The notes beneath the pieces were generated by a model that did no database searches, had not been told where the DNA came from, and was given only the letters and a program-made list of their open reading frames with translations. DNA of 64,000 nucleotides, taken from the IMG/VR virus record IMGVR_UViG_2529292920_000018, positions 2,322 through 66,321 of that record; one strand, written 5' to 3'. The position numbers and the translations under genes were made by a program. This document shows, one piece after another, positions 1-64,000 of this stretch (the first letter of the stretch is position 1; the number at the start of each line of letters is the position of its first letter). This DNA comes from a virus (lineage: Duplodnaviria > Heunggongvirae > Uroviricota > Caudoviricetes).

Positions 1-235
1 TCAGTTGGGTGAACCCCTTAGCTGTCAGTGTCGCGTCCGGGTGGTTACGGGAACGTACGTGTTCAGCCAGTGACTGTGCGGCTTCCTCCGTTTTTTTCTT
101 CAGCCATTTCGTCCTGTTTGCCAGTTGCCGGGGGGCTCGATTTGATATCCCGTCTGCACCACCCAGAACCGGATCTGATGTCTCCAGTTGATAGATATTT
201 TCTTCCCACTTTTCTGTTTCATTCAGGTTTCCCAT
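1..235 (-). CDS. tail fibre protein, N-terminal fragment (gene continues beyond window start)
   Basis: Manual minus-strand translation from ATG at 235..233: MGNLNETEKWEENIYQLETSDPVLGGADGISNRAPRQLANRTKWLKK...RNHPDATLTAKGFTQL, a typical tail-fibre N-terminus; lies directly downstream of the gpI-like gene. Confidence 0.5.
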   Translation of the reverse strand, partial: MGNLNETEKWEENIYQLETSDPVLGGADGISNRAPRQLANRTKWLKKKTEEAAQSLAEHVRSRNHPDATLTAKGFTQL

Positions 236-237
236 AA

Positions 238-816
238 TCAACTGCTCCCGTGGTTATAACTGCCATCATGGATGGCGGTATTGTTATAGCGAATGGCCAC
301 AGACTGATACTCCAGGCTGGCCAGATGGCAGCGGGCCGGTGCAAATGCAGCCAGCGTCTGACGCAGCATCGCGGCCTGATCGTTAGTAATGGGCTGTTTC
401 AGAATAACGCGATAAACTGCCCAGGCGGCTGCATCTCCATGAACAAACAGTCCGTTATAGCTGCGATTGCCGTCGTAACTGAGACGACCTGTGCCTTCAA
501 TCAGATCCACTTCACCAAAGCCAAAACGGCGGATAACTTCCCGGATTGACCACGGCGTCCCTTTATACCGGTGCAGTTCGATGGCTGCTTTTATAAGCAT
601 GCGGCGAACATCGTCCGATTCCGCCAGCTCCCAGCCATCGCCAGACAGTGAGAACTGCTCGCCCAGCCATGGCAGCGCGGAACTGTCGACGATATCGACG
701 AGAAAGACCATCAGTACGCTCAGGTCGATGTTATCCAGCCGTCCTGCCAGTCTTCCCAGCGTCCTGAGACTGATATCACCCTCAAGCGGTGGCGGGAGTT
801 GTAATGGCTCAGTCAT
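238..816 (-). CDS. tail protein I-like (baseplate/tail-fibre attachment)
   Basis: 192-aa ORF following baseplate J in conserved V-W-J-I order. Confidence 0.75.
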   Translation of the reverse strand: MTEPLQLPPPLEGDISLRTLGRLAGRLDNIDLSVLMVFLVDIVDSSALPWLGEQFSLSGDGWELAESDDVRRMLIKAAIELHRYKGTPWSIREVIRRFGFGEVDLIEGTGRLSYDGNRSYNGLFVHGDAAAWAVYRVILKQPITNDQAAMLRQTLAAFAPARCHLASLEYQSVAIRYNNTAIHDGSYNHGSS

Positions 817-1912
817 CAGACACTCCAGTCATGTTAAGAGTGATTGCCGTACAGTTTGCCCATTCGTTTTCTGCCACCACCCGCAGTGCCGGTGTCACCA
901 GTTCAACCTGGTACACCCCGGAAACGGACAATGCACTGATAATCTGGCTGGGGACAATATCGCGCCCCAGCGTGGCGGCACGTGATGCCACCCAGTTCTG
1001 TATGGCGCTGTTAGCGGCATCTTTTACAGACCTGGCATCCTGATCACGATAGATCGTAATCTTGGCTTCAATGGTGTAATCCACCTTCACTGGTGTTTTA
1101 GCCCGCACTGTATCAGTGAGTGGCCTGACTTTCTCATCAGAGCAGAAACTCTCTACCAGCGTGAGAACACCGCCGTCCGGCAGACCGGTACTGAGCAGCG
1201 GATACAGATCTACGGTCCCGGGAACCGGGGAAAGCACAGCAACATCGACAATGTTGGGATGGGCCTGCATGGCATGAAAGCGGTATGCGCCACGGCTTCC
1301 GGCATTGGTGAATGACTCCGGGGCCAGCCTGATACGCTCCCGGAGCCTGTCATCGTCTTCCTGTTCTGAACCGCCGGAACTGGCCGTCAGATTGCTCACC
1401 AGCAGGTCGACGTTATCAATCTCATCGAGTAACTGACTGACCTGCGCAGGTTGCCAGCCGTTACCAGCGGTACCGGGTTCGGTACAGGTGGACGTGACAT
1501 TGACCAGCAGCAATCCGGCCTTCAGTACCACATCTGTATCGGTGGCAAAAATAACGCTGTCGGAAGCGCTGACGCGGGTGCCTGCCGGGATCAGCACATC
1601 AATGGCCAGTGCCTCATCTACGGAGAACTGGAGCGTGGTAGTGGCAGGCTGCGCGGCAAGACGGTATACACCGACCAGTTCACCGAGGTAATCAATCATC
1701 GGCTCACGGGCAAAGGCGACCAGATTCTGCTTTGCTGCCTCCTGTACCGCAACCCTGACCAGCATTTCGCGATAGGCCCACAGATCAATCAGCAGACGTT
1801 CTGCCTGTGCCGGGTACAGCGTTTTGCCGGTATCCGCTTCATACTTCGCAATCATTTCTGCCGTGATTTTGTCGGCATCGCGTTCAATAAAATCGGGTTC
1901 TGTCAGCGCCAT
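809..1912 (-). CDS. baseplate assembly protein J-like
   Basis: 367-aa ORF in conserved position; overlaps neighbours as in contractile-tail modules. Confidence 0.8.
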   Translation of the reverse strand: MALTEPDFIERDADKITAEMIAKYEADTGKTLYPAQAERLLIDLWAYREMLVRVAVQEAAKQNLVAFAREPMIDYLGELVGVYRLAAQPATTTLQFSVDEALAIDVLIPAGTRVSASDSVIFATDTDVVLKAGLLLVNVTSTCTEPGTAGNGWQPAQVSQLLDEIDNVDLLVSNLTASSGGSEQEDDDRLRERIRLAPESFTNAGSRGAYRFHAMQAHPNIVDVAVLSPVPGTVDLYPLLSTGLPDGGVLTLVESFCSDEKVRPLTDTVRAKTPVKVDYTIEAKITIYRDQDARSVKDAANSAIQNWVASRAATLGRDIVPSQIISALSVSGVYQVELVTPALRVVAENEWANCTAITLNMTGVSDD

Positions 1913-2250
1913 AGCAGCTCCTGAGTCCGGGTCTGTCCGTCTGAGCCTTTCCAGCTCACCCGGAGCGTAAGATGTTCGCCGTCGACGGCGGGTTTAACTG
2001 ACATAAGCTGGCAGCGGGGCTCCCAGCGCCGGATGGCATCGACGGATTCGCGCACCACATGCGGAATGGCCCGGTCTACAGGCCAGTCGATATAAAGATG
2101 CAGATTGCTGCCGAACTCCGGGCGATGCGGGTCGCTGCCGCGGGGAGTCCGCAGGATAATTTGAATCGCCTGCCGGATATCATCCAGCCCCCGGACAATT
2201 TCGCCGGGAGCCTGCAGGGTCGGTTGCCAGAATACTGAGGTTGTTTTCAT
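1903..2250 (-). CDS. baseplate protein W-like (gp25 family)
   Basis: 115-aa ORF with size and position of GPW/gp25 baseplate wedge protein. Confidence 0.8.
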   Translation of the reverse strand: MKTTSVFWQPTLQAPGEIVRGLDDIRQAIQIILRTPRGSDPHRPEFGSNLHLYIDWPVDRAIPHVVRESVDAIRRWEPRCQLMSVKPAVDGEHLTLRVSWKGSDGQTRTQELLWR

Positions 2251-2304
2251 GGGGGCAGTATTGCCCCCGTGCGGGAACGCTGATATTAAAGGCGTTTAAA
2301 AAGC

Positions 2305-2901
2305 TCAGTGGGAGTGGTGGCTGGAGTTTTCGCCATCAGACAACATACTGCCCGTGGCATGGGCATTCCCTTTAATCTCGATATTGCCATGGATGGTCGC
2401 GGTAACACCTTCACCACCAGAACCCGCCATGCCTCCTTCGTAAATCAGCTTACCCCTGACACGCAGATCTCCGGTAAGTTCGGTTTCCGGTGCGTCAATC
2501 GTGGCTTTCTGTGTTTTCAATACCACATCAGCACCACACTCAATGACAATATGCTCAATGCCGCCCCGGATGGTCAGAGTGTGCGTCTTCCGGTTGTAGC
2601 TGTACTCTGCACCATCAGCAAACCGGGTTCCCCGGATATTTTTGTCACTGAACGGTGGTTTATCGACGTCTGAATACACCGCGCCCAGAATAACACCATC
2701 CTCGCCGTTGGCATCGAGCAGTACCTCAACCTGCTCCCCCACGTCAGGGAGCCAGTAATCTTTGTTATCCTGGGTATTGCGCTGCAGCACGTTAAGCCAG
2801 TTTGTGCGCAGGTTATCGCATTCAGGCAGACGAACGCGGGCCTGAACCCTGTCGGCATCAACGGCACTGACCGTACCGACCTGACGAGTGACACCAGTCA
2901 T
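2305..2901 (-). CDS. baseplate spike/assembly protein V-like
   Basis: 198-aa ORF between gpD-like and gpW-like genes; Gly-rich C-terminus. Confidence 0.75.
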   Translation of the reverse strand: MTGVTRQVGTVSAVDADRVQARVRLPECDNLRTNWLNVLQRNTQDNKDYWLPDVGEQVEVLLDANGEDGVILGAVYSDVDKPPFSDKNIRGTRFADGAEYSYNRKTHTLTIRGGIEHIVIECGADVVLKTQKATIDAPETELTGDLRVRGKLIYEGGMAGSGGEGVTATIHGNIEIKGNAHATGSMLSDGENSSHHSH

Positions 2902-4052
2902 TTTTTCTTCTCCTTAATCACCGTCGATGTACTGCCATCCGGGTGATAAACCGTGAGTTTCTGAGTTTTTTGTTTTTTCCCTCTTGTGACTGGCCCCCGT
3001 GCCACTTCCAGCTCTGTGGTGTAGCCGCTGTTACGGTCAAACGCATGGCGGGCAGTGGTTATGAGCCATGGCCCGGATAACTGCCCAAAACCCACCAGTT
3101 CAATTTTGTTGCCTGCTGTCAGTTGAGGTGTTCCCGTCAGCGTCAGGGAGCCGTTCTGCTGGTATTCGTTATGTCTGGCCAGTGCTGAATCCGCTTTAAT
3201 CCGGGCACTGTCCGGGTCGCTGACGCGGCTGTTAACTTTAAGTGAGTCAGCGCTGGTAACCTTACCACCTTTGAGCTTTTTGTCGCTTTCACGGGTACCA
3301 CCATCAGCTTCGTAGACGATCAGTTTTTTACTGCTGCTTTTCTGGTGTTTTACCTTTGCAGATTTATAGACCCGGTTGATGGTGTCACGCAGGGAAAAGC
3401 GGGCCACATCCTGCGGTTTTAACTGCCTGACCGGCTCCTGACTGCGCAGTGTGGCCAGATGAGAAAAAATCAGCTGGTCACTGACCACTTTCACTGCATA
3501 ACCATACTCGCTGGCCAGCCGGCGCAGAAAACCCACGTCGGTTTCAGCATACTGGGTCACCCGGTCGATTCTGATGGACTCAATGCTGCCCACCAGTTTC
3601 AGTCGGTGCTTTCTGGCAATCCGCCCCGCAACAGCTGCCAGCGTGGTGTTCTCAAAACCACGACTGGTTTTAGTCCGCAGGGCACTGTTAACCGAGGTGG
3701 CCACCCCACGGATAGAAACAACGGAAGCGGGCGAACTCACTTCGATCTCGTCTATAGAGAACGTACCGCAGGACAGCAGCTTCTCGCCCTGATAGCCCAT
3801 TTTCAGCGTCAGCGTGTCACCCTTGCCCGGATACCATTTATCCAGCCAGCGGCCATCGGTGTCGTCCAGCTCCACCTCAATGGTATCGGACTCATTTTTG
3901 ATGTTATCGCTCCAGGTCACACGGGTGACATAAGGCGCGATATCAGAGGTGATGTTTTTCTGCAGATACCACAAAGTGAACACCGGTGTCAGCACATCGC
4001 TGACGCCGGTTAACGCTGATGTGACTTGCGCAGTGCTGTTTATCTCAGCCAT
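2898..4052 (-). CDS. tail protein gpD-like (late control D family)
   Basis: 384-aa ORF; size and position match gpD / Mu P; full length, unlike the truncated P2-like copy at 33673. Confidence 0.75.
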   Translation of the reverse strand: MAEINSTAQVTSALTGVSDVLTPVFTLWYLQKNITSDIAPYVTRVTWSDNIKNESDTIEVELDDTDGRWLDKWYPGKGDTLTLKMGYQGEKLLSCGTFSIDEIEVSSPASVVSIRGVATSVNSALRTKTSRGFENTTLAAVAGRIARKHRLKLVGSIESIRIDRVTQYAETDVGFLRRLASEYGYAVKVVSDQLIFSHLATLRSQEPVRQLKPQDVARFSLRDTINRVYKSAKVKHQKSSSKKLIVYEADGGTRESDKKLKGGKVTSADSLKVNSRVSDPDSARIKADSALARHNEYQQNGSLTLTGTPQLTAGNKIELVGFGQLSGPWLITTARHAFDRNSGYTTELEVARGPVTRGKKQKTQKLTVYHPDGSTSTVIKEKKK

Positions 4053-4255
4053 GGGGCAATATCCTCTTCTGTACGGGCTTCTTCAGCCTCAATCACCGGG
4101 ATCAGTAACAACAGCCCGGAGGGCAGCACCGGCGTGATGGCCACGTGCGGATTGGCGGCAATAATCCGGGGATAGCCCAGCGGGTCACCGTAGTACTGCC
4201 ATGCCAGCGAATCCCAGCGCTCTCCGTCACGGGTAACATGTTCAAGAAACATCAC
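4040..4255 (-). CDS. tail protein X-like (LysM-like)
   Basis: 71-aa ORF with WQYYGDP motif resembling the P2 gpX family. Confidence 0.55.
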   Translation of the reverse strand: MMFLEHVTRDGERWDSLAWQYYGDPLGYPRIIAANPHVAITPVLPSGLLLLIPVIEAEEARTEEDIAPWLR

Positions 4256-5136
4256 ACACTCCTCGTCAGTATTCTGGCGGCCATTGCACTTAATCCCGGA
4301 GACATGCGGTTGAATGCTGTGCCGGCGGCGTTAAGCTGCCCGGAAACGGTATCCAGAGCACCTGCAATATTTCTTTTGTCCACACCACTCAGCGCAGACT
4401 GTGCCTGCTGTACATACGTGGCTGCTTCGCTGGCTGTTCTGGCCAGACTGATGGCATCGGGCATGGATTCAGAGAGTGCGTTAAACGCCGGAACACTTTT
4501 CCCCAGAGCCCCGGAGATATTACCCAGTCCGCTCATCAGCCCCGGCACACGGGTCAGTGCGACAACGGGGTTATCCTTCATTTTCTGTGTCACCCGAACG
4601 GCGCTGATAGTGGTCTGGAGTACAGACTGCGCCTGTTTCGCATAGTTGACGCCGTTGCGGATGAACTGCGCCACCCCTGAAGGTGAAGGTATGGCACCGG
4701 AGACCGCCCCGACACCCGGGAGCTTCGTGCGTATTGCCGGTGGTTGCAGAGGATTTTTCGGGTCACCGGTGTATTCCCGGAGAGACACGGTGGCACTGAC
4801 AGCCAGCACGTTGCCGGTACTGTCAGTCTGCTCGCTGGTTGCAGTCACATCGGTAATCACGAACCAGCCGCGATAGTCACCGTTGCCGAAGACCAGCGCC
4901 AGTGCCTGATGGGCTTTCATGGCTGTTCGCAGTCTCGCCAGCTCCACATCGGGTACACAATAATGCTGATGGAAAACCAGAGTTATCTGGATTTCGTCCA
5001 GCCTGTCGCCGACGAACTGCAGGCCAGGCTTACCCCCGATGCGGGCATGCTCCGCATAATCGACGCCGAACGTGGCCTCGAAGCCGTCCCAGTAGGTAAT
5101 CAGCTCAAACTCAATATCACCCAGTACGGCAAACAT
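4252..5136 (-). CDS. tail protein (gpU / Mu N DNA-circulation-like)
   Basis: 294-aa ORF immediately downstream of tape measure, in the position of Mu N / P2 U. Confidence 0.5.
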   Translation of the reverse strand: MFAVLGDIEFELITYWDGFEATFGVDYAEHARIGGKPGLQFVGDRLDEIQITLVFHQHYCVPDVELARLRTAMKAHQALALVFGNGDYRGWFVITDVTATSEQTDSTGNVLAVSATVSLREYTGDPKNPLQPPAIRTKLPGVGAVSGAIPSPSGVAQFIRNGVNYAKQAQSVLQTTISAVRVTQKMKDNPVVALTRVPGLMSGLGNISGALGKSVPAFNALSESMPDAISLARTASEAATYVQQAQSALSGVDKRNIAGALDTVSGQLNAAGTAFNRMSPGLSAMAARILTRSV

Positions 5137-8087
5137 CAGCGGTACTCCTTACGTTGTTTCTGAGCCAGCAGACGCTCCAGCATTTTTTCCAGCTCATGCA
5201 GACTCATATTCAGGGCACCAGTCAGTCCTGCAGGCGCTGTGGTTTCCCTGCCATTGAGGAAAAACTGAGGATTAAAGCTGACCTGGATACCACCAGACGT
5301 TCCACCGCCGGTTGCAGCTGCACCACGGCCTGAATATCCGGCAGCCAGGATTTCAGGCGAGGGGATACGGGGAACATCCGGTGTCATCTCATTTGCCAGA
5401 CGTTGCCCTGGTAAAATCGATGCCCGGGTGGAGAGCGGAATAGCGGGCATGGAAGACAAACTATTGATTACGGCTCCGATCGCATTTTTAGCAGACGACA
5501 TAAACCCATTGATATCGGGCAACGGCATACTGAAGCGAACACCTGAAGTGTTATCCCGTATTTCTGGCCCCTGGATGCTCACGGGCATTCTGGGGAGCAG
5601 TTCACTGGCCATTCGCTGCCCGGCCAGAGCTGCAAGCGGAGTGGTCCGCTGCAGGCCAATGGCGGCCCCCTGCGCGATATTGTCACCAAAGCCCATAAAC
5701 ACGCGGCTCGGCGAATGAATGCCCAGCTTTTCGCTGAACCAGCCACTGATGCTGTCACCCATTCCGGTTACACTGGATTTGAGCGACTCCCATTTGTTTT
5801 TGATACCGTTAATCAGACCATCGACAAGATGGCCACCGAAGTCGGTAAACTTTGCCGGCAGATCAACACCAAGATATTTCAGCGCAGCTGCAAAGGCTTT
5901 ATAGAGCAGACCTGCCGGCGACCAGTTAATCAGCAGCTTACCAGTTCCCGCGATACCGCCGTTAAAGGCTTCCTGAATGTCAGCCCAGCACTGTTTAAAC
6001 CAGCTACTGATGCTGTCACCCATTCCGGTTACACTGGATTTGAGCGACCCCCATTTGTTTTTGATACCGTTAATCAGACCGTCGATAAGATGGCCACCGA
6101 AGTCGGTGAACTTTGCCGGCAGAGCAACGCCGAAATATTTCAGCGCAGCCGCAAAGGCTTTATAGAGCAGGCCTGCCGGCGACCAGTTAATCAGTAACTT
6201 ACCAATTCCCACAATGCCGCCGTTAAAGGCTTCCTGAATGTCTGCCCAGCGCTGTTTAAACCAGCCACTGACTGCCCCCCAGTTGCGGTAGATAAGGTAA
6301 GCTGCTGCCGCGACAGCGGTGATAACGAGACCGATGGGATTCATCATCAGCGCACGTCCAATCCAGAGAACAGCACGTCCGGCGAGCATAATTCCGCGAA
6401 CCAGCCCCCCGGAGAGCACGCCACTCAGTGTTCTGGCTCCTCTGGCGACGGCGCTAAATCCGGTCACCAGCCAGCGGAGCTTACCGCCTTGCCCCAGTGC
6501 GAGCGACAGACGAAGCCAGTTGGCCCGAAGTAAAACAGCATTTTTCCAGACACTTACAAAGGGGGAAATAAGGAGATTCAGCCCCAGTTTGAGACCAACA
6601 GTCGCTATCTTAATCGCAAGGAGCGCACTGATGAGCTTAAAAGCCCCACTGACAAATTGCGGGTGAGTCGCTACCCAGTGTTTTGCCCCCTGAATGAGTG
6701 GAAGCAGTTCCTGAGTCAAAGAAATAAAAGATGGAGCTAATTGATCGCCCAGCGTAATTGCCAGATCGCGACTGCTGACCATAAGTGTTTTAGTGGCTTC
6801 AAGGGGAGATTTCAGCCGCTGATCATAAGCACTGGCAAGCAAATCGTTATCCGCAGCCCTGAGAGCACCGGCACGGATCTCTCGATATCTGTCCATGTTG
6901 GCCAGCATCGGGCGGATAAATGCCATGACCTGCATATCCGCGAACATATCGCCCAGACCAAAGTTTTTCGCCAGAGCCTGAAGTGCCTCATCTCTTGCCG
7001 TATCATTCTTTATTTTCATGGCTGATTTGAAGCCGGCCAGCGCTTCGGGGCTTTTGGCATTGAGGTAACGTTCTATAACACTCAACATCCCTTCAATCGG
7101 AGAGATCCCCGCAGCTTTATAACTCGCAATAGATCCCTGCAAATCAATACCCAGATCAGCAAACTGTTTCTGAGTATCGCGGGCAAAAATTTTGGTAAGA
7201 AAGTTTTTAAAATTATTGGCTGCTTCGTCGGTGGAACCTGCACCGATTTTTGCTATCTGGAGACTGGCCCCTATTTCAGCAACAGCCTCTTTTCCACTGG
7301 CAATACCCGCCATCATTGGGGCCAGGGACTGCATCCACTTGACCTGATCCGGGATTTCAAATGACCCCTGGTCACCGGCATAAGCCATAATATTCTGAAC
7401 GGCACCAAAATCTCTGGCCGCACCTTTCAGGGAGTTTTGCCAGACTGCGGCCACTTTTGCCCAGTCCTGAGCAGACGTGCGTGTTGCCGTTGCCGCGCGG
7501 GCAATATCCGGCATCAGAAAACCGATATCTGACACATTATCAATATTGTCGCTGATGAGTGAACCCACCGCCTCCTGCAGCTCATCCTGATACTGATTGT
7601 ATTTAAGCGCCCAGCCTTTTATCTGTCCGGCAAGTGCATCCCGCGTTTTATTGTCATATTTTGCGGTGATCGACATATCAATCATTTTGTCCTGAAAAGA
7701 CATGGACTGCTGAACGGCAGGGGAAACCGTATGATAAACAGTCTGTGCCATGCCATACGCTTCAATCCCCTGACCATACAGCGCCATGCGGTTAGCTTTC
7801 AGCGCATCACTGGTAGCGGATGCCGCTGACAGACGGCGCTGCTGGCGCTCAATTTGCTCCATGGTGCGGCTTACCCGCAGCAGCTCGCTGTTGAGATGCT
7901 GCATCCGGGAAGAACCCAGTTGACCATAACGTTCTGTTGCACGGGTTAAAGCGTTCTGACGTTCCTGCAGGCGGCGTGAGGTATCGCTCAGGGAATCAAG
8001 CGCACGGCGGGTACCGCTCATTGCAGAACGGAATGTGCTACCAATCATCCCGCCGATAACAACGCCGACTGAAAACTGTCCCGACAT
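5136..8087 (-). CDS. tail tape measure protein
   Basis: 983-aa ORF, Ala/Gly-rich with predicted coiled coil; contains an internal 86-aa tandem duplication. Confidence 0.85.
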   Translation of the reverse strand: MSGQFSVGVVIGGMIGSTFRSAMSGTRRALDSLSDTSRRLQERQNALTRATERYGQLGSSRMQHLNSELLRVSRTMEQIERQQRRLSAASATSDALKANRMALYGQGIEAYGMAQTVYHTVSPAVQQSMSFQDKMIDMSITAKYDNKTRDALAGQIKGWALKYNQYQDELQEAVGSLISDNIDNVSDIGFLMPDIARAATATRTSAQDWAKVAAVWQNSLKGAARDFGAVQNIMAYAGDQGSFEIPDQVKWMQSLAPMMAGIASGKEAVAEIGASLQIAKIGAGSTDEAANNFKNFLTKIFARDTQKQFADLGIDLQGSIASYKAAGISPIEGMLSVIERYLNAKSPEALAGFKSAMKIKNDTARDEALQALAKNFGLGDMFADMQVMAFIRPMLANMDRYREIRAGALRAADNDLLASAYDQRLKSPLEATKTLMVSSRDLAITLGDQLAPSFISLTQELLPLIQGAKHWVATHPQFVSGAFKLISALLAIKIATVGLKLGLNLLISPFVSVWKNAVLLRANWLRLSLALGQGGKLRWLVTGFSAVARGARTLSGVLSGGLVRGIMLAGRAVLWIGRALMMNPIGLVITAVAAAAYLIYRNWGAVSGWFKQRWADIQEAFNGGIVGIGKLLINWSPAGLLYKAFAAALKYFGVALPAKFTDFGGHLIDGLINGIKNKWGSLKSSVTGMGDSISSWFKQCWADIQEAFNGGIAGTGKLLINWSPAGLLYKAFAAALKYLGVDLPAKFTDFGGHLVDGLINGIKNKWESLKSSVTGMGDSISGWFSEKLGIHSPSRVFMGFGDNIAQGAAIGLQRTTPLAALAGQRMASELLPRMPVSIQGPEIRDNTSGVRFSMPLPDINGFMSSAKNAIGAVINSLSSMPAIPLSTRASILPGQRLANEMTPDVPRIPSPEILAAGYSGRGAAATGGGTSGGIQVSFNPQFFLNGRETTAPAGLTGALNMSLHELEKMLERLLAQKQRKEYR

Positions 8088-8162
8088 AGTGGTTAACCTC
8101 CGGGGAAGGTGAAAAGACGTGAGGGGATAACGCAGAACAGCCGCTACTGGCGGCTGTCTGTA

Positions 8163-8420
8163 CTATGATTTGTCGCCGTACTCGCTTTTTATTTGCTCTT
8201 CAGCCTGCTCCAGCCACATCTCCAGATCGTCAGTATCGAGGGCATCAATCTCCCCCGGCTGAAACCGGAACCATCTCGCCAGCAGCCCCTGCGCCTGCGT
8301 CAGCGCCCTGGTTGCTCTCACCCATCCCCGTGATGAGCTGAAATCGTTTCTGTAACTGCAGGTAATCAGCCAGATCCATATTGTCGAGATCTTCCGGGAG
8401 AAGACCAGTACTGCGGGCAA
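8163..8420 (-). CDS. putative frameshift extension of tail assembly chaperone
   Basis: Overlapping alternative frame ending with acidic tail ...FQPGEIDALDTDDLEMWLEQAEEQIKSEYGDKS just before tape measure. Confidence 0.4.
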   Translation of the reverse strand: MPAVLVFSRKISTIWIWLITCSYRNDFSSSRGWVRATRALTQAQGLLARWFRFQPGEIDALDTDDLEMWLEQAEEQIKSEYGDKS

Positions 8421-8580
8421 TCAGCGGTTCGTCCCAGTCTGCCGGGTTTTTGCTGATTTTGCGCACCTGCTTCAGGTCTTTTACCGTCAGGCGTTTCAGT
8501 TCAACCAGCTCAATTCTGGTGCCTGCAGCAGTGGTGAAGGGATAAGACAATTTAAAAGTATCGGATGGGGTCTGTGACAT
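8245..8580 (-). CDS. tail assembly chaperone (upstream frame of a putative frameshifted pair)
   Basis: 111-aa ORF between tube and tape measure; overlapped by ORF 8163..8420 in another frame. Confidence 0.55.
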   Translation of the reverse strand: MSQTPSDTFKLSYPFTTAAGTRIELVELKRLTVKDLKQVRKISKNPADWDEPLIARSTGLLPEDLDNMDLADYLQLQKRFQLITGMGESNQGADAGAGAAGEMVPVSAGGD

Positions 8581-8677
8581 GATTGTGCTCCTGTGTAAGT
8601 TCAGGGCAGTATGTCGGGAGAAGCGCGTGACGGATATTAAAGGAGATTAAGAAGAAGGGGCCGGAGCCCCTGTGATG

Positions 8678-8959
8678 TCAGCAAGTGCGAAACCCCTTGC
8701 AGTTACGCAGGAAAGCGATGAGAAGCGTCTTTCCCTCAGATTTGCCGATGCCGGAGAACCAGTGGTCGGGAGGCTCCCATGCTTCAATCAAATCCGCCAG
8801 TTTGCGGGCCTTTGAACGTGTGCAGTCAATCGGGTCATTGGTTTTACGGGTATTAAAAAGGGTTTCCACCCCCGGAATATCAAGGAGGGTAAACCACGTA
8901 CCATTTGACATGCCCAGTGCCGCACATCGTCCTCCTTTATCCGTCAGTTCAACACTCAC
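8678..8959 (-). CDS. hypothetical protein
   Basis: 93-aa ORF between tail tube and chaperone. Confidence 0.35.
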   Translation of the reverse strand: MSVELTDKGGRCAALGMSNGTWFTLLDIPGVETLFNTRKTNDPIDCTRSKARKLADLIEAWEPPDHWFSGIGKSEGKTLLIAFLRNCKGFRTC

Positions 8960-8961
8960 CG

Positions 8962-9483
8962 TCAGCCCCCGATATTGATACGGTAGTCAGTCAGTTGATC
9001 AACACCGCCGACCCGGAAGATGTTGGCCAGATAGTCCAGTTGCAGCAGCTCTTCACCATCCAGTACCTGTCTGATATACGTGCAGGTGAAGCTACTGGAG
9101 AACTCGGCGTTCTCGTGCTGTTTGAACGTCCCCAGCGGGTTCTTCTTGAACATAATCGTCAGGAAGGTGACCAGCGGGATTTCGTCAATCAGCCCCTGCG
9201 AGCTGTAGCGCTGGACGCTGGAACGACACTGCAGTGCCAGCGACCTGTACGGGTTCGCGGCAGACAGCATCGCATCGCGGTAAAAGCTGTTCCATTTGAT
9301 TTCGCCTTCCAGTTTGTCAAAACCAGCCGGGAGTTCCACCTTACCCACCATCCCCAGCGCCTTGTGTTCCTGCATAATCATGGAGACATCGGGGAGTTTA
9401 ACTTCCTCAGCCCGTCCCAGCAGGTTAGTACCATCCAGATAGATGTTGGCATTCGTGATGCGGTTTATCTCAATCTTTGACAT
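8962..9483 (-). CDS. tail tube protein
   Basis: 173-aa ORF immediately downstream of sheath. Confidence 0.8.
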   Translation of the reverse strand: MSKIEINRITNANIYLDGTNLLGRAEEVKLPDVSMIMQEHKALGMVGKVELPAGFDKLEGEIKWNSFYRDAMLSAANPYRSLALQCRSSVQRYSSQGLIDEIPLVTFLTIMFKKNPLGTFKQHENAEFSSSFTCTYIRQVLDGEELLQLDYLANIFRVGGVDQLTDYRINIGG

Positions 9484-10910
9484 CAGTTGCCCCCTTTCAG
9501 GGTTAACAGGTATTCCGAGGTGATCTCAGTCTCAAACGTCAGTCGCTCCAGCGGCGGTGGTGGCGTATATTTGTAGCTCAGCAACAGGTGCCCGGCGGCC
9601 AGCTCCGTCTCCGGATTGCGGGCCGGATCAAACCAGCAACGGAAGCCCAGTACCGCACCATCACCAGTCATTTTGCGACCGTAGGCGTTGACCGACTCCG
9701 TCAGTGCATCAATCAGCGCCTGAGTAATCGGCATGTCGATGTACTGCTGGCTGAAATAACGAATGGACTCGTTGATCACATCACCGGTGCGGCGAACGTT
9801 CTCAAAGTTACGCATATGGGTGACCGTTGGCCATGCTGCCGTCCGGTTACCCCACAGACGAAGGCCGCTGCCGTAACTGCTGAATACCGTGGTGATCCCC
9901 TGTTCGTTAAGCAGGTTCACCTCACTCTGCGGGTCATCAATCATCGCGGACAGCTGGCGCTCCACGCCGGTGATCCCCAGAATCTCCTGATTGGAGGATG
10001 ACCACCAGTAGCCCTTGTCCAGATCGACTCTGGCACGCAGACCTGCTGCACGCTGGCTGAGCGGCTCCAGACGCTCTGTGTTTGTCACCGGGTCATATAC
10101 CTTCACATGCGGATAGCACAGACGGACGCGGTCGGAGCTGGTATTGAAGTTGATGGTGCCTTCCGGGCCACGACCTGCCAGAGCCTGTGCAAAGGTGGTA
10201 CCGACAGGCGCATCAATGTAGGTTACCGCGCCCAGCTTCTCTGCCATGGCGATAAGCTCAACTGCGACACTCTTCTGGGTGCAGAACACCGGCGCAATCA
10301 GAATTTTGGCGAAATAGCCGTACAGGTTGAAGCTGTCGTTAAGCAGCTTCATGCCGGTTCGGTTTCCGGCGCTGTTCACCCCGCCGATGATGTCCGCCGC
10401 AGTCACCTTCGACGGGTCCGCGTACTCATAGCTCACCTTCACGCTGCCACCGGCCTCAATAGCCTTGCCCAGGTTCGTGAGCACACCCGCCTGCGCATCA
10501 ACACGGTAGTCCGTGTTCGCCGTGTGGGTGGTGCTGCCTTCACTGTTTTTCACCACCACATTAGCGACAACCGGATGCGCCAGTCTGGCCTGCCCTGTCG
10601 ATTTGTCAAAGGTAACCACCTCATCCTCGATCGCCGTTTTATGTTTCGCCGGGTCGAGGACGTTAATGACCAGAACGGTGCCTGCACCATGGTCATAAAT
10701 CGCATCCAGCGCCTGCGGAATGGTAAAGCCGGTGAACTGGCTGCCAAATGCCGCTGCGTCTTTCTCAGACAGGCACTGTACCAGCGTATTGACATCCCCC
10801 ATCGGGGCGGTACCAATCAGGCCAATAACGGCAGATTTCACCGTTTTAACCGGGCGGGCTCCGTTTTCCACCTCAATGGTTTCGGGACCATGCAGATAGT
10901 TAGCTGCCAT
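9483..10910 (-). CDS. contractile tail sheath protein
   Basis: 475-aa ORF; size and position typical of a tail sheath. Confidence 0.85.
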   Translation of the reverse strand: MAANYLHGPETIEVENGARPVKTVKSAVIGLIGTAPMGDVNTLVQCLSEKDAAAFGSQFTGFTIPQALDAIYDHGAGTVLVINVLDPAKHKTAIEDEVVTFDKSTGQARLAHPVVANVVVKNSEGSTTHTANTDYRVDAQAGVLTNLGKAIEAGGSVKVSYEYADPSKVTAADIIGGVNSAGNRTGMKLLNDSFNLYGYFAKILIAPVFCTQKSVAVELIAMAEKLGAVTYIDAPVGTTFAQALAGRGPEGTINFNTSSDRVRLCYPHVKVYDPVTNTERLEPLSQRAAGLRARVDLDKGYWWSSSNQEILGITGVERQLSAMIDDPQSEVNLLNEQGITTVFSSYGSGLRLWGNRTAAWPTVTHMRNFENVRRTGDVINESIRYFSQQYIDMPITQALIDALTESVNAYGRKMTGDGAVLGFRCWFDPARNPETELAAGHLLLSYKYTPPPPLERLTFETEITSEYLLTLKGGN

Positions 10911-11154
10911 GGGCGTCCTCCGTTTTCACTTCGCTGTCACTGCTGCTTCTGCGCTTTGGTGACTGCACAGCCGGTGTGACGGCGGGTTTAGTCTCTTCAG
11001 GTACCGGCGTCAGATGTTTCAGCGCCACCAGTACCTTCACGTAGTCATGCTCCTCCGGCAGGGAAACCGTCTTCCCCGGCCAGAGCAGGATTTCGGTTCC
11101 GTCCGACAGCGTGACGCCGCTGGCCGGGCCGGAATAGCGGTATTCTTTCATCAC
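10900..11154 (-). CDS. hypothetical Mu-like virion protein
   Basis: 84-aa ORF between head-completion genes and sheath. Confidence 0.4.
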   Translation of the reverse strand: MMKEYRYSGPASGVTLSDGTEILLWPGKTVSLPEEHDYVKVLVALKHLTPVPEETKPAVTPAVQSPKRRSSSDSEVKTEDAHGS

Positions 11155-11615
11155 TCGCTTTCCTCATAGTTCACTTCGGTTAACAGCGGGCCGGACGGTA
11201 AATCGCTGTCTTCGATAAAGACGCTTTCAGTCACGAAGTCGAGGGCGTACTGCCACAGCCCCCTGACTTCACCGATAAACACCTCGCGGGTCAGCCAGAT
11301 ACGGCGGCGGCAGCCGGGCGGGGTGTGGCCACCGAGAATGCGGCGGACAGCATCCAGGACATTAATCGCCCCTTTTTTACCGTTGAGCTGGCGGAAGACC
11401 ACCGTGACGCAGAGCTGGATAGTCTGAGACTGGATCACCGCACCGGTATCATCCGGCCTGTCAAAGCGCGAACCGGCATAGCTCAGCAGCAACGCGCCAA
11501 CCGGATGGTTCAGGCGATATTCAGCCGGTTTCTCCGGGAAGTACTCCACCTGCAGTTGCGGCAGCTTCTCGCGTAACCGGGCCAGTACCGCATCAAGGAC
11601 GGGCAGAACGTTCAT
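11151..11615 (-). CDS. Mu gp37-like head-tail joining protein
   Basis: 154-aa ORF in conserved position after the gp36-like gene. Confidence 0.55.
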   Translation of the reverse strand: MNVLPVLDAVLARLREKLPQLQVEYFPEKPAEYRLNHPVGALLLSYAGSRFDRPDDTGAVIQSQTIQLCVTVVFRQLNGKKGAINVLDAVRRILGGHTPPGCRRRIWLTREVFIGEVRGLWQYALDFVTESVFIEDSDLPSGPLLTEVNYEESE

Positions 11616-12061
11616 CAGTATTTCTCCAGTAAACCGTCACGACCGCCGAAAGTGGCCGGGCGACTGCGTACACGAAACTCGCCAGGCTCAGGCACATCTT
11701 TCTGAGTGGACGGCAGCCCCAGCGTGAGCCTGTTATCACGTAACTCCCTGAGTTGCCGCAGCGCTTCTTTGTGGTCATCCTTCACCGTATCCGGGAGGTC
11801 ACCTTCCGGGCGGCGGGCGTAGAGCCGGTAACGGACCAGCGTGATGGCAATGTCCCGCAGAACAGTCGGTATCTCTGCCAGTGGCAGGATATAGCGTCCG
11901 CGCAGATGGGCATCAATCAGCTCGTCGGCATAGCGGATACAGCTGTCCACCACACGGGTATTCACTGTTGCAGGCGAGTCGAAGTCCATCTCTTCACTGG
12001 TGAGCTCGATAAGCGTCCGCTCCGGCACCTGCGCAAGCAAATCCTCCAGGGTGCAGTACAT
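11615..12061 (-). CDS. Mu gp36-like protein
   Basis: Start reassigned to internal ATG at 12061 (MYCTLEDLLAQV...), which overlaps the stop of the upstream gene in an ATGA arrangement. Confidence 0.55.
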   Translation of the reverse strand: MYCTLEDLLAQVPERTLIELTSEEMDFDSPATVNTRVVDSCIRYADELIDAHLRGRYILPLAEIPTVLRDIAITLVRYRLYARRPEGDLPDTVKDDHKEALRQLRELRDNRLTLGLPSTQKDVPEPGEFRVRSRPATFGGRDGLLEKY

Positions 12062-12062
12062 G

Positions 12063-12401
12063 TCACACCCCGCGCAGGATACGAATGACGTCGCCTTCAC
12101 CCCCGGCTTCATCAAGTGCAATACCACAGGATTTACCGTCGCCGGACTGCGGCACGGCTCTGGCCTGAGCATCTGACTGAACAGCCACACCACGGCTGAC
12201 AGCGGCCCCGGCCTCGACAGCAATAATGCCCAGAACGCTCACCGGCGTGCTGTCGCCGGTAACAGCATCCACTTCGGCAACCCCGAGCGCTGCGGCACCG
12301 GCTTTACAGGGGGTATTATCTGCCCCGACAAAACGCTGCTGTGCCAGTGCTGCCCCTGCCGTTACGGTTGTGATCAGAATGACCTGCTGAGTGGTTCCCA
12401 T
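12063..12401 (-). CDS. hypothetical small head protein
   Basis: 112-aa Ala/Gly-rich ORF directly downstream of major capsid gene. Confidence 0.45.
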   Translation of the reverse strand: MGTTQQVILITTVTAGAALAQQRFVGADNTPCKAGAAALGVAEVDAVTGDSTPVSVLGIIAVEAGAAVSRGVAVQSDAQARAVPQSGDGKSCGIALDEAGGEGDVIRILRGV

Positions 12402-12410
12402 AACGCCTCC

Positions 12411-13364
12411 TTATTTACTGATACCGGTAATGAGATACCCGGCATCGCCACCAACCACGGCGACTTTGTAGATATCGGTATAACGGCAGTACTTCACCTT
12501 GCCACCGGCTCCGTCGTATTTGTCGGCAACAGGCATCCCCTTACGCCGCAGGGTGTAGCCGAAGGACGGCTCGTTCTCGTCCGCGCTGTCCGCCCCCGGC
12601 TGCGGTTTGCCGACATAGTGCAGCATCAGATTGTCTCCCCAGATATCCGCCGGCACGCTGTTCTTATCCATTGCCGCTTTCATGGACGGCAGGGAGACTG
12701 GGGCACCGATGACGATCTCTTCGATCTGAAAGAGGTCCTGCAGGATTTCTTTGGTGATGCGCTTGCGTTCGTTGGCTCCGATGGCGGCCTGAATCGCCGG
12801 GTGGAACTTCAGCAGCGCCATCACGCCGGCCCCCATGGTCATCAGGTTAGGACGCAGCCCCGTGGCCGTACGGACCGCTTCCATACCGGCTTCAATCACC
12901 CCGATGGGGTCCCCCTTACCACCGGCCCAGCGATCACTGGCTGTCAGTTTTTTGACGTGCCCGGTACGGTAGACCTTTTCATCCTGAGCCAGACGGGCAG
13001 CGATAAGTTCACGGCGCAGGTTCACGCCATTCGTGGCGCGACGGATGGCCTTGCTCTCTTCGTTAAACATGGACTCCGCCTGCTCGCGATAGTCCACCGG
13101 CGCAGCCAGATCGTGTTCACCCAGCACCAGGTCCAGCGTGCCTGTTTTTTCACGGACCAGAACATTGCTGTCCGCCCCGACGGCACGCTCGGTGTCATAT
13201 TCCACAAAGGCGGTTTTCCCGAAGGTCGGTACACGCACGCCTTCCTTGTCCGTCAGCACGACGGGGAAAATACGTTCGCCGATGAATGCGGCATTTTTAT
13301 AGCCACGGGCGATACTGGTCAGTACCGGATCAACGACACGTTTACCTTTTAAGTAATCAGACAT
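12411..13364 (-). CDS. major capsid protein (Mu T-like)
   Basis: 317-aa ORF downstream of protease/scaffold in Mu head gene order. Confidence 0.8.
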   Translation of the reverse strand: MSDYLKGKRVVDPVLTSIARGYKNAAFIGERIFPVVLTDKEGVRVPTFGKTAFVEYDTERAVGADSNVLVREKTGTLDLVLGEHDLAAPVDYREQAESMFNEESKAIRRATNGVNLRRELIAARLAQDEKVYRTGHVKKLTASDRWAGGKGDPIGVIEAGMEAVRTATGLRPNLMTMGAGVMALLKFHPAIQAAIGANERKRITKEILQDLFQIEEIVIGAPVSLPSMKAAMDKNSVPADIWGDNLMLHYVGKPQPGADSADENEPSFGYTLRRKGMPVADKYDGAGGKVKYCRYTDIYKVAVVGGDAGYLITGISK

Positions 13365-13378
13365 GCTCTCTCCTTAAA

Positions 13379-14494
13379 TTACAGGCAGCGTGCGACAGCA
13401 GCCTCATAGCTGATGCCTTCTTTTTTGGACAGGGCCACTGCTTTCTGATGCAGGGCCAGACGCTCAGGATCGGCTTCCGCAAACTCTGCCACATCCACCT
13501 TCACCGTGTCGCCGACACGCTCTTTTGTGGCCTGTTCGGCGAAATTCATCACCGGCTCCCCGTCGGAGAGCAATGAACGAAAGGCGGTGGCCAGCGGTGT
13601 GCGGCTTTCCCCCTCAGCAAACTCCACCGGCTTGTCGCCACCGGCAACGGCATCCAGCAGGGCAACCACCACGGAGGAGGCGCGGGGAGCCAGACGGCCC
13701 TCTGCGACCAGTTTTTCTGCAAAGGCCACATTGTCCTTATGCAGTTGCTCCTGTCTGACCTGTGCATCACGCGCATCGCGATCAGCAGCCTGCTGCTTCA
13801 GGCGGCGGTTCTCCTCCTGAAGGGCTTCAATCTCTTCTTTTGTCATCGATGATTCCTCGTTACTTGCGGAAGACGGCCCCGGGCCTGTCTCACTGAATTG
13901 TGCACCTGCTGCATCCTGCGACAGTGTGTCGCGGTACGCCTCTTCGCGCAGACTGTTGAGCTGCCATTCCGGCAGGACTTTTTCTGCCTCGTCCAGACTG
14001 AAGCGGGCGATCAGAAAATCGCGCAGCTTTCCCCACAGGGAGGCATTCGTGATGGCCTGCCAGTCGGCGAACTCCACCACACCTTCTTCCTGCTCACTGA
14101 AGGACACCTGTTTCAGCCCCTTGACGGAAGGTGGCTGTGCCCCGAGAAAGCCCACATGGCGAAGGTAGAGCACGCCGGGCTTCGGATTGGACGGTGAATC
14201 CGGGAGGTAGAAAGAGGCGGACACTTTTTTGAATCGTCCGTCGGTGACCATCTCAGCAAACTGCGGGTCCAGCTGGGCAGGCTCTGCCATCAGATCGACG
14301 CCGCTGAGCGACAGGGCTTTCACCCAGCCCCACGCCGGGTCTTCCGTTCTGGGATGACCAATCACGAGTGGTGCTTCATGGACGGACGGGTCATAGGCTT
14401 TCACGCAGGCGGCAAGATCGTCTGGCGTGAACGGCAGTTTTTTGCCGTGCATATCGGTATGAGTACCGGCTTTAAAAATGTGAATGGCTGACAT
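13379..14494 (-). CDS. head maturation protease / scaffold (Mu I-like)
   Basis: 371-aa ORF with charged coiled-coil C-terminal half typical of I/Z protease-scaffold. Confidence 0.75.
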   Translation of the reverse strand: MSAIHIFKAGTHTDMHGKKLPFTPDDLAACVKAYDPSVHEAPLVIGHPRTEDPAWGWVKALSLSGVDLMAEPAQLDPQFAEMVTDGRFKKVSASFYLPDSPSNPKPGVLYLRHVGFLGAQPPSVKGLKQVSFSEQEEGVVEFADWQAITNASLWGKLRDFLIARFSLDEAEKVLPEWQLNSLREEAYRDTLSQDAAGAQFSETGPGPSSASNEESSMTKEEIEALQEENRRLKQQAADRDARDAQVRQEQLHKDNVAFAEKLVAEGRLAPRASSVVVALLDAVAGGDKPVEFAEGESRTPLATAFRSLLSDGEPVMNFAEQATKERVGDTVKVDVAEFAEADPERLALHQKAVALSKKEGISYEAAVARCL

Positions 14495-14708
14495 TTTGCT
14501 GTCCCGCGTTATGTTGTCGGAGACAGTTTGTGAGAAATGCAGGCCCGGCGATTTTAATCTGCTTTAGAAAACATCAGGGGAGAAGGACAGGGAAAGCAAT
14601 ACGGTGAACCGGAGGCGGTTATAAAACAGAGGCTGTAAAGCCTTTATAAAGGTAATACAGCCCCTCATTCGCTGGCAATGATAAATCACCCGCCTGAAGA
14701 GAGAAAAC

Positions 14709-15167
14709 TCAGCGACGGGCCGCTGATTCAAGATGGCGGACAATGGTATCGAGGATGGGGATTACCACTTCAGGCTGTAGTTCTCCATCCCCCGTCACCG
14801 GCAGGAACGGGCGGGCCGGAAGTTCAACAGACTCATTACGCCCCGTTTTACCCCCGAACTGGTGAATGGCACCGTAAACAACGTTGGTCCCCACAACAGC
14901 CTGCCGGTCGTCATGGTCGGTTGATACTGACCCCATCAGACGCCCGGTATCCTGCAGTGTCTGCCCGTCACGTTCTTCCGCTGCCAGCGAGGGCATCCAC
15001 CCCGGACGCCCCTCATCAAGAAAGTTAAACTGTGTTTCCGCCAGCAGGGTTCCGGCGATTTTGCGCATCGCGGGCTCCAGGTCTGTGGCAGCAAGATCCA
15101 GCGCACGGAGGCTCCGGCGCAGGGATTTATCGTTAATGGTGATACTGACCAGGTTATCGGAAGCCAT
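14709..15167 (-). CDS. virion morphogenesis protein (Mu G-like)
   Basis: 152-aa ORF between F-like and I-like genes. Confidence 0.7.
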   Translation of the reverse strand: MASDNLVSITINDKSLRRSLRALDLAATDLEPAMRKIAGTLLAETQFNFLDEGRPGWMPSLAAEERDGQTLQDTGRLMGSVSTDHDDRQAVVGTNVVYGAIHQFGGKTGRNESVELPARPFLPVTGDGELQPEVVIPILDTIVRHLESAARR

Positions 15168-15169
15168 TG

Positions 15170-15991
15170 TTATCCTCTCAGTTCCTGTTGTGCCAGTGGC
15201 TGAAGCGTACCCTGATAGCGGGCCAGGTCGGGACGGTATGCTGCCCCCGGTGCATAAGACCAGCCGACGTCGGTGGTCACCTTCGTGGTGCCGGTATTAA
15301 AGGTGGCCACGTTCCGCATTTCGCCGGTTTTCTCTGAGACCAGTTTCAGTTCCTGGCCCATGGCAGAGCCGGAGCTGATAACCTTCAGGCCACGGGCACG
15401 TACATCCGCCGCACTCAGGGCAATCACACTACAGCGGCAGCGCCAGCCGTTCGGCGGGTAAAATGCCTGCCAGAACGGGTCATCCCAGCGCAGCACCAGA
15501 CCATGCAGCGCCAGATGGCTCCTGCGGGTATGGCTGTCGTTGATGCCGGTATACATCCAGTACGGCCTGTCGTCGACGTTTTCCATCTGTTCCGCCCAAC
15601 GACCGGCGCTGTAGAGTACGGACATATTGGTGCGAAAGATGGTATCGAGCCGCCACGGACTGCCCTGCTGAATGGTGACCGGCTTACCCGTTACCGGGTC
15701 AGTCGTGTCACGTGGTCCCCACCATCCCTTACGCTTCAGCACCGGCTCCAGCTCCTGCCGGAACCAGCGATCGGTTTTTCCTTCATCGACAGCCTGCTGC
15801 AGTGCCCCGCGAATATCTTCCAGGATATCCAGGCGGGTCACTTTAGCAACGGTAAAGGCGCGGGCATGGGCCTCCTGCCACATTTCTTCCCAGTCCCAGG
15901 TAATCTGATACCCTTTGGACTTCAGGTAACTGACTGCCCGCTTCGGGGGAAGCGTCATGCAGTACGCCAGTTCAGCCGTTGTCACGCTCAT
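15170..15991 (-). CDS. head morphogenesis protein (Mu F / gp30-like)
   Basis: Follows portal; start placed at ATG 15991 (MSVTTAEL...) to minimise overlap with portal. Confidence 0.75.
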   Translation of the reverse strand: MSVTTAELAYCMTLPPKRAVSYLKSKGYQITWDWEEMWQEAHARAFTVAKVTRLDILEDIRGALQQAVDEGKTDRWFRQELEPVLKRKGWWGPRDTTDPVTGKPVTIQQGSPWRLDTIFRTNMSVLYSAGRWAEQMENVDDRPYWMYTGINDSHTRRSHLALHGLVLRWDDPFWQAFYPPNGWRCRCSVIALSAADVRARGLKVISSGSAMGQELKLVSEKTGEMRNVATFNTGTTKVTTDVGWSYAPGAAYRPDLARYQGTLQPLAQQELRG

Positions 15992-17468
15992 GCAGACGTC
16001 CCCGGATATTTGCCACAAAGAGAATACGGGCCAGCCGTTCCTGCAGATCGTCCGTGTTCATCTGAGGGTAGAGCTCCGCCAGTTCGCCCAGCAGCTCAGT
16101 CGGGTTAACCCCGTTTTCGACCCGCTTAAACAGAGGTGCCAGGACGGGTTCCAGCGTGCCATTTAACACACCTCCGTTCATCAGAATGTCCAGCGCGTCG
16201 TCAAGCTGCTGCTGAGCCTGAATATCGGCATCAATCGCCTCGGCAAATGACAGCGGCAGCATGTTATTCTGGCGTTCCGACGGTGGTGTCTCGTCAATAT
16301 CGCCGTCCTGCAGCTGGTACTCACGCTTAAAGTATTGCGGGGTCAGACGCAGACCCGCCCGGGTGAGTTTTTCGTCGCGGGTGGCGCGGGTGTCATCAAT
16401 GGTCTCCTGTTCCCACATGGCCCAGACCGGACACGGCACATCGCCGAAGTTCAGGGTGACCACCGTTCTGATAACCTGATTCACTGCTGCCTGAATGATG
16501 TCCGCATCCGCATCGCGGATATCAGCCGTTACCTCCAGCCCGGCCTGTGCAGAGGCCTTGTTACTGTTCGCTTCCGTGGTCTGATTCTGACCAAGTAATG
16601 CAATGGAGATCTCACTGCGTGACAGTGTGATCAGCTCGCGGAATACCTCGCTGCTGTCCGCCTTACCATCCGCGGCTTTGAGTTCGATGCTGCTGTCATC
16701 GGGGATGGCGGCCACCGCGTCCTCCACCATCTGCTCCATGGAGTCCAGCAGTTTTTCAATCTCTGCATCATTTGCACCCCTCGGGTGCTTACCGATCACC
16801 CACGGGGAGCCAAACTTTTCGGCAAAGCGGAGCCAGAATTTCATCCCGCCTTTCTTGAAGGCGACCGGCCAGAAGCACATGGACAGGTCCGGGAAACCGT
16901 AAGGATTGTCATACGAGGCATCCTGTGCCGGCACCACGAATTTTGACGGTGACAGCAGCTCACCCTCCACACCCGCATCACGCGCCCGGAAGCGCAGGCA
17001 GTTGTCCGTATCAAACTGAAACCACTCAGGCGGTTTGCCGACAATATCCGTCACTGCCCACGCCCTGACCGAACGGCCCCACATGATTTCACAGGGCTGA
17101 TACCCGTAGAGCACGGCATCACTCATCTCACCGATGATGCGGGACAGATCCAGATCGTCGAGCATGTCGCGGATGAAACGGAAGACCCGGGCAGAAGCGT
17201 GACCGCGCTCCAGTCCACGCTCCAGTGATTTGAGCGCTGCTTTACGTCTGCGGATACAGCCCCCGACCAGCGGGTCGGTGCGCAGTTCGCGGTAGATACG
17301 GATATCCCGTCCCTGAGCCTTGAGAATGGGATCAGGATTGGGCAGATACATGCCCAGTCCGTAAAAGTCGATCGCGCGGCTGCGGGAGGCAATCTGCGCG
17401 GTCAGTGATTTCTGAGGCTCAGAAAAAGCAACAAATTCATCGGGTGAAACCCAGATACCCCTCGCCAT
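15972..17468 (-). CDS. portal protein (Mu gp29-like)
   Basis: 498-aa ORF directly after terminase large subunit. Confidence 0.8.
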   Translation of the reverse strand: MARGIWVSPDEFVAFSEPQKSLTAQIASRSRAIDFYGLGMYLPNPDPILKAQGRDIRIYRELRTDPLVGGCIRRRKAALKSLERGLERGHASARVFRFIRDMLDDLDLSRIIGEMSDAVLYGYQPCEIMWGRSVRAWAVTDIVGKPPEWFQFDTDNCLRFRARDAGVEGELLSPSKFVVPAQDASYDNPYGFPDLSMCFWPVAFKKGGMKFWLRFAEKFGSPWVIGKHPRGANDAEIEKLLDSMEQMVEDAVAAIPDDSSIELKAADGKADSSEVFRELITLSRSEISIALLGQNQTTEANSNKASAQAGLEVTADIRDADADIIQAAVNQVIRTVVTLNFGDVPCPVWAMWEQETIDDTRATRDEKLTRAGLRLTPQYFKREYQLQDGDIDETPPSERQNNMLPLSFAEAIDADIQAQQQLDDALDILMNGGVLNGTLEPVLAPLFKRVENGVNPTELLGELAELYPQMNTDDLQERLARILFVANIRGRLHERDNG

Positions 17469-19063
17469 CAGAATCCCTCCAGCATACGGGCCGCCTGACG
17501 ACGACGGCGTGAGCTTGCCTTCACCGGCCCTTTGTTAATTTCACGGCTGGCGAAATACGCCAGCGCCAGTGCGATGGCTGAATCCCCGTGGCGTTTACCA
17601 CCGTCAGCCTTTGCTTTTGAGCGTTGCTCCGGTACGCGGGGGACACCGTTCACCACCTGAACGGCCCGCAGGTCATCCAGTGTGTCTTCATCCTTTGGTA
17701 AGTCCACCAGGTTACCGTCTTCCAGTGCAGCTTTGACCGGAGGCATATGCTCCCGGTACCAGCCTTCGGTTGGCATCACCTGCTGAACCCGGCCGGAGCC
17801 GTAGCGCTGCATGGCGTATTCAGCCAGATAGGCACCATTACCACGGGCATCAAACGCTGCACCCAGCAGACCGGGCAGGCCATCCATCAGATACCAGGTG
17901 ATTTGCTCCTGCTGTCTGAACGGCACGTTACGCAGCTCCAGTACGAATGGCACGCGTCGTACCAGGTTCTTCTCCTGCAGCAGGGGATAGTCCACCGACA
18001 AATCACCGCTACGGCCAAAGTCGCGCCCCAGGAAAGAGCGGGCATCAGTGGGGAGTGCCTCCAGCAAGGGTTTCAGATACTCATCAAGCCAGTCCTGCGT
18101 CTCGCGGAAGCGAACCTCATCAGACAGCAGTTCATAACCTTCCTTGCAGGTCAGACGCAATACCGGCGTATCAGCGGACATGCGGGACTCTATCAGGGCA
18201 CGGGACAGCCAGGCACCGCCACCGTTGGCCGGAATACAGTCAAGCTCTTCGGATGCGCCGGCACCGTAGAATTTGTACACCGATGCCATCCAGGCCTGCT
18301 CGGATGCCTCCGACCATTCCTTCCCGGTGCGCAGACAGACGCGCCGGAACAGCCCCTCAGATACGGCTTCCCGGAAAGTGATGCGATGTATGCTGCCTCC
18401 CTGACGTCCGGCACGGATATCCCCGATAAGTGTATTGAACGGATTGTCGTCACCGTCATGGGTGGAGATAACGCGTACCTTTCCCCCCCAGATAAGCATC
18501 GCCAGCGCCGCTTTCAGCAGTTCGTCCAGTTGCTCATGGAACGCCGCTTCGTCGATAACAATAATACCCTGACGGCCACGCAGGTTAGACGGGCGGCTGG
18601 AGAGCGCAACAATACGAAAGCCGGAGTCAGGAAATTTGATGGTGTAAGTCCTGATGTGTTTGTCGTCGTCGTCCTCTTCCCAGAATCCTTCTTCAATTTC
18701 ACTGGCCGCATAGTTGAATGCCCGTGCCCACATCGCACACGCCTGAATGTATTCGACGGTCATGTCCTGGTTATAAGCGATGTAATACACATTCATCCCG
18801 CCTGCTGGCGCAGAAGAGGCGGCGGTCAGTACGTTATCGGATGCCTCAGCCCATGTAATACCGGTACGACGGCTCTTTTCTATCACCTTAAGCGGAGAGG
18901 TGTCTGCCACCCAGCGCTGCTGGTAAGGCAACAGAACGGGAGGAGCATCCAGCGCCGAGGTATCAGGCAAAACGGGAGCAAGGTTATTCCTCCCGTCCAT
19001 GGGACTCATCCCTTCGGGGCCACCGCCAGCGGCGTTTAAAATCACTCCGGATGATTTTGTCAT
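17468..19063 (-). CDS. terminase large subunit (Mu gp28-like)
   Basis: 531-aa ORF with acidic ATPase-like motifs (IVIDEAAF); position before portal. Confidence 0.8.
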   Translation of the reverse strand: MTKSSGVILNAAGGGPEGMSPMDGRNNLAPVLPDTSALDAPPVLLPYQQRWVADTSPLKVIEKSRRTGITWAEASDNVLTAASSAPAGGMNVYYIAYNQDMTVEYIQACAMWARAFNYAASEIEEGFWEEDDDDKHIRTYTIKFPDSGFRIVALSSRPSNLRGRQGIIVIDEAAFHEQLDELLKAALAMLIWGGKVRVISTHDGDDNPFNTLIGDIRAGRQGGSIHRITFREAVSEGLFRRVCLRTGKEWSEASEQAWMASVYKFYGAGASEELDCIPANGGGAWLSRALIESRMSADTPVLRLTCKEGYELLSDEVRFRETQDWLDEYLKPLLEALPTDARSFLGRDFGRSGDLSVDYPLLQEKNLVRRVPFVLELRNVPFRQQEQITWYLMDGLPGLLGAAFDARGNGAYLAEYAMQRYGSGRVQQVMPTEGWYREHMPPVKAALEDGNLVDLPKDEDTLDDLRAVQVVNGVPRVPEQRSKAKADGGKRHGDSAIALALAYFASREINKGPVKASSRRRRQAARMLEGF

Positions 19064-19605
19064 GTGGCAATCCCCAGAATCTCGCGACGAAGCGCCTGTA
19101 CTGCGTCGCTTGACAGTCCCCCCTTACGGGCAATTTTCTCGGCGTTGCTGGCTGCCTGCTGCGCTCTGGCCCGTACTTCAGACTGGAACTTTTTGAGGTT
19201 GACGGACGCGCGGGACAGCGTAGCCACATTCTTCGCCACCTTCGACAGCAGGGCCACGCGTTCTTTAGGATCGACTTCGCCTTCTTCCGCCTCCTGCAAC
19301 TGGACAATACTCTCGAACAGCTCGGTCTGAATAAGGGCTATCACAGCCTCCGAACGCGCATCCTGATCGTCTGCTGCGCCTTCGGTCAGCATGCGGGCCG
19401 CTTCTGTTGCCGCACGGATAGCACCATAGCGGCGCTCAATCTTCTGTCCATAGCGATGGATAGCGGATTTGCTGATGACGTACCCCCGCTCACGCAGCAG
19501 GGACTCCAGCTCGTTATACCCGCTGAAGCCGGATTCAGTCAGCGCCCGTTCAAGCCAGCGGCGCACATCTTCCGGCAGCTTTTCTATTGTGCTGCGTCTG
19601 GCCAT
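19060..19605 (-). CDS. terminase small subunit-like protein (Mu gp27-like)
   Basis: 181-aa ORF immediately upstream of terminase large subunit. Confidence 0.6.
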   Translation of the reverse strand: MARRSTIEKLPEDVRRWLERALTESGFSGYNELESLLRERGYVISKSAIHRYGQKIERRYGAIRAATEAARMLTEGAADDQDARSEAVIALIQTELFESIVQLQEAEEGEVDPKERVALLSKVAKNVATLSRASVNLKKFQSEVRARAQQAASNAEKIARKGGLSSDAVQALRREILGIAT

Positions 19606-19916
19606 TATTCACTCCAGTACTTTTCCGGGCGGGCAATACCCGGACCACATTCCACGGTGTATTCCACCAGGTCTACGCCGAGGCGGGTCAGGTCAGCAAA
19701 CCAGTCGCCAGAAGGTTTTTTCTCCAGATCAACCATTTTACGGTCAGCCAGATAATCCAGTTCGCGGCGCAGTTCCAGCGGTGTGGTGTCCGGGTAGATG
19801 GCACGGGACACATCCAGCAGCAGCGTCTCGCTGGCGGTGTAAGGGCGGGTCTTGTTCAGGGCAACCAGCAGACTCCAGCGCAGGGATTCGCGGCGTACCC
19901 GGGTAATATCGACCAT
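19605..19916 (-). CDS. Mu gp26-like protein
   Basis: 103-aa ORF in conserved position. Confidence 0.45.
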   Translation of the reverse strand: MVDITRVRRESLRWSLLVALNKTRPYTASETLLLDVSRAIYPDTTPLELRRELDYLADRKMVDLEKKPSGDWFADLTRLGVDLVEYTVECGPGIARPEKYWSE

Positions 19917-20242
19917 TATTGACCTCCGGTATTGCGGTACTGCTGTACCACTTCCAGTTTGTTATAAAGCGCGTCCAGTTTGGCCTCAATGACTGTCTGG
20001 CCACGGATATAATCCTCTCGACGGACATAATTCAGCGGTAAATCCGCTTTAAATCGCATAAATTCTTTTTCCAGCTCGCCCCAGTTGGAGGCGGATTGTT
20101 GCAGGGCCTGTTCAAGGGAGGCGAATCGTGCCGCCTGGCGTTCTTCTGTTTTACTGAACAACCATTTGGCGAGCCCTCCCACAAACCCCATGAAGGTGAG
20201 CAGAAAACTCACCACCGTCCAGAATTCAACCTGCAGTGTCAT
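19916..20242 (-). CDS. Mu gp25-like membrane protein
   Basis: 108-aa ORF with N-terminal transmembrane helix. Confidence 0.45.
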   Translation of the reverse strand: MTLQVEFWTVVSFLLTFMGFVGGLAKWLFSKTEERQAARFASLEQALQQSASNWGELEKEFMRFKADLPLNYVRREDYIRGQTVIEAKLDALYNKLEVVQQYRNTGGQ

Positions 20243-20889
20243 TTCTGTAATCCTTCCCGTTCATCCAGTAACGCGTTTATCTGGTTCCGCCAGCGACGAC
20301 ATTGTCCTGCGTTGTCGATGATGTTGGCGAGAACGTCACGCTGGGAGACACCCGAATCGCGTAACCGGGTGTCAGTGGTTTCAGGTTGCCCGGTCGCTGT
20401 GCCAGAGCGGGTGCCAGCGGCGGCAACTGAGTCTGAATGACCGGTGTCGACGGATGCGTTGTCATATCCGAGTGCGGCGTTGTACTGGCGCACGAAACCG
20501 CGAGTAAACACGCACTCAATGGGATGGCTCTTACCTTTTTCATCAATCCAGCGCTGTGTGACATCGTTAATTTGCCCCTGTAGTTGTTTATTCCGGCTCT
20601 CCAGTTGAGCAATCTGCTCAAGATAACCGGCTTCAGCCCGCTGCCCGGCGGCCACCTGCTCCTGATACCGTCTGGCCCAGGCCCGCAGCGCAGCATTCTC
20701 AAGCGTTGCCTGCTCCGTTTTGTACGCGTCAAATGCTGACTGCAACTGACTGAGCGCGGTATCACCGTCACGCTTTGCAGAGTCATGACCACTTCTGTAT
20801 CCCATGGCATACAGGCCGACCAGAAAGGCATTGATAAGAATGGCCAGCAGAATGCCGCGCCACGGCAGCTTTTTAACCAGATGCCACAC
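20239..20889 (-). CDS. i-spanin (Rz-like)
   Basis: N-terminal TM helix WRGILLAILINAFLVGLYAMGY then coiled-coil; start uncertain (GTG at 20889, or upstream ATG at 20991 which would overlap the endolysin). Confidence 0.55.
   Translation of the reverse strand: MWHLVKKLPWRGILLAILINAFLVGLYAMGYRSGHDSAKRDGDTALSQLQSAFDAYKTEQATLENAALRAWARRYQEQVAAGQRAEAGYLEQIAQLESRNKQLQGQINDVTQRWIDEKGKSHPIECVFTRGFVRQYNAALGYDNASVDTGHSDSVAAAGTRSGTATGQPETTDTRLRDSGVSQRDVLANIIDNAGQCRRWRNQINALLDEREGLQK
20277..20543 (-). CDS. o-spanin (Rz1-like lipoprotein) embedded in Rz in the +1 frame
   Basis: MKKVRAIPLSACLLAVSC lipoprotein signal with lipobox, Pro-rich mature part, fully nested in the i-spanin gene. Confidence 0.6.
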   Translation of the reverse strand: MKKVRAIPLSACLLAVSCASTTPHSDMTTHPSTPVIQTQLPPLAPALAQRPGNLKPLTPGYAIRVSPSVTFSPTSSTTQDNVVAGGTR

Positions 20890-21613
20890 AACTGCTGCCT
20901 CCCCATGTGAGATATCGCGGTGCCAGTTCGCGCAGGATGCGCTGCGGATAATGGCGGTTCTCCCGCCAGCTGGCCGCATTGCGTCCGGCATTCACCGTGG
21001 CGACATGTCCGAACCAGCGGGTGCTGTCCAGACCTTTCTGTGATGCAAGCCGCCTGTCCCGTTGTACCCAGCCCAGACCACCGTTATAGCCCGACAGTGT
21101 CATGGCCATACGCTCGCAGTCACTGGCGGCGCTGACACGCTGCCACAGCCAGCGGTCATAGCTGACCAGCGCCCGGATAGCCCATGCCGGATTAAACGGC
21201 TCACGACTGCTCAGCATCGGTATCAACTGGCTTATCCAGTCGGCAGTGGCAGGCATGAACTGCGCCAGTCCCTGAGCGCCAGCCGGCGAGATCGCATCAG
21301 GTCGCCAGCCGCTTTCCTGATGCAGTTGCGCGGCGAAATCGGCCACCGGCGCAGACAGTCCCCATTCAAGCCGGGCATTACGGATCACATCATCGCGATA
21401 CTGCAGCGCAGCCTGCGGAGGTTGTGCTGCGCATGCCTGGCTGAAAAAGCCGCCACACCAGAGCAACATTGCGACAAAGAATACCCATGCCACATGAACC
21501 AGAAAGGTCCCGGCGCGGACTGACAGGCGTTCGGTTCTGATGAAGACCCGAAAGGCTTCGAAAGCCAGTTTCAGGGACATGCATACAATCCAGGTGATCT
21601 GCGGCCAGTTCAT
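20873..21613 (-). CDS. endolysin, lytic transglycosylase with N-terminal signal-anchor-release domain
   Basis: SLT-type motif QESGWRPDAISPAGAQGLAQFMP; hydrophobic N-terminal helix; between holin and spanins; exact start uncertain. Confidence 0.75.
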   Translation of the reverse strand: MNWPQITWIVCMSLKLAFEAFRVFIRTERLSVRAGTFLVHVAWVFFVAMLLWCGGFFSQACAAQPPQAALQYRDDVIRNARLEWGLSAPVADFAAQLHQESGWRPDAISPAGAQGLAQFMPATADWISQLIPMLSSREPFNPAWAIRALVSYDRWLWQRVSAASDCERMAMTLSGYNGGLGWVQRDRRLASQKGLDSTRWFGHVATVNAGRNAASWRENRHYPQRILRELAPRYLTWGGSSCVASG

Positions 21614-21615
21614 GA

Positions 21616-21966
21616 TTAAAGCCCCATCGCAACAGCCAGGCAGACCGCTGCAACAATCAGTGCACGGCGGATTAACGCAGCAGAAAACACCAGGTGAAGG
21701 CCGGTCTGTACCGGGAAACGCCCTTCAGCCATCAGCCTGTCGTCATGTTTCAGGTACTGACCGGGACGGGCTTTGGGGAAGAGCGAACGGTCAAGCCAGT
21801 AACCCAGCACTGCTGCCAGCGTGATGAGTGCCAGCTTGTAGATCACAACAGGCAGCTGCTGTGGTGAGACCAGAGCGATGGTGCCCAGCAACAGCACTGA
21901 GGTCAGCAGCCAGCCGCTGAGGCGAGGTTTTTTAACAGGGGGAATGAATTTTTTCAGGTTTTTCAT
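21616..21966 (-). CDS. putative holin
   Basis: Start at ATG 21966 (MKNLKKF...) with GGAGA 6 nt upstream; multiple TM helices; first gene of lysis cassette. Confidence 0.55.
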   Translation of the reverse strand: MKNLKKFIPPVKKPRLSGWLLTSVLLLGTIALVSPQQLPVVIYKLALITLAAVLGYWLDRSLFPKARPGQYLKHDDRLMAEGRFPVQTGLHLVFSAALIRRALIVAAVCLAVAMGL

Positions 21967-22096
21967 GTGTGTCTCCTTATCTGGTGGAGACAGCATCACA
22001 AATACAGGGCGCGAAGGATTTTAAAGCGCGTTAAGAGAGCCGGGGATACGGGATGTGCAGGATAAACGATGAATTATTCACAGAGGAGAATACGAT

Positions 22097-22825
22097 ATGA
22101 CGCAGACACTGAATCCGGTCATCACTGTCACCGTGTCCGGTCCTGTGGGCAGCGGTAAAAGTTACATATTGGCGCGAATAGAGGAAGTGGTGAAACAGGA
22201 ATTCGGAAACAGCGTCATTGTCGACGCCGCAGACGTGGACGGTGAGCGCCGTATGAGTGGGGATGATCTGAGCACATGGCAGAAACCACGGGCTGGCACA
22301 GTGATCAGGCTGGAGGAATACACGGGACAGGGCCTGTTGTCATACGGCGAGGAGCGTATCTGTCGGACGAATGAGCTGCTGGATGTTATATGCCCCACGG
22401 GCCGGCAACCCTGGATACTGCCCGATGCACTGCATGCCACCATTGCGGCACTGATGACAGTTTACGATCAGGAGCTGCTCATGAAGGAGTTACGTAAACT
22501 CACTGGTCAGTCAACAGAATGTTGTTCGTCCCCGAAGTACGGCAAACAGGAACACATCCCGATTAACCAGCCTCCCCGGTTCTTCGACGAATACCTTCTG
22601 ACACCGGAAAATAAAGCTGAGCATGAAGAGATCAAAGCGGCGTTGTTCCGGGAAATCAGGAAGATTGCTGAAATGCAACTGGAGGGCGGGCTGGACAGAG
22701 TGATGGCGAGAGGAGAATGGGCATCGCTGTTTGAAAGAGTTTCCCCGGAATTACTTCCCCTCGCACTGGCTATCGGGATTATGCAGACAGCGGATAAACC
22801 TCACTTACGTTCATTAAACACGTAA
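22097..22825 (+). CDS. P-loop NTPase-like cargo protein, function unknown
   Basis: Walker A motif GPVGSGKS near N-terminus; plus-strand gene inserted between late operon and Dam. Confidence 0.5.
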   Translation: MTQTLNPVITVTVSGPVGSGKSYILARIEEVVKQEFGNSVIVDAADVDGERRMSGDDLSTWQKPRAGTVIRLEEYTGQGLLSYGEERICRTNELLDVICPTGRQPWILPDALHATIAALMTVYDQELLMKELRKLTGQSTECCSSPKYGKQEHIPINQPPRFFDEYLLTPENKAEHEEIKAALFREIRKIAEMQLEGGLDRVMARGEWASLFERVSPELLPLALAIGIMQTADKPHLRSLNT

Positions 22826-23205
22826 CGCATAATCCGGGATACGCATTCAGCGATGACTGCATTTTCACCGGTTTTTACTGCATCCAGAAGTGACTCTTTA
22901 AATGGTACGGGCCGGGGCTGCAGAAAGGTCGGCATGGCATTGAGCAGACAGAGCGTTTTTTCCGTGAGGACGACATCAGCCGCTCCCACAGCCAGCAACT
23001 GAGAGTAACGAATATAGCTGTTATCCCGAAGCCATATCAGCGTATCAATAAAACACCGGCACTTTTTCTGGTCGTGATCAACCTGGTCCGGGATATCGAA
23101 AAAACCAGAATAAATCAAAACCTGAGGTGCCGGATGCGTGTTCAGTAATCGGCAGAATATTTTGCCGGTGAGTACATAAAAATCATCATTTAAGGAGTGC
23201 ATCAT
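22801..23205 (-). CDS. hypothetical protein
   Basis: 134-aa ORF convergent with and overlapping the P-loop gene 3' end; no good RBS at the first ATG. Confidence 0.3.
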   Translation of the reverse strand: MMHSLNDDFYVLTGKIFCRLLNTHPAPQVLIYSGFFDIPDQVDHDQKKCRCFIDTLIWLRDNSYIRYSQLLAVGAADVVLTEKTLCLLNAMPTFLQPRPVPFKESLLDAVKTGENAVIAECVSRIMRYVFNERK

Positions 23206-23419
23206 GAATCCCCGATTAACGTTAACAGAACATCAGCGCCGTGCTGAAGCAGTGAACAATGTTCTGGAAGATATTATCCGGTTATACCGCGGAGAACTGA
23301 GTGTCTGTCGTGCCGCTTTTCATTTTCAGGGAATACAAAAGCAGTTTGATACTTCTGTTTTTGCAGAAGGTATTACTTATGCCCTGGACCGGATAAGGTC
23401 AGAAAATCGCCCCGGATAA
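23204..23419 (+). CDS. hypothetical small protein
   Basis: 71-aa ORF with AAGGAG 6 nt upstream of ATG. Confidence 0.45.
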   Translation: MNPRLTLTEHQRRAEAVNNVLEDIIRLYRGELSVCRAAFHFQGIQKQFDTSVFAEGITYALDRIRSENRPG

Positions 23420-23609
23420 TCCCTAAACCACATTAACAGAAATCCCGCCATCCCTGCCGCATCATGAAAGAACGACCAGCCCGGCACCCGAAAGCCGGGC
23501 TGGTCATCGCCCCACAGGAATGCGCTGTGAGCCGACCAAGGTTCAGTCAGTCTCGCGAGACCTGACCAGACTGCCATATTTTTTAATAATTGTAAAAGGC
23601 TTACAGATT

Positions 23610-24374
23610 ATGAAAATGCAGACATTACCCATCGTGCCGTGGATTGGTGGCAAACGCCGCCTTGCAAAACACATTCTGCCGCTGTTTCCGGCGCATGAAT
23701 GTTATGTGGAGCCGTTTTGTGGGGCAGCAGCGCTCTATTTTCTTAAGACACCCGGCAAGATCGAAGTCATCAATGATATCAACGGTGAACTGGTGAATCT
23801 GTACCGGGTGGTAAAGCATCACCTGGAAGAATTTGTCCGCCAGTTCAAATGGGCGCTGGTCAGCCGTCAGATCTACAAATGGCTGCAGATCACCCCGGAA
23901 GAAACACTGACGGATATCCAGCGTGCGGCACGGTTCTACTACCTTCAGAAGCAGGCGTTTGGCGGCAAGGTGGCAGAGCACAGCTTCGGTACCTCCACCA
24001 CATCCCCGCCACGCTTCAACCTGCTACGTATTGAAGAAGAACTGTCAGCGGCACACCTGCGGCTTTCCAGAACAGTCATAGAACACATGGACTGGCAACA
24101 GTGCATTGAGCGTTATGATCGTCCGCACACGCTGTTCTACTGCGACCCACCGTACCTGGGTACGGAAGGCTATGGTGTGGATTTTCCTGAAGGGAACTAC
24201 TCGCGGCTGGCAGAGCTGGCCCGGTGCATCAGAGGAAAAATGATAATTTCGGTGAACGACATCCCGCAGATGCGCGAGGTGTTCACTGGACTGAACATAC
24301 AGACAGTGAATATCAACTACAGTCTGGCGGGTAAACCCACGCCGCGCCGTGAACTGCTAATCTGCAACTTCTGA
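23610..24374 (+). CDS. dam: DNA adenine methyltransferase (Dam / D12 class)
   Basis: DPPY catalytic motif and FCGAAALYF SAM-binding motif; start set at ATG 23610 (MKMQTLPIVPW). Confidence 0.85.
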   Translation: MKMQTLPIVPWIGGKRRLAKHILPLFPAHECYVEPFCGAAALYFLKTPGKIEVINDINGELVNLYRVVKHHLEEFVRQFKWALVSRQIYKWLQITPEETLTDIQRAARFYYLQKQAFGGKVAEHSFGTSTTSPPRFNLLRIEEELSAAHLRLSRTVIEHMDWQQCIERYDRPHTLFYCDPPYLGTEGYGVDFPEGNYSRLAELARCIRGKMIISVNDIPQMREVFTGLNIQTVNINYSLAGKPTPRRELLICNF

Positions 24375-24381
24375 AACAAAA

Positions 24382-24404
24382 CCGGAAAGCACAATGCTTT
24401 CCGG
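24382..24404 (-). terminator. perfect 10-bp-stem hairpin, possible bidirectional terminator
   Basis: CCGGAAAGCA-CAA-TGCTTTCCGG; T-tract follows on the minus strand only. Confidence 0.4.
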
Positions 24405-24490
24405 TAAACCAAACAACTTCCACTATGTCACTGGCGATGTTTTCTGAAAGCATCCAGATCAACCACCTGTCCTTTGTGTCCGGGTCAGTA

Positions 24491-24847
24491 TCAGCCTGCG
24501 ATTTTTCCTGGTTTTGGCTGAGTATAGAATCGCCCAATCTCAAGAAATGAGCGTTGTTGGTCTGGTGTCATGTCGTCAAAAGTATCTATTAGTTTTTGTT
24601 TTTCTGGGGAAATTTGATTCTGGTTTCTAGTCATACCATCTGTGCTCATTCCAGTGAGCAACCAATTTACATCAACATTAAACTCTTGATGCATCTTTAA
24701 CAGAAACTCCCCTCCAGGCATCGCCTTTCCATTTTCAATCTGACTGATACCACCATTAGAAATACCTAAACGAGCTGCAAATTCTCTCTGGTTCAACCCT
24801 GCTTTCTTCCTCACAGAAATAACGCGCTCTCCTATATCTTTGCTCAT
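24491..24847 (-). CDS. phage repressor, XRE-family HTH
   Basis: HTH motif QREFAARLGISNGGISQIENGK; divergent from ner. Confidence 0.75.
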   Translation of the reverse strand: MSKDIGERVISVRKKAGLNQREFAARLGISNGGISQIENGKAMPGGEFLLKMHQEFNVDVNWLLTGMSTDGMTRNQNQISPEKQKLIDTFDDMTPDQQRSFLEIGRFYTQPKPGKIAG

Positions 24848-24870
24848 AAAAGTGAATCTCTATCTTGATA

Positions 24871-24888
24871 TGCTCATAATTATGAGCA
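24871..24888. promoter_or_regulatory. putative operator: perfect 18-bp palindrome
   Basis: TGCTCATAATTATGAGCA between TTGATA (24865..24870) and AATAAT (24888..24893); half-site TGCTCATAA repeated at 24841..24849 over the repressor start. Confidence 0.5.
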
Positions 24889-24940
24889 ATAATCTAACAC
24901 ATATAAGGCAAACATCATTGCATCAACAAAGGAGACAACG

Positions 24941-25129
24941 ATGACTGCAGAACAAGTCAAAGCTCTCTTCCGCCAGCGCGGGATCACTTTCACCCGCTGG
25001 GCAGAAGAAAACGGCTACAACCGCAATGAGGTATACCGCGTTCTCAACGGGCAGACCAAAGCCCGTTACGGTAAATCCCATGAAATCGCCGTGAAGTTGG
25101 GACTGAAATCAACAGCTCAGGCGGCCTAA
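24941..25129 (+). CDS. ner: Ner-like DNA-binding regulator
   Basis: 62-aa HTH protein, first gene of rightward early operon. Confidence 0.6.
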   Translation: MTAEQVKALFRQRGITFTRWAEENGYNRNEVYRVLNGQTKARYGKSHEIAVKLGLKSTAQAA

Positions 25130-25175
25130 ATATTTTGAGTCTTTGTAAAAGGTTATCACATATCGCAAAAGAGGT

Positions 25176-25490
25176 ATGCAGATGAGTAAGACGAATGTTT
25201 CAAGCTCCGGCAGTCGCATCCTCCGGGTACTCAAAGCGCTGCGCGGTCATGCCCTGAACGGTATTTCTAACGGTGAACTGGCGACAGCACTGCACGAGTC
25301 ACCGGCAAACATCAACCGGGCACTCAACACCCTCATTGAAGAAGGGCTGGCTCTGAAACTGGAGAACGGACGTTTTGCACCGGGCATCCAGTTACTGCAG
25401 ATCGCCATGGCCCACAGTAACGAGATGGCACGTGCACAGGATCGTATTAACGAAATTAACCAACGTGTCATTTCAGGTAGTCGTTTGTAA
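25176..25490 (+). CDS. hypothetical protein, possible winged-helix DNA-binding
   Basis: 104-aa ORF in early operon. Confidence 0.4.
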   Translation: MQMSKTNVSSSGSRILRVLKALRGHALNGISNGELATALHESPANINRALNTLIEEGLALKLENGRFAPGIQLLQIAMAHSNEMARAQDRINEINQRVISGSRL

Positions 25491-25500
25491 GGAGTAATCA

Positions 25501-26421
25501 ATGGGACGTACCAAATCACCGATTAACACTGAACTGAACGCCGATGTACCGCTGTCGGATGATCTCAACGTCAGCCTGAATGCCATGACACAGCATCGCA
25601 TGGAGATCATGCAGCAGTTTGGTGATGGACTGCCTTATGAACGTGAACGCATCGTTCACGAAGCACGTTTTTATATGGCGCAGAGTGCTGAATCTATGTT
25701 GGAAGCGGGTAAGCGGCTGATCATCTTAAAAGAAAATGAACCGCATGGTGATTTCACAAATATTCTGGAAAACGACCTCGGATTAGCACCACAGGTAGCT
25801 CGTCGCATGATGCAGGCCAGCGTGAAATTTCTCGGCAATGGAGATGAACAGCCAAAACGCTCAGCGCTGAGCGTTTTGGGAAAAACCAAGTTATATGAAC
25901 TGATGGTTCTGGATGACGAAGAACTCGACGCATTAGCTGATGGTGGAACCGTCGCCGGTGCAACGCTTGATGATATTGATCGCATGACCAGCCGCGAACT
26001 GAAGGCCGCCCTGCGTGAAGCGCGCGAAACCAACGCAGCTCAGCAACAGGTGCTTGCCGGAAAGGACGAAAAAATCAACGAACTGGCCACAAAACTGGAG
26101 AAGAAATCGCGCCTGCAACCTCCGCCGCCAGACGAAGAACTGAAAAAATTGCGGGCGGAAGTGACGGCATTAGCGGTTGAGGCCGAATCGGCTATCGCCG
26201 TCCGGCTGTCCAGTGTTTTTGAGACCCTGTGTGAATACTGCACCAAAAACATGATCGATACCCCCAGAGATTTCATGGCCGGTCTGGTCTGCCAGATTGA
26301 ACGCAGTGTTCATGCATTACGTGAGACGTTTGACCTTGAGGCCGCTCCATCGGGTAACGATGCCCCCGCCTGGCTGACCGAACCGGAACCTGAAATCAAC
26401 CGACCGGAGGATATGCAGTAA
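25501..26421 (+). CDS. hypothetical early protein, acidic coiled-coil
   Basis: 306-aa ORF between ner and transposase. Confidence 0.45.
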   Translation: MGRTKSPINTELNADVPLSDDLNVSLNAMTQHRMEIMQQFGDGLPYERERIVHEARFYMAQSAESMLEAGKRLIILKENEPHGDFTNILENDLGLAPQVARRMMQASVKFLGNGDEQPKRSALSVLGKTKLYELMVLDDEELDALADGGTVAGATLDDIDRMTSRELKAALREARETNAAQQQVLAGKDEKINELATKLEKKSRLQPPPPDEELKKLRAEVTALAVEAESAIAVRLSSVFETLCEYCTKNMIDTPRDFMAGLVCQIERSVHALRETFDLEAAPSGNDAPAWLTEPEPEINRPEDMQ

Positions 26422-26738
26422 TGAATACGAATAACACACAAAATACCCTGATGGACAGCCCGGAGGCACTGGGGCACGCACTGTGTAATCTGCTGCCGGA
26501 GATGGTGCAGGGTTTCCGCGTGGTGACCCCTTCCGGTGAAATCTGCGTACCCGCACAGGAGACGCACCCGTTTGTACTGACGATGGAGGTGATGCTGATG
26601 CAGCAGATAAGACGTCTGCAGAATCAGTCAGCATTACGCCCGGTAGTTGCACCGCAACCGGTAAATACCGTGGTGAAAACCTGCGATGGCGAAACACTGT
26701 GCGACCTCGCCAGAAAAATTGCCGCCAGAATCGGATAA
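26421..26738 (+). CDS. hypothetical protein
   Basis: 105-aa ORF overlapping the upstream stop (ATGA). Confidence 0.4.
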   Translation: MNTNNTQNTLMDSPEALGHALCNLLPEMVQGFRVVTPSGEICVPAQETHPFVLTMEVMLMQQIRRLQNQSALRPVVAPQPVNTVVKTCDGETLCDLARKIAARIG

Positions 26739-26753
26739 CAGGGAAGACAAGCT

Positions 26754-28523
26754 ATGACCCCGGCACTGACTGAAAAACTGGTTGAAACAGCCCGCGCGGC
26801 ACGTGACGCGGGGCATGGTAAACGCGGTGCAATATACGACGCTGCCTGTGCTGAACTTGGCATGTCCCGCGCCACTCTGCTGCGCAGGCTGAAGGAGGTA
26901 TCTGTGACTGATAAACGCAAAAAACGCGCCGATGCCGGGCGCAGCGCCCTGACCCGCGACGAAGCCGCGCTGATATCTGCCACACTGCGTGAGGCCACCC
27001 GCAAGAACGGTAAGCGTCTCTATTCCATCGCAGATGCAGTGGAAACCCTGCGGGCTAACGGCTTTATCACCGCAGGCAGAACAGATGAAACCACCGGTGA
27101 GTTTTTCCCGTTGTCTGAAGATGCCATCAGCCGTGCTCTGCGTAACTATGGCCTGCACCCGGAACAACTGGATGCCCCTGCACCACATACCGAAGTGGCC
27201 AGTCTGCATCCCAATCATGTCTGGCAGATTGACGCCTCACTCTGCACGCTTTACTACCTGAGCAATGGACATAAAGGGCTGCAGGTGATGGACAGCGCGA
27301 AGTTCTACAAGAACAAGCCCGCTAACCTTGCCCGTATCGCCAGTGACCGCGTGTGGAGTTACGAGATTACCGACCATGCCAGCGGCTGGATTTACGTTGA
27401 GTATGTGACGGGCGCGGAATCAGGTGAGAACCTGTGTTCTGTGCTTATCAACGCCATGCAGGAGCGTGGCGGCGCAGACGTGCTGCACGGCGTGCCGAAA
27501 ATACTCTATCTCGACCCCGGCTCGGCAAACACCGCGGGTATGACGAAAAACATGTGCCGCTCACTGGGCATCGACCTGATAGCGCACAAGCCGCATAACG
27601 CCCGCGCCACCGGACAGGTGGAAAAGGCGCGTGACATTATCGAACGCAAGCTGGAGCCGGGTCTGAAGTTCCGGCCGGTTCACAGTCTGGAAGAACTCAA
27701 CGCGCTGGCCGCGAAATGGCGCAGCCACTTTAACGCCACGGCTGTTCACAGCCGCCACGGTAAAACCCGCACGGATATCTGGCTGAAGATTACTGCTGAG
27801 CAGCTGAAAAAAGCGCCTTCCGTTAAGGTATGTCGTGAACTGGCTGTGGCGGCACCAGAACTCCGCAAAGTCACGCCAAAACTTCGTGTCTCGTTCCGGG
27901 GCACTGAATTTGACGTATCAACGGTACCGGGCGTACTGGTTGGTGAAAAACTGATGATTACCCGTAACCCATGGCGCAGCGATGTGGCACAGGTGGTTCT
28001 GACTGGTGAGGACGGCCACGAGACGTTCTTCCTGGTCGAAGAGGTCAGAAAGAACGAGTTTGGCTTTGCTGAAGGCGCGGCGGTATTTGGCGAAAGTTAC
28101 AAAGCCCTGCCGGAAACCCCGGCACAGATGGCGGCAAAAGAAACCGAAGCGCTGGTTACCGGTACAGACAACGCCGCAGATGCAGCCGCCGCACGCAAGG
28201 CGAAGGCGCTGCCGTTCGGCGGGCGGCTTGACCCGTATAAACATATCGACGACACCACACTTCCGGCCTATATGCCGAAGCGTGGTCAGGCCTCTGACGT
28301 ACGCGGGCCGCGCACTGAACAACGTCCCATGACTCATGTGGAGGCCGCGAAAGCCCTGCGCGATAAGTTCAGCACCGACGGCCTTACCTGGACGCCGGAA
28401 CATTACCGCCAGTTAACGGCACAGTACCCGGACGGCGTACCGGAAGCCGCACTGGATGAAGTCATGGCCACGCTGACCACACCGGCCCGCAGCAGTGTTA
28501 TCAGCATTGTTAACGGCAACTGA
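26754..28523 (+). CDS. DDE transposase (Mu A-like, integrase-core fold)
   Basis: 589-aa ORF with HVWQIDASL and YLDPGSANT catalytic-core-like motifs; followed by an AAA+ target-selection ATPase. Confidence 0.8.
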   Translation: MTPALTEKLVETARAARDAGHGKRGAIYDAACAELGMSRATLLRRLKEVSVTDKRKKRADAGRSALTRDEAALISATLREATRKNGKRLYSIADAVETLRANGFITAGRTDETTGEFFPLSEDAISRALRNYGLHPEQLDAPAPHTEVASLHPNHVWQIDASLCTLYYLSNGHKGLQVMDSAKFYKNKPANLARIASDRVWSYEITDHASGWIYVEYVTGAESGENLCSVLINAMQERGGADVLHGVPKILYLDPGSANTAGMTKNMCRSLGIDLIAHKPHNARATGQVEKARDIIERKLEPGLKFRPVHSLEELNALAAKWRSHFNATAVHSRHGKTRTDIWLKITAEQLKKAPSVKVCRELAVAAPELRKVTPKLRVSFRGTEFDVSTVPGVLVGEKLMITRNPWRSDVAQVVLTGEDGHETFFLVEEVRKNEFGFAEGAAVFGESYKALPETPAQMAAKETEALVTGTDNAADAAAARKAKALPFGGRLDPYKHIDDTTLPAYMPKRGQASDVRGPRTEQRPMTHVEAAKALRDKFSTDGLTWTPEHYRQLTAQYPDGVPEAALDEVMATLTTPARSSVISIVNGN

Positions 28524-28533
28524 GGAGGGAAAC

Positions 28534-29700
28534 ATGCTGGTACTGAAGCAGCAACTGAAAGAGGCCCGTATTCCACAGGCGGTGGTGGCGAGAGCTGTCG
28601 ATGTTTCTGAGGCCACGCTGGCCCAGATTGTGAATCATAACGCGTGGCCCCGCACCAGCCCCGGAGAAGTGCGCCGGCGTCTTGCGTCCTGGCTGGAAAG
28701 TCAGGGGATTGATACAACGAAGAGTTTTGATGCTGTACAGGGCGCGGCCACGCCCCGTACAGCGGGTACCACAGATAAAACGAGCCTCAGTGAGGAAGAG
28801 AATATGTTACTCAAAAAACAGGTGTTATTTCCAGCAACCAAAAAAGCGTTTGGTCTTTTCCGTGACCCGTTCGCCGACGAAGCCATGCAGGGTTCTGATG
28901 ATGTGTTCACCACCCCGGATATTCGCTACGTGCGTGAGGCGTTGTACCAGACAGCCCGTCATGGTGGGTTTATGGCCGTCATCGGTGAGTCCGGTGCGGG
29001 TAAATCCACGCTGCGCCGCGACCTGACTGAACGTATCAACCGCGAGAATGCGCCGGTAATTGTTATCGAGCCATACATCATCGCTATGGAAGACAACGAT
29101 GTGAAAGGGAAAACCCTGAAGGCAGCAGCGATTGCCGAAGCCATTATCAGTACCATCGCACCACTGGAAAGCATCAGACGCAGTCAGGACGCCCGCTTTC
29201 GCCAGTTGCATCGCGTCCTGAAAGACAGCAGCCAGGCGGGGTTCAGCCACGTTCTGGTGATTGAGGAGGCCCACAGTCTGCCCATTCCGACACTGAAACA
29301 CCTCAAACGCTTTTTTGAGCTGGAGTCCGGTTTCAAAAAACTGCTGTCCATCGTGCTGATTGGCCAGCCGGAACTGGCGACAAAACTGTCTGAACGCAAT
29401 ATGGAAGTCCGTGAAGTCGTTCAGCGCTGTGAGGTGGTCGAACTTCTGCCTCTGGACAATAACCTTGAAGAGTTTCTGACGTTCAAACTGCAACGGGCCG
29501 GTAAACAACTGACGGACATTATGGACGCCAGCGCAGTGGATGCCATACGTGCCCGCCTGAGCAATCCGGGAAGTCATCGTAAAAATATGGTCAGCCTGCT
29601 GTATCCGCTGGCCGTCAGTAACCTGGTAATAGCCGCCATGAATCTGGCCGCTGAAATCGGGGTTCCACAGGTCAACGCTGACGTTGTCAAAGGGGTTTAA
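28534..29700 (+). CDS. transposition ATPase (Mu B / TniB-like AAA+)
   Basis: Walker A GESGAGKST, Walker B VLVIEEAH; start at ATG 28534 with GGAGG upstream. Confidence 0.8.
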   Translation: MLVLKQQLKEARIPQAVVARAVDVSEATLAQIVNHNAWPRTSPGEVRRRLASWLESQGIDTTKSFDAVQGAATPRTAGTTDKTSLSEEENMLLKKQVLFPATKKAFGLFRDPFADEAMQGSDDVFTTPDIRYVREALYQTARHGGFMAVIGESGAGKSTLRRDLTERINRENAPVIVIEPYIIAMEDNDVKGKTLKAAAIAEAIISTIAPLESIRRSQDARFRQLHRVLKDSSQAGFSHVLVIEEAHSLPIPTLKHLKRFFELESGFKKLLSIVLIGQPELATKLSERNMEVREVVQRCEVVELLPLDNNLEEFLTFKLQRAGKQLTDIMDASAVDAIRARLSNPGSHRKNMVSLLYPLAVSNLVIAAMNLAAEIGVPQVNADVVKGV

Positions 29701-29702
29701 TA

Positions 29703-29972
29703 ATGAAATCCACCACAGGTATCAACCAGCAAATCAGCAAAGTGCAGTCAGCCATTATGGCGCTTAAGGCGACGAACACGGATGTACAAAGCATCACCAT
29801 CAGGGGTAACAAACCTGTCATCCGCGTTTCCCGGAGTGCGCATTGCATGCGCATGCTTGAGCAGGGAAAGGCCTGTTATCTGTATACCGGTCATGACCAC
29901 AGGGGACATTTCCGTCAGGGCGTTTTCGAACTGCACGGCTGTCGCGTCGTGTGGCCGGAATCTTTGTGGTAA
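29703..29972 (+). CDS. hypothetical early protein
   Basis: 89-aa ORF immediately after the B-like gene. Confidence 0.45.
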   Translation: MKSTTGINQQISKVQSAIMALKATNTDVQSITIRGNKPVIRVSRSAHCMRMLEQGKACYLYTGHDHRGHFRQGVFELHGCRVVWPESLW

Positions 29973-29999
29973 TCAGCACAACAGGAGGAGTCATAAAAT

Positions 30000-30530
30000 A
30001 TGGCAAAAAGTACAAAAGGGGCAAAACGTATCAAAGCCGCAGCAGCACTCTGGGTGCCGGGGACACGCGAAGAGGTCATTGAGGGAATCAGACTGCTTGG
30101 TGACGCGCAACGTGAACTGGTCAGGGCTGAAACAGAAATGAATGACACCATTGGCGACATCACTGCACGTTATGCCCCGCTCACCGAGAGCCTGAAAAAA
30201 CGCATGGCCGAACTGCAGTCCGGTATCCAGACATGGTGTGAGGCGCACCGTGATGAACTGACCGGCAACGGGAAGGTGAAGTTCGCTAACCTCACCACCG
30301 GCGAGGTGCAGTGGCGAAACCGTCCGCCGTCAGTCAGCATTCGCGGGGCGGATAATGTCATTGAACTGCTGAGACGTCTGGGGCTTGAGCGCTTTATTCG
30401 TGTAAAGGAGGAAATAAATAAAGATGCCATTCTGAATGAAAAAGAGGCTGTGAAAAATATTCCCGGTATTACCATAAAAAGTGATATTGAGGATTTTTCA
30501 ATAATTCCTTTTGAGCAGGATGTGCAGTAA
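30000..30530 (+). CDS. gam: host-nuclease inhibitor Gam-like protein
   Basis: 176-aa ORF with Mu Gam family features. Confidence 0.7.
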   Translation: MAKSTKGAKRIKAAAALWVPGTREEVIEGIRLLGDAQRELVRAETEMNDTIGDITARYAPLTESLKKRMAELQSGIQTWCEAHRDELTGNGKVKFANLTTGEVQWRNRPPSVSIRGADNVIELLRRLGLERFIRVKEEINKDAILNEKEAVKNIPGITIKSDIEDFSIIPFEQDVQ

Positions 30531-30627
30531 ACACACCACGTTAATTATTTAATAAAAACATTTTCTTTTTTATTCCGGCGTCAGCGCCGCGGGCTTCTGC
30601 ACGCCGGAAACAGAGGAGAATTAAATT

Positions 30628-30822
30628 ATGATATTTAAATGTATTCAGTGCGAGAGGGATATAACAGCCCTGCGTTTTCACAGCGCCATCGCCGTGATGT
30701 CCGGTAAGTATCACATACCTGCAGTACGTGTCACCCTGGTCTGCCCGTACTGCAGCCAGCATTTTTCGGCGGACGTGCCCGTCATGGAATTCTCCCGCCC
30801 TGACAGGGAGGACGCGCAATGA
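30628..30822 (+). CDS. small Cys-rich zinc-ribbon protein
   Basis: CxxC ... CPYC motifs in 64 aa. Confidence 0.4.
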   Translation: MIFKCIQCERDITALRFHSAIAVMSGKYHIPAVRVTLVCPYCSQHFSADVPVMEFSRPDREDAQ

Positions 30823-31091
30823 TTACCCCACAGGAAGCACGACAGCGCACCCGAACTCTTGTTGAACACTATGTCAACGAGTGTGAATGCCGCGACCTCA
30901 CCGATGTGAAGCACGTCCTGACGGCGCTAATCAGCATGGTCACACAGGCCATTGTGGCGACCAACGGAAAGGAGGCTGCCCTGCAGGTACTGATGAACAC
31001 ACTCACCCACACGGCAGAGCATGAGGTGCCGTACCGGATGGAAACCACTGCAGAAGGCGGCCTGCACATCACCGTCAGCCGGAAGCACTGA
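30819..31091 (+). CDS. hypothetical protein
   Basis: 90-aa ORF overlapping the upstream stop by 4 nt. Confidence 0.4.
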   Translation: MITPQEARQRTRTLVEHYVNECECRDLTDVKHVLTALISMVTQAIVATNGKEAALQVLMNTLTHTAEHEVPYRMETTAEGGLHITVSRKH

Positions 31092-31100
31092 GGGCGCGGC

Positions 31101-31397
31101 ATGACACGAAACACCGAACTCACCCGCACCGCCCTCTACCGTCTGGCCCTGCAGCGTTTCGGGCCGGACGCACAGGCCCTGAAACTGGCAGAAGAGGCCG
31201 CTGAACTGGCGGCCAGTGCCGCCCGCAACCTGAACGGACAGGGCAGCGAAAGTGACCTCGCGGCAGAGCTGGCAGACGTGGAAATCATGACAGAGCAACT
31301 GCGCCTTCAGGGGATGGACCGGCTGATTGACTTCCACAAACAGAAAAAACTGGAACGTCTGGCTGCACGACTGGGCGTGATTTACACGAACGAGTAA
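31101..31397 (+). CDS. MazG-like nucleotide pyrophosphohydrolase domain protein
   Basis: EEAAEL ... AELADVEIM all-alpha NTP-PPase-like motif pattern. Confidence 0.45.
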   Translation: MTRNTELTRTALYRLALQRFGPDAQALKLAEEAAELAASAARNLNGQGSESDLAAELADVEIMTEQLRLQGMDRLIDFHKQKKLERLAARLGVIYTNE

Positions 31398-31411
31398 CCG
31401 GGAGGCATTCA

Positions 31412-31627
31412 ATGGCTGACATACTCAGGGAAATCACCGCATGGACACTGATTCTTACTGGCCTGGCGACATGCCTCAGTGCGGGGGCAGCCCTGGCTGC
31501 CCTGCTGATGCACATAACAACACAGTGGTTATGGGAAAAGCTTAAAGCAGCATACAGCCTGAAAGAGCTGTCCGACGCTGTCCGGGCATGGAAACGGCAG
31601 AAAAATACCGGAGATACAGAACAATGA
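31412..31627 (+). CDS. small membrane protein
   Basis: 71-aa ORF with one TM helix. Confidence 0.35.
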   Translation: MADILREITAWTLILTGLATCLSAGAALAALLMHITTQWLWEKLKAAYSLKELSDAVRAWKRQKNTGDTEQ

Positions 31628-32307
31628 CAGACCAGAATAAACACATTGAGAAACTGAAAAAGTTGCTGGCGCTGGCCGCATCCGGCAACCCGCACGAGGC
31701 CGCTCTGGCACTGCGCCGAGCCCGTAAACTGATGGATGTTCACGGCATCACACATTCCGACATTGCTATGAGTGATATTGATGAAACCATCAGTCACTAC
31801 TGGCCGACAGGCAGTCTCCGTCCACCGCGCTACATGCTGGGCCTGATGAACATCATCCGCGAGGTATTTGGTGTTAACTCCATCATTCACCCCGGCACGC
31901 ATCCGTCTGTGGGGTTCTACGGCAACCGGGAACGTGCGGCACTGGCTGCATACACCTGGGAAGTGCTGGCCCGTCAGCTGAAAAAGGCGCGTCAGCAGTA
32001 TATCAGTGCACAGAACAAAAGAATAAAAACCGCCACCCGCACCAGCCGTGGAGACCAGTTTGCCGAAGGCTGGGTGCTGGCCGTTATCAGTGAAATACAG
32101 TCCTTTGCCCTGACCGATGATGAGCGTGAACTGATGCAGCAGTGGCTGGAACATAAATACCCGCAGACGCAAACCACCAGGGCGCGTAAACCGGGAAGAA
32201 GCCGCAATGGCGACGCCTCGCGCTATGCGGGGTTTCGTGAAGGGCAGAACGTCAGACTGCACCGCCCGGTCAGTGGGCAGGAACAACAGAAACTGGAGGC
32301 CAGATGA
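31624..32307 (+). CDS. DUF2786-like protein
   Basis: N-terminal IEKLKKLLALAASGNPHEAALALRRARKLM motif; start set at ATG 31624. Confidence 0.5.
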   Translation: MTDQNKHIEKLKKLLALAASGNPHEAALALRRARKLMDVHGITHSDIAMSDIDETISHYWPTGSLRPPRYMLGLMNIIREVFGVNSIIHPGTHPSVGFYGNRERAALAAYTWEVLARQLKKARQQYISAQNKRIKTATRTSRGDQFAEGWVLAVISEIQSFALTDDERELMQQWLEHKYPQTQTTRARKPGRSRNGDASRYAGFREGQNVRLHRPVSGQEQQKLEAR

Positions 32308-32523
32308 TTACGCTATCAGGTAAAAGCCGGAAATTAAAAGCCTGCCGAATATCTGCCAGATACCTTTTTGCCCGCGCCTTTTTTAAGAACGTCAGGCCGG
32401 GGATCACAATTGGTGTTATTGCCGGACGCGAACAGGTTGAAAAATACATGTCAGGTGCATGGTGGAATAACGACCCTGTCATTGCTGCCCGTAATATTCA
32501 TATCGAATGGGGAGGTATTCAGA

Positions 32524-32730
32524 ATGACTACTGAAACCATTGTCTGTTTTCTTTTCTGGTATATGTACGCAGGATCATGCAGCGCAAGACTTCATCGTTC
32601 CCTGGGCTATGGCAGGCACTACGACACCGCGCATTACATCCTGTACATGACCGCCGTCATGTTGTTCTGGCCAGTCACCCTGCCAGCTGCAACCGACATT
32701 GTTGCCGACAGACTGAAAAAAAGGAGATGA
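32524..32730 (+). CDS. small membrane protein
   Basis: 69-aa ORF with two hydrophobic helices, start ATG 32524. Confidence 0.3.
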   Translation: MTTETIVCFLFWYMYAGSCSARLHRSLGYGRHYDTAHYILYMTAVMLFWPVTLPAATDIVADRLKKRR

Positions 32731-32731
32731 T

Positions 32732-33181
32732 ATGCAGAAAAAACGCCTGATACAGCTTATCCATATTGCCCGTAATGAACTGGGTATGGATGAAGACACC
32801 TACCGCCAGATGTTACAGGGGCTGACCGGTAAAGCCTCAACCAAAGGAATGGATACCACACAACTAAACTGCGTGCTGGAATCCATGAAAAAGAAAGGCT
32901 TTCGCGTTAAACCAGCCAGAAAAGCCAGCTCCGGTTTACCGCTGGATAACCATCCGCAGTCCAGGAAAATTCGTGCGCTATGGCTTGAAATGGCTGCTGC
33001 CGGCATTGTTCGTGACCGTTCAGAAAATGCATTAGCGAGGTGGATCAAGCGGGAAACGGGCATCAGCGCCCTGCGCTGGCTCAGTACTGAACAGGCAAGC
33101 AGTGTTATTGAGAAACTGAAGAAGTGGCAGCGCAGAGCTGCGGGAGTCAAACATGAGCGACCTGAATCAGTTTCGAAGTAA
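32732..33181 (+). CDS. gemA: GemA-like regulatory protein (Mu gp16 family)
   Basis: 149-aa ORF immediately upstream of mor as in Mu. Confidence 0.7.
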   Translation: MQKKRLIQLIHIARNELGMDEDTYRQMLQGLTGKASTKGMDTTQLNCVLESMKKKGFRVKPARKASSGLPLDNHPQSRKIRALWLEMAAAGIVRDRSENALARWIKRETGISALRWLSTEQASSVIEKLKKWQRRAAGVKHERPESVSK

Positions 33182-33542
33182 GGGGCCGGAACTCCTGGTG
33201 GAACTGGCACAGCATACCTCTGAGACCGTTCGCGAGATTATTGATATTGAGCCCGAAGTTGCCGACCAGATTGGTCAGGCCGTCGCGAACCGAATGATGC
33301 AGGTCTGGGGCGGGCAAAACGTTTATTTCCCGATGGGCATGGTATGGAAGGTCAGTCAGCGCGACCGGGAAATCTTCAGGGAGTTTAACGGACGCAACCA
33401 CCACGAACTGGCCCGCAAATTTGGTGTTTCGCTTCAGTGGGTCTACAGCGTGGTTAAGCGGGTAAGAAAAGAAGAACTGGATCGGATGCAGGGCAAGCTA
33501 TTTGCTGATGAACCCGATGCAGATACGGAGAAAAAAGAGTAA
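33153..33542 (+). CDS. mor: Mor-family middle-operon transcription activator
   Basis: QVWGGQNVYFP ... ELARKFGVSLQWVYSVV Mor/C-family C-terminal HTH. Confidence 0.75.
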   Translation: MSDLNQFRSKGPELLVELAQHTSETVREIIDIEPEVADQIGQAVANRMMQVWGGQNVYFPMGMVWKVSQRDREIFREFNGRNHHELARKFGVSLQWVYSVVKRVRKEELDRMQGKLFADEPDADTEKKE

Positions 33543-33571
33543 TATCTGCAATCAGGCTGGCGCGAGTTCTG

Positions 33572-34376
<805 letters not shown>

Positions 34377-34377
<1 letters not shown>

Positions 34378-34856
34378 TATCCCGCCCCCGTCATACCCGT
34401 GAATTTAGTCGCCATACTGCCAGCCTTACCGATGAGCGATTCCGCCTGTTTACCGATATCGCCATAAAGCGCGGCCAGTGATTCATCAACGCGGGTGAGC
34501 GACAGCGTAAAATCAATTTTCCGGGGTGTGCCATCTGCAAAGAAAATACTCCCTGTTTCACTCACCTTGCTGATGACATACATGCCGTAAATCATGCCGG
34601 TGCCATCCAGCAACGGCCACGCCCGCCCCTCCTCTGCCATCAGCCTGAGCGTGGTCATCGTCAGCTTGCCGCCGGTCAGTTCGGGATAAAGCACACCGGC
34701 AAGCGTGATGTTTTCCTCACCCACACCGAGAAACTGAAAAGCGTCCCGTTTACCGATACGGGAATTTGACGGCCAGCGATAATCTGATTCACGCTGCATG
34801 GTCTGGTGTGGCAGCGTCTGGCGCATAAAAACAAACATACCTAACGCGAGCATCAT
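34377..34856 (-). CDS. U: tail protein U
   Basis: 159-aa ORF between T and D as in P2. Confidence 0.75.
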
Positions 34857-34870
34857 TTTTCGTCACCTCC

Positions 34871-37318
34871 TTAACCGTCATGCATCATGCTGGCACGGGC
34901 GCGCGCACGTTTATCCCGCTCGTATTTTTCGAGCGCATCCTGTAACTGGCGGTCGAGCTGTGTCCCCGGCGCAGTACCACCCGTCAGGCTGATGTGATAT
35001 TCGTTTTTACTCTGGTCTACATAAGAGCGGCCAGCCGGTGCCGTGACCGGCTGATAAGCCTGATAACCTGCATAAGAGCTGGTCGCCGGAATATAACCAC
35101 CGCTGCCATACGTGGCGGCTTGAGTTCTGGCGGCGGTCTGGTCAAGTGTGTCTGACTCTTTGTTGATAACACCGAGTTTTTCCAGTACCCAGTCAATACC
35201 ACTGCGCAGTTTGTTGAACGCATTAAGCGGCAGCATCAGCGCGTCAGCCAGTGCCTGCCCAAACATGACGCCCGTGTCACGGCAACGGTTCAGGGTGTCC
35301 TGGGTGGCTTTGACCGGGGCAATCAGGTTTTTAAACCACTGCCACGCGGCCTGTAACTTTTCACCCAGCCAGTCAAACACCGGTTTAAGTGGCGTGAACA
35401 GTTCCCCCACCGGCGCAAATGCCGCTTTCAGCCCTTCCACCACACCGCCAAAGAATGCGCTGACAGGCTCCCAGTATTTACGGATAAGCAACGCCCCGGC
35501 GACAATTGCAGCCACCACGGCCACAACCGGCCAGCTAATCGCCCCGATGGCGGTTATAACAGCACTGCCAACCGTCGTGAAGATTGCCCCCATTGCGCCT
35601 GCTGCCGCGATGATGGCATTGATGCCGGTGATAACCGGCCAGGCTACGAGGCCAATGGCACCGATGACACCAATCAGTGCCAGTGCACCACCGACAATGA
35701 TGCCGATGGTTGACGCCAGTGATTTGTTTTTCTGGATCCAGCCGTCGAGTTTTAACACATACTTTGTGGCCGTCTGCGTGAGATTACGCAGTGCGCCTTC
35801 CTGCTGGTCAAACAGGTCAGTCCCCACCGCCTCATAAGCGGACTGAAACTCCTTAAAGTCACCGCCGAGGTTGTCCTGCATGATATTTACCAGCTCTGCG
35901 GTCTTCCCGTCTGAGGCTTTAAACGCAGCGGTCAGTTTGTCCAGCTTTCCGGTTGAGGCGGCAGTCATCAGCACAGCGGCGGCTGAGCTGGCCTCCTCCC
36001 CGAAAATGGTTTTCATGTATTCAGCCTGCTGGGCAGTACCGAGCCGGTTTTTCTCAAAACTGGCCTGCATTTCTTTCAGAATGGTAAATATTGGCCGGGT
36101 GTTTCCCTTGCTGTCTGAGGTTTTCACTCCAAGCTCTTTGAGTGCATCCCATGCTTTTCCCGTCGGTGCCTGCAGGCGGCTTAACACGGCACGGCTTCCC
36201 GTCCCCGCCATTGAGCCTGTGATTTTTGCATCATGCAGCGCCCCGACCATTGCGGCAGTTTCTTCAATGCTGACACCGGCATTTTTTGCCACAGGTGCGG
36301 CATAGGTCAGCGCATCGCTCATGCCGTCAAAATCGGCGGCGGTTTTGTTCATCGTCATGGAGAGAACATCCCCGATATGAGCGACCTTATCGTTTGAAAG
36401 CTGAAAGGCGGATTTCATCCCCATCAGCAGGGCGGCGTTTTCTTCCATCGTGCGGCGGTTCGCCAGCGCCATATTCAGCGTGACCGGCGTTGCCGCCTGA
36501 ATGGCATCAACATCCCCACCCGCTTTCGCGATGATTATCTGTGCACCGGCCGCATCATCCGCCGAGGCGGCGGTATTGTCGCCGAGCTGGCGCGCCTGTT
36601 TGCGTAGTGCGGTCATTTCGGCGGAGTCTTTTGCCACTCCGAGCACGGCCTGCAATTCTGAGTTTTTCTGCGCAAACTCATAACCGGGCATCAGCAACTT
36701 AACTCCGGTCATCGTTCCCGCCGCCGCAATCCCCACACCGGCAGCGCCTACTGAGGCCATATTTCCGGCCAGTTCCTTTCCGGCCTGATAACGCTGTTTG
36801 ACTGCGTTAAGTTTTGCCTGTTGCGCACTGACACGCGCCAGCGCGTCGCGCTGACGGTTAAGCTGTGCGGTGGTTTCACTGATACGGTTTTTCAGTCCCT
36901 GCTCATCATGTGCAAGATTGCGGGTATTAATTCCCACAGCGGCCAGTTCCCGCTGCTGGCGTTTAACGGAATCTGTCAGGCGGTTATATTTCGCCTGTAA
37001 GTCCTCCGCCGCACGCTTTGCGGATTCCAGCACTTTCGCCTGACCACGGGTCGGACGTTCGGTGTTTTTAAACTGTGTGGCAAGGGCTTCGGCCTCCTGC
37101 CGTGCCTTTTCAAGTGCATGACCAGTCACGGCGAGCTGTGCACTGGTCTTGCGGAATCCCTCAATACGGGATGCCTGACCGTTCAGCTCGCGCAGTGATT
37201 TTTGTGTTTCCCGGATATCCCCCGACAGCGATTTGCTCGCTGTGCGGATGGATTTAAACGGACGGGATGCCTGGTCAACAGCCCTGAGCAATACCTGTAA
37301 TTTTACATTGTTACTCAT
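34871..37318 (-). CDS. T: tail tape measure protein
   Basis: 815-aa Ala/Gly-rich ORF. Confidence 0.85.
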   Translation of the reverse strand: MSNNVKLQVLLRAVDQASRPFKSIRTASKSLSGDIRETQKSLRELNGQASRIEGFRKTSAQLAVTGHALEKARQEAEALATQFKNTERPTRGQAKVLESAKRAAEDLQAKYNRLTDSVKRQQRELAAVGINTRNLAHDEQGLKNRISETTAQLNRQRDALARVSAQQAKLNAVKQRYQAGKELAGNMASVGAAGVGIAAAGTMTGVKLLMPGYEFAQKNSELQAVLGVAKDSAEMTALRKQARQLGDNTAASADDAAGAQIIIAKAGGDVDAIQAATPVTLNMALANRRTMEENAALLMGMKSAFQLSNDKVAHIGDVLSMTMNKTAADFDGMSDALTYAAPVAKNAGVSIEETAAMVGALHDAKITGSMAGTGSRAVLSRLQAPTGKAWDALKELGVKTSDSKGNTRPIFTILKEMQASFEKNRLGTAQQAEYMKTIFGEEASSAAAVLMTAASTGKLDKLTAAFKASDGKTAELVNIMQDNLGGDFKEFQSAYEAVGTDLFDQQEGALRNLTQTATKYVLKLDGWIQKNKSLASTIGIIVGGALALIGVIGAIGLVAWPVITGINAIIAAAGAMGAIFTTVGSAVITAIGAISWPVVAVVAAIVAGALLIRKYWEPVSAFFGGVVEGLKAAFAPVGELFTPLKPVFDWLGEKLQAAWQWFKNLIAPVKATQDTLNRCRDTGVMFGQALADALMLPLNAFNKLRSGIDWVLEKLGVINKESDTLDQTAARTQAATYGSGGYIPATSSYAGYQAYQPVTAPAGRSYVDQSKNEYHISLTGGTAPGTQLDRQLQDALEKYERDKRARARASMMHDG

Positions 37319-37738
37319 TCGTGTTTCCGCTTCGCCGGAGCGCCTTTTCGTGCCATGTGATGAGTTCGGTCAGGCTCATGGGATACAGTTCTGATGGCGG
37401 CCAGTGAAATATCACTGCCACATCCGCCATCAGGTCATCGACCGAGAGATTTTTCGGAAACGTCACTGCACCGAGTTCGGCGACAAAAAACCGACCACCT
37501 TACCGGCCAGCGCCACAAGGTCAGGCAGTTCCAGCGCGGCGACTTCCTGCTCGGTCAGCATCGGTGCCGTCATGCGCGGCAGCACTTTAATCAGTGCATC
37601 GACTTCGGAGTTCGCGACTGCAGCCAGACTGACACCGCGCAGCGTCCCGGCATTGGGTTTCATCAGCGTGACCTGTTCGATAACCTGCTCACCACGTTTG
37701 ACCGGATTGTCCAGGGTAATGACGTTTTCTTTGTTCAT
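37311..37738 (-). CDS. E': E+E' tail chaperone fusion via programmed -1 frameshift
   Basis: Slippery heptamer TTTTTTG at 37484..37490; the -1 frame stays open for 60 codons to TAA at 37311..37313 overlapping the T start. Confidence 0.7.
37463..37738 (-). CDS. E: tail assembly chaperone E
   Basis: 91-aa ORF ending ...KVVGFLSPNSVQ; contains slippery T TTT TTG. Confidence 0.8.
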   Translation of the reverse strand: MNKENVITLDNPVKRGEQVIEQVTLMKPNAGTLRGVSLAAVANSEVDALIKVLPRMTAPMLTEQEVAALELPDLVALAGKVVGFLSPNSVQ

Positions 37739-37794
37739 GGTTTTCTCACTTCTGAATCGGGGTTAACCGGTCAGCCAGGCTGACCGGATGAAAA

Positions 37795-38313
37795 TCACAG
37801 GCCGATATTGCGGCGGTGTTGCTCCAGCCGGTCGACGCCGTTCACCTTCTCAATCATGTTGATGGTGTCGATTTCGACCAGCTCCTTACCGTCTATCGTC
37901 AGCCGGAAATAGGTGCAGACCACGGAGATTTTCGACTCGGTGTCTTCTCCCTGTTTACCCTCGCCGGTGTCGATTTCTTTCTGACGTCCACGCATGACCA
38001 CTTCAACGGCCACCGTTTCGCCGGTATCGTCACGCTGGTAAGAGCCTGCAAAACGAATCGGCACAGCATCCACACCGGTTGCGGCGTAAAGCTCCCAGAT
38101 AACCGAATCCGGGAAACCACCGAGCGACCACTCCATTGACAGCGCATCGTCATCAAGGCCGAGGTCTACCGGTGCGCTGCCGTTCATCCCCGCACCGCGA
38201 TAGTTTTCGAGCTTACGGGTCAGTTTTGGCAGCGTGACGGACTTCGCGACGCCCTGATAGCTGTAGCCGTTCAGAAAGACGTTCATTAACTTGAGTTTGC
38301 GCGGCATTGCCAT
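37795..38313 (-). CDS. FII: tail tube protein FII
   Basis: 172-aa ORF following sheath. Confidence 0.85.
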   Translation of the reverse strand: MAMPRKLKLMNVFLNGYSYQGVAKSVTLPKLTRKLENYRGAGMNGSAPVDLGLDDDALSMEWSLGGFPDSVIWELYAATGVDAVPIRFAGSYQRDDTGETVAVEVVMRGRQKEIDTGEGKQGEDTESKISVVCTYFRLTIDGKELVEIDTINMIEKVNGVDRLEQHRRNIGL

Positions 38314-38325
38314 CGGTCAGGCTCC

Positions 38326-39516
38326 TTAATTGCTGTTAACCGAGGTGACCAGATTTGCCAGGTATTTATCAGTAATACGCTGGCGCAGGGTCAGGTTTTC
38401 AAGAGGAGGCACCGGTGTATAGTCGTAGTCGATATACAGTTTTCCGGCCTTGAGGGTTTCCGCATCGTTGGATTCTTCGCTGAACCAGCAGGTCGCATCC
38501 ACGATATAGCCGTTTGTTTTCAGCTCACGGAATTTGGCATTGATGCCGTCAACGATGTCGCGAATCAGCGTTGCGGTGATGGGCTTGTCCACCGCCCACA
38601 TGTGCGCCTCAGCCATCGTGTCGGCCAGCACCTGCGCGGTGCGGGTGTAGTTTTCAAAGAGGAACAGCGGGTCATCAGAGCAGGTACGGTTACCCCAGAA
38701 TCGGAAACCGTCGCGGCGAATCAGCGTAGTGACACCTGACTCGTTAAGCAGGTCAGCATCGGTGCCGGACTCCTGCAAATCCCAGAATACAGATGCGCTG
38801 ATGCCGGTAACACCGTTTACCCCGACGTTGGACAGCGTTTTATGCCAGCCCTGCTCCTGGTCGATTTTAGCGCGCAGACCCAGCGCACGGGCGGTGGCAT
38901 ACGCGGTGGCGGTGGTACTGGTGACCGTATCCCATGCGAGGAAATCCGGCCAGATGACCATCAGCTCACGCTGGCTGAAATTCTGGCGGTAGGCTTTCAC
39001 CTCGGAAATGGTCTTACAGCCCCATGCGCTGATATATCCGAAAGCACGCAGCTTCTGACAGACTGATGCCAGTGCAACAGCCACCTCTTTGGTATCCAGT
39101 CCCGGCACGCCGAGAATACGCGGTTTAACACCGGTTACCGACTCCGCCGCCAGCAGGGCTTTCAGTCCGGTGTACTGACCGTTTTCGTCGGTGGTGCCGA
39201 TGATATTGGAAACGGTCTGCGCGAGTTTCGTTTCCTCGTCGTCGCCGGTGCCGTCTTCCACACGTACGACAACGGTGACCGGTTTTGACTGGTCGGCGAT
39301 GGCCTGCAACGATGCCGCCAGCGTGCCTTTTTTACCGGCCTTTGCAATTGCACTCTGCACATTGGTAATCAGCACCGGTTTATTGAGGGGGAAGGTTTCC
39401 GCATCCGCATCGCTGGCCGTGCAGACCATGCCGACAATGGCAGTGGATACGGTGGAAATGACGCGGGTGCCGTCGTTAATCTCCAGCACCTGCACGCCGT
39501 GATGATAGTCACTCAT
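38326..39516 (-). CDS. FI: tail sheath protein FI
   Basis: 396-aa ORF. Confidence 0.85.
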   Translation of the reverse strand: MSDYHHGVQVLEINDGTRVISTVSTAIVGMVCTASDADAETFPLNKPVLITNVQSAIAKAGKKGTLAASLQAIADQSKPVTVVVRVEDGTGDDEETKLAQTVSNIIGTTDENGQYTGLKALLAAESVTGVKPRILGVPGLDTKEVAVALASVCQKLRAFGYISAWGCKTISEVKAYRQNFSQRELMVIWPDFLAWDTVTSTTATAYATARALGLRAKIDQEQGWHKTLSNVGVNGVTGISASVFWDLQESGTDADLLNESGVTTLIRRDGFRFWGNRTCSDDPLFLFENYTRTAQVLADTMAEAHMWAVDKPITATLIRDIVDGINAKFRELKTNGYIVDATCWFSEESNDAETLKAGKLYIDYDYTPVPPLENLTLRQRITDKYLANLVTSVNSN

Positions 39517-39575
39517 CCGTTTAACTCCGTGGTTAATGGGTGAGTGGTATTTTCAGTTGTGCCGGAGATGTCAGG

Positions 39576-40175
39576 CTATTTGTCCCGGTTGGCTAAGGGA
39601 TGACACAATTTATTCTTTGTCGCTGATGAGGGAAATTTTTTATAGAGCGTGGACAGGCCAATATCAAAAATCAGTGCCACGCGTTGACGTGACTCCCCTG
39701 CAGCCAGCAAACGCCCGGCCTGCTCCCACTCACTCGCGGTGAGTTTCGGTCGTCTGCCACCAATACGACCTTTGGCTCTGGCCGCTTCCAGTCCGGCGCG
39801 TGTCCGCTCGACAATGAGTTCTCGCTCCATTTCAGCCAGGGCACCCATCACATGAAAGAAAAAACGCCCCATCGGTGTGCTGGTATCAATAGCATCCGTC
39901 AGGCTGCGAAAATTAACGCCGCGTTCGCGCAGTTCCTCAACCAGAATGACCAGATGCCGCATACTACGCCCCAGCCGGTCCAGCTTCCAGACCACCAGTG
40001 TATCCCCCTCCGATAATGTCCTGAGCAGTTTTTTCAGTCCCGGTCGGTCGGACTTCGTGCCGCTGATTTTATCCTCAAAAATCAGCTCACATCCTGCGCA
40101 CTCCAGCGCGTTACGCTGCAATTCCGTATTCTGGTCATTTGTTGACACGCGTACATAGCCAATAAGCATGAGCAT
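39576..40175 (-). CDS. site-specific DNA invertase, serine recombinase (Hin/Gin/Pin/Cin family)
   Basis: N-terminal IGYVRVSTNDQ catalytic serine motif and C-terminal HTH; adjacent to invertible segment. Confidence 0.9.
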   Translation of the reverse strand: MLMLIGYVRVSTNDQNTELQRNALECAGCELIFEDKISGTKSDRPGLKKLLRTLSEGDTLVVWKLDRLGRSMRHLVILVEELRERGVNFRSLTDAIDTSTPMGRFFFHVMGALAEMERELIVERTRAGLEAARAKGRIGGRRPKLTASEWEQAGRLLAAGESRQRVALIFDIGLSTLYKKFPSSATKNKLCHPLANRDK

Positions 40176-40250
40176 CCCCCTGAATAAAAACCGGAGATGA
40201 TGCCAGTTAGCCGTAATCTCTGCATTTTCTTAAACGTTGGTTTGGGAGAA

Positions 40251-40769
40251 GGTGCTCCAGCTATTGGCGTTCCGTTCTTCTGGCCGTCCGCAGCAATGCC
40301 AGATACCGTAATCGATAGCTGGTCCAGCATGGTGTTTTTGAAGTTCAACGGCGCGAAATTCTCTGCCACTGATTACCCTGTGCTGGCGAAAGTGTTTCCG
40401 GCGCTGGCATTACCTGACGCACGCGGTGATTTCATTCGTATCTGGGATGACGGGCGCGGGATTGATGTCGGACGTACCCTACTTTCAGGGCAATCACACA
40501 CAATTATGGATCATGCGCACAATATGGAATTGTGGACGGGGGACGGGCTTGCCGCAGGAAGTGCACGGGAAGGAGTAAACCCAGGAATACTGGCTACATA
40601 TGGTGACGGGGGAATAGTTAAAACGGACGAACCCGGTCTTAGGGTGCCTTCCTCACTACGAGCTCTTAGCTCTCGTAGTGTTAAACGTTATGGTGAAATT
40701 AGTGGAAATGTAGGTACAGAAACCCGTCCACGAAATATTGCATTTAACTTTCTGGTGAGGGCTAAATAA
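40251..40769 (+). CDS. silent alternative tail-fibre C-terminal cassette (no own start; would fuse to H after inversion)
   Basis: Reading frame runs through the crossover site encoding GLGE exactly as in H (..AYLGLGE..). Confidence 0.6.
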   Translation, partial: GAPAIGVPFFWPSAAMPDTVIDSWSSMVFLKFNGAKFSATDYPVLAKVFPALALPDARGDFIRIWDDGRGIDVGRTLLSGQSHTIMDHAHNMELWTGDGLAAGSAREGVNPGILATYGDGGIVKTDEPGLRVPSSLRALSSRSVKRYGEISGNVGTETRPRNIAFNFLVRAK

Positions 40770-41362
40770 TGAAACCTGTTTTTGATGAAAATGGGCTGGC
40801 TACAGTACCGGGTAATATGCGTTGTTTTTATTATGATGCTGAAACATCTGAGTATACGGGCTGGTCTGATGAATATATTAATACTGGTGTAAGTATGCCC
40901 GACTGTTCCACTGGTATTGACCCTGGCGAATACATTCCGGGGAAAGTGGCAGTATTTACGGGTAAGGGATGGAGCCATGAAGAAGACCACCGCAATGAGA
41001 CTGTTTACTCAATCGAAAATGGCGCAGCTGTTACAGTGGATTATATCGGTGCCATCAAAGACGGTTATGTCACGCTTTCACCGTTAACGCCATACGATAA
41101 ATGGGATGGTGAGAAATGGGTGACGGATACCGAGGCACAGCATAGCGCCGCACTAGACGCGGCAGAAGTAAAGCGCCAGTCGCTGATTGATGCTGCAATG
41201 GCTTCCATCAGTCTGATTCAACTGAAATTACAGGCCGGGCGGAAGCTGACGCAGCCAGAAAACACCCGACTTAACGCTGTGCTGGATTATATTGACGCGG
41301 TGACGGCAACAGATACCAGCACCGCACCGGATGTCATCTGGCCTGAACTGCCGGAGGCGTAG
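40769..41362 (+). CDS. alternative tail fibre assembly chaperone
   Basis: C-terminal ...NAVLDYIDAVTATDTSTAPDVIWPELP parallels the end of the G gene product. Confidence 0.7.
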   Translation: MKPVFDENGLATVPGNMRCFYYDAETSEYTGWSDEYINTGVSMPDCSTGIDPGEYIPGKVAVFTGKGWSHEEDHRNETVYSIENGAAVTVDYIGAIKDGYVTLSPLTPYDKWDGEKWVTDTEAQHSAALDAAEVKRQSLIDAAMASISLIQLKLQAGRKLTQPENTRLNAVLDYIDAVTATDTSTAPDVIWPELPEA

Positions 41363-41774
41363 GCCATTCAATATCTGGCGCACCGGAAGTATCGACCAGT
41401 TCCAGTGCGTCCAGATAATCCAGCCACAAATTATATTGCACCAGTTCCTCACCTTTCAGGCGACCAATCGCCGCTTTACCAGGCCATTGCTTACTGTTTA
41501 TGTATTCGTTGACCTGATTAATCAATTGCTGCTTTTTCAGTTCGGCTGCGGCAATTTGTTCCTCATGAGTTGGCGGTGGAATATCAATCCATGCAGGCAT
41601 TCCGTCGATGACACCTCTGTATTTTCCTTCTGGTGCTTCCTTCATAAATTCGGCAGCAACAGTGTCGTCAATTTCGATTCCATCATCGGGCCATTCGCCG
41701 GATTCCTGATAAGCGATTTTAAGCTCCACAGGGAAAAACGCATTTTTATCGGCACTGAAAATATATTTCTGCAT
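41334..41774 (-). CDS. G: tail fibre assembly protein G (current orientation)
   Basis: 146-aa ORF after H; C-terminal ...NLWLDYLDALELVDTSGAPDIEWP. Confidence 0.8.
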   Translation of the reverse strand: MQKYIFSADKNAFFPVELKIAYQESGEWPDDGIEIDDTVAAEFMKEAPEGKYRGVIDGMPAWIDIPPPTHEEQIAAAELKKQQLINQVNEYINSKQWPGKAAIGRLKGEELVQYNLWLDYLDALELVDTSGAPDIEWPTPPAVQAR

Positions 41775-41776
41775 TT

Positions 41777-42961
41777 CTACCGTCCTATCGAAATATAACT
41801 GAATCTGTATTGCTGTGAGATATCACTGGTTGCCACACGCCACGCTGAATTACTGATATGTTCAAAATTTACAGACAAAACCTGCGGGGCAGGAATCGAC
41901 GGGTCTGACTGAACGGCATCAGACATAACACTGACTGAAACCATCGGCTGATTAGGGAATGGTATAGGGAAGTGTCCACTGATAAAGCGGGTCGTGTTTC
42001 CTGCAAAAGTGCCAAACTGAACAATATATCCACCTGGTAGCCTGAACCATCCCGAACCAGAAGCGAATGCTCCCATATCCGGTATCTGATTATCTCCTGT
42101 GCCCACATTCCGTTTTGCCGCTTCTCCCAAACCAAGGTATGCGAGAAGACCGGCAACATCCTTTCCACTCAAATGAGTCAGCGTATTGTCCAGCGGTTGT
42201 TTACCTGCCAGCGCATTGTTAATGGTAGTGCTGAATTTCGGGTCATTGTTAATGGCCGCGGCAATTTCTTTCAGTGTGTCCAGCGTGGCTGGCGCGCCGT
42301 TAATCAGAGCGGTAATAGCAGCCTGAACAAACTCAGTGGTCGCAATCCGCGTGGTGTTATTTCCTGCGGCAGGCGTCGGCGCTTTTGGTTCTCCGGTAAA
42401 TGTCGGATTATGTTTCTGTGCATACTGGGTATGAGGATCCTGTGCGGCAATGTGGTTTCTCATCTGGTCATCCACATACAGCTTTAATTCCAGGACTTTA
42501 TCATCCACGTATTTACGGGTCGCCAGTACCACCGACGGGTCGATTTTCAGCGTGATGGCTTCGGTATTCGTGACAACCAGAATCATGCGGATAGTCTGGG
42601 TACGACCACTGCCTTCCTGCAACTGCGGTTTGTACGTTTCCGGGCAGTTCGCCACCGCAATGAGTACGCCTTCATCATCATAAAGCCCAATCTCACGGAT
42701 CCAGAATCCGCCCTCGTTCTCAGGGATGATTTGCTCCGCAATAATCTGGCTCTGGTTGTTCGGGTCAACACTCAGAAGATTCAGCGGCGCGATGCGTTTC
42801 TGGTTAATCAGTTTTGTCTGTGCCGGGTCTGGTGTCGGCAAGACACCATTCGCATCACCAACGGCCATTTGCGTCAGATTCAGCTTACTGCCGAGCATCG
42901 TCGCGTTAGCCAGCCGTGCTGCGCCCTGATTAGTCAGAATGGCGTAGTATTTCACTGTCAT
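41777..42961 (-). CDS. H: tail fibre protein H (constant N-terminus plus currently expressed variable C-terminus)
   Basis: N-terminus with MAVGDANG...GGFWIREIGLYDDEGVLIAVAN as in the P2 H family; crossover site inside the gene at 42122..42147. Confidence 0.85.
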   Translation of the reverse strand: MTVKYYAILTNQGAARLANATMLGSKLNLTQMAVGDANGVLPTPDPAQTKLINQKRIAPLNLLSVDPNNQSQIIAEQIIPENEGGFWIREIGLYDDEGVLIAVANCPETYKPQLQEGSGRTQTIRMILVVTNTEAITLKIDPSVVLATRKYVDDKVLELKLYVDDQMRNHIAAQDPHTQYAQKHNPTFTGEPKAPTPAAGNNTTRIATTEFVQAAITALINGAPATLDTLKEIAAAINNDPKFSTTINNALAGKQPLDNTLTHLSGKDVAGLLAYLGLGEAAKRNVGTGDNQIPDMGAFASGSGWFRLPGGYIVQFGTFAGNTTRFISGHFPIPFPNQPMVSVSVMSDAVQSDPSIPAPQVLSVNFEHISNSAWRVATSDISQQYRFSYISIGR

Positions 42962-43569
42962 GCGTTTACTCTCAGGTTATCAATTAAATGAATGGCCGAG
43001 GCCGGGAAATAATCCCCTCCGACAATAATGGCCTCCGGGGTGTAGGGATAAACCGTCAGGGCGTCGCCGTGATAGCATCCCGCACCGGCAAAAATGTTGC
43101 CGTTTGTACTTAAACTGATAGCCAGTCCCGTCAGATGGCGGCTTGCCGGTTTTGCATCAGCAACGAGGCGCTCCAGCTCCTGATACATTTCTTCGGTAAT
43201 ACCCTGCTCAAGCACGCCAACAACGATACGGAACGTCCCCGGCTCCTCGTTGAGCTGCCACCACTCCCTTACCTCAATCAGATAGCCGAGCGGCTCCACC
43301 ACACGCCGGATTGCGCCTATAGTGCCCTTATGGCAGTGAATGAAATACGCATCGCGGATAACAGCGCGTTTTGTCGCTTCCGGCCACTTATCATCCCAGC
43401 GGTCAACCGAAAATGACCACGCCAGCCACGGCAGCAGATTTGCCGGGCAGGTGTCCGGGTTCCACAGTTCACGAATACTGACCGGTGTTTTTTCAATTTC
43501 CGCACAGGCTTTTGCGGCGGCAACTTCAAGCGGTGATGAGCCGGTCGGCAGCAGTCGCGAATCACTCAT
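42958..43569 (-). CDS. I: baseplate/tail protein I
   Basis: 203-aa ORF in P2 order. Confidence 0.8.
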   Translation of the reverse strand: MSDSRLLPTGSSPLEVAAAKACAEIEKTPVSIRELWNPDTCPANLLPWLAWSFSVDRWDDKWPEATKRAVIRDAYFIHCHKGTIGAIRRVVEPLGYLIEVREWWQLNEEPGTFRIVVGVLEQGITEEMYQELERLVADAKPASRHLTGLAISLSTNGNIFAGAGCYHGDALTVYPYTPEAIIVGGDYFPASAIHLIDNLRVNA

Positions 43570-44470
43570 CCGAGCCTCCGGTCACGACGCGGTATTCGGT
43601 ACAGAAAGACGCCTGCGTACTGTTGAGCACGATGTCGGCCAGTGGTGCTGCCAGCTCGACACGCTGCACGCCTTCCACATGCAAAGCGGCATAAATGGCA
43701 GACAGACGGATGTCGCGCCCCAGCCGGTGCTGTGCCGTGATGTACGCTTCCAGCTTTTTCACGGCGGCGGCGCGAATGGGTTCGCTTTCGGGACCAGGGT
43801 AAAGATACAGCGTGGCGTTTATCTGGTATTCAACGATGGCGGCAGACTGCACGGTCACGCGGTCGGCCACCGGCCTGACGTCCTCGCCATTAAGGGCGTT
43901 ACGCACCACGGCCAGCAGGTCTTCGGATGCGACGCCGTTATTTTCACGTGACAGCACGGAGATGGTGACGCAGGCCGGAGACGGACTGGTGACAGAGATA
44001 TCCGCGACACGCCCGTCAGCACTGCGACCATGATACTGATAGGCCCCCACCGACCCGGCGACGCTTAAGCCCTCAAACGCCTGCTGAATACGCAGACGAT
44101 AATCGGTGTCAGACTCCATCACTGCCGGTGTCGGCGGGATAGTCGAATCATCTGCCGGGGTGATAATCAGGCGCGTGGTGTTGTAATTGGCACCAATCAC
44201 ATCAAGGTCATTACCGGCGGCACAAGCCAGCATCACCGCCCGTGCGGCCTCATTCACACGCTGACGCCAGATAAGCTCACGATAAGCATTTTCCTCCAGC
44301 AGTTTGACGAGAGGCTCAGATTCCAGCGTCAGGGTACGGGCGACCGCCTCCTGCTGGTCTTCCGGGTAAAGGGAAATCAGTGTCGCCTTGCGTTCGGCAA
44401 GAATGGTTTCAAAGTCCAGCTCCTCGACCACATCCGGTGCGGGTAGCTGGTTCAGGTCGATAATCGGCAT
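43562..44470 (-). CDS. J: baseplate assembly protein J
   Basis: 302-aa ORF. Confidence 0.85.
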   Translation of the reverse strand: MPIIDLNQLPAPDVVEELDFETILAERKATLISLYPEDQQEAVARTLTLESEPLVKLLEENAYRELIWRQRVNEAARAVMLACAAGNDLDVIGANYNTTRLIITPADDSTIPPTPAVMESDTDYRLRIQQAFEGLSVAGSVGAYQYHGRSADGRVADISVTSPSPACVTISVLSRENNGVASEDLLAVVRNALNGEDVRPVADRVTVQSAAIVEYQINATLYLYPGPESEPIRAAAVKKLEAYITAQHRLGRDIRLSAIYAALHVEGVQRVELAAPLADIVLNSTQASFCTEYRVVTGGSDE

Positions 44471-44474
44471 GGTT

Positions 44475-44822
44475 TCAACTCACAGGGATGATTAACGAAA
44501 GTAGCTGGCCGGTGTCGTTGTGCTGACCGGTTAACGTGACCGTCATTCGCCCGTCAAAACTGCGCGCCGTGGTGACGGATGACAGGGTGACGCGGGGTTC
44601 CCATTTCAGCACTGCCATGTAACAGGCGACCTTAATCTGCAACTCAAGCGCCGGAGTCTGCGGCTGGTCAATCATTGACGCCAGCAACGAGCCGTAATCA
44701 CGACGCATCACCCGTGAGCCGACCGGTGTGCGCAGGATATCGCCGATACTCTGGCTGATATGCTCAAGGTCAGTGACCGTCAGGCCATCACTGCGATTCA
44801 TTCCGAGATAACGCGCTGTCAT
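44475..44822 (-). CDS. W: baseplate protein W
   Basis: 115-aa ORF, gp25-like. Confidence 0.85.
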   Translation of the reverse strand: MTARYLGMNRSDGLTVTDLEHISQSIGDILRTPVGSRVMRRDYGSLLASMIDQPQTPALELQIKVACYMAVLKWEPRVTLSSVTTARSFDGRMTVTLTGQHNDTGQLLSLIIPVS

Positions 44823-45454
44823 AAAGGACTCCCGGTTGTGCCGCCGCTGTCGCCGGGGTGTTTGTGGGTATGCAGTACCTTACCGTTTGATGAGAGTTCA
44901 CCGCCGGTGTGTTCAATGTTGCCGCGCATCGTCCCGCCCTTCTGCACTTCCAGCGTGCCGGTAGTCAGTTTGTTAGTGCAGACCACTTCCGGTGTGTCCA
45001 GGGTGACACGGGTTGACGCTTTCACCATGACCACCGGTACCGTGGCAGTAACAGAATCAGAAGCCGTCACGCTGGCCGTTTTAATTCCGCTTACCGTGAG
45101 TGCACTGGTTTCGGGTTCATACTCAATCACCGCCCCGTCAGGGAAACGGATATGCAGGGCATCCGCCGACGCAGACGGCGCGCGGTTATCGCCGGAATAA
45201 ATCCCCGGCAGAACGAACGCCGTGTCGAGTTCACCGCCCACGGCCAGAATCAGCACCTGTTCCCCCACGGAAGGTGCCCACCATGTGCGCGAACGTCCGG
45301 CGCGATGGGTCAGCCACTGAAGCCAGTCGGTGCACATGCCGCCGGTCTGCACACGGCAGCGACCGGCGTTAAGGTCGGTTTCGACGATAATGCCGGTGCG
45401 GATCATGTTGCGCAGTGCGCGCGCGAGTTCCTGAATATTTGCGAGAGTGTTCAT
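44819..45454 (-). CDS. V: baseplate spike protein V
   Basis: 211-aa ORF. Confidence 0.8.
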   Translation of the reverse strand: MNTLANIQELARALRNMIRTGIIVETDLNAGRCRVQTGGMCTDWLQWLTHRAGRSRTWWAPSVGEQVLILAVGGELDTAFVLPGIYSGDNRAPSASADALHIRFPDGAVIEYEPETSALTVSGIKTASVTASDSVTATVPVVMVKASTRVTLDTPEVVCTNKLTTGTLEVQKGGTMRGNIEHTGGELSSNGKVLHTHKHPGDSGGTTGSPL

Positions 45455-45520
45455 AACGGGAAGGATGCCGCCGGGTCATACCGGCGGCAATGTGACGATG
45501 AGGTGTCGGGAATGGCACAA

Positions 45521-45973
45521 CTAACGGTCGAGGTGAGCCAGGATAATCTCTTCAATCATCTGCACATCCTCACAGGTAAAGCCGAGCAGAGGACGCGCCG
45601 GATAATCAATTTTCTTACCGTCTTTCCGGTTTTCTTCCGACAGACCGAACTGATGCACACTGGCGATTTTCGGCGACTTCCCGCCGTAAAATTCCATTGA
45701 TGCCTGCTCCGGGCTGGCACGGATATGCAAAAAACGACTGGTGATAAGTTTCGCAAACATTTTTCGCTTAACACGACCGGTCTTTTTTCTGGCGCTCTGC
45801 TGCTGGCGTGGCGCGTAGGGTGTGCCGTCCGGGGCTTTCTGAGCCATCACCCGACGCTGCTGACTCTGCCGCAGACGTTTCGCCAGTTCGGCGCTCAGTC
45901 GCCGACGCCCTGACGGTGACAGCGATTCAATCAGTCCGGTCAGCCGGTCTTCAAAACGCTTAAACTCATTCAT
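45521..45973 (-). CDS. S: tail completion protein S
   Basis: 150-aa ORF. Confidence 0.75.
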   Translation of the reverse strand: MNEFKRFEDRLTGLIESLSPSGRRRLSAELAKRLRQSQQRRVMAQKAPDGTPYAPRQQQSARKKTGRVKRKMFAKLITSRFLHIRASPEQASMEFYGGKSPKIASVHQFGLSEENRKDGKKIDYPARPLLGFTCEDVQMIEEIILAHLDR

Positions 45974-46433
45974 CCCACTTGCTCACCAGTTCGCCATTGA
46001 TATAAAGCTCCACCGGGCGGGTGACCGGCTCCGGCGGCGTGGGTTCCGGGATATTCTTCACATGCAGTGCGCCGTCCACCTCACTGACCAGCGTGCGCTC
46101 GGTCAGCATCAGGCTGATGCTGATATCAAAGCTGCTGTCATTGTTGATGTCTGCATAAAACGTGAAGCCCTTTTTCTGGCCTGCGTCGGTGGTCATGATG
46201 TCGGGCTGATTTTCCCGCAGCCACGCCAGCACCGGCACGATGAGCAGGTCAAAATCACCGGTAAAGTCGGTCACAATCACATTGAGCGTGTAACGCTTTT
46301 CGAATGACAACGACGTCGCCAGCGTGGAGGCAATACTCCCGTTATCAACGAATATCCGCAGCATCTCGGGACTGGTTTTCAGCACCGTGACGGCATCAGT
46401 CAGCGCCCTGCGCAGGCTGTCGGGTTTGAGCAT
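45966..46433 (-). CDS. R: tail completion protein R
   Basis: 155-aa ORF. Confidence 0.75.
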   Translation of the reverse strand: MLKPDSLRRALTDAVTVLKTSPEMLRIFVDNGSIASTLATSLSFEKRYTLNVIVTDFTGDFDLLIVPVLAWLRENQPDIMTTDAGQKKGFTFYADINNDSSFDISISLMLTERTLVSEVDGALHVKNIPEPTPPEPVTRPVELYINGELVSKWDE

Positions 46434-46686
46434 CGTTTTCGTCCTGACAGTGTTTAATCATTTTTACCTGGCTGGCACAGCGTGCCAGCGCGTTCTCAAG
46501 CTGCCGGATATCGGCACTTAAATCGCCGTTCGTCTCCGGGTCACTGCCCGGCATCGGGCAAAGACTCACTTTCGGGCAGGCGTTGTGGACAATCACTGGC
46601 GTCAGTGCAGGCCGGGCGCTGGTGCAACCGGCGCACAGCATCAGGCAGGTCAGCACCGTACCAGCGGCGAAAATCCTCGTTTTCAT
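46396..46686 (-). CDS. lysC: o-spanin LysC (lipoprotein), partly embedded in lysB
   Basis: MKTRIFAAGTVLTCLMLCAGC lipoprotein signal and lipobox; start ATG 46686. Confidence 0.6.
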   Translation of the reverse strand: MKTRIFAAGTVLTCLMLCAGCTSARPALTPVIVHNACPKVSLCPMPGSDPETNGDLSADIRQLENALARCASQVKMIKHCQDENDAQTRQPAQGAD

Positions 46687-46966
46687 TAAGTAACCTCGTG
46701 ATGGTTTTCTCGCGCTGTGCTTCACGTTTCGCGGCGTTCTCCAGTTCCTGACGCAGTGCCACCTGCGCCAGCTCGTTTTTGTCTGCCCTGGTGAGGGCAA
46801 CATGAAGCTGATTTTTCAGCATGGTGATGGTCGTCTGCTGTTCACTGGCGACGTTATTCGCCCTGTCCAGCGAGGCGCGCAGGCTGGCATTTTTGTGTTT
46901 CACCAGAAACAGACCGGCCACCGCCAGTGATAACAACACAACCAGCACAGTCATCAGCTTTGACAT
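46541..46966 (-). CDS. lysB: i-spanin LysB
   Basis: N-terminal TM helix then coiled coil. Confidence 0.65.
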   Translation of the reverse strand: MSKLMTVLVVLLSLAVAGLFLVKHKNASLRASLDRANNVASEQQTTITMLKNQLHVALTRADKNELAQVALRQELENAAKREAQREKTITRLLNENEDFRRWYGADLPDAVRRLHQRPACTDASDCPQRLPESESLPDAGQ

Positions 46967-47379
46967 GGTTCCCGCCCCTCAAAACGCTGACGGCAGGCCG
47001 TACGTATCAGCCGGAAAAACAGCGACGCCACAAGATAAATCAGCGCAGTAAAAATCCACCCGGCAGCGACCAGCGAGATAAACGTCACCACCATCACCAC
47101 CAGAGCCGCCGCCCGTCTGCGCCACGGCACCGGCTGCAAAAACAGCGACGTGACAATCTTCACGGCCAGCGATTCCGGCGGCAGCTCCCGCCCGTAGCGT
47201 TCCAGTACATACTCCGTGGCATACACGCCGACACCACCGGCAACCACACAGATAACCGTCGCCAGAATCGCCCAGGTGGCGACAAAACTGACGGCCACGC
47301 TCTGCGGGTAAGTCAGGGACAGTGCCAGCATCAGCGTCAGCGACACGTTCAGCATCAGTGAAAGGGATAATTTCTTCAT
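46954..47379 (-). CDS. lysA: LysA membrane protein (lysis timing)
   Basis: 141-aa polytopic membrane ORF between K and lysB. Confidence 0.6.
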   Translation of the reverse strand: MKKLSLSLMLNVSLTLMLALSLTYPQSVAVSFVATWAILATVICVVAGGVGVYATEYVLERYGRELPPESLAVKIVTSLFLQPVPWRRRAAALVVMVVTFISLVAAGWIFTALIYLVASLFFRLIRTACRQRFEGREPCQS

Positions 47380-47393
47380 GGTGTTTACTCCGT

Positions 47394-47891
47394 TTAAGCC
47401 GGTACGCCGCCAGCGGTACGCCAGACGGTGACCAGTTTTTCCAGTGAATGCTCACGCTGACCGTAACCGGCACCCGGCAGGGACGCCCAGATATTGCGAC
47501 AGCGTGAAATGGCGCGCTCAATGCGTCCCGCCCGGATGTCGTCCAGTGCACCGCGTTCGCGGATCAACTGAATGGCGAGCCTGTCCTGTGACAGCGGACT
47601 GAAATCCGGCAGGGCAAGCTGTTTGCGGTAGTGCGGCCAGAACAGGTAAAGCTGCTGATAGCGACCGGAGGCCGTGGATTTTTCACCGCGACGGTTAAAC
47701 ACCTTCGCCGGTCGGCCATGCGCGAACGGGTGGTCACTGTAGTCAGTGAAGATTTCCGGCTTTCCGTCCAGTCCGGTGACTATCACGTCATAGCCCCGGT
47801 TTTTCGTCAGCGGATGGTTCGCCGTCCCTTCGGACACGGCCAGCATGTCGAGAAAGGCCGCGATATTCTGGTGCGTGTTAATTACCGGCAT
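47394..47891 (-). CDS. K: endolysin (lysozyme K)
   Basis: 165-aa ORF following the holin. Confidence 0.8.
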   Translation of the reverse strand: MPVINTHQNIAAFLDMLAVSEGTANHPLTKNRGYDVIVTGLDGKPEIFTDYSDHPFAHGRPAKVFNRRGEKSTASGRYQQLYLFWPHYRKQLALPDFSPLSQDRLAIQLIRERGALDDIRAGRIERAISRCRNIWASLPGAGYGQREHSLEKLVTVWRTAGGVPA

Positions 47892-48172
47892 TACTGTTTC
47901 CCCCTGCCCTTAAAACGGCGCTGAATGGCAATCTCAATCACCTGATAACCGGCGATACCCAGCATGGAGCCGATGCCGCACACCGCAGGCAGTGACAGGT
48001 CAGGAAACTGCACCAGAACAACACCGGCGACCATCGAGACAAAACCACCGAGCAACATGCGCCCGATAAACAGACGCGGGGTGATGGGTTCACCACCGGC
48101 AAGCACCTTGCCGACAACAATCAGCACCCCAATCATGAAAAGCGACAGGACGCTTTTTTCTTCTGCTGTCAT
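47891..48172 (-). CDS. Y: holin Y
   Basis: 93-aa ORF with TM helices and a basic C-terminus. Confidence 0.7.
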   Translation of the reverse strand: MTAEEKSVLSLFMIGVLIVVGKVLAGGEPITPRLFIGRMLLGGFVSMVAGVVLVQFPDLSLPAVCGIGSMLGIAGYQVIEIAIQRRFKGRGKQ

Positions 48173-48175
48173 GCG

Positions 48176-48379
48176 TTACTCCCACAGATTGACAGTTTCA
48201 GCCACGGGCGCGGTCTGAACGTCGGGCAGTTCGACGGCGGTGCCGTGTGGCAGCACCGCACCCAGTTCAGCCAGTCCCGGATTTGCGGCGAGCACGGTTT
48301 CAACCACGCCCTCAGTGCGCCCGTAATACCGGACACAAATGGCGTCGAGCGTGTCGCCCTGTAGCGCAAAGGTCTTCAT
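48176..48379 (-). CDS. X: tail protein X
   Basis: 67 aa from ATG 48379 (MKTFALQGDTL...), overlapping the L stop. Confidence 0.75.
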   Translation of the reverse strand: MKTFALQGDTLDAICVRYYGRTEGVVETVLAANPGLAELGAVLPHGTAVELPDVQTAPVAETVNLWE

Positions 48380-48948
48380 CAGATTTGACTCACGATGCAG
48401 CGCGGCTTGTCCTGGATGCGCGCCACTGCCCAGCGCATATCCCGCCACAGTTCATCAATGGTGCTGTCAATGCTGTCGGCCTTCTTGTCGCCTTTCGCAC
48501 TGGCATCCACGCCGCGATAACGCTCATAAAGCGATGCGGTCGCCATCGCACACACGGCGCGCTCGTAGTAAAAAACTTTGATGCTTTCACCGTCGATGTC
48601 GTCCGCCGGGACGTCAGCCAGACGCGTAAAACCGGCGGCAATTTTCTGTTCGCGGTACTCGTACAGCTCCGCATTCGTTTCAGCCATGCCTGACTTGATG
48701 GCCTCACGCAGACGGGCGGGGGCGACGGTCTGCTCAAGGCGCATACGTTCCCGGACGCGCTTCGGGTCGATATTGGGAAAAAAGAACGTGTTTTTAATCA
48801 CCGGCTCGTCGCCTGCCGGTTGCGGGATGACCACCGTACCCTCACCGGATACGGGAGCCTCCTTTCGCGGAATAATCAGCGTCATCATGACTACCTCTGA
48901 AAAGTCGGGCGGTGGACGCCGGTGCAGTGTCAGATGATTCACCCTCAC
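48379..48948 (-). CDS. L: head completion protein L
   Basis: 189-aa ORF. Confidence 0.8.
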   Translation of the reverse strand: MRVNHLTLHRRPPPDFSEVVMMTLIIPRKEAPVSGEGTVVIPQPAGDEPVIKNTFFFPNIDPKRVRERMRLEQTVAPARLREAIKSGMAETNAELYEYREQKIAAGFTRLADVPADDIDGESIKVFYYERAVCAMATASLYERYRGVDASAKGDKKADSIDSTIDELWRDMRWAVARIQDKPRCIVSQI

Positions 48949-48987
48949 TGACCGGCGTGCCGCCCTGGCGCGGGGCGCATTCGGTTG

Positions 48988-49731
48988 TTAACTGGCTTTC
49001 TTTTTCGGGCGTCCACGTTTTGCCGGTGTCGCACTCCGGGTCTTACGCGGGGCGCGGGTGGCCGCTTTGGGCTGCGGCTCCGGCTTCGGTTTCAGCTCCC
49101 GCTCCAGTCGTTCAATCTCTTTTTTGACGCCTGCCTGACAGTCGAGCTGTGTCGCACGTTGCAGGTGAGCCAGCGCACCGGCGGCATCACCAGCGTCACG
49201 CAGAAACAGACCGGTGATTTTGTGCAGCTTTGCGCGCACTTCATCAGGCATGTCAGCCGTGGCGGTCAGTTCAAGGGTGTCCGTCAGCAGGCGGGTATCC
49301 ACAGACTCACCGGCAGCGTGGGCACGCATGGCCGCGAGTGCCACCTCCTCGGTGAACATGTACGGCGGGGTACGGCGGTGTTTGCCCGGCATGGTCAGAC
49401 CGTACTTCAGGGCATAACGGGCAATCTCCAGCGCACCGGCAATATCGCCGGTATCCAGACGCCACAGCATGACCGTCATCAGAATGTCATCCTGTGCACC
49501 TTTGCCCTGCTCCAGCACGCCGTTCACCCACGGCAACCAGAACGGCAGCAGTTCGCGCTTTTTCGCGGCCTTAAGCTCTTTTGAATAAATCGCTTTCAGT
49601 GTGCGCTGGTCTGCGGCCAGCTTGACCAGCATCTGCTCATAGACAGTTGCATGTCGCAGCGGGGCGGCTTCCCGCTGCGCGGTCATCGCTGCCGAGACCC
49701 GCATCATGTGGCGCTGTGCGGGACTCGTCAT
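48988..49731 (-). CDS. M: terminase endonuclease (small) subunit M
   Basis: 247-aa ORF with a basic C-terminus. Confidence 0.8.
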   Translation of the reverse strand: MTSPAQRHMMRVSAAMTAQREAAPLRHATVYEQMLVKLAADQRTLKAIYSKELKAAKKRELLPFWLPWVNGVLEQGKGAQDDILMTVMLWRLDTGDIAGALEIARYALKYGLTMPGKHRRTPPYMFTEEVALAAMRAHAAGESVDTRLLTDTLELTATADMPDEVRAKLHKITGLFLRDAGDAAGALAHLQRATQLDCQAGVKKEIERLERELKPKPEPQPKAATRAPRKTRSATPAKRGRPKKKAS

Positions 49732-49734
49732 CGG

Positions 49735-50808
49735 TTACGCTCCCGGCTCTGCGGTCGCCTTAGCCGGTGTGGAGAAATCACCGACCTTGATTTTTTCCAC
49801 CAGACAACCGGCGGCGTAGTCTTCCACCACATAATCAATGTTCATTGACTCGTAGTTCTCCACGCGGTCGAGTTTCGGGTTTTCCTCAATCACGCGGCGA
49901 TGGCTGTCATCCATGTAGTAGATGGACAGGTTTTCCAGCTTCGTGATGAGCATCGCATCCGCCGGGAAGTACGGGACGCGTACCGCCGGCAGGTTACCGA
50001 TGCGTTTCTGGCTGATGATGACGTCAGCGGCCAGCATTTCGCTGTTGTCCTGCTCCCTGTTGACGATGGGGAAATACTTGTCCGCCAGTAGCTGACGTCC
50101 CACAATCACCACAAGGTCATGGTCTTCCTGATACCACGGCTCAATCAGGTTATTGGTCGCATCCATCACCAGTGCGTCAAGGCTGGCATAATCACCGCCC
50201 TTGCCCACGCGGATGACCTCAGAGGTCGTGTGCCCTTCCTCGTCAGTGACCTTGCTCATCACGCGCGCCGGTGCTTCATTGCGGTATTTCTGCAGCCAGC
50301 CGACCGCCACATCCTGCAGCATCGGATTACTGCTGCGGTCAGAGGTTTCGGCACGCCTCACGCCGTTAAAACCGGCCATGATTAAATCAAGGGACTGGCG
50401 TTTGATAATGGCGTTACGGACACGGAGCTGGAAATCCTGATAACGCGCCCACAGGTCCAGCGTTTTGTAGCGGATATAAAAATCGAAGTTAATCTGGTCG
50501 CATTCGTACTTGTTTGACGCCAGCTTCGAGAAGTCCTTCGGCTGACGCTCGGTGCCACCGGCGGTGTCGGTGGTGCTGGCGATGGAGCCGGTGACACCGA
50601 TGCCAATTTTTTCCCCTTTCATTTCGCTGACCGGCACAATGTTGATGCGGGTCAGAAAGTCAGAAGACTCCTGCATAGTGTTCATCAGGGTCTGGGTGAC
50701 CGACGGTTCAACGGTGAATTTTTTCGACACATCACCGGCGTCGATGCCGTTCAGTTCGGCAACACGGGACAGGTAGGCATTAAATTTAAAGCGGGTTTCC
50801 TGGCGCAT
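49735..50808 (-). CDS. N: major capsid protein N
   Basis: 357-aa ORF. Confidence 0.85.
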   Translation of the reverse strand: MRQETRFKFNAYLSRVAELNGIDAGDVSKKFTVEPSVTQTLMNTMQESSDFLTRINIVPVSEMKGEKIGIGVTGSIASTTDTAGGTERQPKDFSKLASNKYECDQINFDFYIRYKTLDLWARYQDFQLRVRNAIIKRQSLDLIMAGFNGVRRAETSDRSSNPMLQDVAVGWLQKYRNEAPARVMSKVTDEEGHTTSEVIRVGKGGDYASLDALVMDATNNLIEPWYQEDHDLVVIVGRQLLADKYFPIVNREQDNSEMLAADVIISQKRIGNLPAVRVPYFPADAMLITKLENLSIYYMDDSHRRVIEENPKLDRVENYESMNIDYVVEDYAAGCLVEKIKVGDFSTPAKATAEPGA

Positions 50809-50866
50809 AGTTTTTCCTGAAATTAAGGGTTAATCGTGAAGGTTTTCCCGGACTGACTGACGCCGG

Positions 50867-51721
50867 TCAGCAGTTCGTCATCAGGGCGTCACCGCCACCG
50901 CCGGTGGCCTTGCTGCGGCGCTGCTGGGTCAGACTTTCGGTGTGGTCGAGACTGTTTTTCAGGCGGGTGAATGCCTGACTGGTTTCATCCGCCCTGTCAG
51001 TCACCTCCTGCTTAAGTGCGGAAAAGGCGGTTTCCATCTCAGCAAGGCGCTGCTCAGTAGCGCTCAGTTTTTCCTGCACATGCTCAGCGACAGCGGTCAC
51101 CGCTTCATGCACGTCATTCAGACGGGCGTCATCGCTGGCCTGTTTGCGGCCAAAAATGGATTTCACCTTTTCGGTCAGGGCTGTGAACACGGTTTCAGGC
51201 AGGTCTTCAAATTCCAGCTCAACAGGCGTTGCCACTGAAATCAGGTTTTCAGGGCTTAATTTGAAGCGATTCAGGGGGTTGTGTTTTGCCGTGCGGCAGA
51301 ATTCCAGGTATTCCGTGCCGAGGCTTGCCGGGTCATCGGTGACGGCCAGCCCCACCAGATAACATTTGCCGGTGTTGGCAAAGTTCGGCTCAATTTCCAT
51401 TGAGGTGTAGACCTTCTGCGCGGCCTTGTTCATCGCGATAAGGTCATCGGTCGGGGTGATTTTCGCAAACAGCGCCCATTTGCCTTTCAGCGCCGAATCA
51501 TCGTCAATCTTTTCGGCCTTCAGTTCGGCCACATCGCCATAACGTTTAAAAATACCGTCAGGCAGGATGCCGCGCAGATGTTCCAGGTTAATGCGGCAAC
51601 CATAGACGCGCGGGTCAAAGGTTTCGGCCATTTCCTGAATATCCTGCGCACTGATGACACGCCCGTCACAGGTGTCACCCTCAACGCCGATACGAAAGAA
51701 TTTTGAGACTTTTTTTGCCAT
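50867..51721 (-). CDS. O: capsid scaffold protein O
   Basis: 284 aa from ATG 51721 (MAKKVSKFF...), matching P2 gpO length. Confidence 0.8.
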   Translation of the reverse strand: MAKKVSKFFRIGVEGDTCDGRVISAQDIQEMAETFDPRVYGCRINLEHLRGILPDGIFKRYGDVAELKAEKIDDDSALKGKWALFAKITPTDDLIAMNKAAQKVYTSMEIEPNFANTGKCYLVGLAVTDDPASLGTEYLEFCRTAKHNPLNRFKLSPENLISVATPVELEFEDLPETVFTALTEKVKSIFGRKQASDDARLNDVHEAVTAVAEHVQEKLSATEQRLAEMETAFSALKQEVTDRADETSQAFTRLKNSLDHTESLTQQRRSKATGGGGDALMTNC

Positions 51722-51894
51722 TGTCAGGAGTCCTGAATAGTGATTAGAGGAGTCACATGTCGGCATCAGTTTCCCGACGATGCGCATCCTCCGCCATCAG
51801 TCCCGGATGGCTTATCACTGACACAACAGCACCTTAGCGAATCGCGTGGCGCGACTCAGTAGCCTTGCCGTGTATTCATCACGGCGAGGTATTC

Positions 51895-53667
51895 ATGACC
51901 ATCACCACAGACACCACTCTTTTACACGACCCGCGTCGTCAGGCGGCGCTGCTGTACTGGCAGGGATTTTCCGTGCCGCAGATTGCCGCCATGTTGCAGA
52001 TGAAACGCCCGACGGTGCAGAGCTGGAAACAGCGCGACGGCTGGGACAGCGTTGCCCCCATCAGCCGTGTCGAAATGAGTCTGGAAGCGCGGCTGACCCA
52101 GCTCATCATCAAACCGCAGAAAACCGGCGGTGACTTCAAGGAAATTGACCTGCTCGGACGCCAGATTGAACGACTGGCACGGGTCAACCGTTACAGTCAG
52201 ACCGGCAACGAGGCAGACCTTAATCCGAACGTCGCTAACCGCAACAAAGGCGGGCGTCGCAAACCGAAAAAGAATTTTTTCAGTGACGAGGCCATCGAAA
52301 AGCTGGAGCAGATTTTCTTTGAGCAGTCTTTCGACTATCAGTTGCACTGGTATCGCGCAGGGCTTGAGCACCGCATCCGCGATATCCTGAAATCCCGCCA
52401 GATTGGCGCGACGTTTTATTTTTCCCGCGAGGCGCTGCTGCGCGCCCTGAAAACCGGTCATAACCAGATTTTTCTGTCGGCCAGTAAAACGCAGGCGTAT
52501 GTGTTCCGCGAATACATCATCGCCTTTGCCCGGCTGGTTGACGTTGACCTGACCGGTGACCCGATTGTCCTGGGCAATAACGGCGCAAAACTGATTTTTC
52601 TCGGCACCAACTCCAACACCGCGCAGAGCCATAACGGCGACCTGTACGTCGACGAGATTTTCTGGATCCCGAATTTTCAGGTACTGCGTAAGGTGGCATC
52701 AGGTATGGCCTCACAGAGTCACCTGCGCTCGACCTATTTCTCCACCCCGTCCACACTGGCGCACGACGCCTACCCGTTCTGGTCGGGTGAACTGTTTAAC
52801 CGGGGACGCGCCAGCGCCGCCGAACGCGTGGAAATCGACGTCAGTCATAACGCCCTTGCCGGTGGGCTTCTCTGTGCGGACGGCCAGTGGCGGCAGATTG
52901 TCACCATTGAGGACGCCCTGAAAGGCGGCTGCACGCTGTTCGACATTGAGCAGCTCAAACGTGAAAACAGCGCCGACGATTTTAAAAACCTGTTCATGTG
53001 TGAATTTGTTGACGACAAGGCGTCGGTGTTCCCGTTCGAGGAGCTGCAACGCTGCATGGTCGACACGCTGGAAGAATGGGAAGACTATGCGCCGTTTGCC
53101 ACGAATCCGTTCGGCTCCCGCCCGGTCTGGATTGGTTACGACCCGTCACACCGTGGCGACAGTGCCGGATGCGTGGTGCTGGCACCGCCGGTGGTGGCCG
53201 GTGGCAAATTCAGAATACTTGAGCGTCACCAGTGGAAAGGCATGGACTTTGCCACCCAGGCAGAATCCATCCGCAAACTCACCGAAAAATACAACGTCGA
53301 ATACATCGGAATTGATGCCACCGGCCTCGGTGTCGGCGTGTTCCAGCTCGTTCGCTCGTTCTATCCCGCCGCGCGCGATATCCGCTACACGCCGGAAATG
53401 AAAACCGCAATGGTGCTCAAGGCAAAAGACGTTATTCGCCGTGGCTGTCTGGAATATGACGTCAGCGCCACCGACATCACCAGCTCGTTCATGGCTATCC
53501 GCAAGACCATGACCAGCAGCGGACGCAGCGCCACCTATGAGGCCAGCCGCAGCGAGGAAGCCAGCCACGCCGACCTCGCCTGGGCGACCATGCACGCCCT
53601 GTTAAATGAGCCACTCACCGCCGGTATCAGCACTCCGCTGACATCCACCATTCTGGAGTTTTACTGA
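51895..53667 (+). CDS. P: terminase ATPase (large) subunit P
   Basis: 590 aa from MTITTDTTLLHDP..., divergent from O as in P2. Confidence 0.85.
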   Translation: MTITTDTTLLHDPRRQAALLYWQGFSVPQIAAMLQMKRPTVQSWKQRDGWDSVAPISRVEMSLEARLTQLIIKPQKTGGDFKEIDLLGRQIERLARVNRYSQTGNEADLNPNVANRNKGGRRKPKKNFFSDEAIEKLEQIFFEQSFDYQLHWYRAGLEHRIRDILKSRQIGATFYFSREALLRALKTGHNQIFLSASKTQAYVFREYIIAFARLVDVDLTGDPIVLGNNGAKLIFLGTNSNTAQSHNGDLYVDEIFWIPNFQVLRKVASGMASQSHLRSTYFSTPSTLAHDAYPFWSGELFNRGRASAAERVEIDVSHNALAGGLLCADGQWRQIVTIEDALKGGCTLFDIEQLKRENSADDFKNLFMCEFVDDKASVFPFEELQRCMVDTLEEWEDYAPFATNPFGSRPVWIGYDPSHRGDSAGCVVLAPPVVAGGKFRILERHQWKGMDFATQAESIRKLTEKYNVEYIGIDATGLGVGVFQLVRSFYPAARDIRYTPEMKTAMVLKAKDVIRRGCLEYDVSATDITSSFMAIRKTMTSSGRSATYEASRSEEASHADLAWATMHALLNEPLTAGISTPLTSTILEFY

Positions 53668-54701
53668 TGAGTAAGAAAAAAGGGAAAACACCGCAGCCAG
53701 CGGTGAAAACAATGACTGCCAGCGCCCCGAAAATGGAGGCATTCACCTTTGGTGAGCCGGTGCCGGTACTCGACCGCCGTGATATTCTGGATTACGTCGA
53801 GTGCATCAGTAACGGCAGATGGTATGAGCCACCGGTCAGCTTTACCGGTCTGGCAAAAAGCCTGCGTGCTGCCGTGCATCACAGCTCACCGATTTACGTC
53901 AAACGTAATATTCTGGCCTCAACGTTTATCCCGCACCCGTGGCTTTCCCAGCAGGATTTCAGCCGCTTTGTGCTGGATTTTCTGGTGTTCGGTAATGCGT
54001 TTCTGGAAAAGCGCTACAGCACTACCGGTAAGGTCATCAGACTGGAAACCTCACCTGCAAAATATACCCGCCGTGGCGTGGAGGAGGATGTTTACTGGTG
54101 GGTGCCATCCTTCAACGAGCCGACACCTTTCGCGCCCGGCTCCGTGTTTCACCTGCTGGAGCCGGATATCAATCAGGAGCTGTACGGCCTGCCGGAATAT
54201 CTCAGCGCCCTTAACTCTGCCTGGCTGAATGAGTCAGCCACACTGTTCCGCCGCAAGTATTACGAAAACGGCGCGCATGCCGGATATATCATGTACGTCA
54301 CCGATGCCGTGCAGGATCGCAACGATATCGAAATGCTTCGCGAAAACATGGTGAAGTCGAAAGGCCGCAACAACTTTAAAAATCTGTTTCTCTATGCCCC
54401 ACAGGGAAAAGCCGACGGCATTAAAATTATCCCGCTCAGTGAAGTGGCGACGAAGGACGATTTTTTTAATATCAAAAAAGCCAGTGCCGCAGACCTGCTG
54501 GACGCGCACCGCATCCCCTTTCAGTTGATGGGCGGCAAGCCGGAGAACGTCGGGTCGCTGGGTGATATTGAGAAAGTGGCAAAGGTCTTTGTCCGCAATG
54601 AGCTTATCCCGTTACAGGACAGGATCCGCGAGATAAACGGCTGGCTCGGTCAGGAGGTCATCCGCTTTAAAAACTACTCACTGGACACTGACAACGGCTG
54701 A
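53667..54701 (+). CDS. Q: portal protein Q
   Basis: 344-aa ORF downstream of P, adjacent to cos. Confidence 0.85.
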   Translation: MSKKKGKTPQPAVKTMTASAPKMEAFTFGEPVPVLDRRDILDYVECISNGRWYEPPVSFTGLAKSLRAAVHHSSPIYVKRNILASTFIPHPWLSQQDFSRFVLDFLVFGNAFLEKRYSTTGKVIRLETSPAKYTRRGVEEDVYWWVPSFNEPTPFAPGSVFHLLEPDINQELYGLPEYLSALNSAWLNESATLFRRKYYENGAHAGYIMYVTDAVQDRNDIEMLRENMVKSKGRNNFKNLFLYAPQGKADGIKIIPLSEVATKDDFFNIKKASAADLLDAHRIPFQLMGGKPENVGSLGDIEKVAKVFVRNELIPLQDRIREINGWLGQEVIRFKNYSLDTDNG

Positions 54702-54705
54702 ACAT

Positions 54706-54730
54706 CGCCGCCTGCGGGCGGCTTTTTTAT
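54706..54730 (+). terminator. rho-independent terminator after Q
   Basis: CGCCGCC-TGCG-GGCGGC hairpin followed by TTTTTT. Confidence 0.6.
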
Positions 54731-54870
54731 ACCCCGTCATCACGCCCTCACACGCTCACCACCGCACAAAACAGCCCGCATACACACCAACGCCCCGGCG
54801 GACAATCTAAACGCCATCACGACGCGCTCAGACGCTGAAAAAATAAAATCAGCACCACCGCCAGCGCGCA

Positions 54871-54889
54871 GTGCTTTCCCCGCCTCGCC
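54871..54889. other. cos: cos cohesive-end sequence, P2 type
   Basis: Reverse complement reads GGCGAGGCGGGGAAAGCAC, which matches the P2/186 19-nt cohesive end as I recall it. Confidence 0.6.
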
Positions 54890-55049
54890 CGCCCGCTTCA
54901 TGGGGCGGTTTTAATGCAGTTGCATTACCATACAGAAGTACTGCCACGTCTGACAATTCATAGCTAGAATGTATAGCATATGTTGCATGCAAAATAATGC
55001 ATATAAAGAATGCTTTTCACTCAATACTTCATCATACGATTTTGTTGGC

Positions 55050-55832
55050 TCATTTTAGAAGCCCTATTATAGCTGCAATCATACTTCCTACGCCGCCGAC
55101 TGCTGCGAAAAAAGTAGCCCAAAACATTTTCTTCTGAGTACTCAAATTCTCTCTGTACCGCACCTCATCTTTATTGAATGTAGATATTGTGTTCAGTGCC
55201 TTTCCTGTTGGCCTAAATCCACTACTTGTTTCAACAAGATCTCCATTCTGAACAAGAGAATTCAGGCATAAACGAAGCTCTTTACGCATCCTGTTTTTAT
55301 CGTCATGGTATACCCATAAACTACCAGCGACTTCGGTCATTATTGAAAACTCACTAAACACAGTTTGAGCATCCCATTCACGATACATTCTTATAATCGT
55401 TGAGAGAACAAACATCACATCAGTTATTTCTTTTTTTTGCTGTCGATAAATATATTTTTCACGACTAAATTTTATATTTTCATAATTAGACCTTACTCTA
55501 AAGAACAACTCCCTTAAAAATGTTAAATCATTTAAAGAGTTAAATCGCAACTCATGCGCACGGTAGTAGTAAACACCAAAAAAAGAATCAGGCGTAACCT
55601 CAGAAATATCCAAGCATGAACTTATATGAAATCTACGCTCCTCATCATCCCATTTAAAAGCCTTTATCTTCCCATCAACCAAACAGTCAAAGAGGTATTC
55701 TGTATCATTTTTATCTTTAATATATACAGAGTACATATCATACTTAATCGCGTTTTCATATAACAAACTAATACGGCCATCATCTGGCGTTCTTTTCTTA
55801 TCAAACTTCTTAAGTTGGTTTATAACTTTCAT
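55050..55832 (-). CDS. hypothetical cargo protein with C-terminal membrane anchor
   Basis: 260-aa ORF in an AT-rich island; C-terminal TM MFWATFFAAVGGVGSMIAAIIGLL. Confidence 0.5.
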   Translation of the reverse strand: MKVINQLKKFDKKRTPDDGRISLLYENAIKYDMYSVYIKDKNDTEYLFDCLVDGKIKAFKWDDEERRFHISSCLDISEVTPDSFFGVYYYRAHELRFNSLNDLTFLRELFFRVRSNYENIKFSREKYIYRQQKKEITDVMFVLSTIIRMYREWDAQTVFSEFSIMTEVAGSLWVYHDDKNRMRKELRLCLNSLVQNGDLVETSSGFRPTGKALNTISTFNKDEVRYRENLSTQKKMFWATFFAAVGGVGSMIAAIIGLLK

Positions 55833-55941
55833 AACATTCTCGCAGTGCTAATCTCATACGCAACAAATCTCGGCTCTGCCGCTCTAATAGTCAAAAAATG
55901 CCGACACCCAATTAAATATTCAGCGTCGGCATTGTAAGATA

Positions 55942-56673
55942 TCAATTATCTATGATTGATATCACCTTACCAGTTTTTATATCAACACGCGCAGCAATCG
56001 TCTGTTTCACCACTCCGCCATAAGCATTTTTTCCGCGAAACGTGGTTTTCACAATGGCATGAGGGTCTTTATTCAAAACCAGATGATATACCGTTGACAC
56101 ATGTTTATAAGATGAATCATCGTTCATATTATCTTTAATTAGTTTTTCCAATGGACGATAAGAACCATCCCAACCACTAAAATTACTCTGAAATGTATCA
56201 AGATTGATTTTATTGTTTAGTGAATTCGGGTCATTTTCATAATCATTAAAGCACCACCCAAGAACATCACCGAGTTTCAACTCATCATCTTTGGTAAATG
56301 TATATTCACTCATGCAGGCATAAAACGCATCTGACGCGGTGGCTGGAACTTCCTTAAAATCAATGTAACTATTCACAATATCGTGTCGTGTTTTCTTTGA
56401 CTCGTTCCGATATTCCTTGAGTGTTTTTTTACCATATTTGAATGTTTTTTGGACTTTATGTTCTGCAACGGTTGATGTTTCAGTTTTATCAACTGGCTGG
56501 CTTTTTTCTGTTGGATAGAGTATTGAACCAATTATGCTCAATACAAAACCTCCTCCGAGATAAACCGCACTTGCACGTTTGCGGTTTGGCATTCGCACCA
56601 GTGATGGCTTGATTAACCCGATGAAGAAAGCAACGAAAAAAGCGAGTGATAGAAAAGCGATTATAGTATCCAT
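55942..56673 (-). CDS. hypothetical cargo membrane protein
   Basis: Start at ATG 56673 with AGGA 7 nt upstream; two N-terminal TM helices; AT-rich codon usage. Confidence 0.5.
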   Translation of the reverse strand: MDTIIAFLSLAFFVAFFIGLIKPSLVRMPNRKRASAVYLGGGFVLSIIGSILYPTEKSQPVDKTETSTVAEHKVQKTFKYGKKTLKEYRNESKKTRHDIVNSYIDFKEVPATASDAFYACMSEYTFTKDDELKLGDVLGWCFNDYENDPNSLNNKINLDTFQSNFSGWDGSYRPLEKLIKDNMNDDSSYKHVSTVYHLVLNKDPHAIVKTTFRGKNAYGGVVKQTIAARVDIKTGKVISIIDN

Positions 56674-56896
56674 AGCTATCCTTTTTGCATCATCCACATA
56701 AAAAATCGACCTCATGTTAGCAACAGGATGCTTACTTTTGAATATTTGTAAGTTGTTAGCTCTCCAACCTAACTCCTTTCAACCGTCAAAAACCGGCACC
56801 AACGCAGTAAAAATATGTCTGTCAACTAACGCCTCGCTACGCTCGTTGTTCAACCCCGCCAGCCCTGAAAACAAGTTTCACGACTGGCGGCGTTCT

Positions 56897-57115
56897 CTAT
56901 CGTCTTCGTGGTGGTGGCGCAACTCTGGACTGACCGATATAGTTAAGCCGCCCGTAATTATCCCGAACTATTTCGGCACACCCGACCAGCTCATCGGGCG
57001 TCAGATTTTCGTTGACCATAATCCGCTGTAAACGCTGAACAATAGCCATCAGCTTGATATTTTTAGTTTTATGGTGCGGTATCTCGCCTGGTATTCTGTG
57101 CATTATCCAAGCCAC
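56897..57115 (-). CDS. hypothetical small protein
   Basis: 72-aa ORF overlapping the end of the upstream gene; weak support. Confidence 0.25.
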   Translation of the reverse strand: MAWIMHRIPGEIPHHKTKNIKLMAIVQRLQRIMVNENLTPDELVGCAEIVRDNYGRLNYIGQSRVAPPPRRR

Positions 57116-57558
57116 CCGTTTTGCTTTGCACGCTCCACCTGTTCATCTGAATAGTTCCATATCCCATCCGCAGCAACCACTGCCCCGCCAGACAGCCCCG
57201 TCTCTGGTTCATACATAACAGCAAGGCCGAGCTGATGCATAATTTCATGATTAATTCTGAATACCAGACCACGTTCACTAAGTTCTTTCCAGTTCACAAT
57301 CTTATATGCGCCCGTATTAAGCAGCTCAATACTTAGCAAGACATAATCTTCCAGCCAGTCTGACAGGTCAGTAACATCTGTTATCCGGGCTTCAACCTTT
57401 CGCCCCGTAAACACACCCTGCACCCATTCATGCAAAATCAACGTGTCCCCGCGCTCATAATTACGGTCATTTTTCCGAAACTCTGCGCGTTTTTTTCCTT
57501 CCAGTACAAGGTCGAAATATTTTGCGTGCAGCTTTACCTCGTGAATTTTTGCCATCAT
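57103..57558 (-). CDS. ASCH/DUF3850-like domain protein with HExxH motif
   Basis: N-terminal KIHEVKLHAKYFDLVLEGKKRAEFRKNDRNYERGDTLILHEW; INHEIMHQLG near C-terminus; GGAG RBS; start abuts the A stop. Confidence 0.5.
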   Translation of the reverse strand: MMAKIHEVKLHAKYFDLVLEGKKRAEFRKNDRNYERGDTLILHEWVQGVFTGRKVEARITDVTDLSDWLEDYVLLSIELLNTGAYKIVNWKELSERGLVFRINHEIMHQLGLAVMYEPETGLSGGAVVAADGIWNYSDEQVERAKQNGWLG

Positions 57559-59840
57559 GTCCACTCCATTACTGTTGAGAATCCCGGCCACTCATCAGCG
57601 ACCGGATACGTGAATTTTTTCCCGTCATAATTTACGGTTGCCCCACGCGCCAGCGCCTCAAGCTCCCATCGCTGCGGCCTGATACCGTTCTGAGCAAGGT
57701 CAACGCGGATACGGGTAATTTGCATTCGTTCCGACCGGGTCAGTCTGGCCGATGGTGCCATTTCATGCGGTTTTAACGGGCTTCCGTTTCTTTGCTGGCG
57801 ATTTGGTGTTCTCAGGCCATGTTTTAATGCACCTCTGAGCGCCCTCACGACCTCCGGGTCATTCCATTCGATGACACCGTCATCAACCAGATTAAGCACT
57901 GCTGCGGCGTGCTCAGAAGGTGTGGGAGCTGGTAACGAAGTATCACCACCGGTGAGCTTTCCACAGTTATTGACAGGACTCCGAGGCGCGGCGATGCCGC
58001 TTTTTAAAGTCAAAGGCTCAACGACCGGAACTTTCGGCACAATGCGCCAGTCCGTCGTTCTGGTGATATGAATATGACGCGCGCCGAGATGCGGCGCGTA
58101 AATGCCGACCACTCTCTCGACTTCTTCCTCGTACTCGTTAACGTCATCCGACGGGCTACGGGCAACCCTGACAGTCTGACAATCGCGCGGGACATTTGCC
58201 CCACCCTGCGCGCTGATATACAACGCAAAATCACCACTGTCTGCGGCAGCGCGAGCAGCCTCGACGCGTTCGTCAAACTCATCAGCAATACTGACGCCGC
58301 GAGGCAATTTGCGTAGTTCACGGTAAGCCCCCATTGTCGGCAGTCCAACCGTTTTAAATTGCGGGATGCGCCACGTTGACGCCCATGCGGTAACAGCCGC
58401 GGCAGTATCTTTAAGCGGCTTACCGGTATCGTTATCGAGCTGACCATCCAGTGCATAGCCGTCGATATTTTTTGAAATGTATTTCGCGATATATCCCGCA
58501 GCACCGCCCCGGTTAAGGTGCTTTGCCTGAAAACGGTTTCGCGCTGCTCCTCTTTCGTCGCCATCCTCTTTGAGCGCATAGCGACGCATGATTTCAATAA
58601 TCTGGTTACGCTGGCGTGGATTACAAAAAAGCATCATATGCCAGTGCGGCGTTCCGTCGTGGTGTGGCTCAACGACACGCAAACCGTAGGCCTGTAAATC
58701 ATTATCCTTGAATGCCGTGCGCATCAGGCTCCAGATACGGCAGAGATAACGCTGCGCATCCTTTGGATTAAATGCCTCATGGTTCCAGCCGTGATTAAGC
58801 TGGACGGTTTTACTTTCGCCTTTTCCGACCTGACGTGTCGGGTGATACTTTGACGGCGCGGTCAGCGTGATAAACATCCCCACATCACCCTCTGCGGCGG
58901 CGTAACGCTCAATTCCGGCGATGGTGTTCATCAGCTCCATCCGGCGAATTTCTGGATTAGAAATACTGCCCATCACCTTACTGATAAGGTCGATGCGTTC
59001 GCCGGTTTCCCTGTTTTCAAGGTCACACGATTTAAGAAATTCCAGATTTGCCTGGCGGCGCGCACGCACATCACGAATAGCATGTTTACTGGCATAAGGT
59101 GAACGGTCTTTATTGACCTCCCCGACAGCAATCAGTAACGCCTCATGCCAACGCATACGCTGGCCTTTAAGCTGATGAGTCCACCACTCATCGTTAAACA
59201 GACGGGCAATGGCAGAATATGCCTGCCTCGTGGTCATCTGCCCTTTACGGTATTTTTTCCAGTAGAGAGGGGAAATATTGAAAGCACGTGCAGCGCCAGC
59301 AACATGACCATACAGGTGAGCCTGCGCCTCATCCGTAAACAGCGATTCTTTTTCGCCATGCGCATCCACCCAGGCATCGCAGAGTTCCTCATACATCATG
59401 AAAAGCTGCGATGAGATACGGGCGGCAAACTTTTTCAGCTCCTTGTCATTCATTCCCGGCAGGCGTGCATAGTGGTCACGCTCTGCCAAAAACAGCAACG
59501 ACGCGTCGGTGTTCATTTCATGGCGCTGATTCACACGCTCAATACGCGGCCATAAACGACGCTGAAAAGTGGATGTGAGGAAATAAAACCCGTGCACCGG
59601 GCTTTTATTGCGCCGGATGTAGTCATAGCGTGAAGTAAACAGCGAGCGCAAAAAATAAGGCAGGCGATTTATCGTGGATAAAACACCTTGCACCTGACGC
59701 ATCTCGTCACGTGTAAGGGGTCTTTCGCGCCCGACGGCCTCGCGTGGCGCGTTCCATGCATAAGCACCGGTAAACGCCTTACCGGTGCCTGCAGCAAATG
59801 CTGAAGGAGGGACAAAACGCCCGGAGGCTTTAACGGCCAT
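57555..59840 (-). CDS. A: replication initiation protein A (rolling-circle)
   Basis: 761 aa from ATG 59840 (MAVKASGRFVPPSAF...), very close to P2 gpA as recalled. Confidence 0.85.
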   Translation of the reverse strand: MAVKASGRFVPPSAFAAGTGKAFTGAYAWNAPREAVGRERPLTRDEMRQVQGVLSTINRLPYFLRSLFTSRYDYIRRNKSPVHGFYFLTSTFQRRLWPRIERVNQRHEMNTDASLLFLAERDHYARLPGMNDKELKKFAARISSQLFMMYEELCDAWVDAHGEKESLFTDEAQAHLYGHVAGAARAFNISPLYWKKYRKGQMTTRQAYSAIARLFNDEWWTHQLKGQRMRWHEALLIAVGEVNKDRSPYASKHAIRDVRARRQANLEFLKSCDLENRETGERIDLISKVMGSISNPEIRRMELMNTIAGIERYAAAEGDVGMFITLTAPSKYHPTRQVGKGESKTVQLNHGWNHEAFNPKDAQRYLCRIWSLMRTAFKDNDLQAYGLRVVEPHHDGTPHWHMMLFCNPRQRNQIIEIMRRYALKEDGDERGAARNRFQAKHLNRGGAAGYIAKYISKNIDGYALDGQLDNDTGKPLKDTAAAVTAWASTWRIPQFKTVGLPTMGAYRELRKLPRGVSIADEFDERVEAARAAADSGDFALYISAQGGANVPRDCQTVRVARSPSDDVNEYEEEVERVVGIYAPHLGARHIHITRTTDWRIVPKVPVVEPLTLKSGIAAPRSPVNNCGKLTGGDTSLPAPTPSEHAAAVLNLVDDGVIEWNDPEVVRALRGALKHGLRTPNRQQRNGSPLKPHEMAPSARLTRSERMQITRIRVDLAQNGIRPQRWELEALARGATVNYDGKKFTYPVADEWPGFSTVMEWT

Positions 59841-60105
59841 ATGAGCCAAAAGCCTCTGAACAACGCCTGCTGAGTTGCTCAACCTGCGCGTTTAAATCAG
59901 CAAAAGACTTTGCGCTTCCGGTCAGAATATCGTGATGCATCAGGCCGGAAACGAGCTGGCTTAATTTCGGATAATAACCAACCACTGCCAGCCATTCCTG
60001 ACCGGCGTTTTTACCGCTTTCCGCTCTCTTTTTCTCGTGGAGAATAAACTGAAAGCTGTCACTGGTAACGACATAACGTTCGCCAATTTCAATACGAATA
60101 CTCAT
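59830..60105 (-). CDS. hypothetical P2-type early protein
   Basis: 91-aa ORF upstream of A. Confidence 0.5.
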   Translation of the reverse strand: MSIRIEIGERYVVTSDSFQFILHEKKRAESGKNAGQEWLAVVGYYPKLSQLVSGLMHHDILTGSAKSFADLNAQVEQLSRRCSEAFGSYGR

Positions 60106-60326
60106 GCCGTTCTCCGGTAATGTTTGTTTTTTGCTTCAAAGACTGACTGGCAGGAAACACAACGCGTGGCTGACGGATAAGCCGCACGACGGGCAGCAGG
60201 TATTGGCGCGTCACACTCTTCGCAAACCAGCGCAGAAGCACCGCAATGTTTTACCCTTGCCGCGTTAATCTGACGCTCCAGTAATTCAGCCTGTTGTTCC
60301 TGAATAAAATCTACGTTGTCCGGCAT
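60102..60326 (-). CDS. TraR/DksA-family C4 zinc-finger protein
   Basis: CxxC...CxxC motif HCGASALVCEECDAPIP...RCVSCQ. Confidence 0.65.
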   Translation of the reverse strand: MPDNVDFIQEQQAELLERQINAARVKHCGASALVCEECDAPIPAARRAAYPSATRCVSCQSVFEAKNKHYRRTA

Positions 60327-60631
60327 TACCAGCTCCTTTTGTCGTTAAGTTTTTTAAATTCATCAGCGCAATAGCTGGCAATTTCTGTCGTTAATTTCGT
60401 CAGTTCATCCACGGAGGAGATTTGCTTGTGAAATACAGCGCGTTTAACAAGTAAATTGACCACATCAGACAGGAGGTTTAATTCATTCTGATAAATCGCG
60501 ATAACAGATTCAGTGATGTCGCGTTTTTCTTTATCAAGACAAAGTTGAATAAGAGACAAATCGCCATTTTTCATAACGGCGATTTTTAAGGCGTTATTCA
60601 GTAATACAACTGAATGAGAACAGGACATCAA
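60326..60631 (-). CDS. hypothetical early protein
   Basis: 101-aa ORF, overlapping stop/start with neighbours. Confidence 0.45.
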
Positions 60632-60852
60632 AGCACCTCCCCGCGAGACAATCCGATATTGTGAAATTTTTCCGACTCCTGACTGAGCAGCTCGACTATC
60701 TCCACGCGGGATAACTCCGCCTTTGTGATGTGGCGAATCATGGTGTCAAGATGAGAAGAAAAGCGCGTCGCAGCGTCAGCCTGTGCTTCGGTTCTGGCCT
60801 GTTGCAGCAGTAATGCGTATTTACCGCACTGATTTTCAGAAACTGTATGCAT
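60628..60852 (-). CDS. hypothetical early protein
   Basis: 74-aa ORF. Confidence 0.45.
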
Positions 60853-60915
60853 GACTTTCTCCAGGCAAAAAGAAGCCCCGCACGATTAAGTGCGTTAAAA
60901 ACTCTGGTTAATTAT

Positions 60916-61416
60916 TTAATGCAGATATTGCTCTGGTTTTACCGACGTCAGAATTGTCGGTGCATACTCAAACAGGCTGAATAATTCACGTAATGCACGG
61001 AATAAAGCATCACGCCAGTAACATGATTCTTCATTAATTCGCCAGTATGGCTGGTTGAATTCTTTTTCAGTCAATCCGGCATGCATAAATAAAGTACGAC
61101 GCTGACTGACTGTTAAAAAACTAATATATGCATACTCACTTGCGCCAACCTGACGGCGTTTTGAGAATGCCCCACGCAATTCATCAATTGCACAAACCAG
61201 CCGTTCACGTTCGACGTCGTTCATTTCTTCAAAACGCATCGTTGCGTGACGCTGTTTTAACTGCGCATGGAAGCAAACCGTTAACCGTTCGCGCTCCATC
61301 ATCTGATTATAATAATCACATGTATCCTGCCAGCGAGGAACGGCAAGATGCTTACCAATTATCCGGCGCATAGCTGCTGGCTGTTTTTCAACGAGATTGA
61401 GCGTCATCACTGTCAT
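60916..61416 (-). CDS. B: replication protein B
   Basis: 166-aa ORF after cox as in P2. Confidence 0.75.
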   Translation of the reverse strand: MTVMTLNLVEKQPAAMRRIIGKHLAVPRWQDTCDYYNQMMERERLTVCFHAQLKQRHATMRFEEMNDVERERLVCAIDELRGAFSKRRQVGASEYAYISFLTVSQRRTLFMHAGLTEKEFNQPYWRINEESCYWRDALFRALRELFSLFEYAPTILTSVKPEQYLH

Positions 61417-61607
61417 TTCCAGACCCTCCGGCTTTTCAGAAAGGTCAGAGCCTTTTTTAACGGACTCTGTTTTTTGGTGCGGATAATGATTCCCTTACGC
61501 CCCTTACCGTGGGTGATGGTGAAGTCAATCGCCCTGGGGCTTTCGTTACGCAATAACTGAGCAATACAACGAGGCTCATTCATACGGTTCTCCTTAACGT
61601 GGTTCAC
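61413..61607 (-). CDS. hypothetical small basic protein
   Basis: 64-aa ORF between cox and B. Confidence 0.35.
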   Translation of the reverse strand: MNHVKENRMNEPRCIAQLLRNESPRAIDFTITHGKGRKGIIIRTKKQSPLKKALTFLKSRRVWK

Positions 61608-61869
61608 CGAGACCTAACCACATCAACCAGCCGTCACGAATCTCTTTAGGACGGCTTTCATAAGCCAGTTTTAGTCCGTTATTCCATGCCGGAAGGTATA
61701 CCCAATATTCACCAGCACGCCCCGATACTGACTGAGGGTCAGTAATCTCAATAACTGGTAATTTCCCTTTCTCAATCATGCCCCTTACAGCTCTTGGAGT
61801 TTTACCAATGAGTTTTGCAAACTCCTGATAAGGCACGGCATCAGTCACGCTTACAAGCTGTCTATTCAT
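61594..61869 (-). CDS. cox: Cox excisionase/regulator
   Basis: C-terminal ...GRAGEYWVYLPAWNNGLKLAYESRPKEIRDGWLMWLGLGEPR as in P2 Cox; divergent from C. Confidence 0.8.
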   Translation of the reverse strand: MNRQLVSVTDAVPYQEFAKLIGKTPRAVRGMIEKGKLPVIEITDPQSVSGRAGEYWVYLPAWNNGLKLAYESRPKEIRDGWLMWLGLGEPR

Positions 61870-61990
61870 CTGCTACGATTCTCCCTTAGTGCTTCTAATG
61901 GCTCCTAATGGCTAATTATTGCCTAAAAGGATAACTCCAGAAGCACAATATTTCACACTATCAGCAAGAAATTACGCAATCGGAGTAATT

Positions 61991-62290
61991 ATGTCAATAG
62001 ACGTTTCGGAGAAGTTGAAGCTAATCCGTGAATCTGAAAGGTTAAACCGTAAAGAATTCAGTGAATTAACTGGTGTAGCCTACAGCTCACTTTCGAGCTA
62101 TGAGAGCCGGTCAAAAAACGCTGGAGTTGAAGCCATAATGAAGGTCTTACAACATCCCAGATTTACTAAATATACTTTGTGGTTCATGACTGATCAGGTA
62201 GCTCCAGAAGCCGGGCAAATTGCGCCCGCTCTCGCACACTTTGGGCAAAACGAAACAACGTCGCCCCACTCCGGTCAAAAGACTGGTTAA
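61991..62290 (+). CDS. C: immunity repressor C
   Basis: 99 aa from ATG 61991 with GGAG RBS; C-terminus ...FTKYTLWFMTDQVAPEAGQIAPALAHFGQNETTSPHSGQKTG P2 C-like, N-terminal half divergent. Confidence 0.8.
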   Translation: MSIDVSEKLKLIRESERLNRKEFSELTGVAYSSLSSYESRSKNAGVEAIMKVLQHPRFTKYTLWFMTDQVAPEAGQIAPALAHFGQNETTSPHSGQKTG

Positions 62291-62404
62291 CAATCTATCG
62301 TGAATATATTCATCACAAGTGCCTACTATTGGTGGCTAAATTTCAGCCACCACGAAAAAAGCGATTAGTAGTAGCAAAAAAAGTACCACTCGGAGGGTTT
62401 TCTG

Positions 62405-63418
62405 ATGGCAATCAAAAAACTCGATGATGGTCGATATGAAGTGGACATCCGCCCTACTGGACGTAACGGAAAACGCATCCGTAGGAAGTTTGATAAGAAA
62501 AGCGAAGCTGTCGCTTTCGAAAAATACACGTTGTACAACCACCACAATAAAGAATGGCTATCAAAACCAACAGACAAACGACGTCTGTCGGAACTGACAC
62601 AGATCTGGTGGGATTTAAAGGGTAAACACGAAGAGCATGGGAAATCTAATCTTGGAAAAATTGAAATCTTCACAAAAATAACGAATGACCCATGCGCATT
62701 TCAAATCACGAAATCCCTTATCAGCCAGTACTGCGCCACCCGAAGAAGTCAGGGTATTAAACCTTCGAGTATCAATCGTGATTTAACATGTATTAGCGGC
62801 ATGTTTACAGCCCTGATTGAAGCGGAGTTATTCTTTGGTGAGCACCCTATCAGAGGGACAAAGAGGCTTAAGGAGGAAAAACCAGAAACAGGCTATCTCA
62901 CACAGGAAGAAATTGCCTTACTGCTTGCAGCACTTGACGGCGACAATAAAAAGATTGCGATTCTTTGCCTGAGTACAGGAGCACGTTGGGGAGAAGCAGC
63001 TCGTTTGAAAGCAGAAAATATCATCCATAACCGCGTCACGTTTGTTAAAACGAAAACAAACAAACCACGCACCGTCCCGATCTCAGAGGCTGTTGCCAAA
63101 ATGATCGCGGATAACAAACGAGGTTTTTTATTCCCTGATGCTGATTACCCTCGCTTCAGACGAACAATGAAAGCAATAAAACCGGATTTGCCAACGGGGC
63201 AAGCCACACATGCACTAAGGCACAGCTTTGCCACTCATTTCATGATTAATGGAGGAAGTATTATCACACTACAACGGATACTAGGTCACACGCGGATTGA
63301 GCAAACTATGGTTTACGCTCATTTTGCGCCAGAGTACCTTCAGGACGCCATTTCTCTTAATCCGCTAAGAGGTGGTACTGAAGCCGAGAGTGTCCACACA
63401 GTGTCCACAGTAGAGTAA
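62405..63418 (+). CDS. int: tyrosine integrase
   Basis: 337-aa ORF with RHSFATH and HTRIEQTMVYAH catalytic motifs. Confidence 0.9.
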   Translation: MAIKKLDDGRYEVDIRPTGRNGKRIRRKFDKKSEAVAFEKYTLYNHHNKEWLSKPTDKRRLSELTQIWWDLKGKHEEHGKSNLGKIEIFTKITNDPCAFQITKSLISQYCATRRSQGIKPSSINRDLTCISGMFTALIEAELFFGEHPIRGTKRLKEEKPETGYLTQEEIALLLAALDGDNKKIAILCLSTGARWGEAARLKAENIIHNRVTFVKTKTNKPRTVPISEAVAKMIADNKRGFLFPDADYPRFRRTMKAIKPDLPTGQATHALRHSFATHFMINGGSIITLQRILGHTRIEQTMVYAHFAPEYLQDAISLNPLRGGTEAESVHTVSTVE

Positions 63419-63497
63419 CGTTTAAGGGCTTTCAGTGGTAATTTATGCCGCTCAAACCCGCATTGTACCGTTGAAAGCCCCTACTGGTGACACCCTA

Positions 63498-63524
63498 AAT
63501 CTCCCTTACACGGGCTTATTTTTT
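63498..63524. other. att: attachment-site core, P2 type (prophage/host junction)
   Basis: Reverse complement reads AAAAAATAAGCCCGTGTAAGGGAGATT, matching the P2 att core as I recall it; ~80 bp downstream of int. Confidence 0.55.
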
Positions 63525-63682
63525 ATGCATAAGCCCTATCCCTGGTCACCGTCTTCCATTGACCACATCGATAGAATCCTCCTTCATAGCACGATGCCTT
63601 TTACTTATCGACATCGTACTCGCACAGGTTCCGGTTACGCACAGCCAGAACGCGCATGTTTGACGCTTACCAAAAAATATTC

Positions 63683-64000
63683 TCACTCTCCACATTTGAA
63701 TGTCAGACGAGCGACGCCATGTAATCCTGCACCTTCTGTCTTCAGGTCAACTATCTGCATTTTTTTGCCCTGAGTAACACAGAAATGAGTTGCATCATTT
63801 TTTACTATATTTTCTGCACCAGATATTCTACCCTTGGCTAAAGAAGCTTCGGCTTCGGTGTAGTATTGGTTATCGAGTTTACGCTGAATATTACTTTTAT
63901 ATGCAAGGCCAAAATTACCGATACTTGTCTCATCATTATGCACAGCACAACCAGACATAAGAAAAACACTAATTAATGATATAGCAGCTATCTTTTTCAC
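63683..64000 (-). CDS. host lipoprotein, start at or beyond the window edge
   Basis: Signal peptide with lipobox LMSGC; outside the prophage. Confidence 0.45.
   Translation of the reverse strand: MKKIAAISLISVFLMSGCAVHNDETSIGNFGLAYKSNIQRKLDNQYYTEAEASLAKGRISGAENIVKNDATHFCVTQGKKMQIVDLKTEGAGLHGVARLTFKCGE

Follow-up and report, generated by a model that had tools for sequence, protein, structure and literature searches.

What do the small genes between the transposition genes and the GemA and Mor genes of a transposable prophage do? We examined one such block at positions 29703-32730 of a viral DNA window (the whole stretch of 64,000 nucleotides that was analyzed). A sequence-only reading of this DNA had described the block as an early-region accessory cluster with possible host-takeover or anti-defense genes. 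Our answer is that it is the ordinary semi-essential early gene set of a common Mu-like prophage of E. coli. More specifically, we believe, with a probability of roughly 0.75, that the block is the counterpart of the stretch of semi-essential early genes (SEE region) of phage Mu in a BcepMu-like prophage, and that its products would condition the host for replicative transposition.

Nine packed genes in the early arm of a BcepMu-like prophage

Nine tightly packed genes fill the block, between transposase B and GemA/Mor. These genes and the flanking genes discussed below are all on the + strand. Every ORF that the sequence-only reading named is present on this strand within 29703-32730; two block ORFs, p89 (29703-29972) and the 76-amino-acid p76 (32304-32534), were absent from its list. 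Upstream are transposase A (26754-28523; rve/DDE type; Pfam rve, E = 1e-8), which is 93-94% identical to its copies in the nearest relatives from outside E. coli, and the transposition ATPase B (28534-29700; ExeA/AAA_22; Pfam AAA_22, E = 4e-20). The block begins 2 nt past the stop codon of B. Downstream are GemA (32732-33181; gp16 family; PF06252, E = 8e-41) and the middle-transcription activator Mor (33153-33542; PF08765, E = 1e-43). Mor is the final gene ahead of the prophage end, whose junction we mapped to about 33704. In other strains, the same prophage end adjoins different host genes, which indicates transposition. The carrier is a BcepMu-like transposable prophage of E. coli. The block is found in 629 of 5,426 complete E. 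coli genomes, and PhiKM, a phage that is classified in Bcepmuvirus, is 98.5% identical to the whole block. A Dam methyltransferase is encoded in the same early arm.

RefSeq annotates all nine block ORFs, and all nine proteins align end to end with PHROG families (E = 1e-36 to 1e-77). The PHROG labels are "unknown" except for Gam and an NTP-PPase, and scans of all nine proteins against NCBIfam and with PADLOC gave no matches. Five of the nine lack a functional homolog. A search of the block against Rfam also found nothing. We regarded a 333-amino-acid antisense ORF (31285-32286) as a shadow ORF, given that four + strand genes with family matches and low pN/pS overlap it.

The intergenic gaps in the block range from -29 to +27 nt, except for one of 97 nt, and it is from this packing that we infer co-transcription. 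We found no promoter-like site on the + strand inside the block, and its promoter- and terminator-like sites were no more frequent than in shuffled sequence. The block would be transcribed as the distal part of an early operon (ner-like, DUF3102, A, B, block, GemA, Mor), and transcription would start once the repressor is lifted.

Homologs of Kil and Gam

We compared the block and flanking proteins directly to the early proteins of Mu and BcepMu with phmmer, and only B, Gam, GemA, and Mor had matches. This comparison missed p89, whose relationship to Kil emerged only with a family profile. p89 (29703-29972) has 89 amino acids, belongs to phrog_2041 (E = 1e-36), and is annotated in RefSeq as "HI_1482 family protein." A profile built from 49 members of its family matches Mu Kil over its full length with 42.6 bits and matches gp07 of BcepMu with 13.7 bits; using hhalign, the family aligns to Mu Kil with 81.9% probability (E = 1e-5). 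In family maps of related loci, p89 either directly follows B or is separated from it by one ORF. By profile similarity, then, p89 is a homolog of Kil (gp5) of Mu. Mu Kil is a septation inhibitor, and given the homology, p89 would block host cell division.

Gam (30000-30530) had been recognized by the sequence-only reading, and it is a clear case: it hits PF07352 (E = 1e-40) with 139.5 bits, as compared to a cut-off of 28.3, and covers profile positions 1-148 of 149. It also matches phrog_491 (E = 2e-73) and shares 62% identity with Mu Gam across 169 amino acids. Gam is Ku-like: it binds the ends of double-stranded DNA and is an inhibitor of host nucleases. Given its similarity to Mu Gam, the Gam of the block would shield linear phage DNA ends from RecBCD and other exonucleases.

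The idea of host takeover is thus supported, by homology, for Kil and Gam. Both are standard Mu semi-essential genes, an outcome that the sequence-only reading had itself set against its proposal.

Across 42 related loci (see below), the Gam slot holds either Gam or DUF3164, and never both. This strict mutual exclusivity in one slot suggests the possibility, which we consider unlikely, that DUF3164 is a functional substitute for Gam and a new DNA-end-protection or RecBCD-evasion protein. We searched the literature on DUF3164 and on PhiKM and found no functional information.

MazG98, a divergent member of the MazG superfamily

MazG98 (31101-31397) is a 98-amino-acid protein and a candidate small all-alpha NTP pyrophosphohydrolase of the MazG/PRA-PH superfamily. 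It carries the conserved acidic metal-binding motif EExxE ... ExxD. E31, E32, E56, and D59 are invariant in 20 close homologs; among 61 distant relatives, E31 and D59 never vary, and conservation is at least 90% for E32, E35, and E56. The predicted fold is an all-alpha helical bundle, which agrees with solved members of the superfamily, with a single long third helix in the AlphaFold2 (AF2) model instead of a clean four-helix bundle.

MazG98 differs from the MazG/PRA-PH NTP pyrophosphohydrolases of known structure (PDB 1vmg, 3c90, 5ie9, and 2q5z, which is iMazG) in that it scores below the Pfam gathering thresholds. Its best Pfam match is to PRA-PH (E = 0.023; 15.5 bits, below the cut-off of 21.3), and it reaches no curated threshold for MazG, MazG-like, or PRA-PH. 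Five of the 61 distant relatives match MazG at E ≤ 1e-3. Searches of PDB with the single sequence or a narrow profile gave nothing meaningful, and a Foldseek search with the model gave no significant match; a PDB profile match to 5ie9 had E = 0.0095. Over 10,000 representative clusters make up this uncurated family branch. Judging from the conserved motif and these profile matches, the sequence-only reading was right to see a MazG-like protein here, and MazG98 is a real member of the superfamily.

Based on its predicted fold and acidic residues, MazG98 is probably a metal-dependent nucleoside-triphosphate pyrophosphohydrolase. It might act on (d)NTPs, either non-canonical or canonical, or on (p)ppGpp, and its role would be nucleotide-pool sanitation or alarmone removal. 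BcepMu encodes a pyrophosphatase (gp06) in the corresponding interval, and comparing the MazG98 family to gp06 with hhalign gave no significant alignment (the ELAD motif alone was aligned), so we do not claim that the two are orthologs. We also ran tblastn with MazG98 against 50,697 phage records and found only four matches. These were in phages of E. coli or Klebsiella, and the gene had no annotated function.

The sequence-only reading had raised the possibility that the MazG-like protein depletes signaling nucleotides. By analogy, there is a precedent in Atd1, a MazG-like enzyme of Pectobacterium phage PcCB7V that, as reported, depletes (p)ppGpp and protects against TIR-STING toxicity (bioRxiv 10.1101/2022.06.09.495361). 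Atd1 is the sole precedent, and the phage matches to MazG98 gave no support for kinship between the two. Depletion of signaling nucleotides is a hypothesis.

A conserved scaffold with lineage-specific inserts

To compare gene content, we used the 42 related loci, out of 80 diverse loci, that contain both B and GemA. Gene content is mosaic, with 84 families, 49 of which are singletons. Identity to the nearest relatives is 39-75% for the block proteins, as compared to 84-97% for A, B, GemA, and Mor. Enterobacterial loci share a scaffold that consists, in this order, of Kil, Gam or DUF3164, Zn64, MazG, DUF2786, TM68, GemA, and Mor, and lineage-specific small genes are inserted at the gene junctions of this scaffold. 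We also computed pN/pS for each gene by pooling 40 near-identical loci from IMG/VR. The scaffold genes are under purifying selection, with pN/pS of 0.04 for Gam, 0.07 for Zn64, 0.10 for the DUF2786 protein, 0.17 for p89, and 0.22 for MazG98. The least constrained genes, with weak constraint on each, are p90 (0.57), TM71 (0.64, from 6 changes), and p76 (0.79).

Of all the block genes, the most widely conserved one encodes a 227-amino-acid protein (31624-32307) with the domains DUF2786 (PF10979, E = 5e-11) and DUF7168 (PF23771, E = 1e-25), as the sequence-only reading had anticipated for DUF2786. Diverse Proteobacteria carry this gene, at 80 Mu-like loci. Its usual place is upstream of GemA; in the 42 loci with B and GemA, it lies 5' of GemA in all but one. 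It has the look of a core phage function and not of an arms-race gene. In the structure model of DUF7168, the core has a possible KH-like fold. Compared to type-I KH domains, whose fold is beta-alpha-alpha-beta-beta-alpha, a coil stands in for helix alpha1, the sequence identity is 12-18%, and there are extra N- and C-terminal helical parts. An alignment of 26 sequences had no conserved GXXG loop. Searches of PDB with the single sequence or a narrow profile found nothing meaningful, and our search of the literature on DUF2786 and DUF7168 found no functional information. Speculatively, this conserved core early protein, with its possibly KH-like alpha/beta core, may bind nucleic acid or may be an adaptor.

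Zn64 (30628-30822; phrog_3401, E = 1e-40) is a 64-amino-acid C4 zinc-ribbon protein that the annotation of PhiKM omits. All four cysteines of its CxxC...CPxC motif are invariant in 14 homologs. Searching 5.8 billion proteins for homologs yielded only 16 clusters. None of these had a functional name, and the sole Pfam domain among them was Mor (PF08765), in one weak match of 110 amino acids. Zn64 did not match the profile of the Com family, and its only Pfam match at E ≤ 0.01 was a sub-threshold one to Sgf11 (C2-type); a Com-like or Ogr-like regulator lacks profile support.

The start of p90 (30819-31091; 90 amino acids; phrog_3691, E = 2e-55) overlaps the stop of Zn64 by exactly 4 nt, just as the sequence-only reading had stated. 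The partnership that it saw in this overlap is not supported. Zn64 is present in 20 of the 42 loci and the gene downstream is usually MazG98, whereas the lineage-specific p90 is found in one locus (by family clustering of the 42 loci) or two (by jackhmmer across all 80). Zn64 and p90 are not a conserved two-gene module, and given this co-occurrence pattern, we rejected a toxin-antitoxin-like pair.

The two small membrane proteins of the sequence-only reading are borne out, one more firmly than the other. TM71 (31412-31627; 71 amino acids; phrog_3958, E = 1e-41) is a single-pass membrane protein with one strong hydrophobic segment (residues 14-32, with a KD19 maximum of 1.98). It is lineage-specific and was found in none of the 80 diverse loci. 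TM68 (32524-32730; 68 amino acids; phrog_6436, E = 1e-44) is probably a two-segment membrane protein: it has two hydrophobic stretches with a borderline KD of 1.52, and 14 homologs share these stretches as well as the pattern W..AELHR..G..RY...WP..LP. TM68 is present in 16 of the 42 loci. Between the DUF2786 gene and TM68 is p76 (32304-32534; 76 amino acids; phrog_3681, E = 7e-55), which is rare outside E. coli. The only copies at 72-73% amino-acid identity are in prophages of Mixta and Intestinirhabdus (loci L044 and L048). Zn64, p90, TM71, p76, and TM68 would be small accessory proteins of the early block, and TM71 and TM68 may, speculatively, target the envelope or contribute to superinfection exclusion. 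Also, the weak constraint on p90, TM71, and p76 would fit young or marginal genes.

Comparison to Mu and BcepMu

The semi-essential early genes of Mu are dispensable for plaques, improve growth, and are expressed early, from Pe. Among the genes described for the SEE region are kil, gam, sot, arm, and cim, as well as gemA and mor (PMC4553209). Both this region (kil to mor, or Mup05-Mup17) and the block lie on the early strand between B and gemA/mor, have a Kil-family gene straight after B and an orthologous Gam, and are crowded with small genes of unknown function. Given this position and the mosaic content in relatives, the description of the block as an early-region accessory cluster was apt. 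In contrast, the seven other genes of the block have no detectable homolog among gp6-gp15 of Mu, and the A and B of this prophage are of the BcepMu (rve/ExeA) type, unlike those of Mu.

The early region of BcepMu (gp07-gp03) shares the backbone of this prophage: B is similar to gp08 (phmmer, E = 8e-146), GemA and Mor are homologous, and gp07 is a weak match to the Kil family. But where the block has Gam, Zn64, DUF2786, and small membrane proteins, BcepMu has DUF3164, HU, and an SSB-like gene. We did not find DUF2786, Zn64, or TM68 in either Mu or BcepMu, so the block is a positional analog of the Mu SEE region and not its gene-for-gene counterpart.

Alternative explanations

Could the block be a dedicated anti-defense island, in which MazG98, Zn64, p90, TM71, p76, and TM68 each neutralize a specific immune system, for instance with MazG98 hydrolyzing (p)ppGpp or nucleotide immune messengers? 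It is true that Gam genuinely inhibits a host nuclease, and Atd1 provides a precedent for (p)ppGpp depletion. The mosaic gene content, the divergence of the block proteins relative to A, B, GemA, and Mor, the raised pN/pS of the three lineage-specific inserts, and the Dam methyltransferase in the same early arm would also fit. However, early regions of Mu-like phages are generically mosaic (PMC4553209), and, aside from Gam, no characterized anti-defense family was matched by the PHROG labels, PADLOC, or NCBIfam. The four phage matches to MazG98 lack functional annotations and so do not support kinship with Atd1. Also, Zn64, MazG98, and DUF2786 are members of the scaffold under strong purifying selection, and housekeeping phage roles fit them at least as well. 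We consider such an island unlikely. Slightly less likely still is a bolder proposal, in which MazG98 and its conserved upstream neighbor Zn64 would form an unrecognized anti-defense module of transposable phages that hydrolyzes (p)ppGpp or immune messengers early, one or more of the fast-evolving inserts p90, TM71, and p76 might be new inhibitors of E. coli defenses, and, separately, DUF3164 might replace Gam.

A different explanation is that the scaffold genes other than Gam (DUF2786/DUF7168, Zn64, and MazG98) are core accessories of replication or transposition, such as factors that bind DNA or RNA and enzymes that sanitize the nucleotide pool, with no part in host takeover or anti-defense. 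This could account for the breadth of DUF2786 across Mu-like loci, the low pN/pS, the modeled resemblance of DUF7168 to nucleic-acid-binding KH domains, and the HU, SSB-like protein, and pyrophosphatase in the BcepMu interval. But the absence of DUF2786, Zn64, and TM68 from Mu and BcepMu excludes a universal requirement, and DUF7168 lacks the GXXG motif that defines nucleic-acid binding by KH domains, so we view this explanation as improbable. As for p76, TM71, and p90, they have the highest pN/pS of the block (from few changes), they lack Pfam domains, and they are missing from nearly all of the diverse relatives, as might be expected of non-functional, chance, or recently arisen ORFs in intergenic inserts. 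Yet they are intact in every allele that we examined, they match PHROG families from end to end (E = 1e-41 to 1e-55), and their starts and stops overlap those of their neighbors, as in translationally coupled operons. Also, p76 has been retained in the Mixta and Intestinirhabdus prophages. Chance ORFs are a very improbable explanation.

Implications

We therefore favor the view of the block as a counterpart of the Mu SEE region. These results leave the current understanding of Mu-like phages unchanged. They do offer some experimental handles: the Kil homolog as the first gene, the 98-amino-acid gene of the MazG superfamily, and the distinction between the scaffold and the lineage-specific inserts. 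The mutual exclusivity of Gam and DUF3164 is a small, testable lead on DNA-end protection in transposable phages that lack Gam. The prophage is found in about one in nine complete genomes of E. coli, including ST131 (such as the O25b:H4-ST131 strain 4993). Because it is so common in E. coli, we predict that these early genes are expressed upon induction in clinically important strains.

A nine-gene block in the early arm of a Mu-like prophage

The window contains a transposable prophage of the BcepMu-like type, with its late genes on the - strand, up to ~22 kb and extending beyond position 1 on the left. The early arm (+ strand, ~22.1 to 33.5 kb) encodes a D12 Dam methyltransferase, a divergent CI-type repressor (- strand), a DUF3102 protein, the rve-type transposase A (26754-28523, +), the AAA+ protein B (28534-29700, +), the block, which B directly precedes, GemA (32732-33181, +), and Mor (33153-33542, +). 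The block is 98.5% identical to that of Escherichia phage PhiKM (classified in Bcepmuvirus). Of 5,426 complete E. coli genomes, 629 contain it, in most cases with 95-99% identity. The D12-class N6-adenine DNA methyltransferase (23520-24374, +; PF02086, E = 9e-29) lies 5' of the repressor/ner region, and an anti-restriction function is plausible.

The block genes, all on the + strand, are p89 (89 aa, 29703-29972), Gam (30000-30530), the zinc-ribbon protein Zn64 (64 aa, 30628-30822), p90 (90 aa, 30819-31091), the MazG-like MazG98 (98 aa, 31101-31397), the membrane protein TM71 (71 aa, 31412-31627), a DUF2786+DUF7168 protein (31624-32307), p76 (76 aa, 32304-32534), and TM68 (68 aa, 32524-32730). 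The ORFs that the sequence-only reading had listed, which left out p89 and p76, are all there, and p90 does overlap the stop of Zn64 by 4 nt. RefSeq annotation carries all nine genes, and each is a full-length match to a PHROG family (E = 1e-36 to 1e-77). Intergenic spacing is -29 to +27 nt, except for 97 nt after Gam, and no + strand promoter-like sites were found inside the block. Promoter- and terminator-like sites were not in excess of shuffles. Rfam had no match to the block. We infer that the genes are co-transcribed. A 333-aa antisense ORF (31285-32286, -) overlaps MazG98, TM71, and DUF2786; we took it to be a shadow of the conserved genes on the + strand.

On its right side, the Mu-like prophage ends at ~33704 (terminal sequence ...TCTAATCA), within a tail gene of the P2-like "late control D" type (region 33543-34377) that is cut down to 234 aa and covers positions 11-190 of 305 in Pfam GPD. 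A P2-like prophage runs on from ~33.7 to ~54.7 kb (- strand). Other E. coli genomes have the same prophage end next to cbtA or ycaL, the pattern that transposition would produce. The junction with "late control D" is not spanned by any one record of the collection; NZ_CM181230.1 starts within the prophage, which could be split across its origin.

Kil, Gam, and the counterpart in Mu

Gam matches PF07352 (E = 1e-40); aligned over 169 residues, it shares 62% identity with Mu Gam. RefSeq names p89 only as "HI_1482 family protein." A profile of 49 p89 family members matches residues 4-74 of the 74 in Mu Kil (gp5), with 42.6 bits, and weakly matches BcepMu gp07. Independently, hhalign of a 15-sequence p89 alignment against Mu Kil gave 81.9% probability (E = 1e-5). 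Homology is further supported by a shared C-terminal motif, GCR(V/I)(V/I)W, and by the identical position after B. In family maps of related loci, the gene directly follows B or comes one ORF later. By these sequence comparisons, p89 is a Kil-family protein.

The early region of Mu is ordered kil, gp6-gp9, gam, gp11-gp15, gemA, mor; it goes by the name of semi-essential early region, and the genes described in it are kil, gam, sot, arm, cim, gemA, and mor (PMC4553209). The block is the positional counterpart of this region. Mu and the window prophage share Kil, Gam, GemA, and Mor; we found no homologs of the other seven block genes in Mu or BcepMu. The corresponding interval of BcepMu holds gp07, the gp06 "pyrophosphatase," DUF3164, HU, and an SSB-like gene.

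Conserved scaffold and variable inserts

We compared 80 loci that contain DUF2786, with one genome per species. The nearest relatives outside E. coli (Pantoea, Mixta, Pseudocitrobacter, and others) share 84-97% identity with the window in A, B, GemA, and Mor, but just 39-75% in the block proteins. Clustering the ORFs between B and GemA from 42 loci gave 84 families, 49 of them singletons. The enterobacterial scaffold is ordered Kil-like, Gam or DUF3164, Zn64, MazG98, DUF2786, TM68, GemA, Mor.

Gam and DUF3164 (such as L043:5795-6406; PF11363, E = 3e-80) share one slot, after the Kil-like gene. Across the 80 loci (L043-L122), Gam occurs alone in 27, DUF3164 alone in 41, and the two together in none. 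Among 16 lineages, eight have Gam, seven have DUF3164, and one is mixed, due to a single Serratia genome that has both kinds of prophage, one each. DUF3164 may substitute functionally for Gam.

The only sizeable intergenic gap of the block (30531-30627) coincides with the edge of this cassette. It is AT-rich; an inverted repeat (CCGGCGT...ACGCCGG) comes next, along with a strong ribosome-binding site (GGAGG) for Zn64. Synonymous divergence peaks in Gam and Zn64 (pS 0.14-0.15, versus 0.02-0.03 in A and B), which, together with the cassette boundary, suggests recombination at the gap.

In the E. coli lineage, gene junctions carry p90, TM71, and p76 as insertions; elsewhere, the three are almost missing. 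The pairing of Zn64 with p90 in the sequence-only reading is thus not conserved. Instead, the usual 3' neighbor of Zn64 is MazG98: 13 loci have both, seven have Zn64 alone, and one has MazG98 alone.

The inserts are also the least constrained genes. Pooled over 40 near-identical IMG/VR loci and computed against the window allele, pN/pS (rough values, as the alleles are non-independent and some counts are small) was 0.04 for Gam, 0.07 for Zn64, 0.10 for DUF2786, 0.17 for p89, 0.22 for MazG98, 0.57 for p90, 0.64 for TM71, and 0.79 for p76.

MazG98 and the other proteins

MazG98 has no Pfam match at threshold, but it matches phrog_2245, "NTP pyrophosphohydrolase" (E = 5e-34). E31, E32, E56, and D59 are invariant in 20 close homologs. 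Searching 1.84 billion representatives with a profile gave 10,716 relatives (E ≤ 1e-3); in the 61 that we examined, E31 and D59 are invariant and E32, E35, and E56 nearly so, and five of these 61 match Pfam MazG with E ≤ 1e-3. Once broadened, the profile hit 5ie9 in the PDB (E = 0.0095). Foldseek with the AF2 model (pLDDT 83) gave no significant match. We accept MazG98 as a member of the MazG superfamily. Orthology with BcepMu gp06 could not be demonstrated. A tblastn search of 50,697 phage records gave four matches, all in E. coli or Klebsiella phages, where the gene has no annotated function.

The DUF2786/DUF7168 protein (Pfam E = 5e-11 and 1e-25) is the most widely distributed in the block; Gamma-, Beta-, and Alphaproteobacteria all have homologs in their Mu-like prophages. 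In its AF2 model (pLDDT 86), a helical hairpin at the N terminus is followed by a beta-alpha-beta-beta-alpha core and then by helices at the C terminus. The modeled DUF7168 core appears KH-like; the GXXG loop that defines nucleic-acid binding by KH domains is not conserved in the family, and sequence searches found no solved homolog.

In Zn64, CxxC...CPxC is invariant across 14 homologs. Its family comprises 16 clusters, none named, and the only Pfam domain in them is Mor (PF08765), in one 110-aa weak match. In PhiKM (PQ738613), 23520-23741 corresponds to window 30628-30822; in its GenBank annotation, the conserved zinc-ribbon gene is missing and an ORF on the opposite strand is called there. 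RefSeq annotations of E. coli call Zn64. TM71 has a single clear transmembrane segment, and TM68 has two conserved hydrophobic stretches and the pattern W..AELHR..RY..WP..LP.

Proposed role of the block

We propose, with a probability of roughly 75%, that the block is a distal early operon of the Mu semi-essential type, whose products would appear upon induction and target the host. By analogy with Mu, Kil (p89) would arrest division and Gam would shield DNA ends from RecBCD. MazG98 is predicted to act on nucleotide pools, and the conserved DUF2786/DUF7168 core protein and small accessory proteins would round out the operon.

The sequence-only reading had suggested host-takeover or anti-defense genes. 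That reading is partly supported: homology makes host takeover likely for Kil and Gam, but direct support for anti-defense is limited to Gam. It had also named standard Mu semi-essential genes as evidence against itself; since Kil and Gam are such genes, it lies partly within its own clause. The mosaic gene content and the fast-evolving inserts favor an anti-defense island, and Atd1, a phage MazG-like enzyme reported to deplete (p)ppGpp and blunt TIR-STING toxicity (bioRxiv 10.1101/2022.06.09.495361), is a precedent for nucleotide depletion, by analogy and not as evidence on MazG98 itself. We consider such an island unlikely. A role in core replication would fit the conservation of DUF2786 but is more improbable still, as both Mu and BcepMu lack DUF2786.

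Hundreds of genomes already carry annotation for the block. As leads, we would keep the probable assignment of the "HI_1482 family" to Kil, the putative KH-like core of DUF7168, the alternation of Gam and DUF3164, and an uncurated branch of small MazG-like proteins with over 10,000 clusters.

Follow-up and report, generated by a model that had tools for sequence, protein, structure and literature searches.

A serine invertase gene lies beside a short stretch of DNA that runs into tail-fibre gene H of a P2-like prophage, and the question raised by this locus is whether the stretch is an invertible host-range switch, as an earlier note on the sequence had proposed, and what such a switch could mean for the prophage that carries it. 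The window (the whole stretch of DNA analysed, 64,000 nt) contains what is, with high probability, a two-state inversion switch of the Gin/Cin/Pin/Hin family occupying the Z/fun slot that separates G from FI. The P2-like identity given in the earlier note is upheld by the gene order around the switch, V-W-J-I-H-G ... FI-FII-E-T-U-D, and by the late promoter pF, the region of which is near-identical to the annotated P2 pF from TTAGCCAACC onward, with one mismatch, and forms the left edge of the acquired module. No tRNA genes were found in the window. The features of the locus are collected in Table 1.

Table 1. Features of the switch locus, in window coordinates (nt).
Feature	Position	Strand	Remarks
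P2 late promoter pF region, upstream of FI	39517–39625	-	overlaps last ~13 invertase codons
Serine DNA invertase, 197 aa, catalytic Ser9	39576–40169	-	Resolvase catalytic domain and HTH_7
Putative Fis-dependent recombinational enhancer	40080–40151	-	nt 19–90 of invertase gene
Invertase-proximal 26-bp crossover site, pix/hix-type	40225–40250	-	central dinucleotide 40237–40238
Invertible segment, ~1.9 kb	40237–42135		two fibre tips and two chaperone genes, convergent
Variable tip B, silent: GLGE + 172 aa, StfE-like / tail-collar-fibre type	40237–40769	+	
Chaperone B, silent, 197 aa, TfaE-like	40769–41362	+	Caudo_TAP 8e-26
Chaperone A, gene G position, currently expressed, 146 aa, TfaP-like	41334–41774	-	Caudo_TAP 9e-34
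Variable tip A, currently expressed: GLGE + 114 aa, gp53-like C-terminal domain	41777–42135	-	PF21882 9e-8
Second 26-bp crossover site, within gene H	42122–42147	+	central dinucleotide 42134–42135, in H codon L276
Constant part of tail-fibre gene H, ~aa 1–276, outside segment	42136–42961	-	

Judged by its sequence, the recombinase is an intact serine invertase of the Gin/Pin type, and its gene adjoins the left crossover site, as the earlier note had it. The open reading frame reaches 40175, and homologues begin at the second ATG. The protein matches PF00239 (2e-52), PF02796 (1e-12) and PHROG 125 'DNA invertase' (6e-101), and aligns over its full length with the Gin crystal structure 3UJ3 (E=1.7e-94). 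Its closest relative is PinE of the e14 P segment, in the cryptic prophage of E. coli K-12 (87% identity), followed by P1 Cin and Mu Gin (78–80%). In NCBIfam, the invertase had only sub-threshold matches, and the fibre and chaperone proteins had no match at all. Every residue that is invariant among Gin, Cin, PinE and the enzyme of enteropathogenic strain E2348/69 (EPEC) is retained, including Ser9 and the DRLGR motif. Residues Q150, R153 and L154 are likewise invariant, and K46, K47 and R50 are basic; we take these to be the equivalents of Hin Q151/R154/L155 and 47/48/51, a numbering offset of 1 that comes from our own alignment to the Hin sequence. In Hin these residues make Fis/enhancer contacts and are conserved in Fis-dependent invertases (PMC3798978).

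The earlier note had suggested looking for a Fis-type enhancer in the 5' region of the invertase gene, and a candidate is present there by homology: an ungapped alignment with the enhancer annotated in P1 cin has 57/72 identical positions. It contains two 15-bp G...C cores (40134–40148 and 40085–40099; invertase gene nt 22–36 and 71–85), the spacing of which is the same in gin, cin and pinE. Both cores are kept in gin and pinE; the first has a terminal A in place of C in cin and in the EPEC gene. The centre of the nearer core is ~97 bp from the crossover point, similar to the enhancer-site distance of ~100 bp at the native hin locus (PMC3798978). Synonymous-codon conservation is 0.56 in the putative enhancer versus 0.41 elsewhere in the gene (from non-independent sequence pairs), and is only partly independent evidence because the element overlaps codons for the best-conserved stretch of the protein. 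By analogy with the characterised systems, the switch would be expected to depend on Fis.

An inverted repeat with arms of 27 nt (40225–40251 and 42121–42147; 81% complementary, spacing 1869 nt) encloses the segment. Read on the minus strand from 40250 to 40225, the invertase-proximal site is TTCTCCCAAACC AA CGTTTAAGAAAA, and the second, on the plus strand at 42122–42147 and within the codons of H, as earlier proposed, is TTCTCCCAAACC AA GGTATGCGAGAA. The two are thus true inverted repeats at the places where hix/gix-like sites of 26 bp had been reported, each with an AA core and a 12-2-12 architecture (two imperfect 12-bp half-sites and a 2-bp core). Their longest exact run in common, TTGGTTTGGGAGAAG at 40237–40251, is 15 bp and not the 16 bp of the earlier description. 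The left copy matches the 16-bp e14 repeat TTGGTTTGGGAGAAGG given in PMC12529663, and the 14-mer TTCTCCCAAACCAA has two exact occurrences in the 64-kb window, one per strand, where 0.02 would be expected by chance. Both sites resemble those of e14 and EPEC and, more distantly, those of Mu and P1. On these sequence grounds, the two 26-bp sequences are true hix/pix-type sites. A search of the 64-kb window that tolerated 3 and 5 mismatches in the two half-sites returned no third crossover site. A shufflon or other multiple-inversion system (Rci-type, Min of p15B or the EPEC three-repeat P2 locus) was considered and rejected, as the window has only two sites, and an Rci-type recombinase was ruled out, the enzyme here being of the serine and Rci of the tyrosine type.

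Short inverted repeats can in principle mediate inversion by general RecA recombination, the neighbouring recombinase then being incidental. Efficient RecA recombination usually needs ~20–25 bp, however, and the exact identity of 15 bp falls below this. The repeats also have the full architecture of invertase sites, matching those of e14, Mu and EPEC, and the recombinase is closely homologous to enzymes that act on such sites, so that this route has next to no chance of being the correct one.

The segment itself carries two alternative ends for H, each with a chaperone gene. The constant part of H has a Phage_tail_fib N-terminal domain (Pfam; residues 1–150, 1e-62) and is colinear with the corresponding regions of KL53 and IAL7250, both orientations included. 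In the present arrangement H is 394 aa long, with GLGE at residues 277–280 followed by 114 residues. Tip A matches PHROGs 2557, 1396 and 4209, the last two being tail fibre families, and in flipped genomes, where it stands apart from H, its RefSeq name is 'gp53-like domain-containing protein'. Tip B has neither its own start codon nor its own promoter (its frame is open only from 40188), matches PHROG 3100 (2e-50) and PHROG 523 'tail collar fiber' (3e-49), and is 42% identical to the C-terminal cassette of e14 stfE. Chaperones A and B, which are 56% identical to e14 TfaP and 61% identical to e14 TfaE, respectively, are encoded by convergent genes that overlap by 29 bp.

GLGE is encoded over the inner half-site in both fibre frames, as the earlier note had observed, and inversion in silico joins H to tip B in frame and without interruption, giving a protein of 452 aa. 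The proposed exchange of the end of H for a silent cassette therefore stands, the codon counts being 114 and 172 in place of about 115 and 173. The chaperone would be exchanged at the same time, as had also been proposed, since each tip has its own Caudo_TAP gene behind it. The search of H, G and their alternates against fibre families, which the earlier note had recommended, places the tips in different families with no similarity to each other, and both chaperones in Caudo_TAP. Given these unrelated tip domains and the precedent of Mu and P1, tips A and B would be expected to bind different receptors.

Both orientations exist among near-identical prophages of complete E. coli genomes. Four genomes match the arrangement of the window colinearly over all 3501 bp, and five others align colinearly, as a single piece, with a synthetic flipped version. 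In the comparison of the window with IAL7250, the inverted block is 40237–42138 and the flank alignments overlap only inside the sites; the natural inversion breakpoints fall in the sites, including the one in H. With probes for the invertase-proximal junctions, one state was detected in 250 genomes and the alternative in 216. Strains E5 and E7 carry segments that are inverted relative to each other and 99.94% identical, with one base differing in 1788. The possibility that E5 and E7 are sister strains with the flip as their only difference was rejected, as their flanks differ by 0.4–1.7%; the alignments indicate that they carry a common module in both states and do not reflect a single recent event. 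The earlier note had named a lone orientation with an inactive invertase, or false repeats, as grounds for abandoning the proposal, and what is found is both orientations among near-identical prophages, breakpoints in the sites and an intact invertase. The source strain is represented by a single assembled window, hence one orientation is on view, and the two-state evidence applies to the module across genomes; flipping in the source strain itself would be expected.

The sites and invertase could also be relics of a fossil switch, with the two orientations surviving as old, vertically inherited states. A single assembly cannot display flipping, gene D of the prophage is already broken, and a simple sigma-70 and terminator scan returned nothing above shuffle expectation and no convincing invertase promoter, all of which would suit a relic, but the invertase reading frame is full length and keeps all family-invariant residues, and both sites are intact with an identical central dinucleotide. 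The single base that separates the inverted E5 and E7 segments and the near 50:50 split of orientations over hundreds of genomes also argue against old states. Mate-pair sequencing and PCR have shown that the homologous locus of EPEC E2348/69 (NC_011601:2977580-2979467) flips in clonal cultures (Goldberg et al. 2014, PMC4272514, Table S1). Taken with this, a fossil is very improbable.

For an active two-state switch, the course of events would be as follows. Invertase dimers would bind both 26-bp sites, with Fis on the enhancer at the 5' end of the invertase gene aiding assembly of the complex, by analogy with Hin and Gin. The enzyme would then cut at the central AA/TT dinucleotides and rotate the 1.9-kb segment, leaving the constant part of H (aa 1–276) joined to the late operon. 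In state A, H would end in the gp53-like tip A (a 394-aa fibre), with the TfaP-like chaperone behind it, and in state B in the StfE/collar-like tip B (a 452-aa fibre), with the TfaE-like chaperone behind it. A population of lysogens would release particles of two receptor specificities.

The prophage around the switch is 97–98% identical to that of KL53 over two common stretches of 21.2 kb and 4.1 kb, with one gap each. The KL53 prophage is apparently complete, and the window differs from it in a break in gene D and in a cargo block (54925–57477). Colinearity of the window with KL53 throughout was rejected: only the prophage is in common, and this led to the finding of a Mu-like transposable prophage inserted in, and truncating, tail gene D of the P2-like prophage. 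The insertion is absent from the earlier note, and the fibre region of this co-resident Mu-like prophage lies outside the window. With gene D truncated, the switch may have no host-range consequence in this copy; the copy probably cannot build infectious tails, its host range is probably moot, and the switch probably still flips, on a crippled phage.

A prophage unable to make gpD might keep the flip for the benefit of the bacterium, with a fibre fragment masking a receptor against other phages or a tailocin-like particle being retargeted. The precedent is the homologous e14 P segment, inversion of which (PinQ/PinE; StfE2) is reported to block T2 adsorption (PMC12529663), and the resemblance of tip B (42%) and chaperone B (61%) to the e14 StfE cassette and TfaE points the same way. 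The 97–98% identity to the KL53 prophage, however, argues for a recent Mu-like hit and not for long domestication, and H belongs to the late operon, which is normally silent in lysogens. PADLOC gave no defence-family match for four ORFs examined in the prophage cargo region, which also counts against a host-serving role, and the chance that the switch is maintained in this way is slim. Pfam gave no match for three of the four cargo-region ORFs tested, and the ORF at 57103–57591 matches DUF3850, DUF7415 and ASCH. It is a similarly long shot that an active switch on the Mu-disabled prophage may serve the bacterium, for example through an StfE-like fragment that blocks phage adsorption, as e14 StfE2 is reported to do, perhaps driven in trans by an invertase of the co-resident Mu-like prophage.

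As a two-state phage switch, the system is already known, being an ordinary Gin/Cin/Pin/Hin member in the Z/fun hotspot of P2-like phages, where a DNA invertase is reported to be frequent (preprint 10.1101/2024.10.15.618418). The prior documentation of the arrangement in P2-like prophages is missing from the earlier note. The same module occurs at 97–99.5% identity in other sequenced E. coli. Related modules with an annotated DNA invertase are found in inducible phages such as pro483 (61% query coverage, 95.7% identity) and the P2-like phage of O157:H43 strain T22 (46% query coverage, 96.9% identity). This instance adds nothing conceptually new, the class having already been shown to flip, and illustrates textbook bet-hedging, in which lysogens release phages with two receptor-binding tips and so a wider host range. 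In annotation and phage engineering, the 'extra' ORFs for fibre and chaperone should therefore be regarded as an alternative cassette and not as junk. The practical value lies in correct annotation, as the RefSeq 'phage tail protein' and 'gp53-like domain protein' fragments are silent halves of one switchable gene.

Among known systems, the e14 P segment has the closest invertase. Its sites share the inner half-site TTCTCCCAAACC and the AA core with those of the window, the pinE-proximal one differing by 1 nt from its counterpart here. The layout is also alike: the invertase reads away from the segment with a site ~50–60 bp upstream of its start, and the convergent chaperone genes have a 29-bp overlap, with a TfaE-like/StfE-like cassette and a TfaP-like chaperone. 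The two segments are of similar size, 1797 bp in e14 (PMC12529663) and ~1.9 kb here. The e14 element is a lambdoid remnant with fragmentary or pseudogenic fibre genes, whereas the window has a P2-type myovirus with a full-length H, and e14 StfP has no detectable similarity to the gp53-like tip A. The P2-like locus of EPEC E2348/69 occupies the same slot by the sheath gene FI, with the order invertase, tip, chaperone, chaperone, tip. Its proximal site is identical over 26 bp and its invertase 81% and chaperones 57–71% identical, yet its tips are only 42–54% identical to those of the window, and this copy is a prophage remnant in which an integrase fragment replaces the constant part of H. At a second EPEC P2 locus, three repeats give four states, in contrast to the two sites and two states here. 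Mu (G/Gin) and P1 (C/Cin) likewise have a constant fibre N-terminus with two C-termini, each with its own chaperone, along with 26-bp sites and an enhancer within the invertase gene. Their segments are larger (~3 kb in Mu, from the annotated G-segment boundaries, and ~4.2 kb in P1, from the annotated segment), their cassettes (S/S', U/U') differ and the chaperone similarity is weak (~30%). The central dinucleotide is TC in Mu and AA here, and P1 cixL overlaps the 3' end of cin, whereas the proximal site of the window lies upstream of the invertase gene. Phage P2 (Peduovirus P2, NC_001895) has the same backbone order, pF promoter and FI-FII-E-T-U-D operon, with a single, non-invertible H/G pair; the slot that holds fun(Z) in P2 holds the invertase, second tip and chaperone in the window.

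A repeat search of the window recovered the inverted repeat claimed by the earlier note, with arms of 27 nt at 40225-40251 and 42121-42147 that are 81% complementary. Taken on the appropriate strands, the arms give two 26-bp sites built 12-2-12 like the crossover sites of DNA invertases, one proximal to the invertase gene (left site) and one inside the tail-fibre gene H (right site). The sites do share an identical core stretch, but the exact run is 15 bp and not 16 bp as first described. Within the 64 kb, the inner half-site together with the core has exactly two occurrences, one on each strand, where 0.02 would be expected. By their sequence the sites are of the Pin type: the left site is one base apart from the pinE-proximal site of e14, and the EPEC site adjoining the invertase is identical to it across all 26 bp.

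In both fibre frames the inner half-site, GGTTTGGGAGAA, translates as GLGE, as had been proposed. H (394 aa) has 114 residues past this motif and the silent frame has 172, and inversion of 40237-42135 in silico produced an H of 452 aa with an unbroken frame, consistent with the predicted exchange of its C-terminus. No similarity was found when the two fibre tips were compared with each other; the silent one belongs to the tail-fibre and tail-collar-fibre families of PHROGs (E-values down to 2e-50). Similarity between the two chaperones is confined to the C-terminal ~80 residues. Their convergent genes overlap by 29 bp (41334-41362), as tfaP and tfaE of e14 likewise do, and have in common a short inverted repeat (41281-41298/41407-41424) that encodes the conserved C-terminal LDYIDA/LDYLDA motif.

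Table. Features of the switch locus and neighbouring regions in the window.
Feature	Position	Strand	Sequence or basis
Mu-like prophage	1-33704, junction ~33704-33707		early region 28000-33704; inserted in tail gene D
Truncated P2 gene D	33673-34377	minus	colinear with KL53 gpD over ~226 residues only
Sheath FI, tube FII, E, tape measure	after invertase	minus	ORF map
Invertase	39576-40169	minus	Pfam Resolvase + HTH_7
Putative enhancer G...C cores	40134-40148 and 40085-40099	minus	invertase nt 22-36 and 71-85
Left site	40250->40225	minus	TTCTCCCAAACC AA CGTTTAAGAAAA
Fibre C-terminus without start, 5' of 197-aa chaperone	to 40769	plus	PHROGs tail-fibre/tail-collar-fibre
Chaperone, 197 aa	40769-41362	plus	Pfam Caudo_TAP
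Chaperone, 146 aa	41334-41774	minus	Pfam Caudo_TAP
H tail fibre	41777-42961	minus	ORF map; residues 1-150 = Pfam Phage_tail_fib
Expressed tip	C-terminus of H	minus	Pfam Gp53-like_C
Right site	42122-42147	plus	TTCTCCCAAACC AA GGTATGCGAGAA
V, W, J, I	ahead of H in gene order	minus	ORF map
Cargo ORF, 260 aa	55050-55832	minus	Pfam and PADLOC without match
Cargo ORF, 257 aa	55942-56715	minus	Pfam and PADLOC without match
Cargo ORF, 105 aa	56714-57031	plus	Pfam and PADLOC without match
ORF beside cargo region, 162 aa	57103-57591	minus	DUF3850, DUF7415, ASCH domains

Flipping is not visible in a single assembly, so related prophages were examined for the other state. The window arrangement is colinear across all 3501 bp in four complete E. 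coli genomes (closest KL53, 99.5%), and when 40237-42135 was inverted synthetically, the resulting sequence was colinear without a break with five others (97.7-97.9%). Pairwise BLAST placed the inverted block at 40237-42138, the flank alignments overlapping only inside the sites. In E. coli E5 and E7 the segments are 99.94% identical and lie in opposite orientation. Probes of 240 bp spanning the invertase-proximal junction placed the StfE-like tip (silent in the window) beside the invertase in 250 genomes and the gp53-like tip there in 216. Clonal cultures of EPEC E2348/69 carry both orientations at the P2 prophage locus NC_011601:2977580-2979467, the repeat of which is given as TTGTTTGGGAGAAG (Goldberg et al. 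2014, PMC4272514); this locus has the same gene order and proximal site as the window.

Over its full length the invertase aligns with the Gin sequence from the crystal structure (E=1.7e-94), and it shares 87% identity with e14 PinE, 78-80% with Cin and Gin, and 81% with the EPEC P2-remnant invertase. It retains every residue that is invariant among these enzymes, including Ser9, DRLGR, Q150/R153/L154 and the basic residues K46/K47/R50; the Hin equivalents of the last two groups are conserved specifically in Fis/enhancer-dependent invertases (McLean et al., PMC3798978). In the P1 record, the Cin enhancer is annotated at cin nt 19-90, a stretch over which the window, Mu, P1 and e14 invertase genes give a gap-free alignment (57/72 positions identical between P1 and the window), with two 15-bp G...C cores conserved in position. 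From the crossover point to the centre of the nearer core is ~97 bp, a distance similar to the ~100 bp between hixL and its proximal Fis site (PMC3798978). Because conservation of the protein is also highest in this stretch, synonymous codons were compared separately; among identical-residue pairs the fraction with the same codon was 0.56 in the enhancer stretch versus 0.41 elsewhere, a raised conservation that is indicative only, as the pairs are not independent. Fis would be expected to bind at this putative enhancer.

Just upstream of FI, in the slot where phage P2 has fun(Z), the window has the invertase and silent cassette. Conservation of the P2 late promoter pF extends to the stop codon of the invertase, the final ~13 codons of which thus run into the P2 backbone; the C-terminus of PinE is 13 residues shorter. 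Since the frame enters the conserved pF promoter/Ogr-site region at 39576-39625, with its TAG stop inside, the module meets the backbone inside the terminal part of the invertase gene.

Parts of the cassette region (40733-42147), comprising most of both chaperone genes and, in some records, fibre-tip sequence, match, at 96-98% identity, segments from phages differing in genome size, such as vB_EcoM-606R2 (42.7 kb) and the Klebsiella phages KP12 and Kp48xx. These matches would fit fibre and chaperone cassettes being exchanged horizontally among phage groups. In RefSeq, the switchable fibre of the relatives E5, E7 and IAL7250 is annotated as separate pieces ('phage tail protein', 'gp53-like domain-containing protein', and pseudogenes 'missing N-terminus'); annotation routinely mistakes the silent cassette for a broken gene. 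Between the replication and portal genes (named after the KL53 annotation), the window carries cargo (54925-57477) unlike that of KL53, where genes for a hypothetical protein and a Dam methylase stand at this position. Three cargo ORFs without matches in Pfam or PADLOC are possibly uncharacterised accessory or defence genes. The neighbouring 162-aa ORF, also without a PADLOC match, overlaps the 5' end of a long ORF (57555-59882).

Homology to the KL53 prophage ends at 33707, within gene D, where the window ORF diverges from the 387-aa KL53 gpD. The adjoining sequence (28000-33704) matches prophage early regions at other chromosomal positions with 99.9% identity; its counterpart in ETEC L4_E1441 has genes for a DDE-type transposase, a MuB-like ExeA ATPase, Gam, gp16 and Mor. 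At positions 1-9000 of the window, the opposite strand carries baseplate, tail and tape-measure-like ORFs. In L4_E1441 the same element end adjoins a truncated lambdoid tail gene, which identifies 33704 as a true transposable-element end. The P2-like prophage is split by this Mu-like insertion, a prophage within a prophage, and is probably defective and unable to make gpD. The switch itself looks intact in the window copy. Its effect on host range is probably moot here, which leaves a small opening for a role that serves the host, as reported for PinQ, PinE and StfE2 in e14 (PMC12529663); we consider such a role very improbable in the window prophage.

The sites, the enzyme and the occurrence of both orientations in relatives support the earlier note's reading of the locus as an invertible tail-fibre switch. 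The mechanism is that of Gin/Cin/Pin/Hin, here acting on a tail fibre in the manner of the Mu G, P1 C and e14 P segments, and the finding is an ordinary one: switches of this kind in P2-like phages are already documented, by the EPEC experiments and by deposited phage genomes in which a DNA invertase is annotated next to duplicated genes for fibre and assembly proteins, for example pro483 and a P2-like phage from O157:H43 strain T22, whose matches cover 46-61% of the 3.5-kb query with 96-97% identity.

Follow-up and report, generated by a model that had tools for sequence, protein, structure and literature searches.

Two small, AT-rich genes, here called A' and B', lie between cos and the replication gene A of a P2-like prophage segment and are foreign cargo of the P2 tin/old hotspot. 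The best-supported interpretation is that they are two autonomous accessory modules, not one two-gene system. With moderate confidence, we regard the region as two independent, horizontally acquired single-gene modules placed side by side, of which A' would act in exclusion and B' against phages. The preliminary description of the window, that is, of the whole 64,000-nucleotide stretch of DNA analysed, had proposed an undescribed two-gene membrane-protein cassette at this position. Its account of the genes themselves is borne out. Coordinates, hydropathy and AlphaFold2 models agree on two co-directional genes that code for a 243-residue protein with two N-terminal transmembrane (TM) helices and a 260-residue protein with a C-terminal one, and cos and gene A flank them at the P2 tin/old hotspot as described (Table 1). 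Membrane insertion of both proteins is predicted from the models, and a role in exclusion or defence is plausible for each.

Table 1 Features of the hotspot and its flanks in the analysed window
Feature	Position	Strand	Remark
Terminase P	51865-53667	+	P2-like prophage segment
Portal Q	53667-54701	+	
cos, presumed P2-type cohesive-end sequence GGCGAGGCGGGGAAAGCAC	54871-54889	-	right edge of hotspot
Gene B', 260 aa, predicted tail-anchored	55050-55832	-	single-gene hotspot cargo
Terminator-like hairpin followed by U6	55892-55933	-	between A' and B'
Gene A', 243 aa, 186 Orf97 ortholog	55942-56673	-	
Conserved two-hairpin element, core GGTTGAACAACGAGC	56823-56894	-	left edge of variable cargo
72-aa conserved hypothetical ORF (WP_000554772 in RefSeq)	56897-57115	-	conserved left flank, this P2 sub-lineage
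DUF3850/ASCH and DUF7415 protein, 162 aa, P2 orf91 homolog	57103-57591	-	flank, outside cargo
Replication gene A	57555-59882	-	

The borders of the hotspot are well marked. The 19-nucleotide sequence at its right edge, which we take to be the P2 cohesive end, has one exact match in the window against a chance expectation of 0. The same 19-mer is found in P2/P4 fragments in Table S2 of Rousset et al. (2022). On the other side, the orf91-like protein matches the Pfam families PF12961 (1.2e-17), PF24187 (7e-14) and PF04266 (2.5e-10), and its N-terminus, compared by eye, is close to P2 orf91 in the same table. The base composition changes sharply between these borders. The GC content is 0.373 in A' and 0.349 in B' (GC3 0.316 and 0.314, respectively), whereas the window averages 0.539 (sd 0.05 for 780-bp windows), and all of the twelve 780-bp windows with the lowest GC content in the 64 kb fall within 54901-56780. 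The two genes thus form the lowest-GC stretch of the window, in agreement with the earlier remark that they are more AT-rich than their flanks. Both genes have homologs in several genera across the Enterobacterales, with dN/dS values against close E. coli variants of 0.11-0.19 for A' and 0.31-0.41 for B'. Judged from these homologs and substitution ratios, both are real genes under purifying selection.

Sequence comparison identifies A' as the ortholog of Orf97 of coliphage 186. A pairwise alignment of A' with Orf97 (NP_052294) contains 183 identical residues out of 243 (75%) and no gaps (E 3e-146), and A' falls over 243/243 positions into phrog_3403 (E 3.9e-146), a function-unknown family of PHROGs. 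The start codon is assigned to the sequence beginning with MDTII, which has AAGGA 8 nucleotides upstream; a longer open reading frame extends to 56715, but every homolog begins at MDT. A tblastn search of phage genomes detects A' in several Peduovirus genomes at 92-96% identity, in coliphage 186, Erwinia EtG, Salmonella BIS20 and PHB48, thirteen Yersinia phages and Klebsiella Kp4852-2 at about 75%, and in Vibrio VHML at 45%. The gene belongs to the right end of the P2/186-like genome, where it falls in the interval from the replication gene to cos. Its identity to A' is 91-99% where the backbone carries a P2-type gpA and 62-78% where it carries a 186-type gpA. Because identity follows the phage backbone in this way, A' is a lineage-conserved gene bordering the swap site. 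The orf97 entry in the RefSeq record of 186 states that expression from a plasmid "blocks 186 infection", and a literature search for Orf97 and A' found neither a characterisation nor a mechanism.

The cargo that follows A' is highly variable. Two reciprocal IMG/VR surveys were carried out, one seeded with A' (50 loci) and the other with B' (35 loci). In the viral loci seeded with A', the interval from A' to portal Q is occupied by a member of the B' family in 17, a very divergent 2-TM family termed C in 10, a 326-aa PDC-S64-like protein in 4 and a 429-aa protein in 3. Other cargos of this slot are AbiP2 (PADLOC 3e-162), PDC-S31/DUF2971, HNH proteins, a three-gene ATPase set and a GmrSD_N/NsnA-like gene with its partner, and the slot is empty in some loci, as in phage 186. 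About a dozen alternative cargos thus follow A', and they are unrelated to each other. DNA homology with other A'-bearing phages stops at the A' stop codon (~55951). The B'-seeded survey gives the reciprocal picture, in which A' lies upstream of B' in 20 of 35 loci and is missing from the other 15. In the latter, B' is placed directly after gpA, after Tum/DinI-like genes, or after an HTH gene and a putative retron-type reverse transcriptase recognised by eye from a YVDD motif. In one B' locus, a 402-aa gene that looks P-loop-like by eye comes after B'.

These distributions bear directly on whether A' and B' are both obligate parts of one membrane-bound defence system, such as a periplasmic sensor with a cytoplasmic effector. 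The genes are adjacent, co-directional and similarly AT-rich, and the pair recurs in 186-like prophages of Enterobacter, Klebsiella and Cronobacter (B' at 55-59% and A' at 75-78% identity). Among 5426 complete E. coli genomes, A' is present in 84 and B' in 6, and all six B' genes lie directly after A'. However, position alone would produce this E. coli pattern in this lineage, and the adjacency of the two genes follows from A' being the last lineage-conserved gene before the swap site; in such a hotspot, adjacency is weak evidence that two genes are one system. Against an obligate pair, A' stands alone in 186 and elsewhere accompanies some 12 other cargos, B' dispenses with A' in the loci counted above, a strong predicted terminator separates the genes, and 186 Orf97 blocks infection by itself according to the RefSeq note. 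Exactly this arrangement of four genes appears in Table S5A of Rousset et al. (2022), and their Table S5B lists the two proteins separately, A' as system #12 ('2 TM', 210 occurrences) and B' as system #68 ('1 TM', 62 of 18,150 hotspot loci); the constructs tested, in the available part of their Table S2, include neither. An obligate two-gene system is therefore very improbable. The preliminary description had itself named a lack of conserved co-occurrence as grounds for giving up its cassette, and since co-occurrence is not conserved, the two-gene reading fails.

The signals around the genes were examined at the nucleotide level. The hairpin between A' and B' begins 9 nucleotides after the A' stop codon and consists of a 12-bp stem followed by UUUUUU, with an MFE of -23.2 kcal/mol (z -6.5). 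It is intrinsic-terminator-like and is predicted to be a strong terminator that separates A' from B'. A promoter scan directly upstream of A' and B' yielded no convincing candidate; B' is preceded by a weak promoter-like TTGACT-17-GAGATT. Upstream of A' and adjoining it lies the two-hairpin element (MFE -37.1, z -5.25). Its core is present as one copy in 47 of 97 loci, RNAalifold predicts 23 pairs, 8 of them with compensatory changes, and the element also occurs in 186, where it is located after orf97. In phages of both the P2 and the 186 type, it delimits the variable cargo on the left. It has no match in Rfam, and a search of the region with Rfam returned sub-threshold chance matches only.

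Neither protein resembles a known enzyme or a catalogued defence protein. The absence of an enzyme motif, already noted in the preliminary description, holds for both across Pfam, NCBIfam and PADLOC-DB v2.0.0, where A' and B' have no significant match to any family. The only PADLOC signals at the locus are DruD for B' (E 0.02) and PDC-M11B for the orf91-like flank protein (E 0.023). Sequence-profile searches with either family against the PDB gave no match below E 0.6, and Foldseek with B' against BFVD gave none below E 0.01.

The structure of A' was predicted by AlphaFold2 (pLDDT 85). Hydropathy and the model agree on two TM helices (3-21 and 34-52), which span residues 2-21 and 31-52 in the model. 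The loop joining them is basic (KPSLVRMPNRKRAS), so that the positive-inside rule assigns the C-terminal domain to the periplasmic side. Residues 57-73 form a disordered linker to this domain, which is confidently modelled as a helical part (85-165) plus a sheet of four strands (190-241). All of 43 homologs keep C120 and C141, a pattern that is consistent with, and probably reflects, a periplasmic disulfide. The best compact structural matches are HdeA/HdeB and the type VI secretion (T6SS) immunity proteins Rap1a and Tai4, and the helical subdomain is HdeA-like in the predicted model. From the homology to Orf97, the RefSeq note and the predicted periplasmic domain, we infer that A' is a superinfection-exclusion protein that acts in the cell envelope on its periplasmic side. 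A' would be anchored in the inner membrane by its two helices, with the conserved and probably disulfide-bonded domain facing the periplasm. It may block phages of the P2/186 type, and possibly others, at or before the point at which DNA crosses the envelope, for instance through binding to some periplasmic part of the incoming injection machinery.

B' is modelled with a pLDDT of 87 as a chain of distinct parts. A six-stranded beta domain (about residues 30-100) is followed by a helix (105-132) with a conserved basic stretch (R124, K126, R130 and K133), by a winged-helix domain (about 139-208), which is confidently modelled and recognised as such by its fold, and by a long helix (210-259) that ends in the single TM segment (241-259) predicted by both hydropathy and AlphaFold2. 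The winged helix is MarR-like, and the structural neighbours of B' are kleisin-, MukF-, JetA/B- and TubR-like. The TM helix (AAVGGVGSMIAA) contains many small residues arranged in small-xxx-small motifs, and M236, A239, T240, S250 and A253 in the TM region are invariant in the close family. Since it is both rich in small residues and conserved, this helix is suggested to pack specifically rather than to serve as a passive anchor.

The family to which B' belongs is large. B' is assigned to phrog_7611, also a function-unknown family. A profile of the B' family, searched against 1.84 billion cluster representatives, retrieves 634 clusters (50% identity level) when the threshold is set at E <= 1e-3 and 221 when it is set at E <= 1e-10. 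Almost all of them have 250-300 aa and match over the full length, and a lone hydrophobic segment lies in the C-terminal part of 63 of the 64 family members sampled. When 21 close and 64 remote relatives were scanned one by one, marginal HTH_45 hits were the only result, with no Pfam or PADLOC family assigned. Two remote members whose context can be read have HicAB, YafO, Macro, Rrf2 and antirepressor genes around them, in accessory regions of prophages of other types. A repeated homolog search with the remote profile mostly recovered the close family again, and a literature search on single-gene defences that combine a winged helix with a TM segment returned no characterisation of B'.

B' may be a single-protein anti-phage factor that either excludes phages at the inner membrane or damages the membrane in abortive infection, a reading to which we give roughly one chance in three. 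It is drawn from the slot that B' shares with AbiP2 and other validated defence genes, from its solo travel between phage types, and from the combination of a winged helix, a nucleic-acid-binding fold, with a conserved membrane helix. The beta domain and the winged helix would be cytoplasmic and held at the inner face of the membrane by the C-terminal TM helix. There the soluble part could detect phage DNA as it enters or replicates, or else a phage protein. Exclusion would result if the TM helix then kept the target in place, and abortive infection if it instead oligomerised and damaged the membrane.

The same structural features can be read in terms of the phage's own cycle, in which B' would serve as a membrane tether for the phage DNA during its replication, partition or packaging near cos. 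B' is predicted to be a membrane-anchored winged-helix protein with the kleisin-, MukF-, JetA/B- and TubR-like neighbours just described, it adjoins cos, and partition systems are present in about a quarter of P2-like hotspots (Rousset et al. 2022). However, B' is missing from most P2/186-like phages; it occurs in 6 of 5426 E. coli genomes and in the 62 hotspot loci of Table S5B of Rousset et al. (2022). Moreover, B' swaps freely with defence genes, and its remote relatives lie in unrelated prophage types among toxin-antitoxin genes. We consider such a role of B' very unlikely.

Lysogenic conversion unrelated to phage defence offers another explanation for both genes. A' would be a periplasmic protective factor, either a stress chaperone resembling HdeA or an orphan immunity protein directed at the peptidoglycan amidases of T6SS, and B' a membrane-sequestered transcription regulator. 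The nearest structural relatives of A' and the MarR-like winged helix of B' fit these roles. The carriers include the ExPEC/APEC strains IHE3034, APEC O78 and MS7163, and the P2 hotspot is known to carry cargo outside defence as well, partition systems and cytolethal distending toxin among it (Rousset et al. 2022). Even so, this explanation is judged unlikely, and two single-gene modules acting against phages are still the favoured reading.

The P2 cos-proximal hotspot is already recognised as a reservoir for anti-phage genes, and hence further cargo is expected there and is not surprising. The type of locus, the arrangement of the genes, the cataloguing of both proteins and the reported exclusion phenotype of orf97 are already known. 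The designation of the pair as undescribed therefore holds in one respect, as neither protein has homology to Tin, Old or a catalogued defence system, and lapses in another, as A' is 186 orf97 and both proteins are catalogued by Rousset et al. (2022). Two things are new, the topology and fold predicted for Orf97 and the placement of B' in a large unnamed family of tail-anchored winged-helix proteins. Orf97 is a 30-year-old open reading frame of a model phage, its exclusion phenotype is recorded in a database note only, and it is absent from a 2024 review of superinfection exclusion. The protein, which is kept across the Enterobacterales and into Vibrio phages, now gains a testable predicted fold, a periplasmic, disulfide-containing, HdeA/Tai4-like domain. 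The B' family lies outside Pfam and PADLOC, and a phenotype, if one were shown, would give defence annotation a new single-gene family.

The characterised proteins of this hotspot are the first to be compared. Old is a cytoplasmic ABC-ATPase/Toprim nuclease, Tin targets T-even gp32, and neither is a membrane protein. Old and Tin share with A' and B' the slot from gene A/orf91 to cos and are likewise accessory, AT-rich lysogenic-conversion genes. A' and B' are ruled out as homologs of either: the best BLASTP E value is 0.35 against P2 Old (first 400 aa) and 7.3 against Tin, at least 0.35 in every case. The AC1 '2TM + 1TM + TIR' system occupies the same hotspot and has a superficially similar TM description (Rousset et al. 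2022). Its 2TM and 1TM proteins are 126 and 186 aa long, the best BLASTP E value is 5.5, and the A'/B' locus contains no TIR gene; A' and B' are thus rejected as the '2TM+1TM' part of AC1.

The closest known relative is Orf97 of 186, which like A' has 243 residues and is the last conserved gene before the cos-proximal cargo. In the RefSeq record of 186, orf97 belongs to the LexA-controlled p95 operon, following tum and the partial terminator t95a, with t95b downstream, and it is the last gene before cos; tum and orf97 constitute the SOS operon of 186 (Owen et al. 2017). A', unlike orf97, is preceded by the orf91-like gene and the 72-aa open reading frame, and another cargo gene comes after it. 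The window has no tum/DinI gene upstream of A' and no LexA box near it, the sole CTGT-N8-ACAG of the window being at 12250, whereas the 186-type relatives of A' retain tum upstream. In its predicted mode of action, A' is similar to SieA of P22 and to Imm and Sp of T4, which are small inner-membrane proteins of phages or prophages that stop infection once the phage has adsorbed. T4 Sp works against the tail lysozyme in the periplasm (PMC11436027). The predicted periplasm-facing domain of A', whose fold neighbours include inhibitors of peptidoglycan amidases, is comparable in this respect, although no sequence kinship or demonstrated structural kinship of A' with SieA, Imm or Sp was found.

For B', RexA/RexB of phage lambda provides a working analogy only, that of a nucleic-acid-binding sensor coupled to a membrane component. 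RexA binds DNA. The RexB-like sequence of P4 has no BLASTP match to A' or B', and Rex consists of two proteins, of which RexB has four TM segments, whereas B' is one tail-anchored protein. It is conceivable, if doubtful, that the B' family, with at least 634 clusters of proteins of about 260 aa and B' as its first recognised member, represents a new single-protein, membrane-tethered, nucleic-acid-sensing defence carried as single-gene morons by several types of temperate phage. If so, B' would unite in one polypeptide the sensor and the membrane effector that Rex and Kiwa divide between separate proteins.

In the loci inspected, a two-hairpin element sits at the left boundary of the variable cargo, the swapped accessory genes near cos. 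This element is found in 47 of the 97 fetched loci. It lies 5' of A' (the ortholog of phage 186 Orf97) in P2-type backbones and 3' of orf97 in 186-type backbones. When A' is absent, it is placed 5' of B', which encodes a predicted winged helix followed by a predicted C-terminal TM helix. Folding prediction gives a minimum free energy of -37.1 kcal/mol (z = -5.25), and compensatory changes occur at 8 of the 23 predicted pairs. The element belongs to no Rfam family. It may anchor the recombination by which cargo is swapped, or it may act in RNA processing or stability.

The intergenic region between A' and B' (window 55833-55941, minus strand) aligns loosely with this boundary element, a hairpin being followed by a related downstream stretch. 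This loose match suggests that the window's A'+B' block may have derived from the 186-type order of orf97, element and cargo, and may have been inserted behind the P2-type copy of the element.

Coordinates of the two-hairpin element and of cargo and flanking genes in the window and in comparison loci (L-numbers)
Feature	Locus	Position	Strand	Description
Two-hairpin element	window	56823-56894	-	~70 nt; AACGCCGCC...GGCGGGGTTGAACAACGAGC...GCGAGGCGTTAGTT, conserved
Two-hairpin element, phage 186 copy	L098	3845-3915		
orf97	L098 (NC_001317)	3105-3836		RefSeq record of phage 186
215-232-aa protein gene	L001	145-843	-	replaces B' after A'
215-232-aa protein gene	L002	143-841	-	replaces B' after A'
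215-232-aa protein gene	L003	148-795	-	replaces B' after A'
Remote B'-family member	L100	6001-6813		270 aa
Remote B'-family member	L103	3863-4672		269 aa
orf91-like gene	window	57103-57591	-	162 aa; DUF3850/ASCH + C-terminal DUF7415

The occupants of the slot are diverse. In 13 loci of other Peduovirus genomes, a protein of 215-232 aa takes the place of B'. Its N-terminal hydrophobic helices (two by eye; one scored in the representative by a hydropathy scan) precede a C-terminal domain. Pairwise identity within this family is just 22-29%, and neither Pfam nor PADLOC gives a match. It is another putative membrane cargo family of the same slot as B'. After orf97 in related phages (L043, with a 518-aa ORF on the opposite strand, and L042, L019, L032, L049, L052 and L060), the occupants are AbiP2 (PADLOC 3e-162), PDC-S31/DUF2971, a 326-aa PDC-S64-like protein that carries Zn-ribbons and an R-x4-H motif, a GmrSD_N/NsnA-like gene with a 204-aa partner, two HNH proteins and a three-gene ATPase set.

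Two remote members of the B' family (L100 and L103) occur outside the P2 type, within the accessory regions of other kinds of prophage. Their neighbors are HicAB, YafO, Macro-domain, Rrf2, Phage_pRha or P22_AR_N genes, and both loci carry HicAB upstream and an Rrf2-family gene downstream. In one further locus (L076, 2655-4534), two further proteins are encoded after B', one of 402 aa that bears a P-loop-like GASGVGKT motif and one of 224 aa; this putative pair may constitute a separate two-gene defense module.

The phage 186 RefSeq record annotates orf97 with 'expression from plasmid blocks 186 infection'; orf97 does not occur in one 2024 review of superinfection exclusion. On the flank, the orf91-like ORF overlaps the ORF of gene A at the latter's 3' end (57555-57591), and the orf91-like product is longer than the P2 orf91 product given by Rousset.
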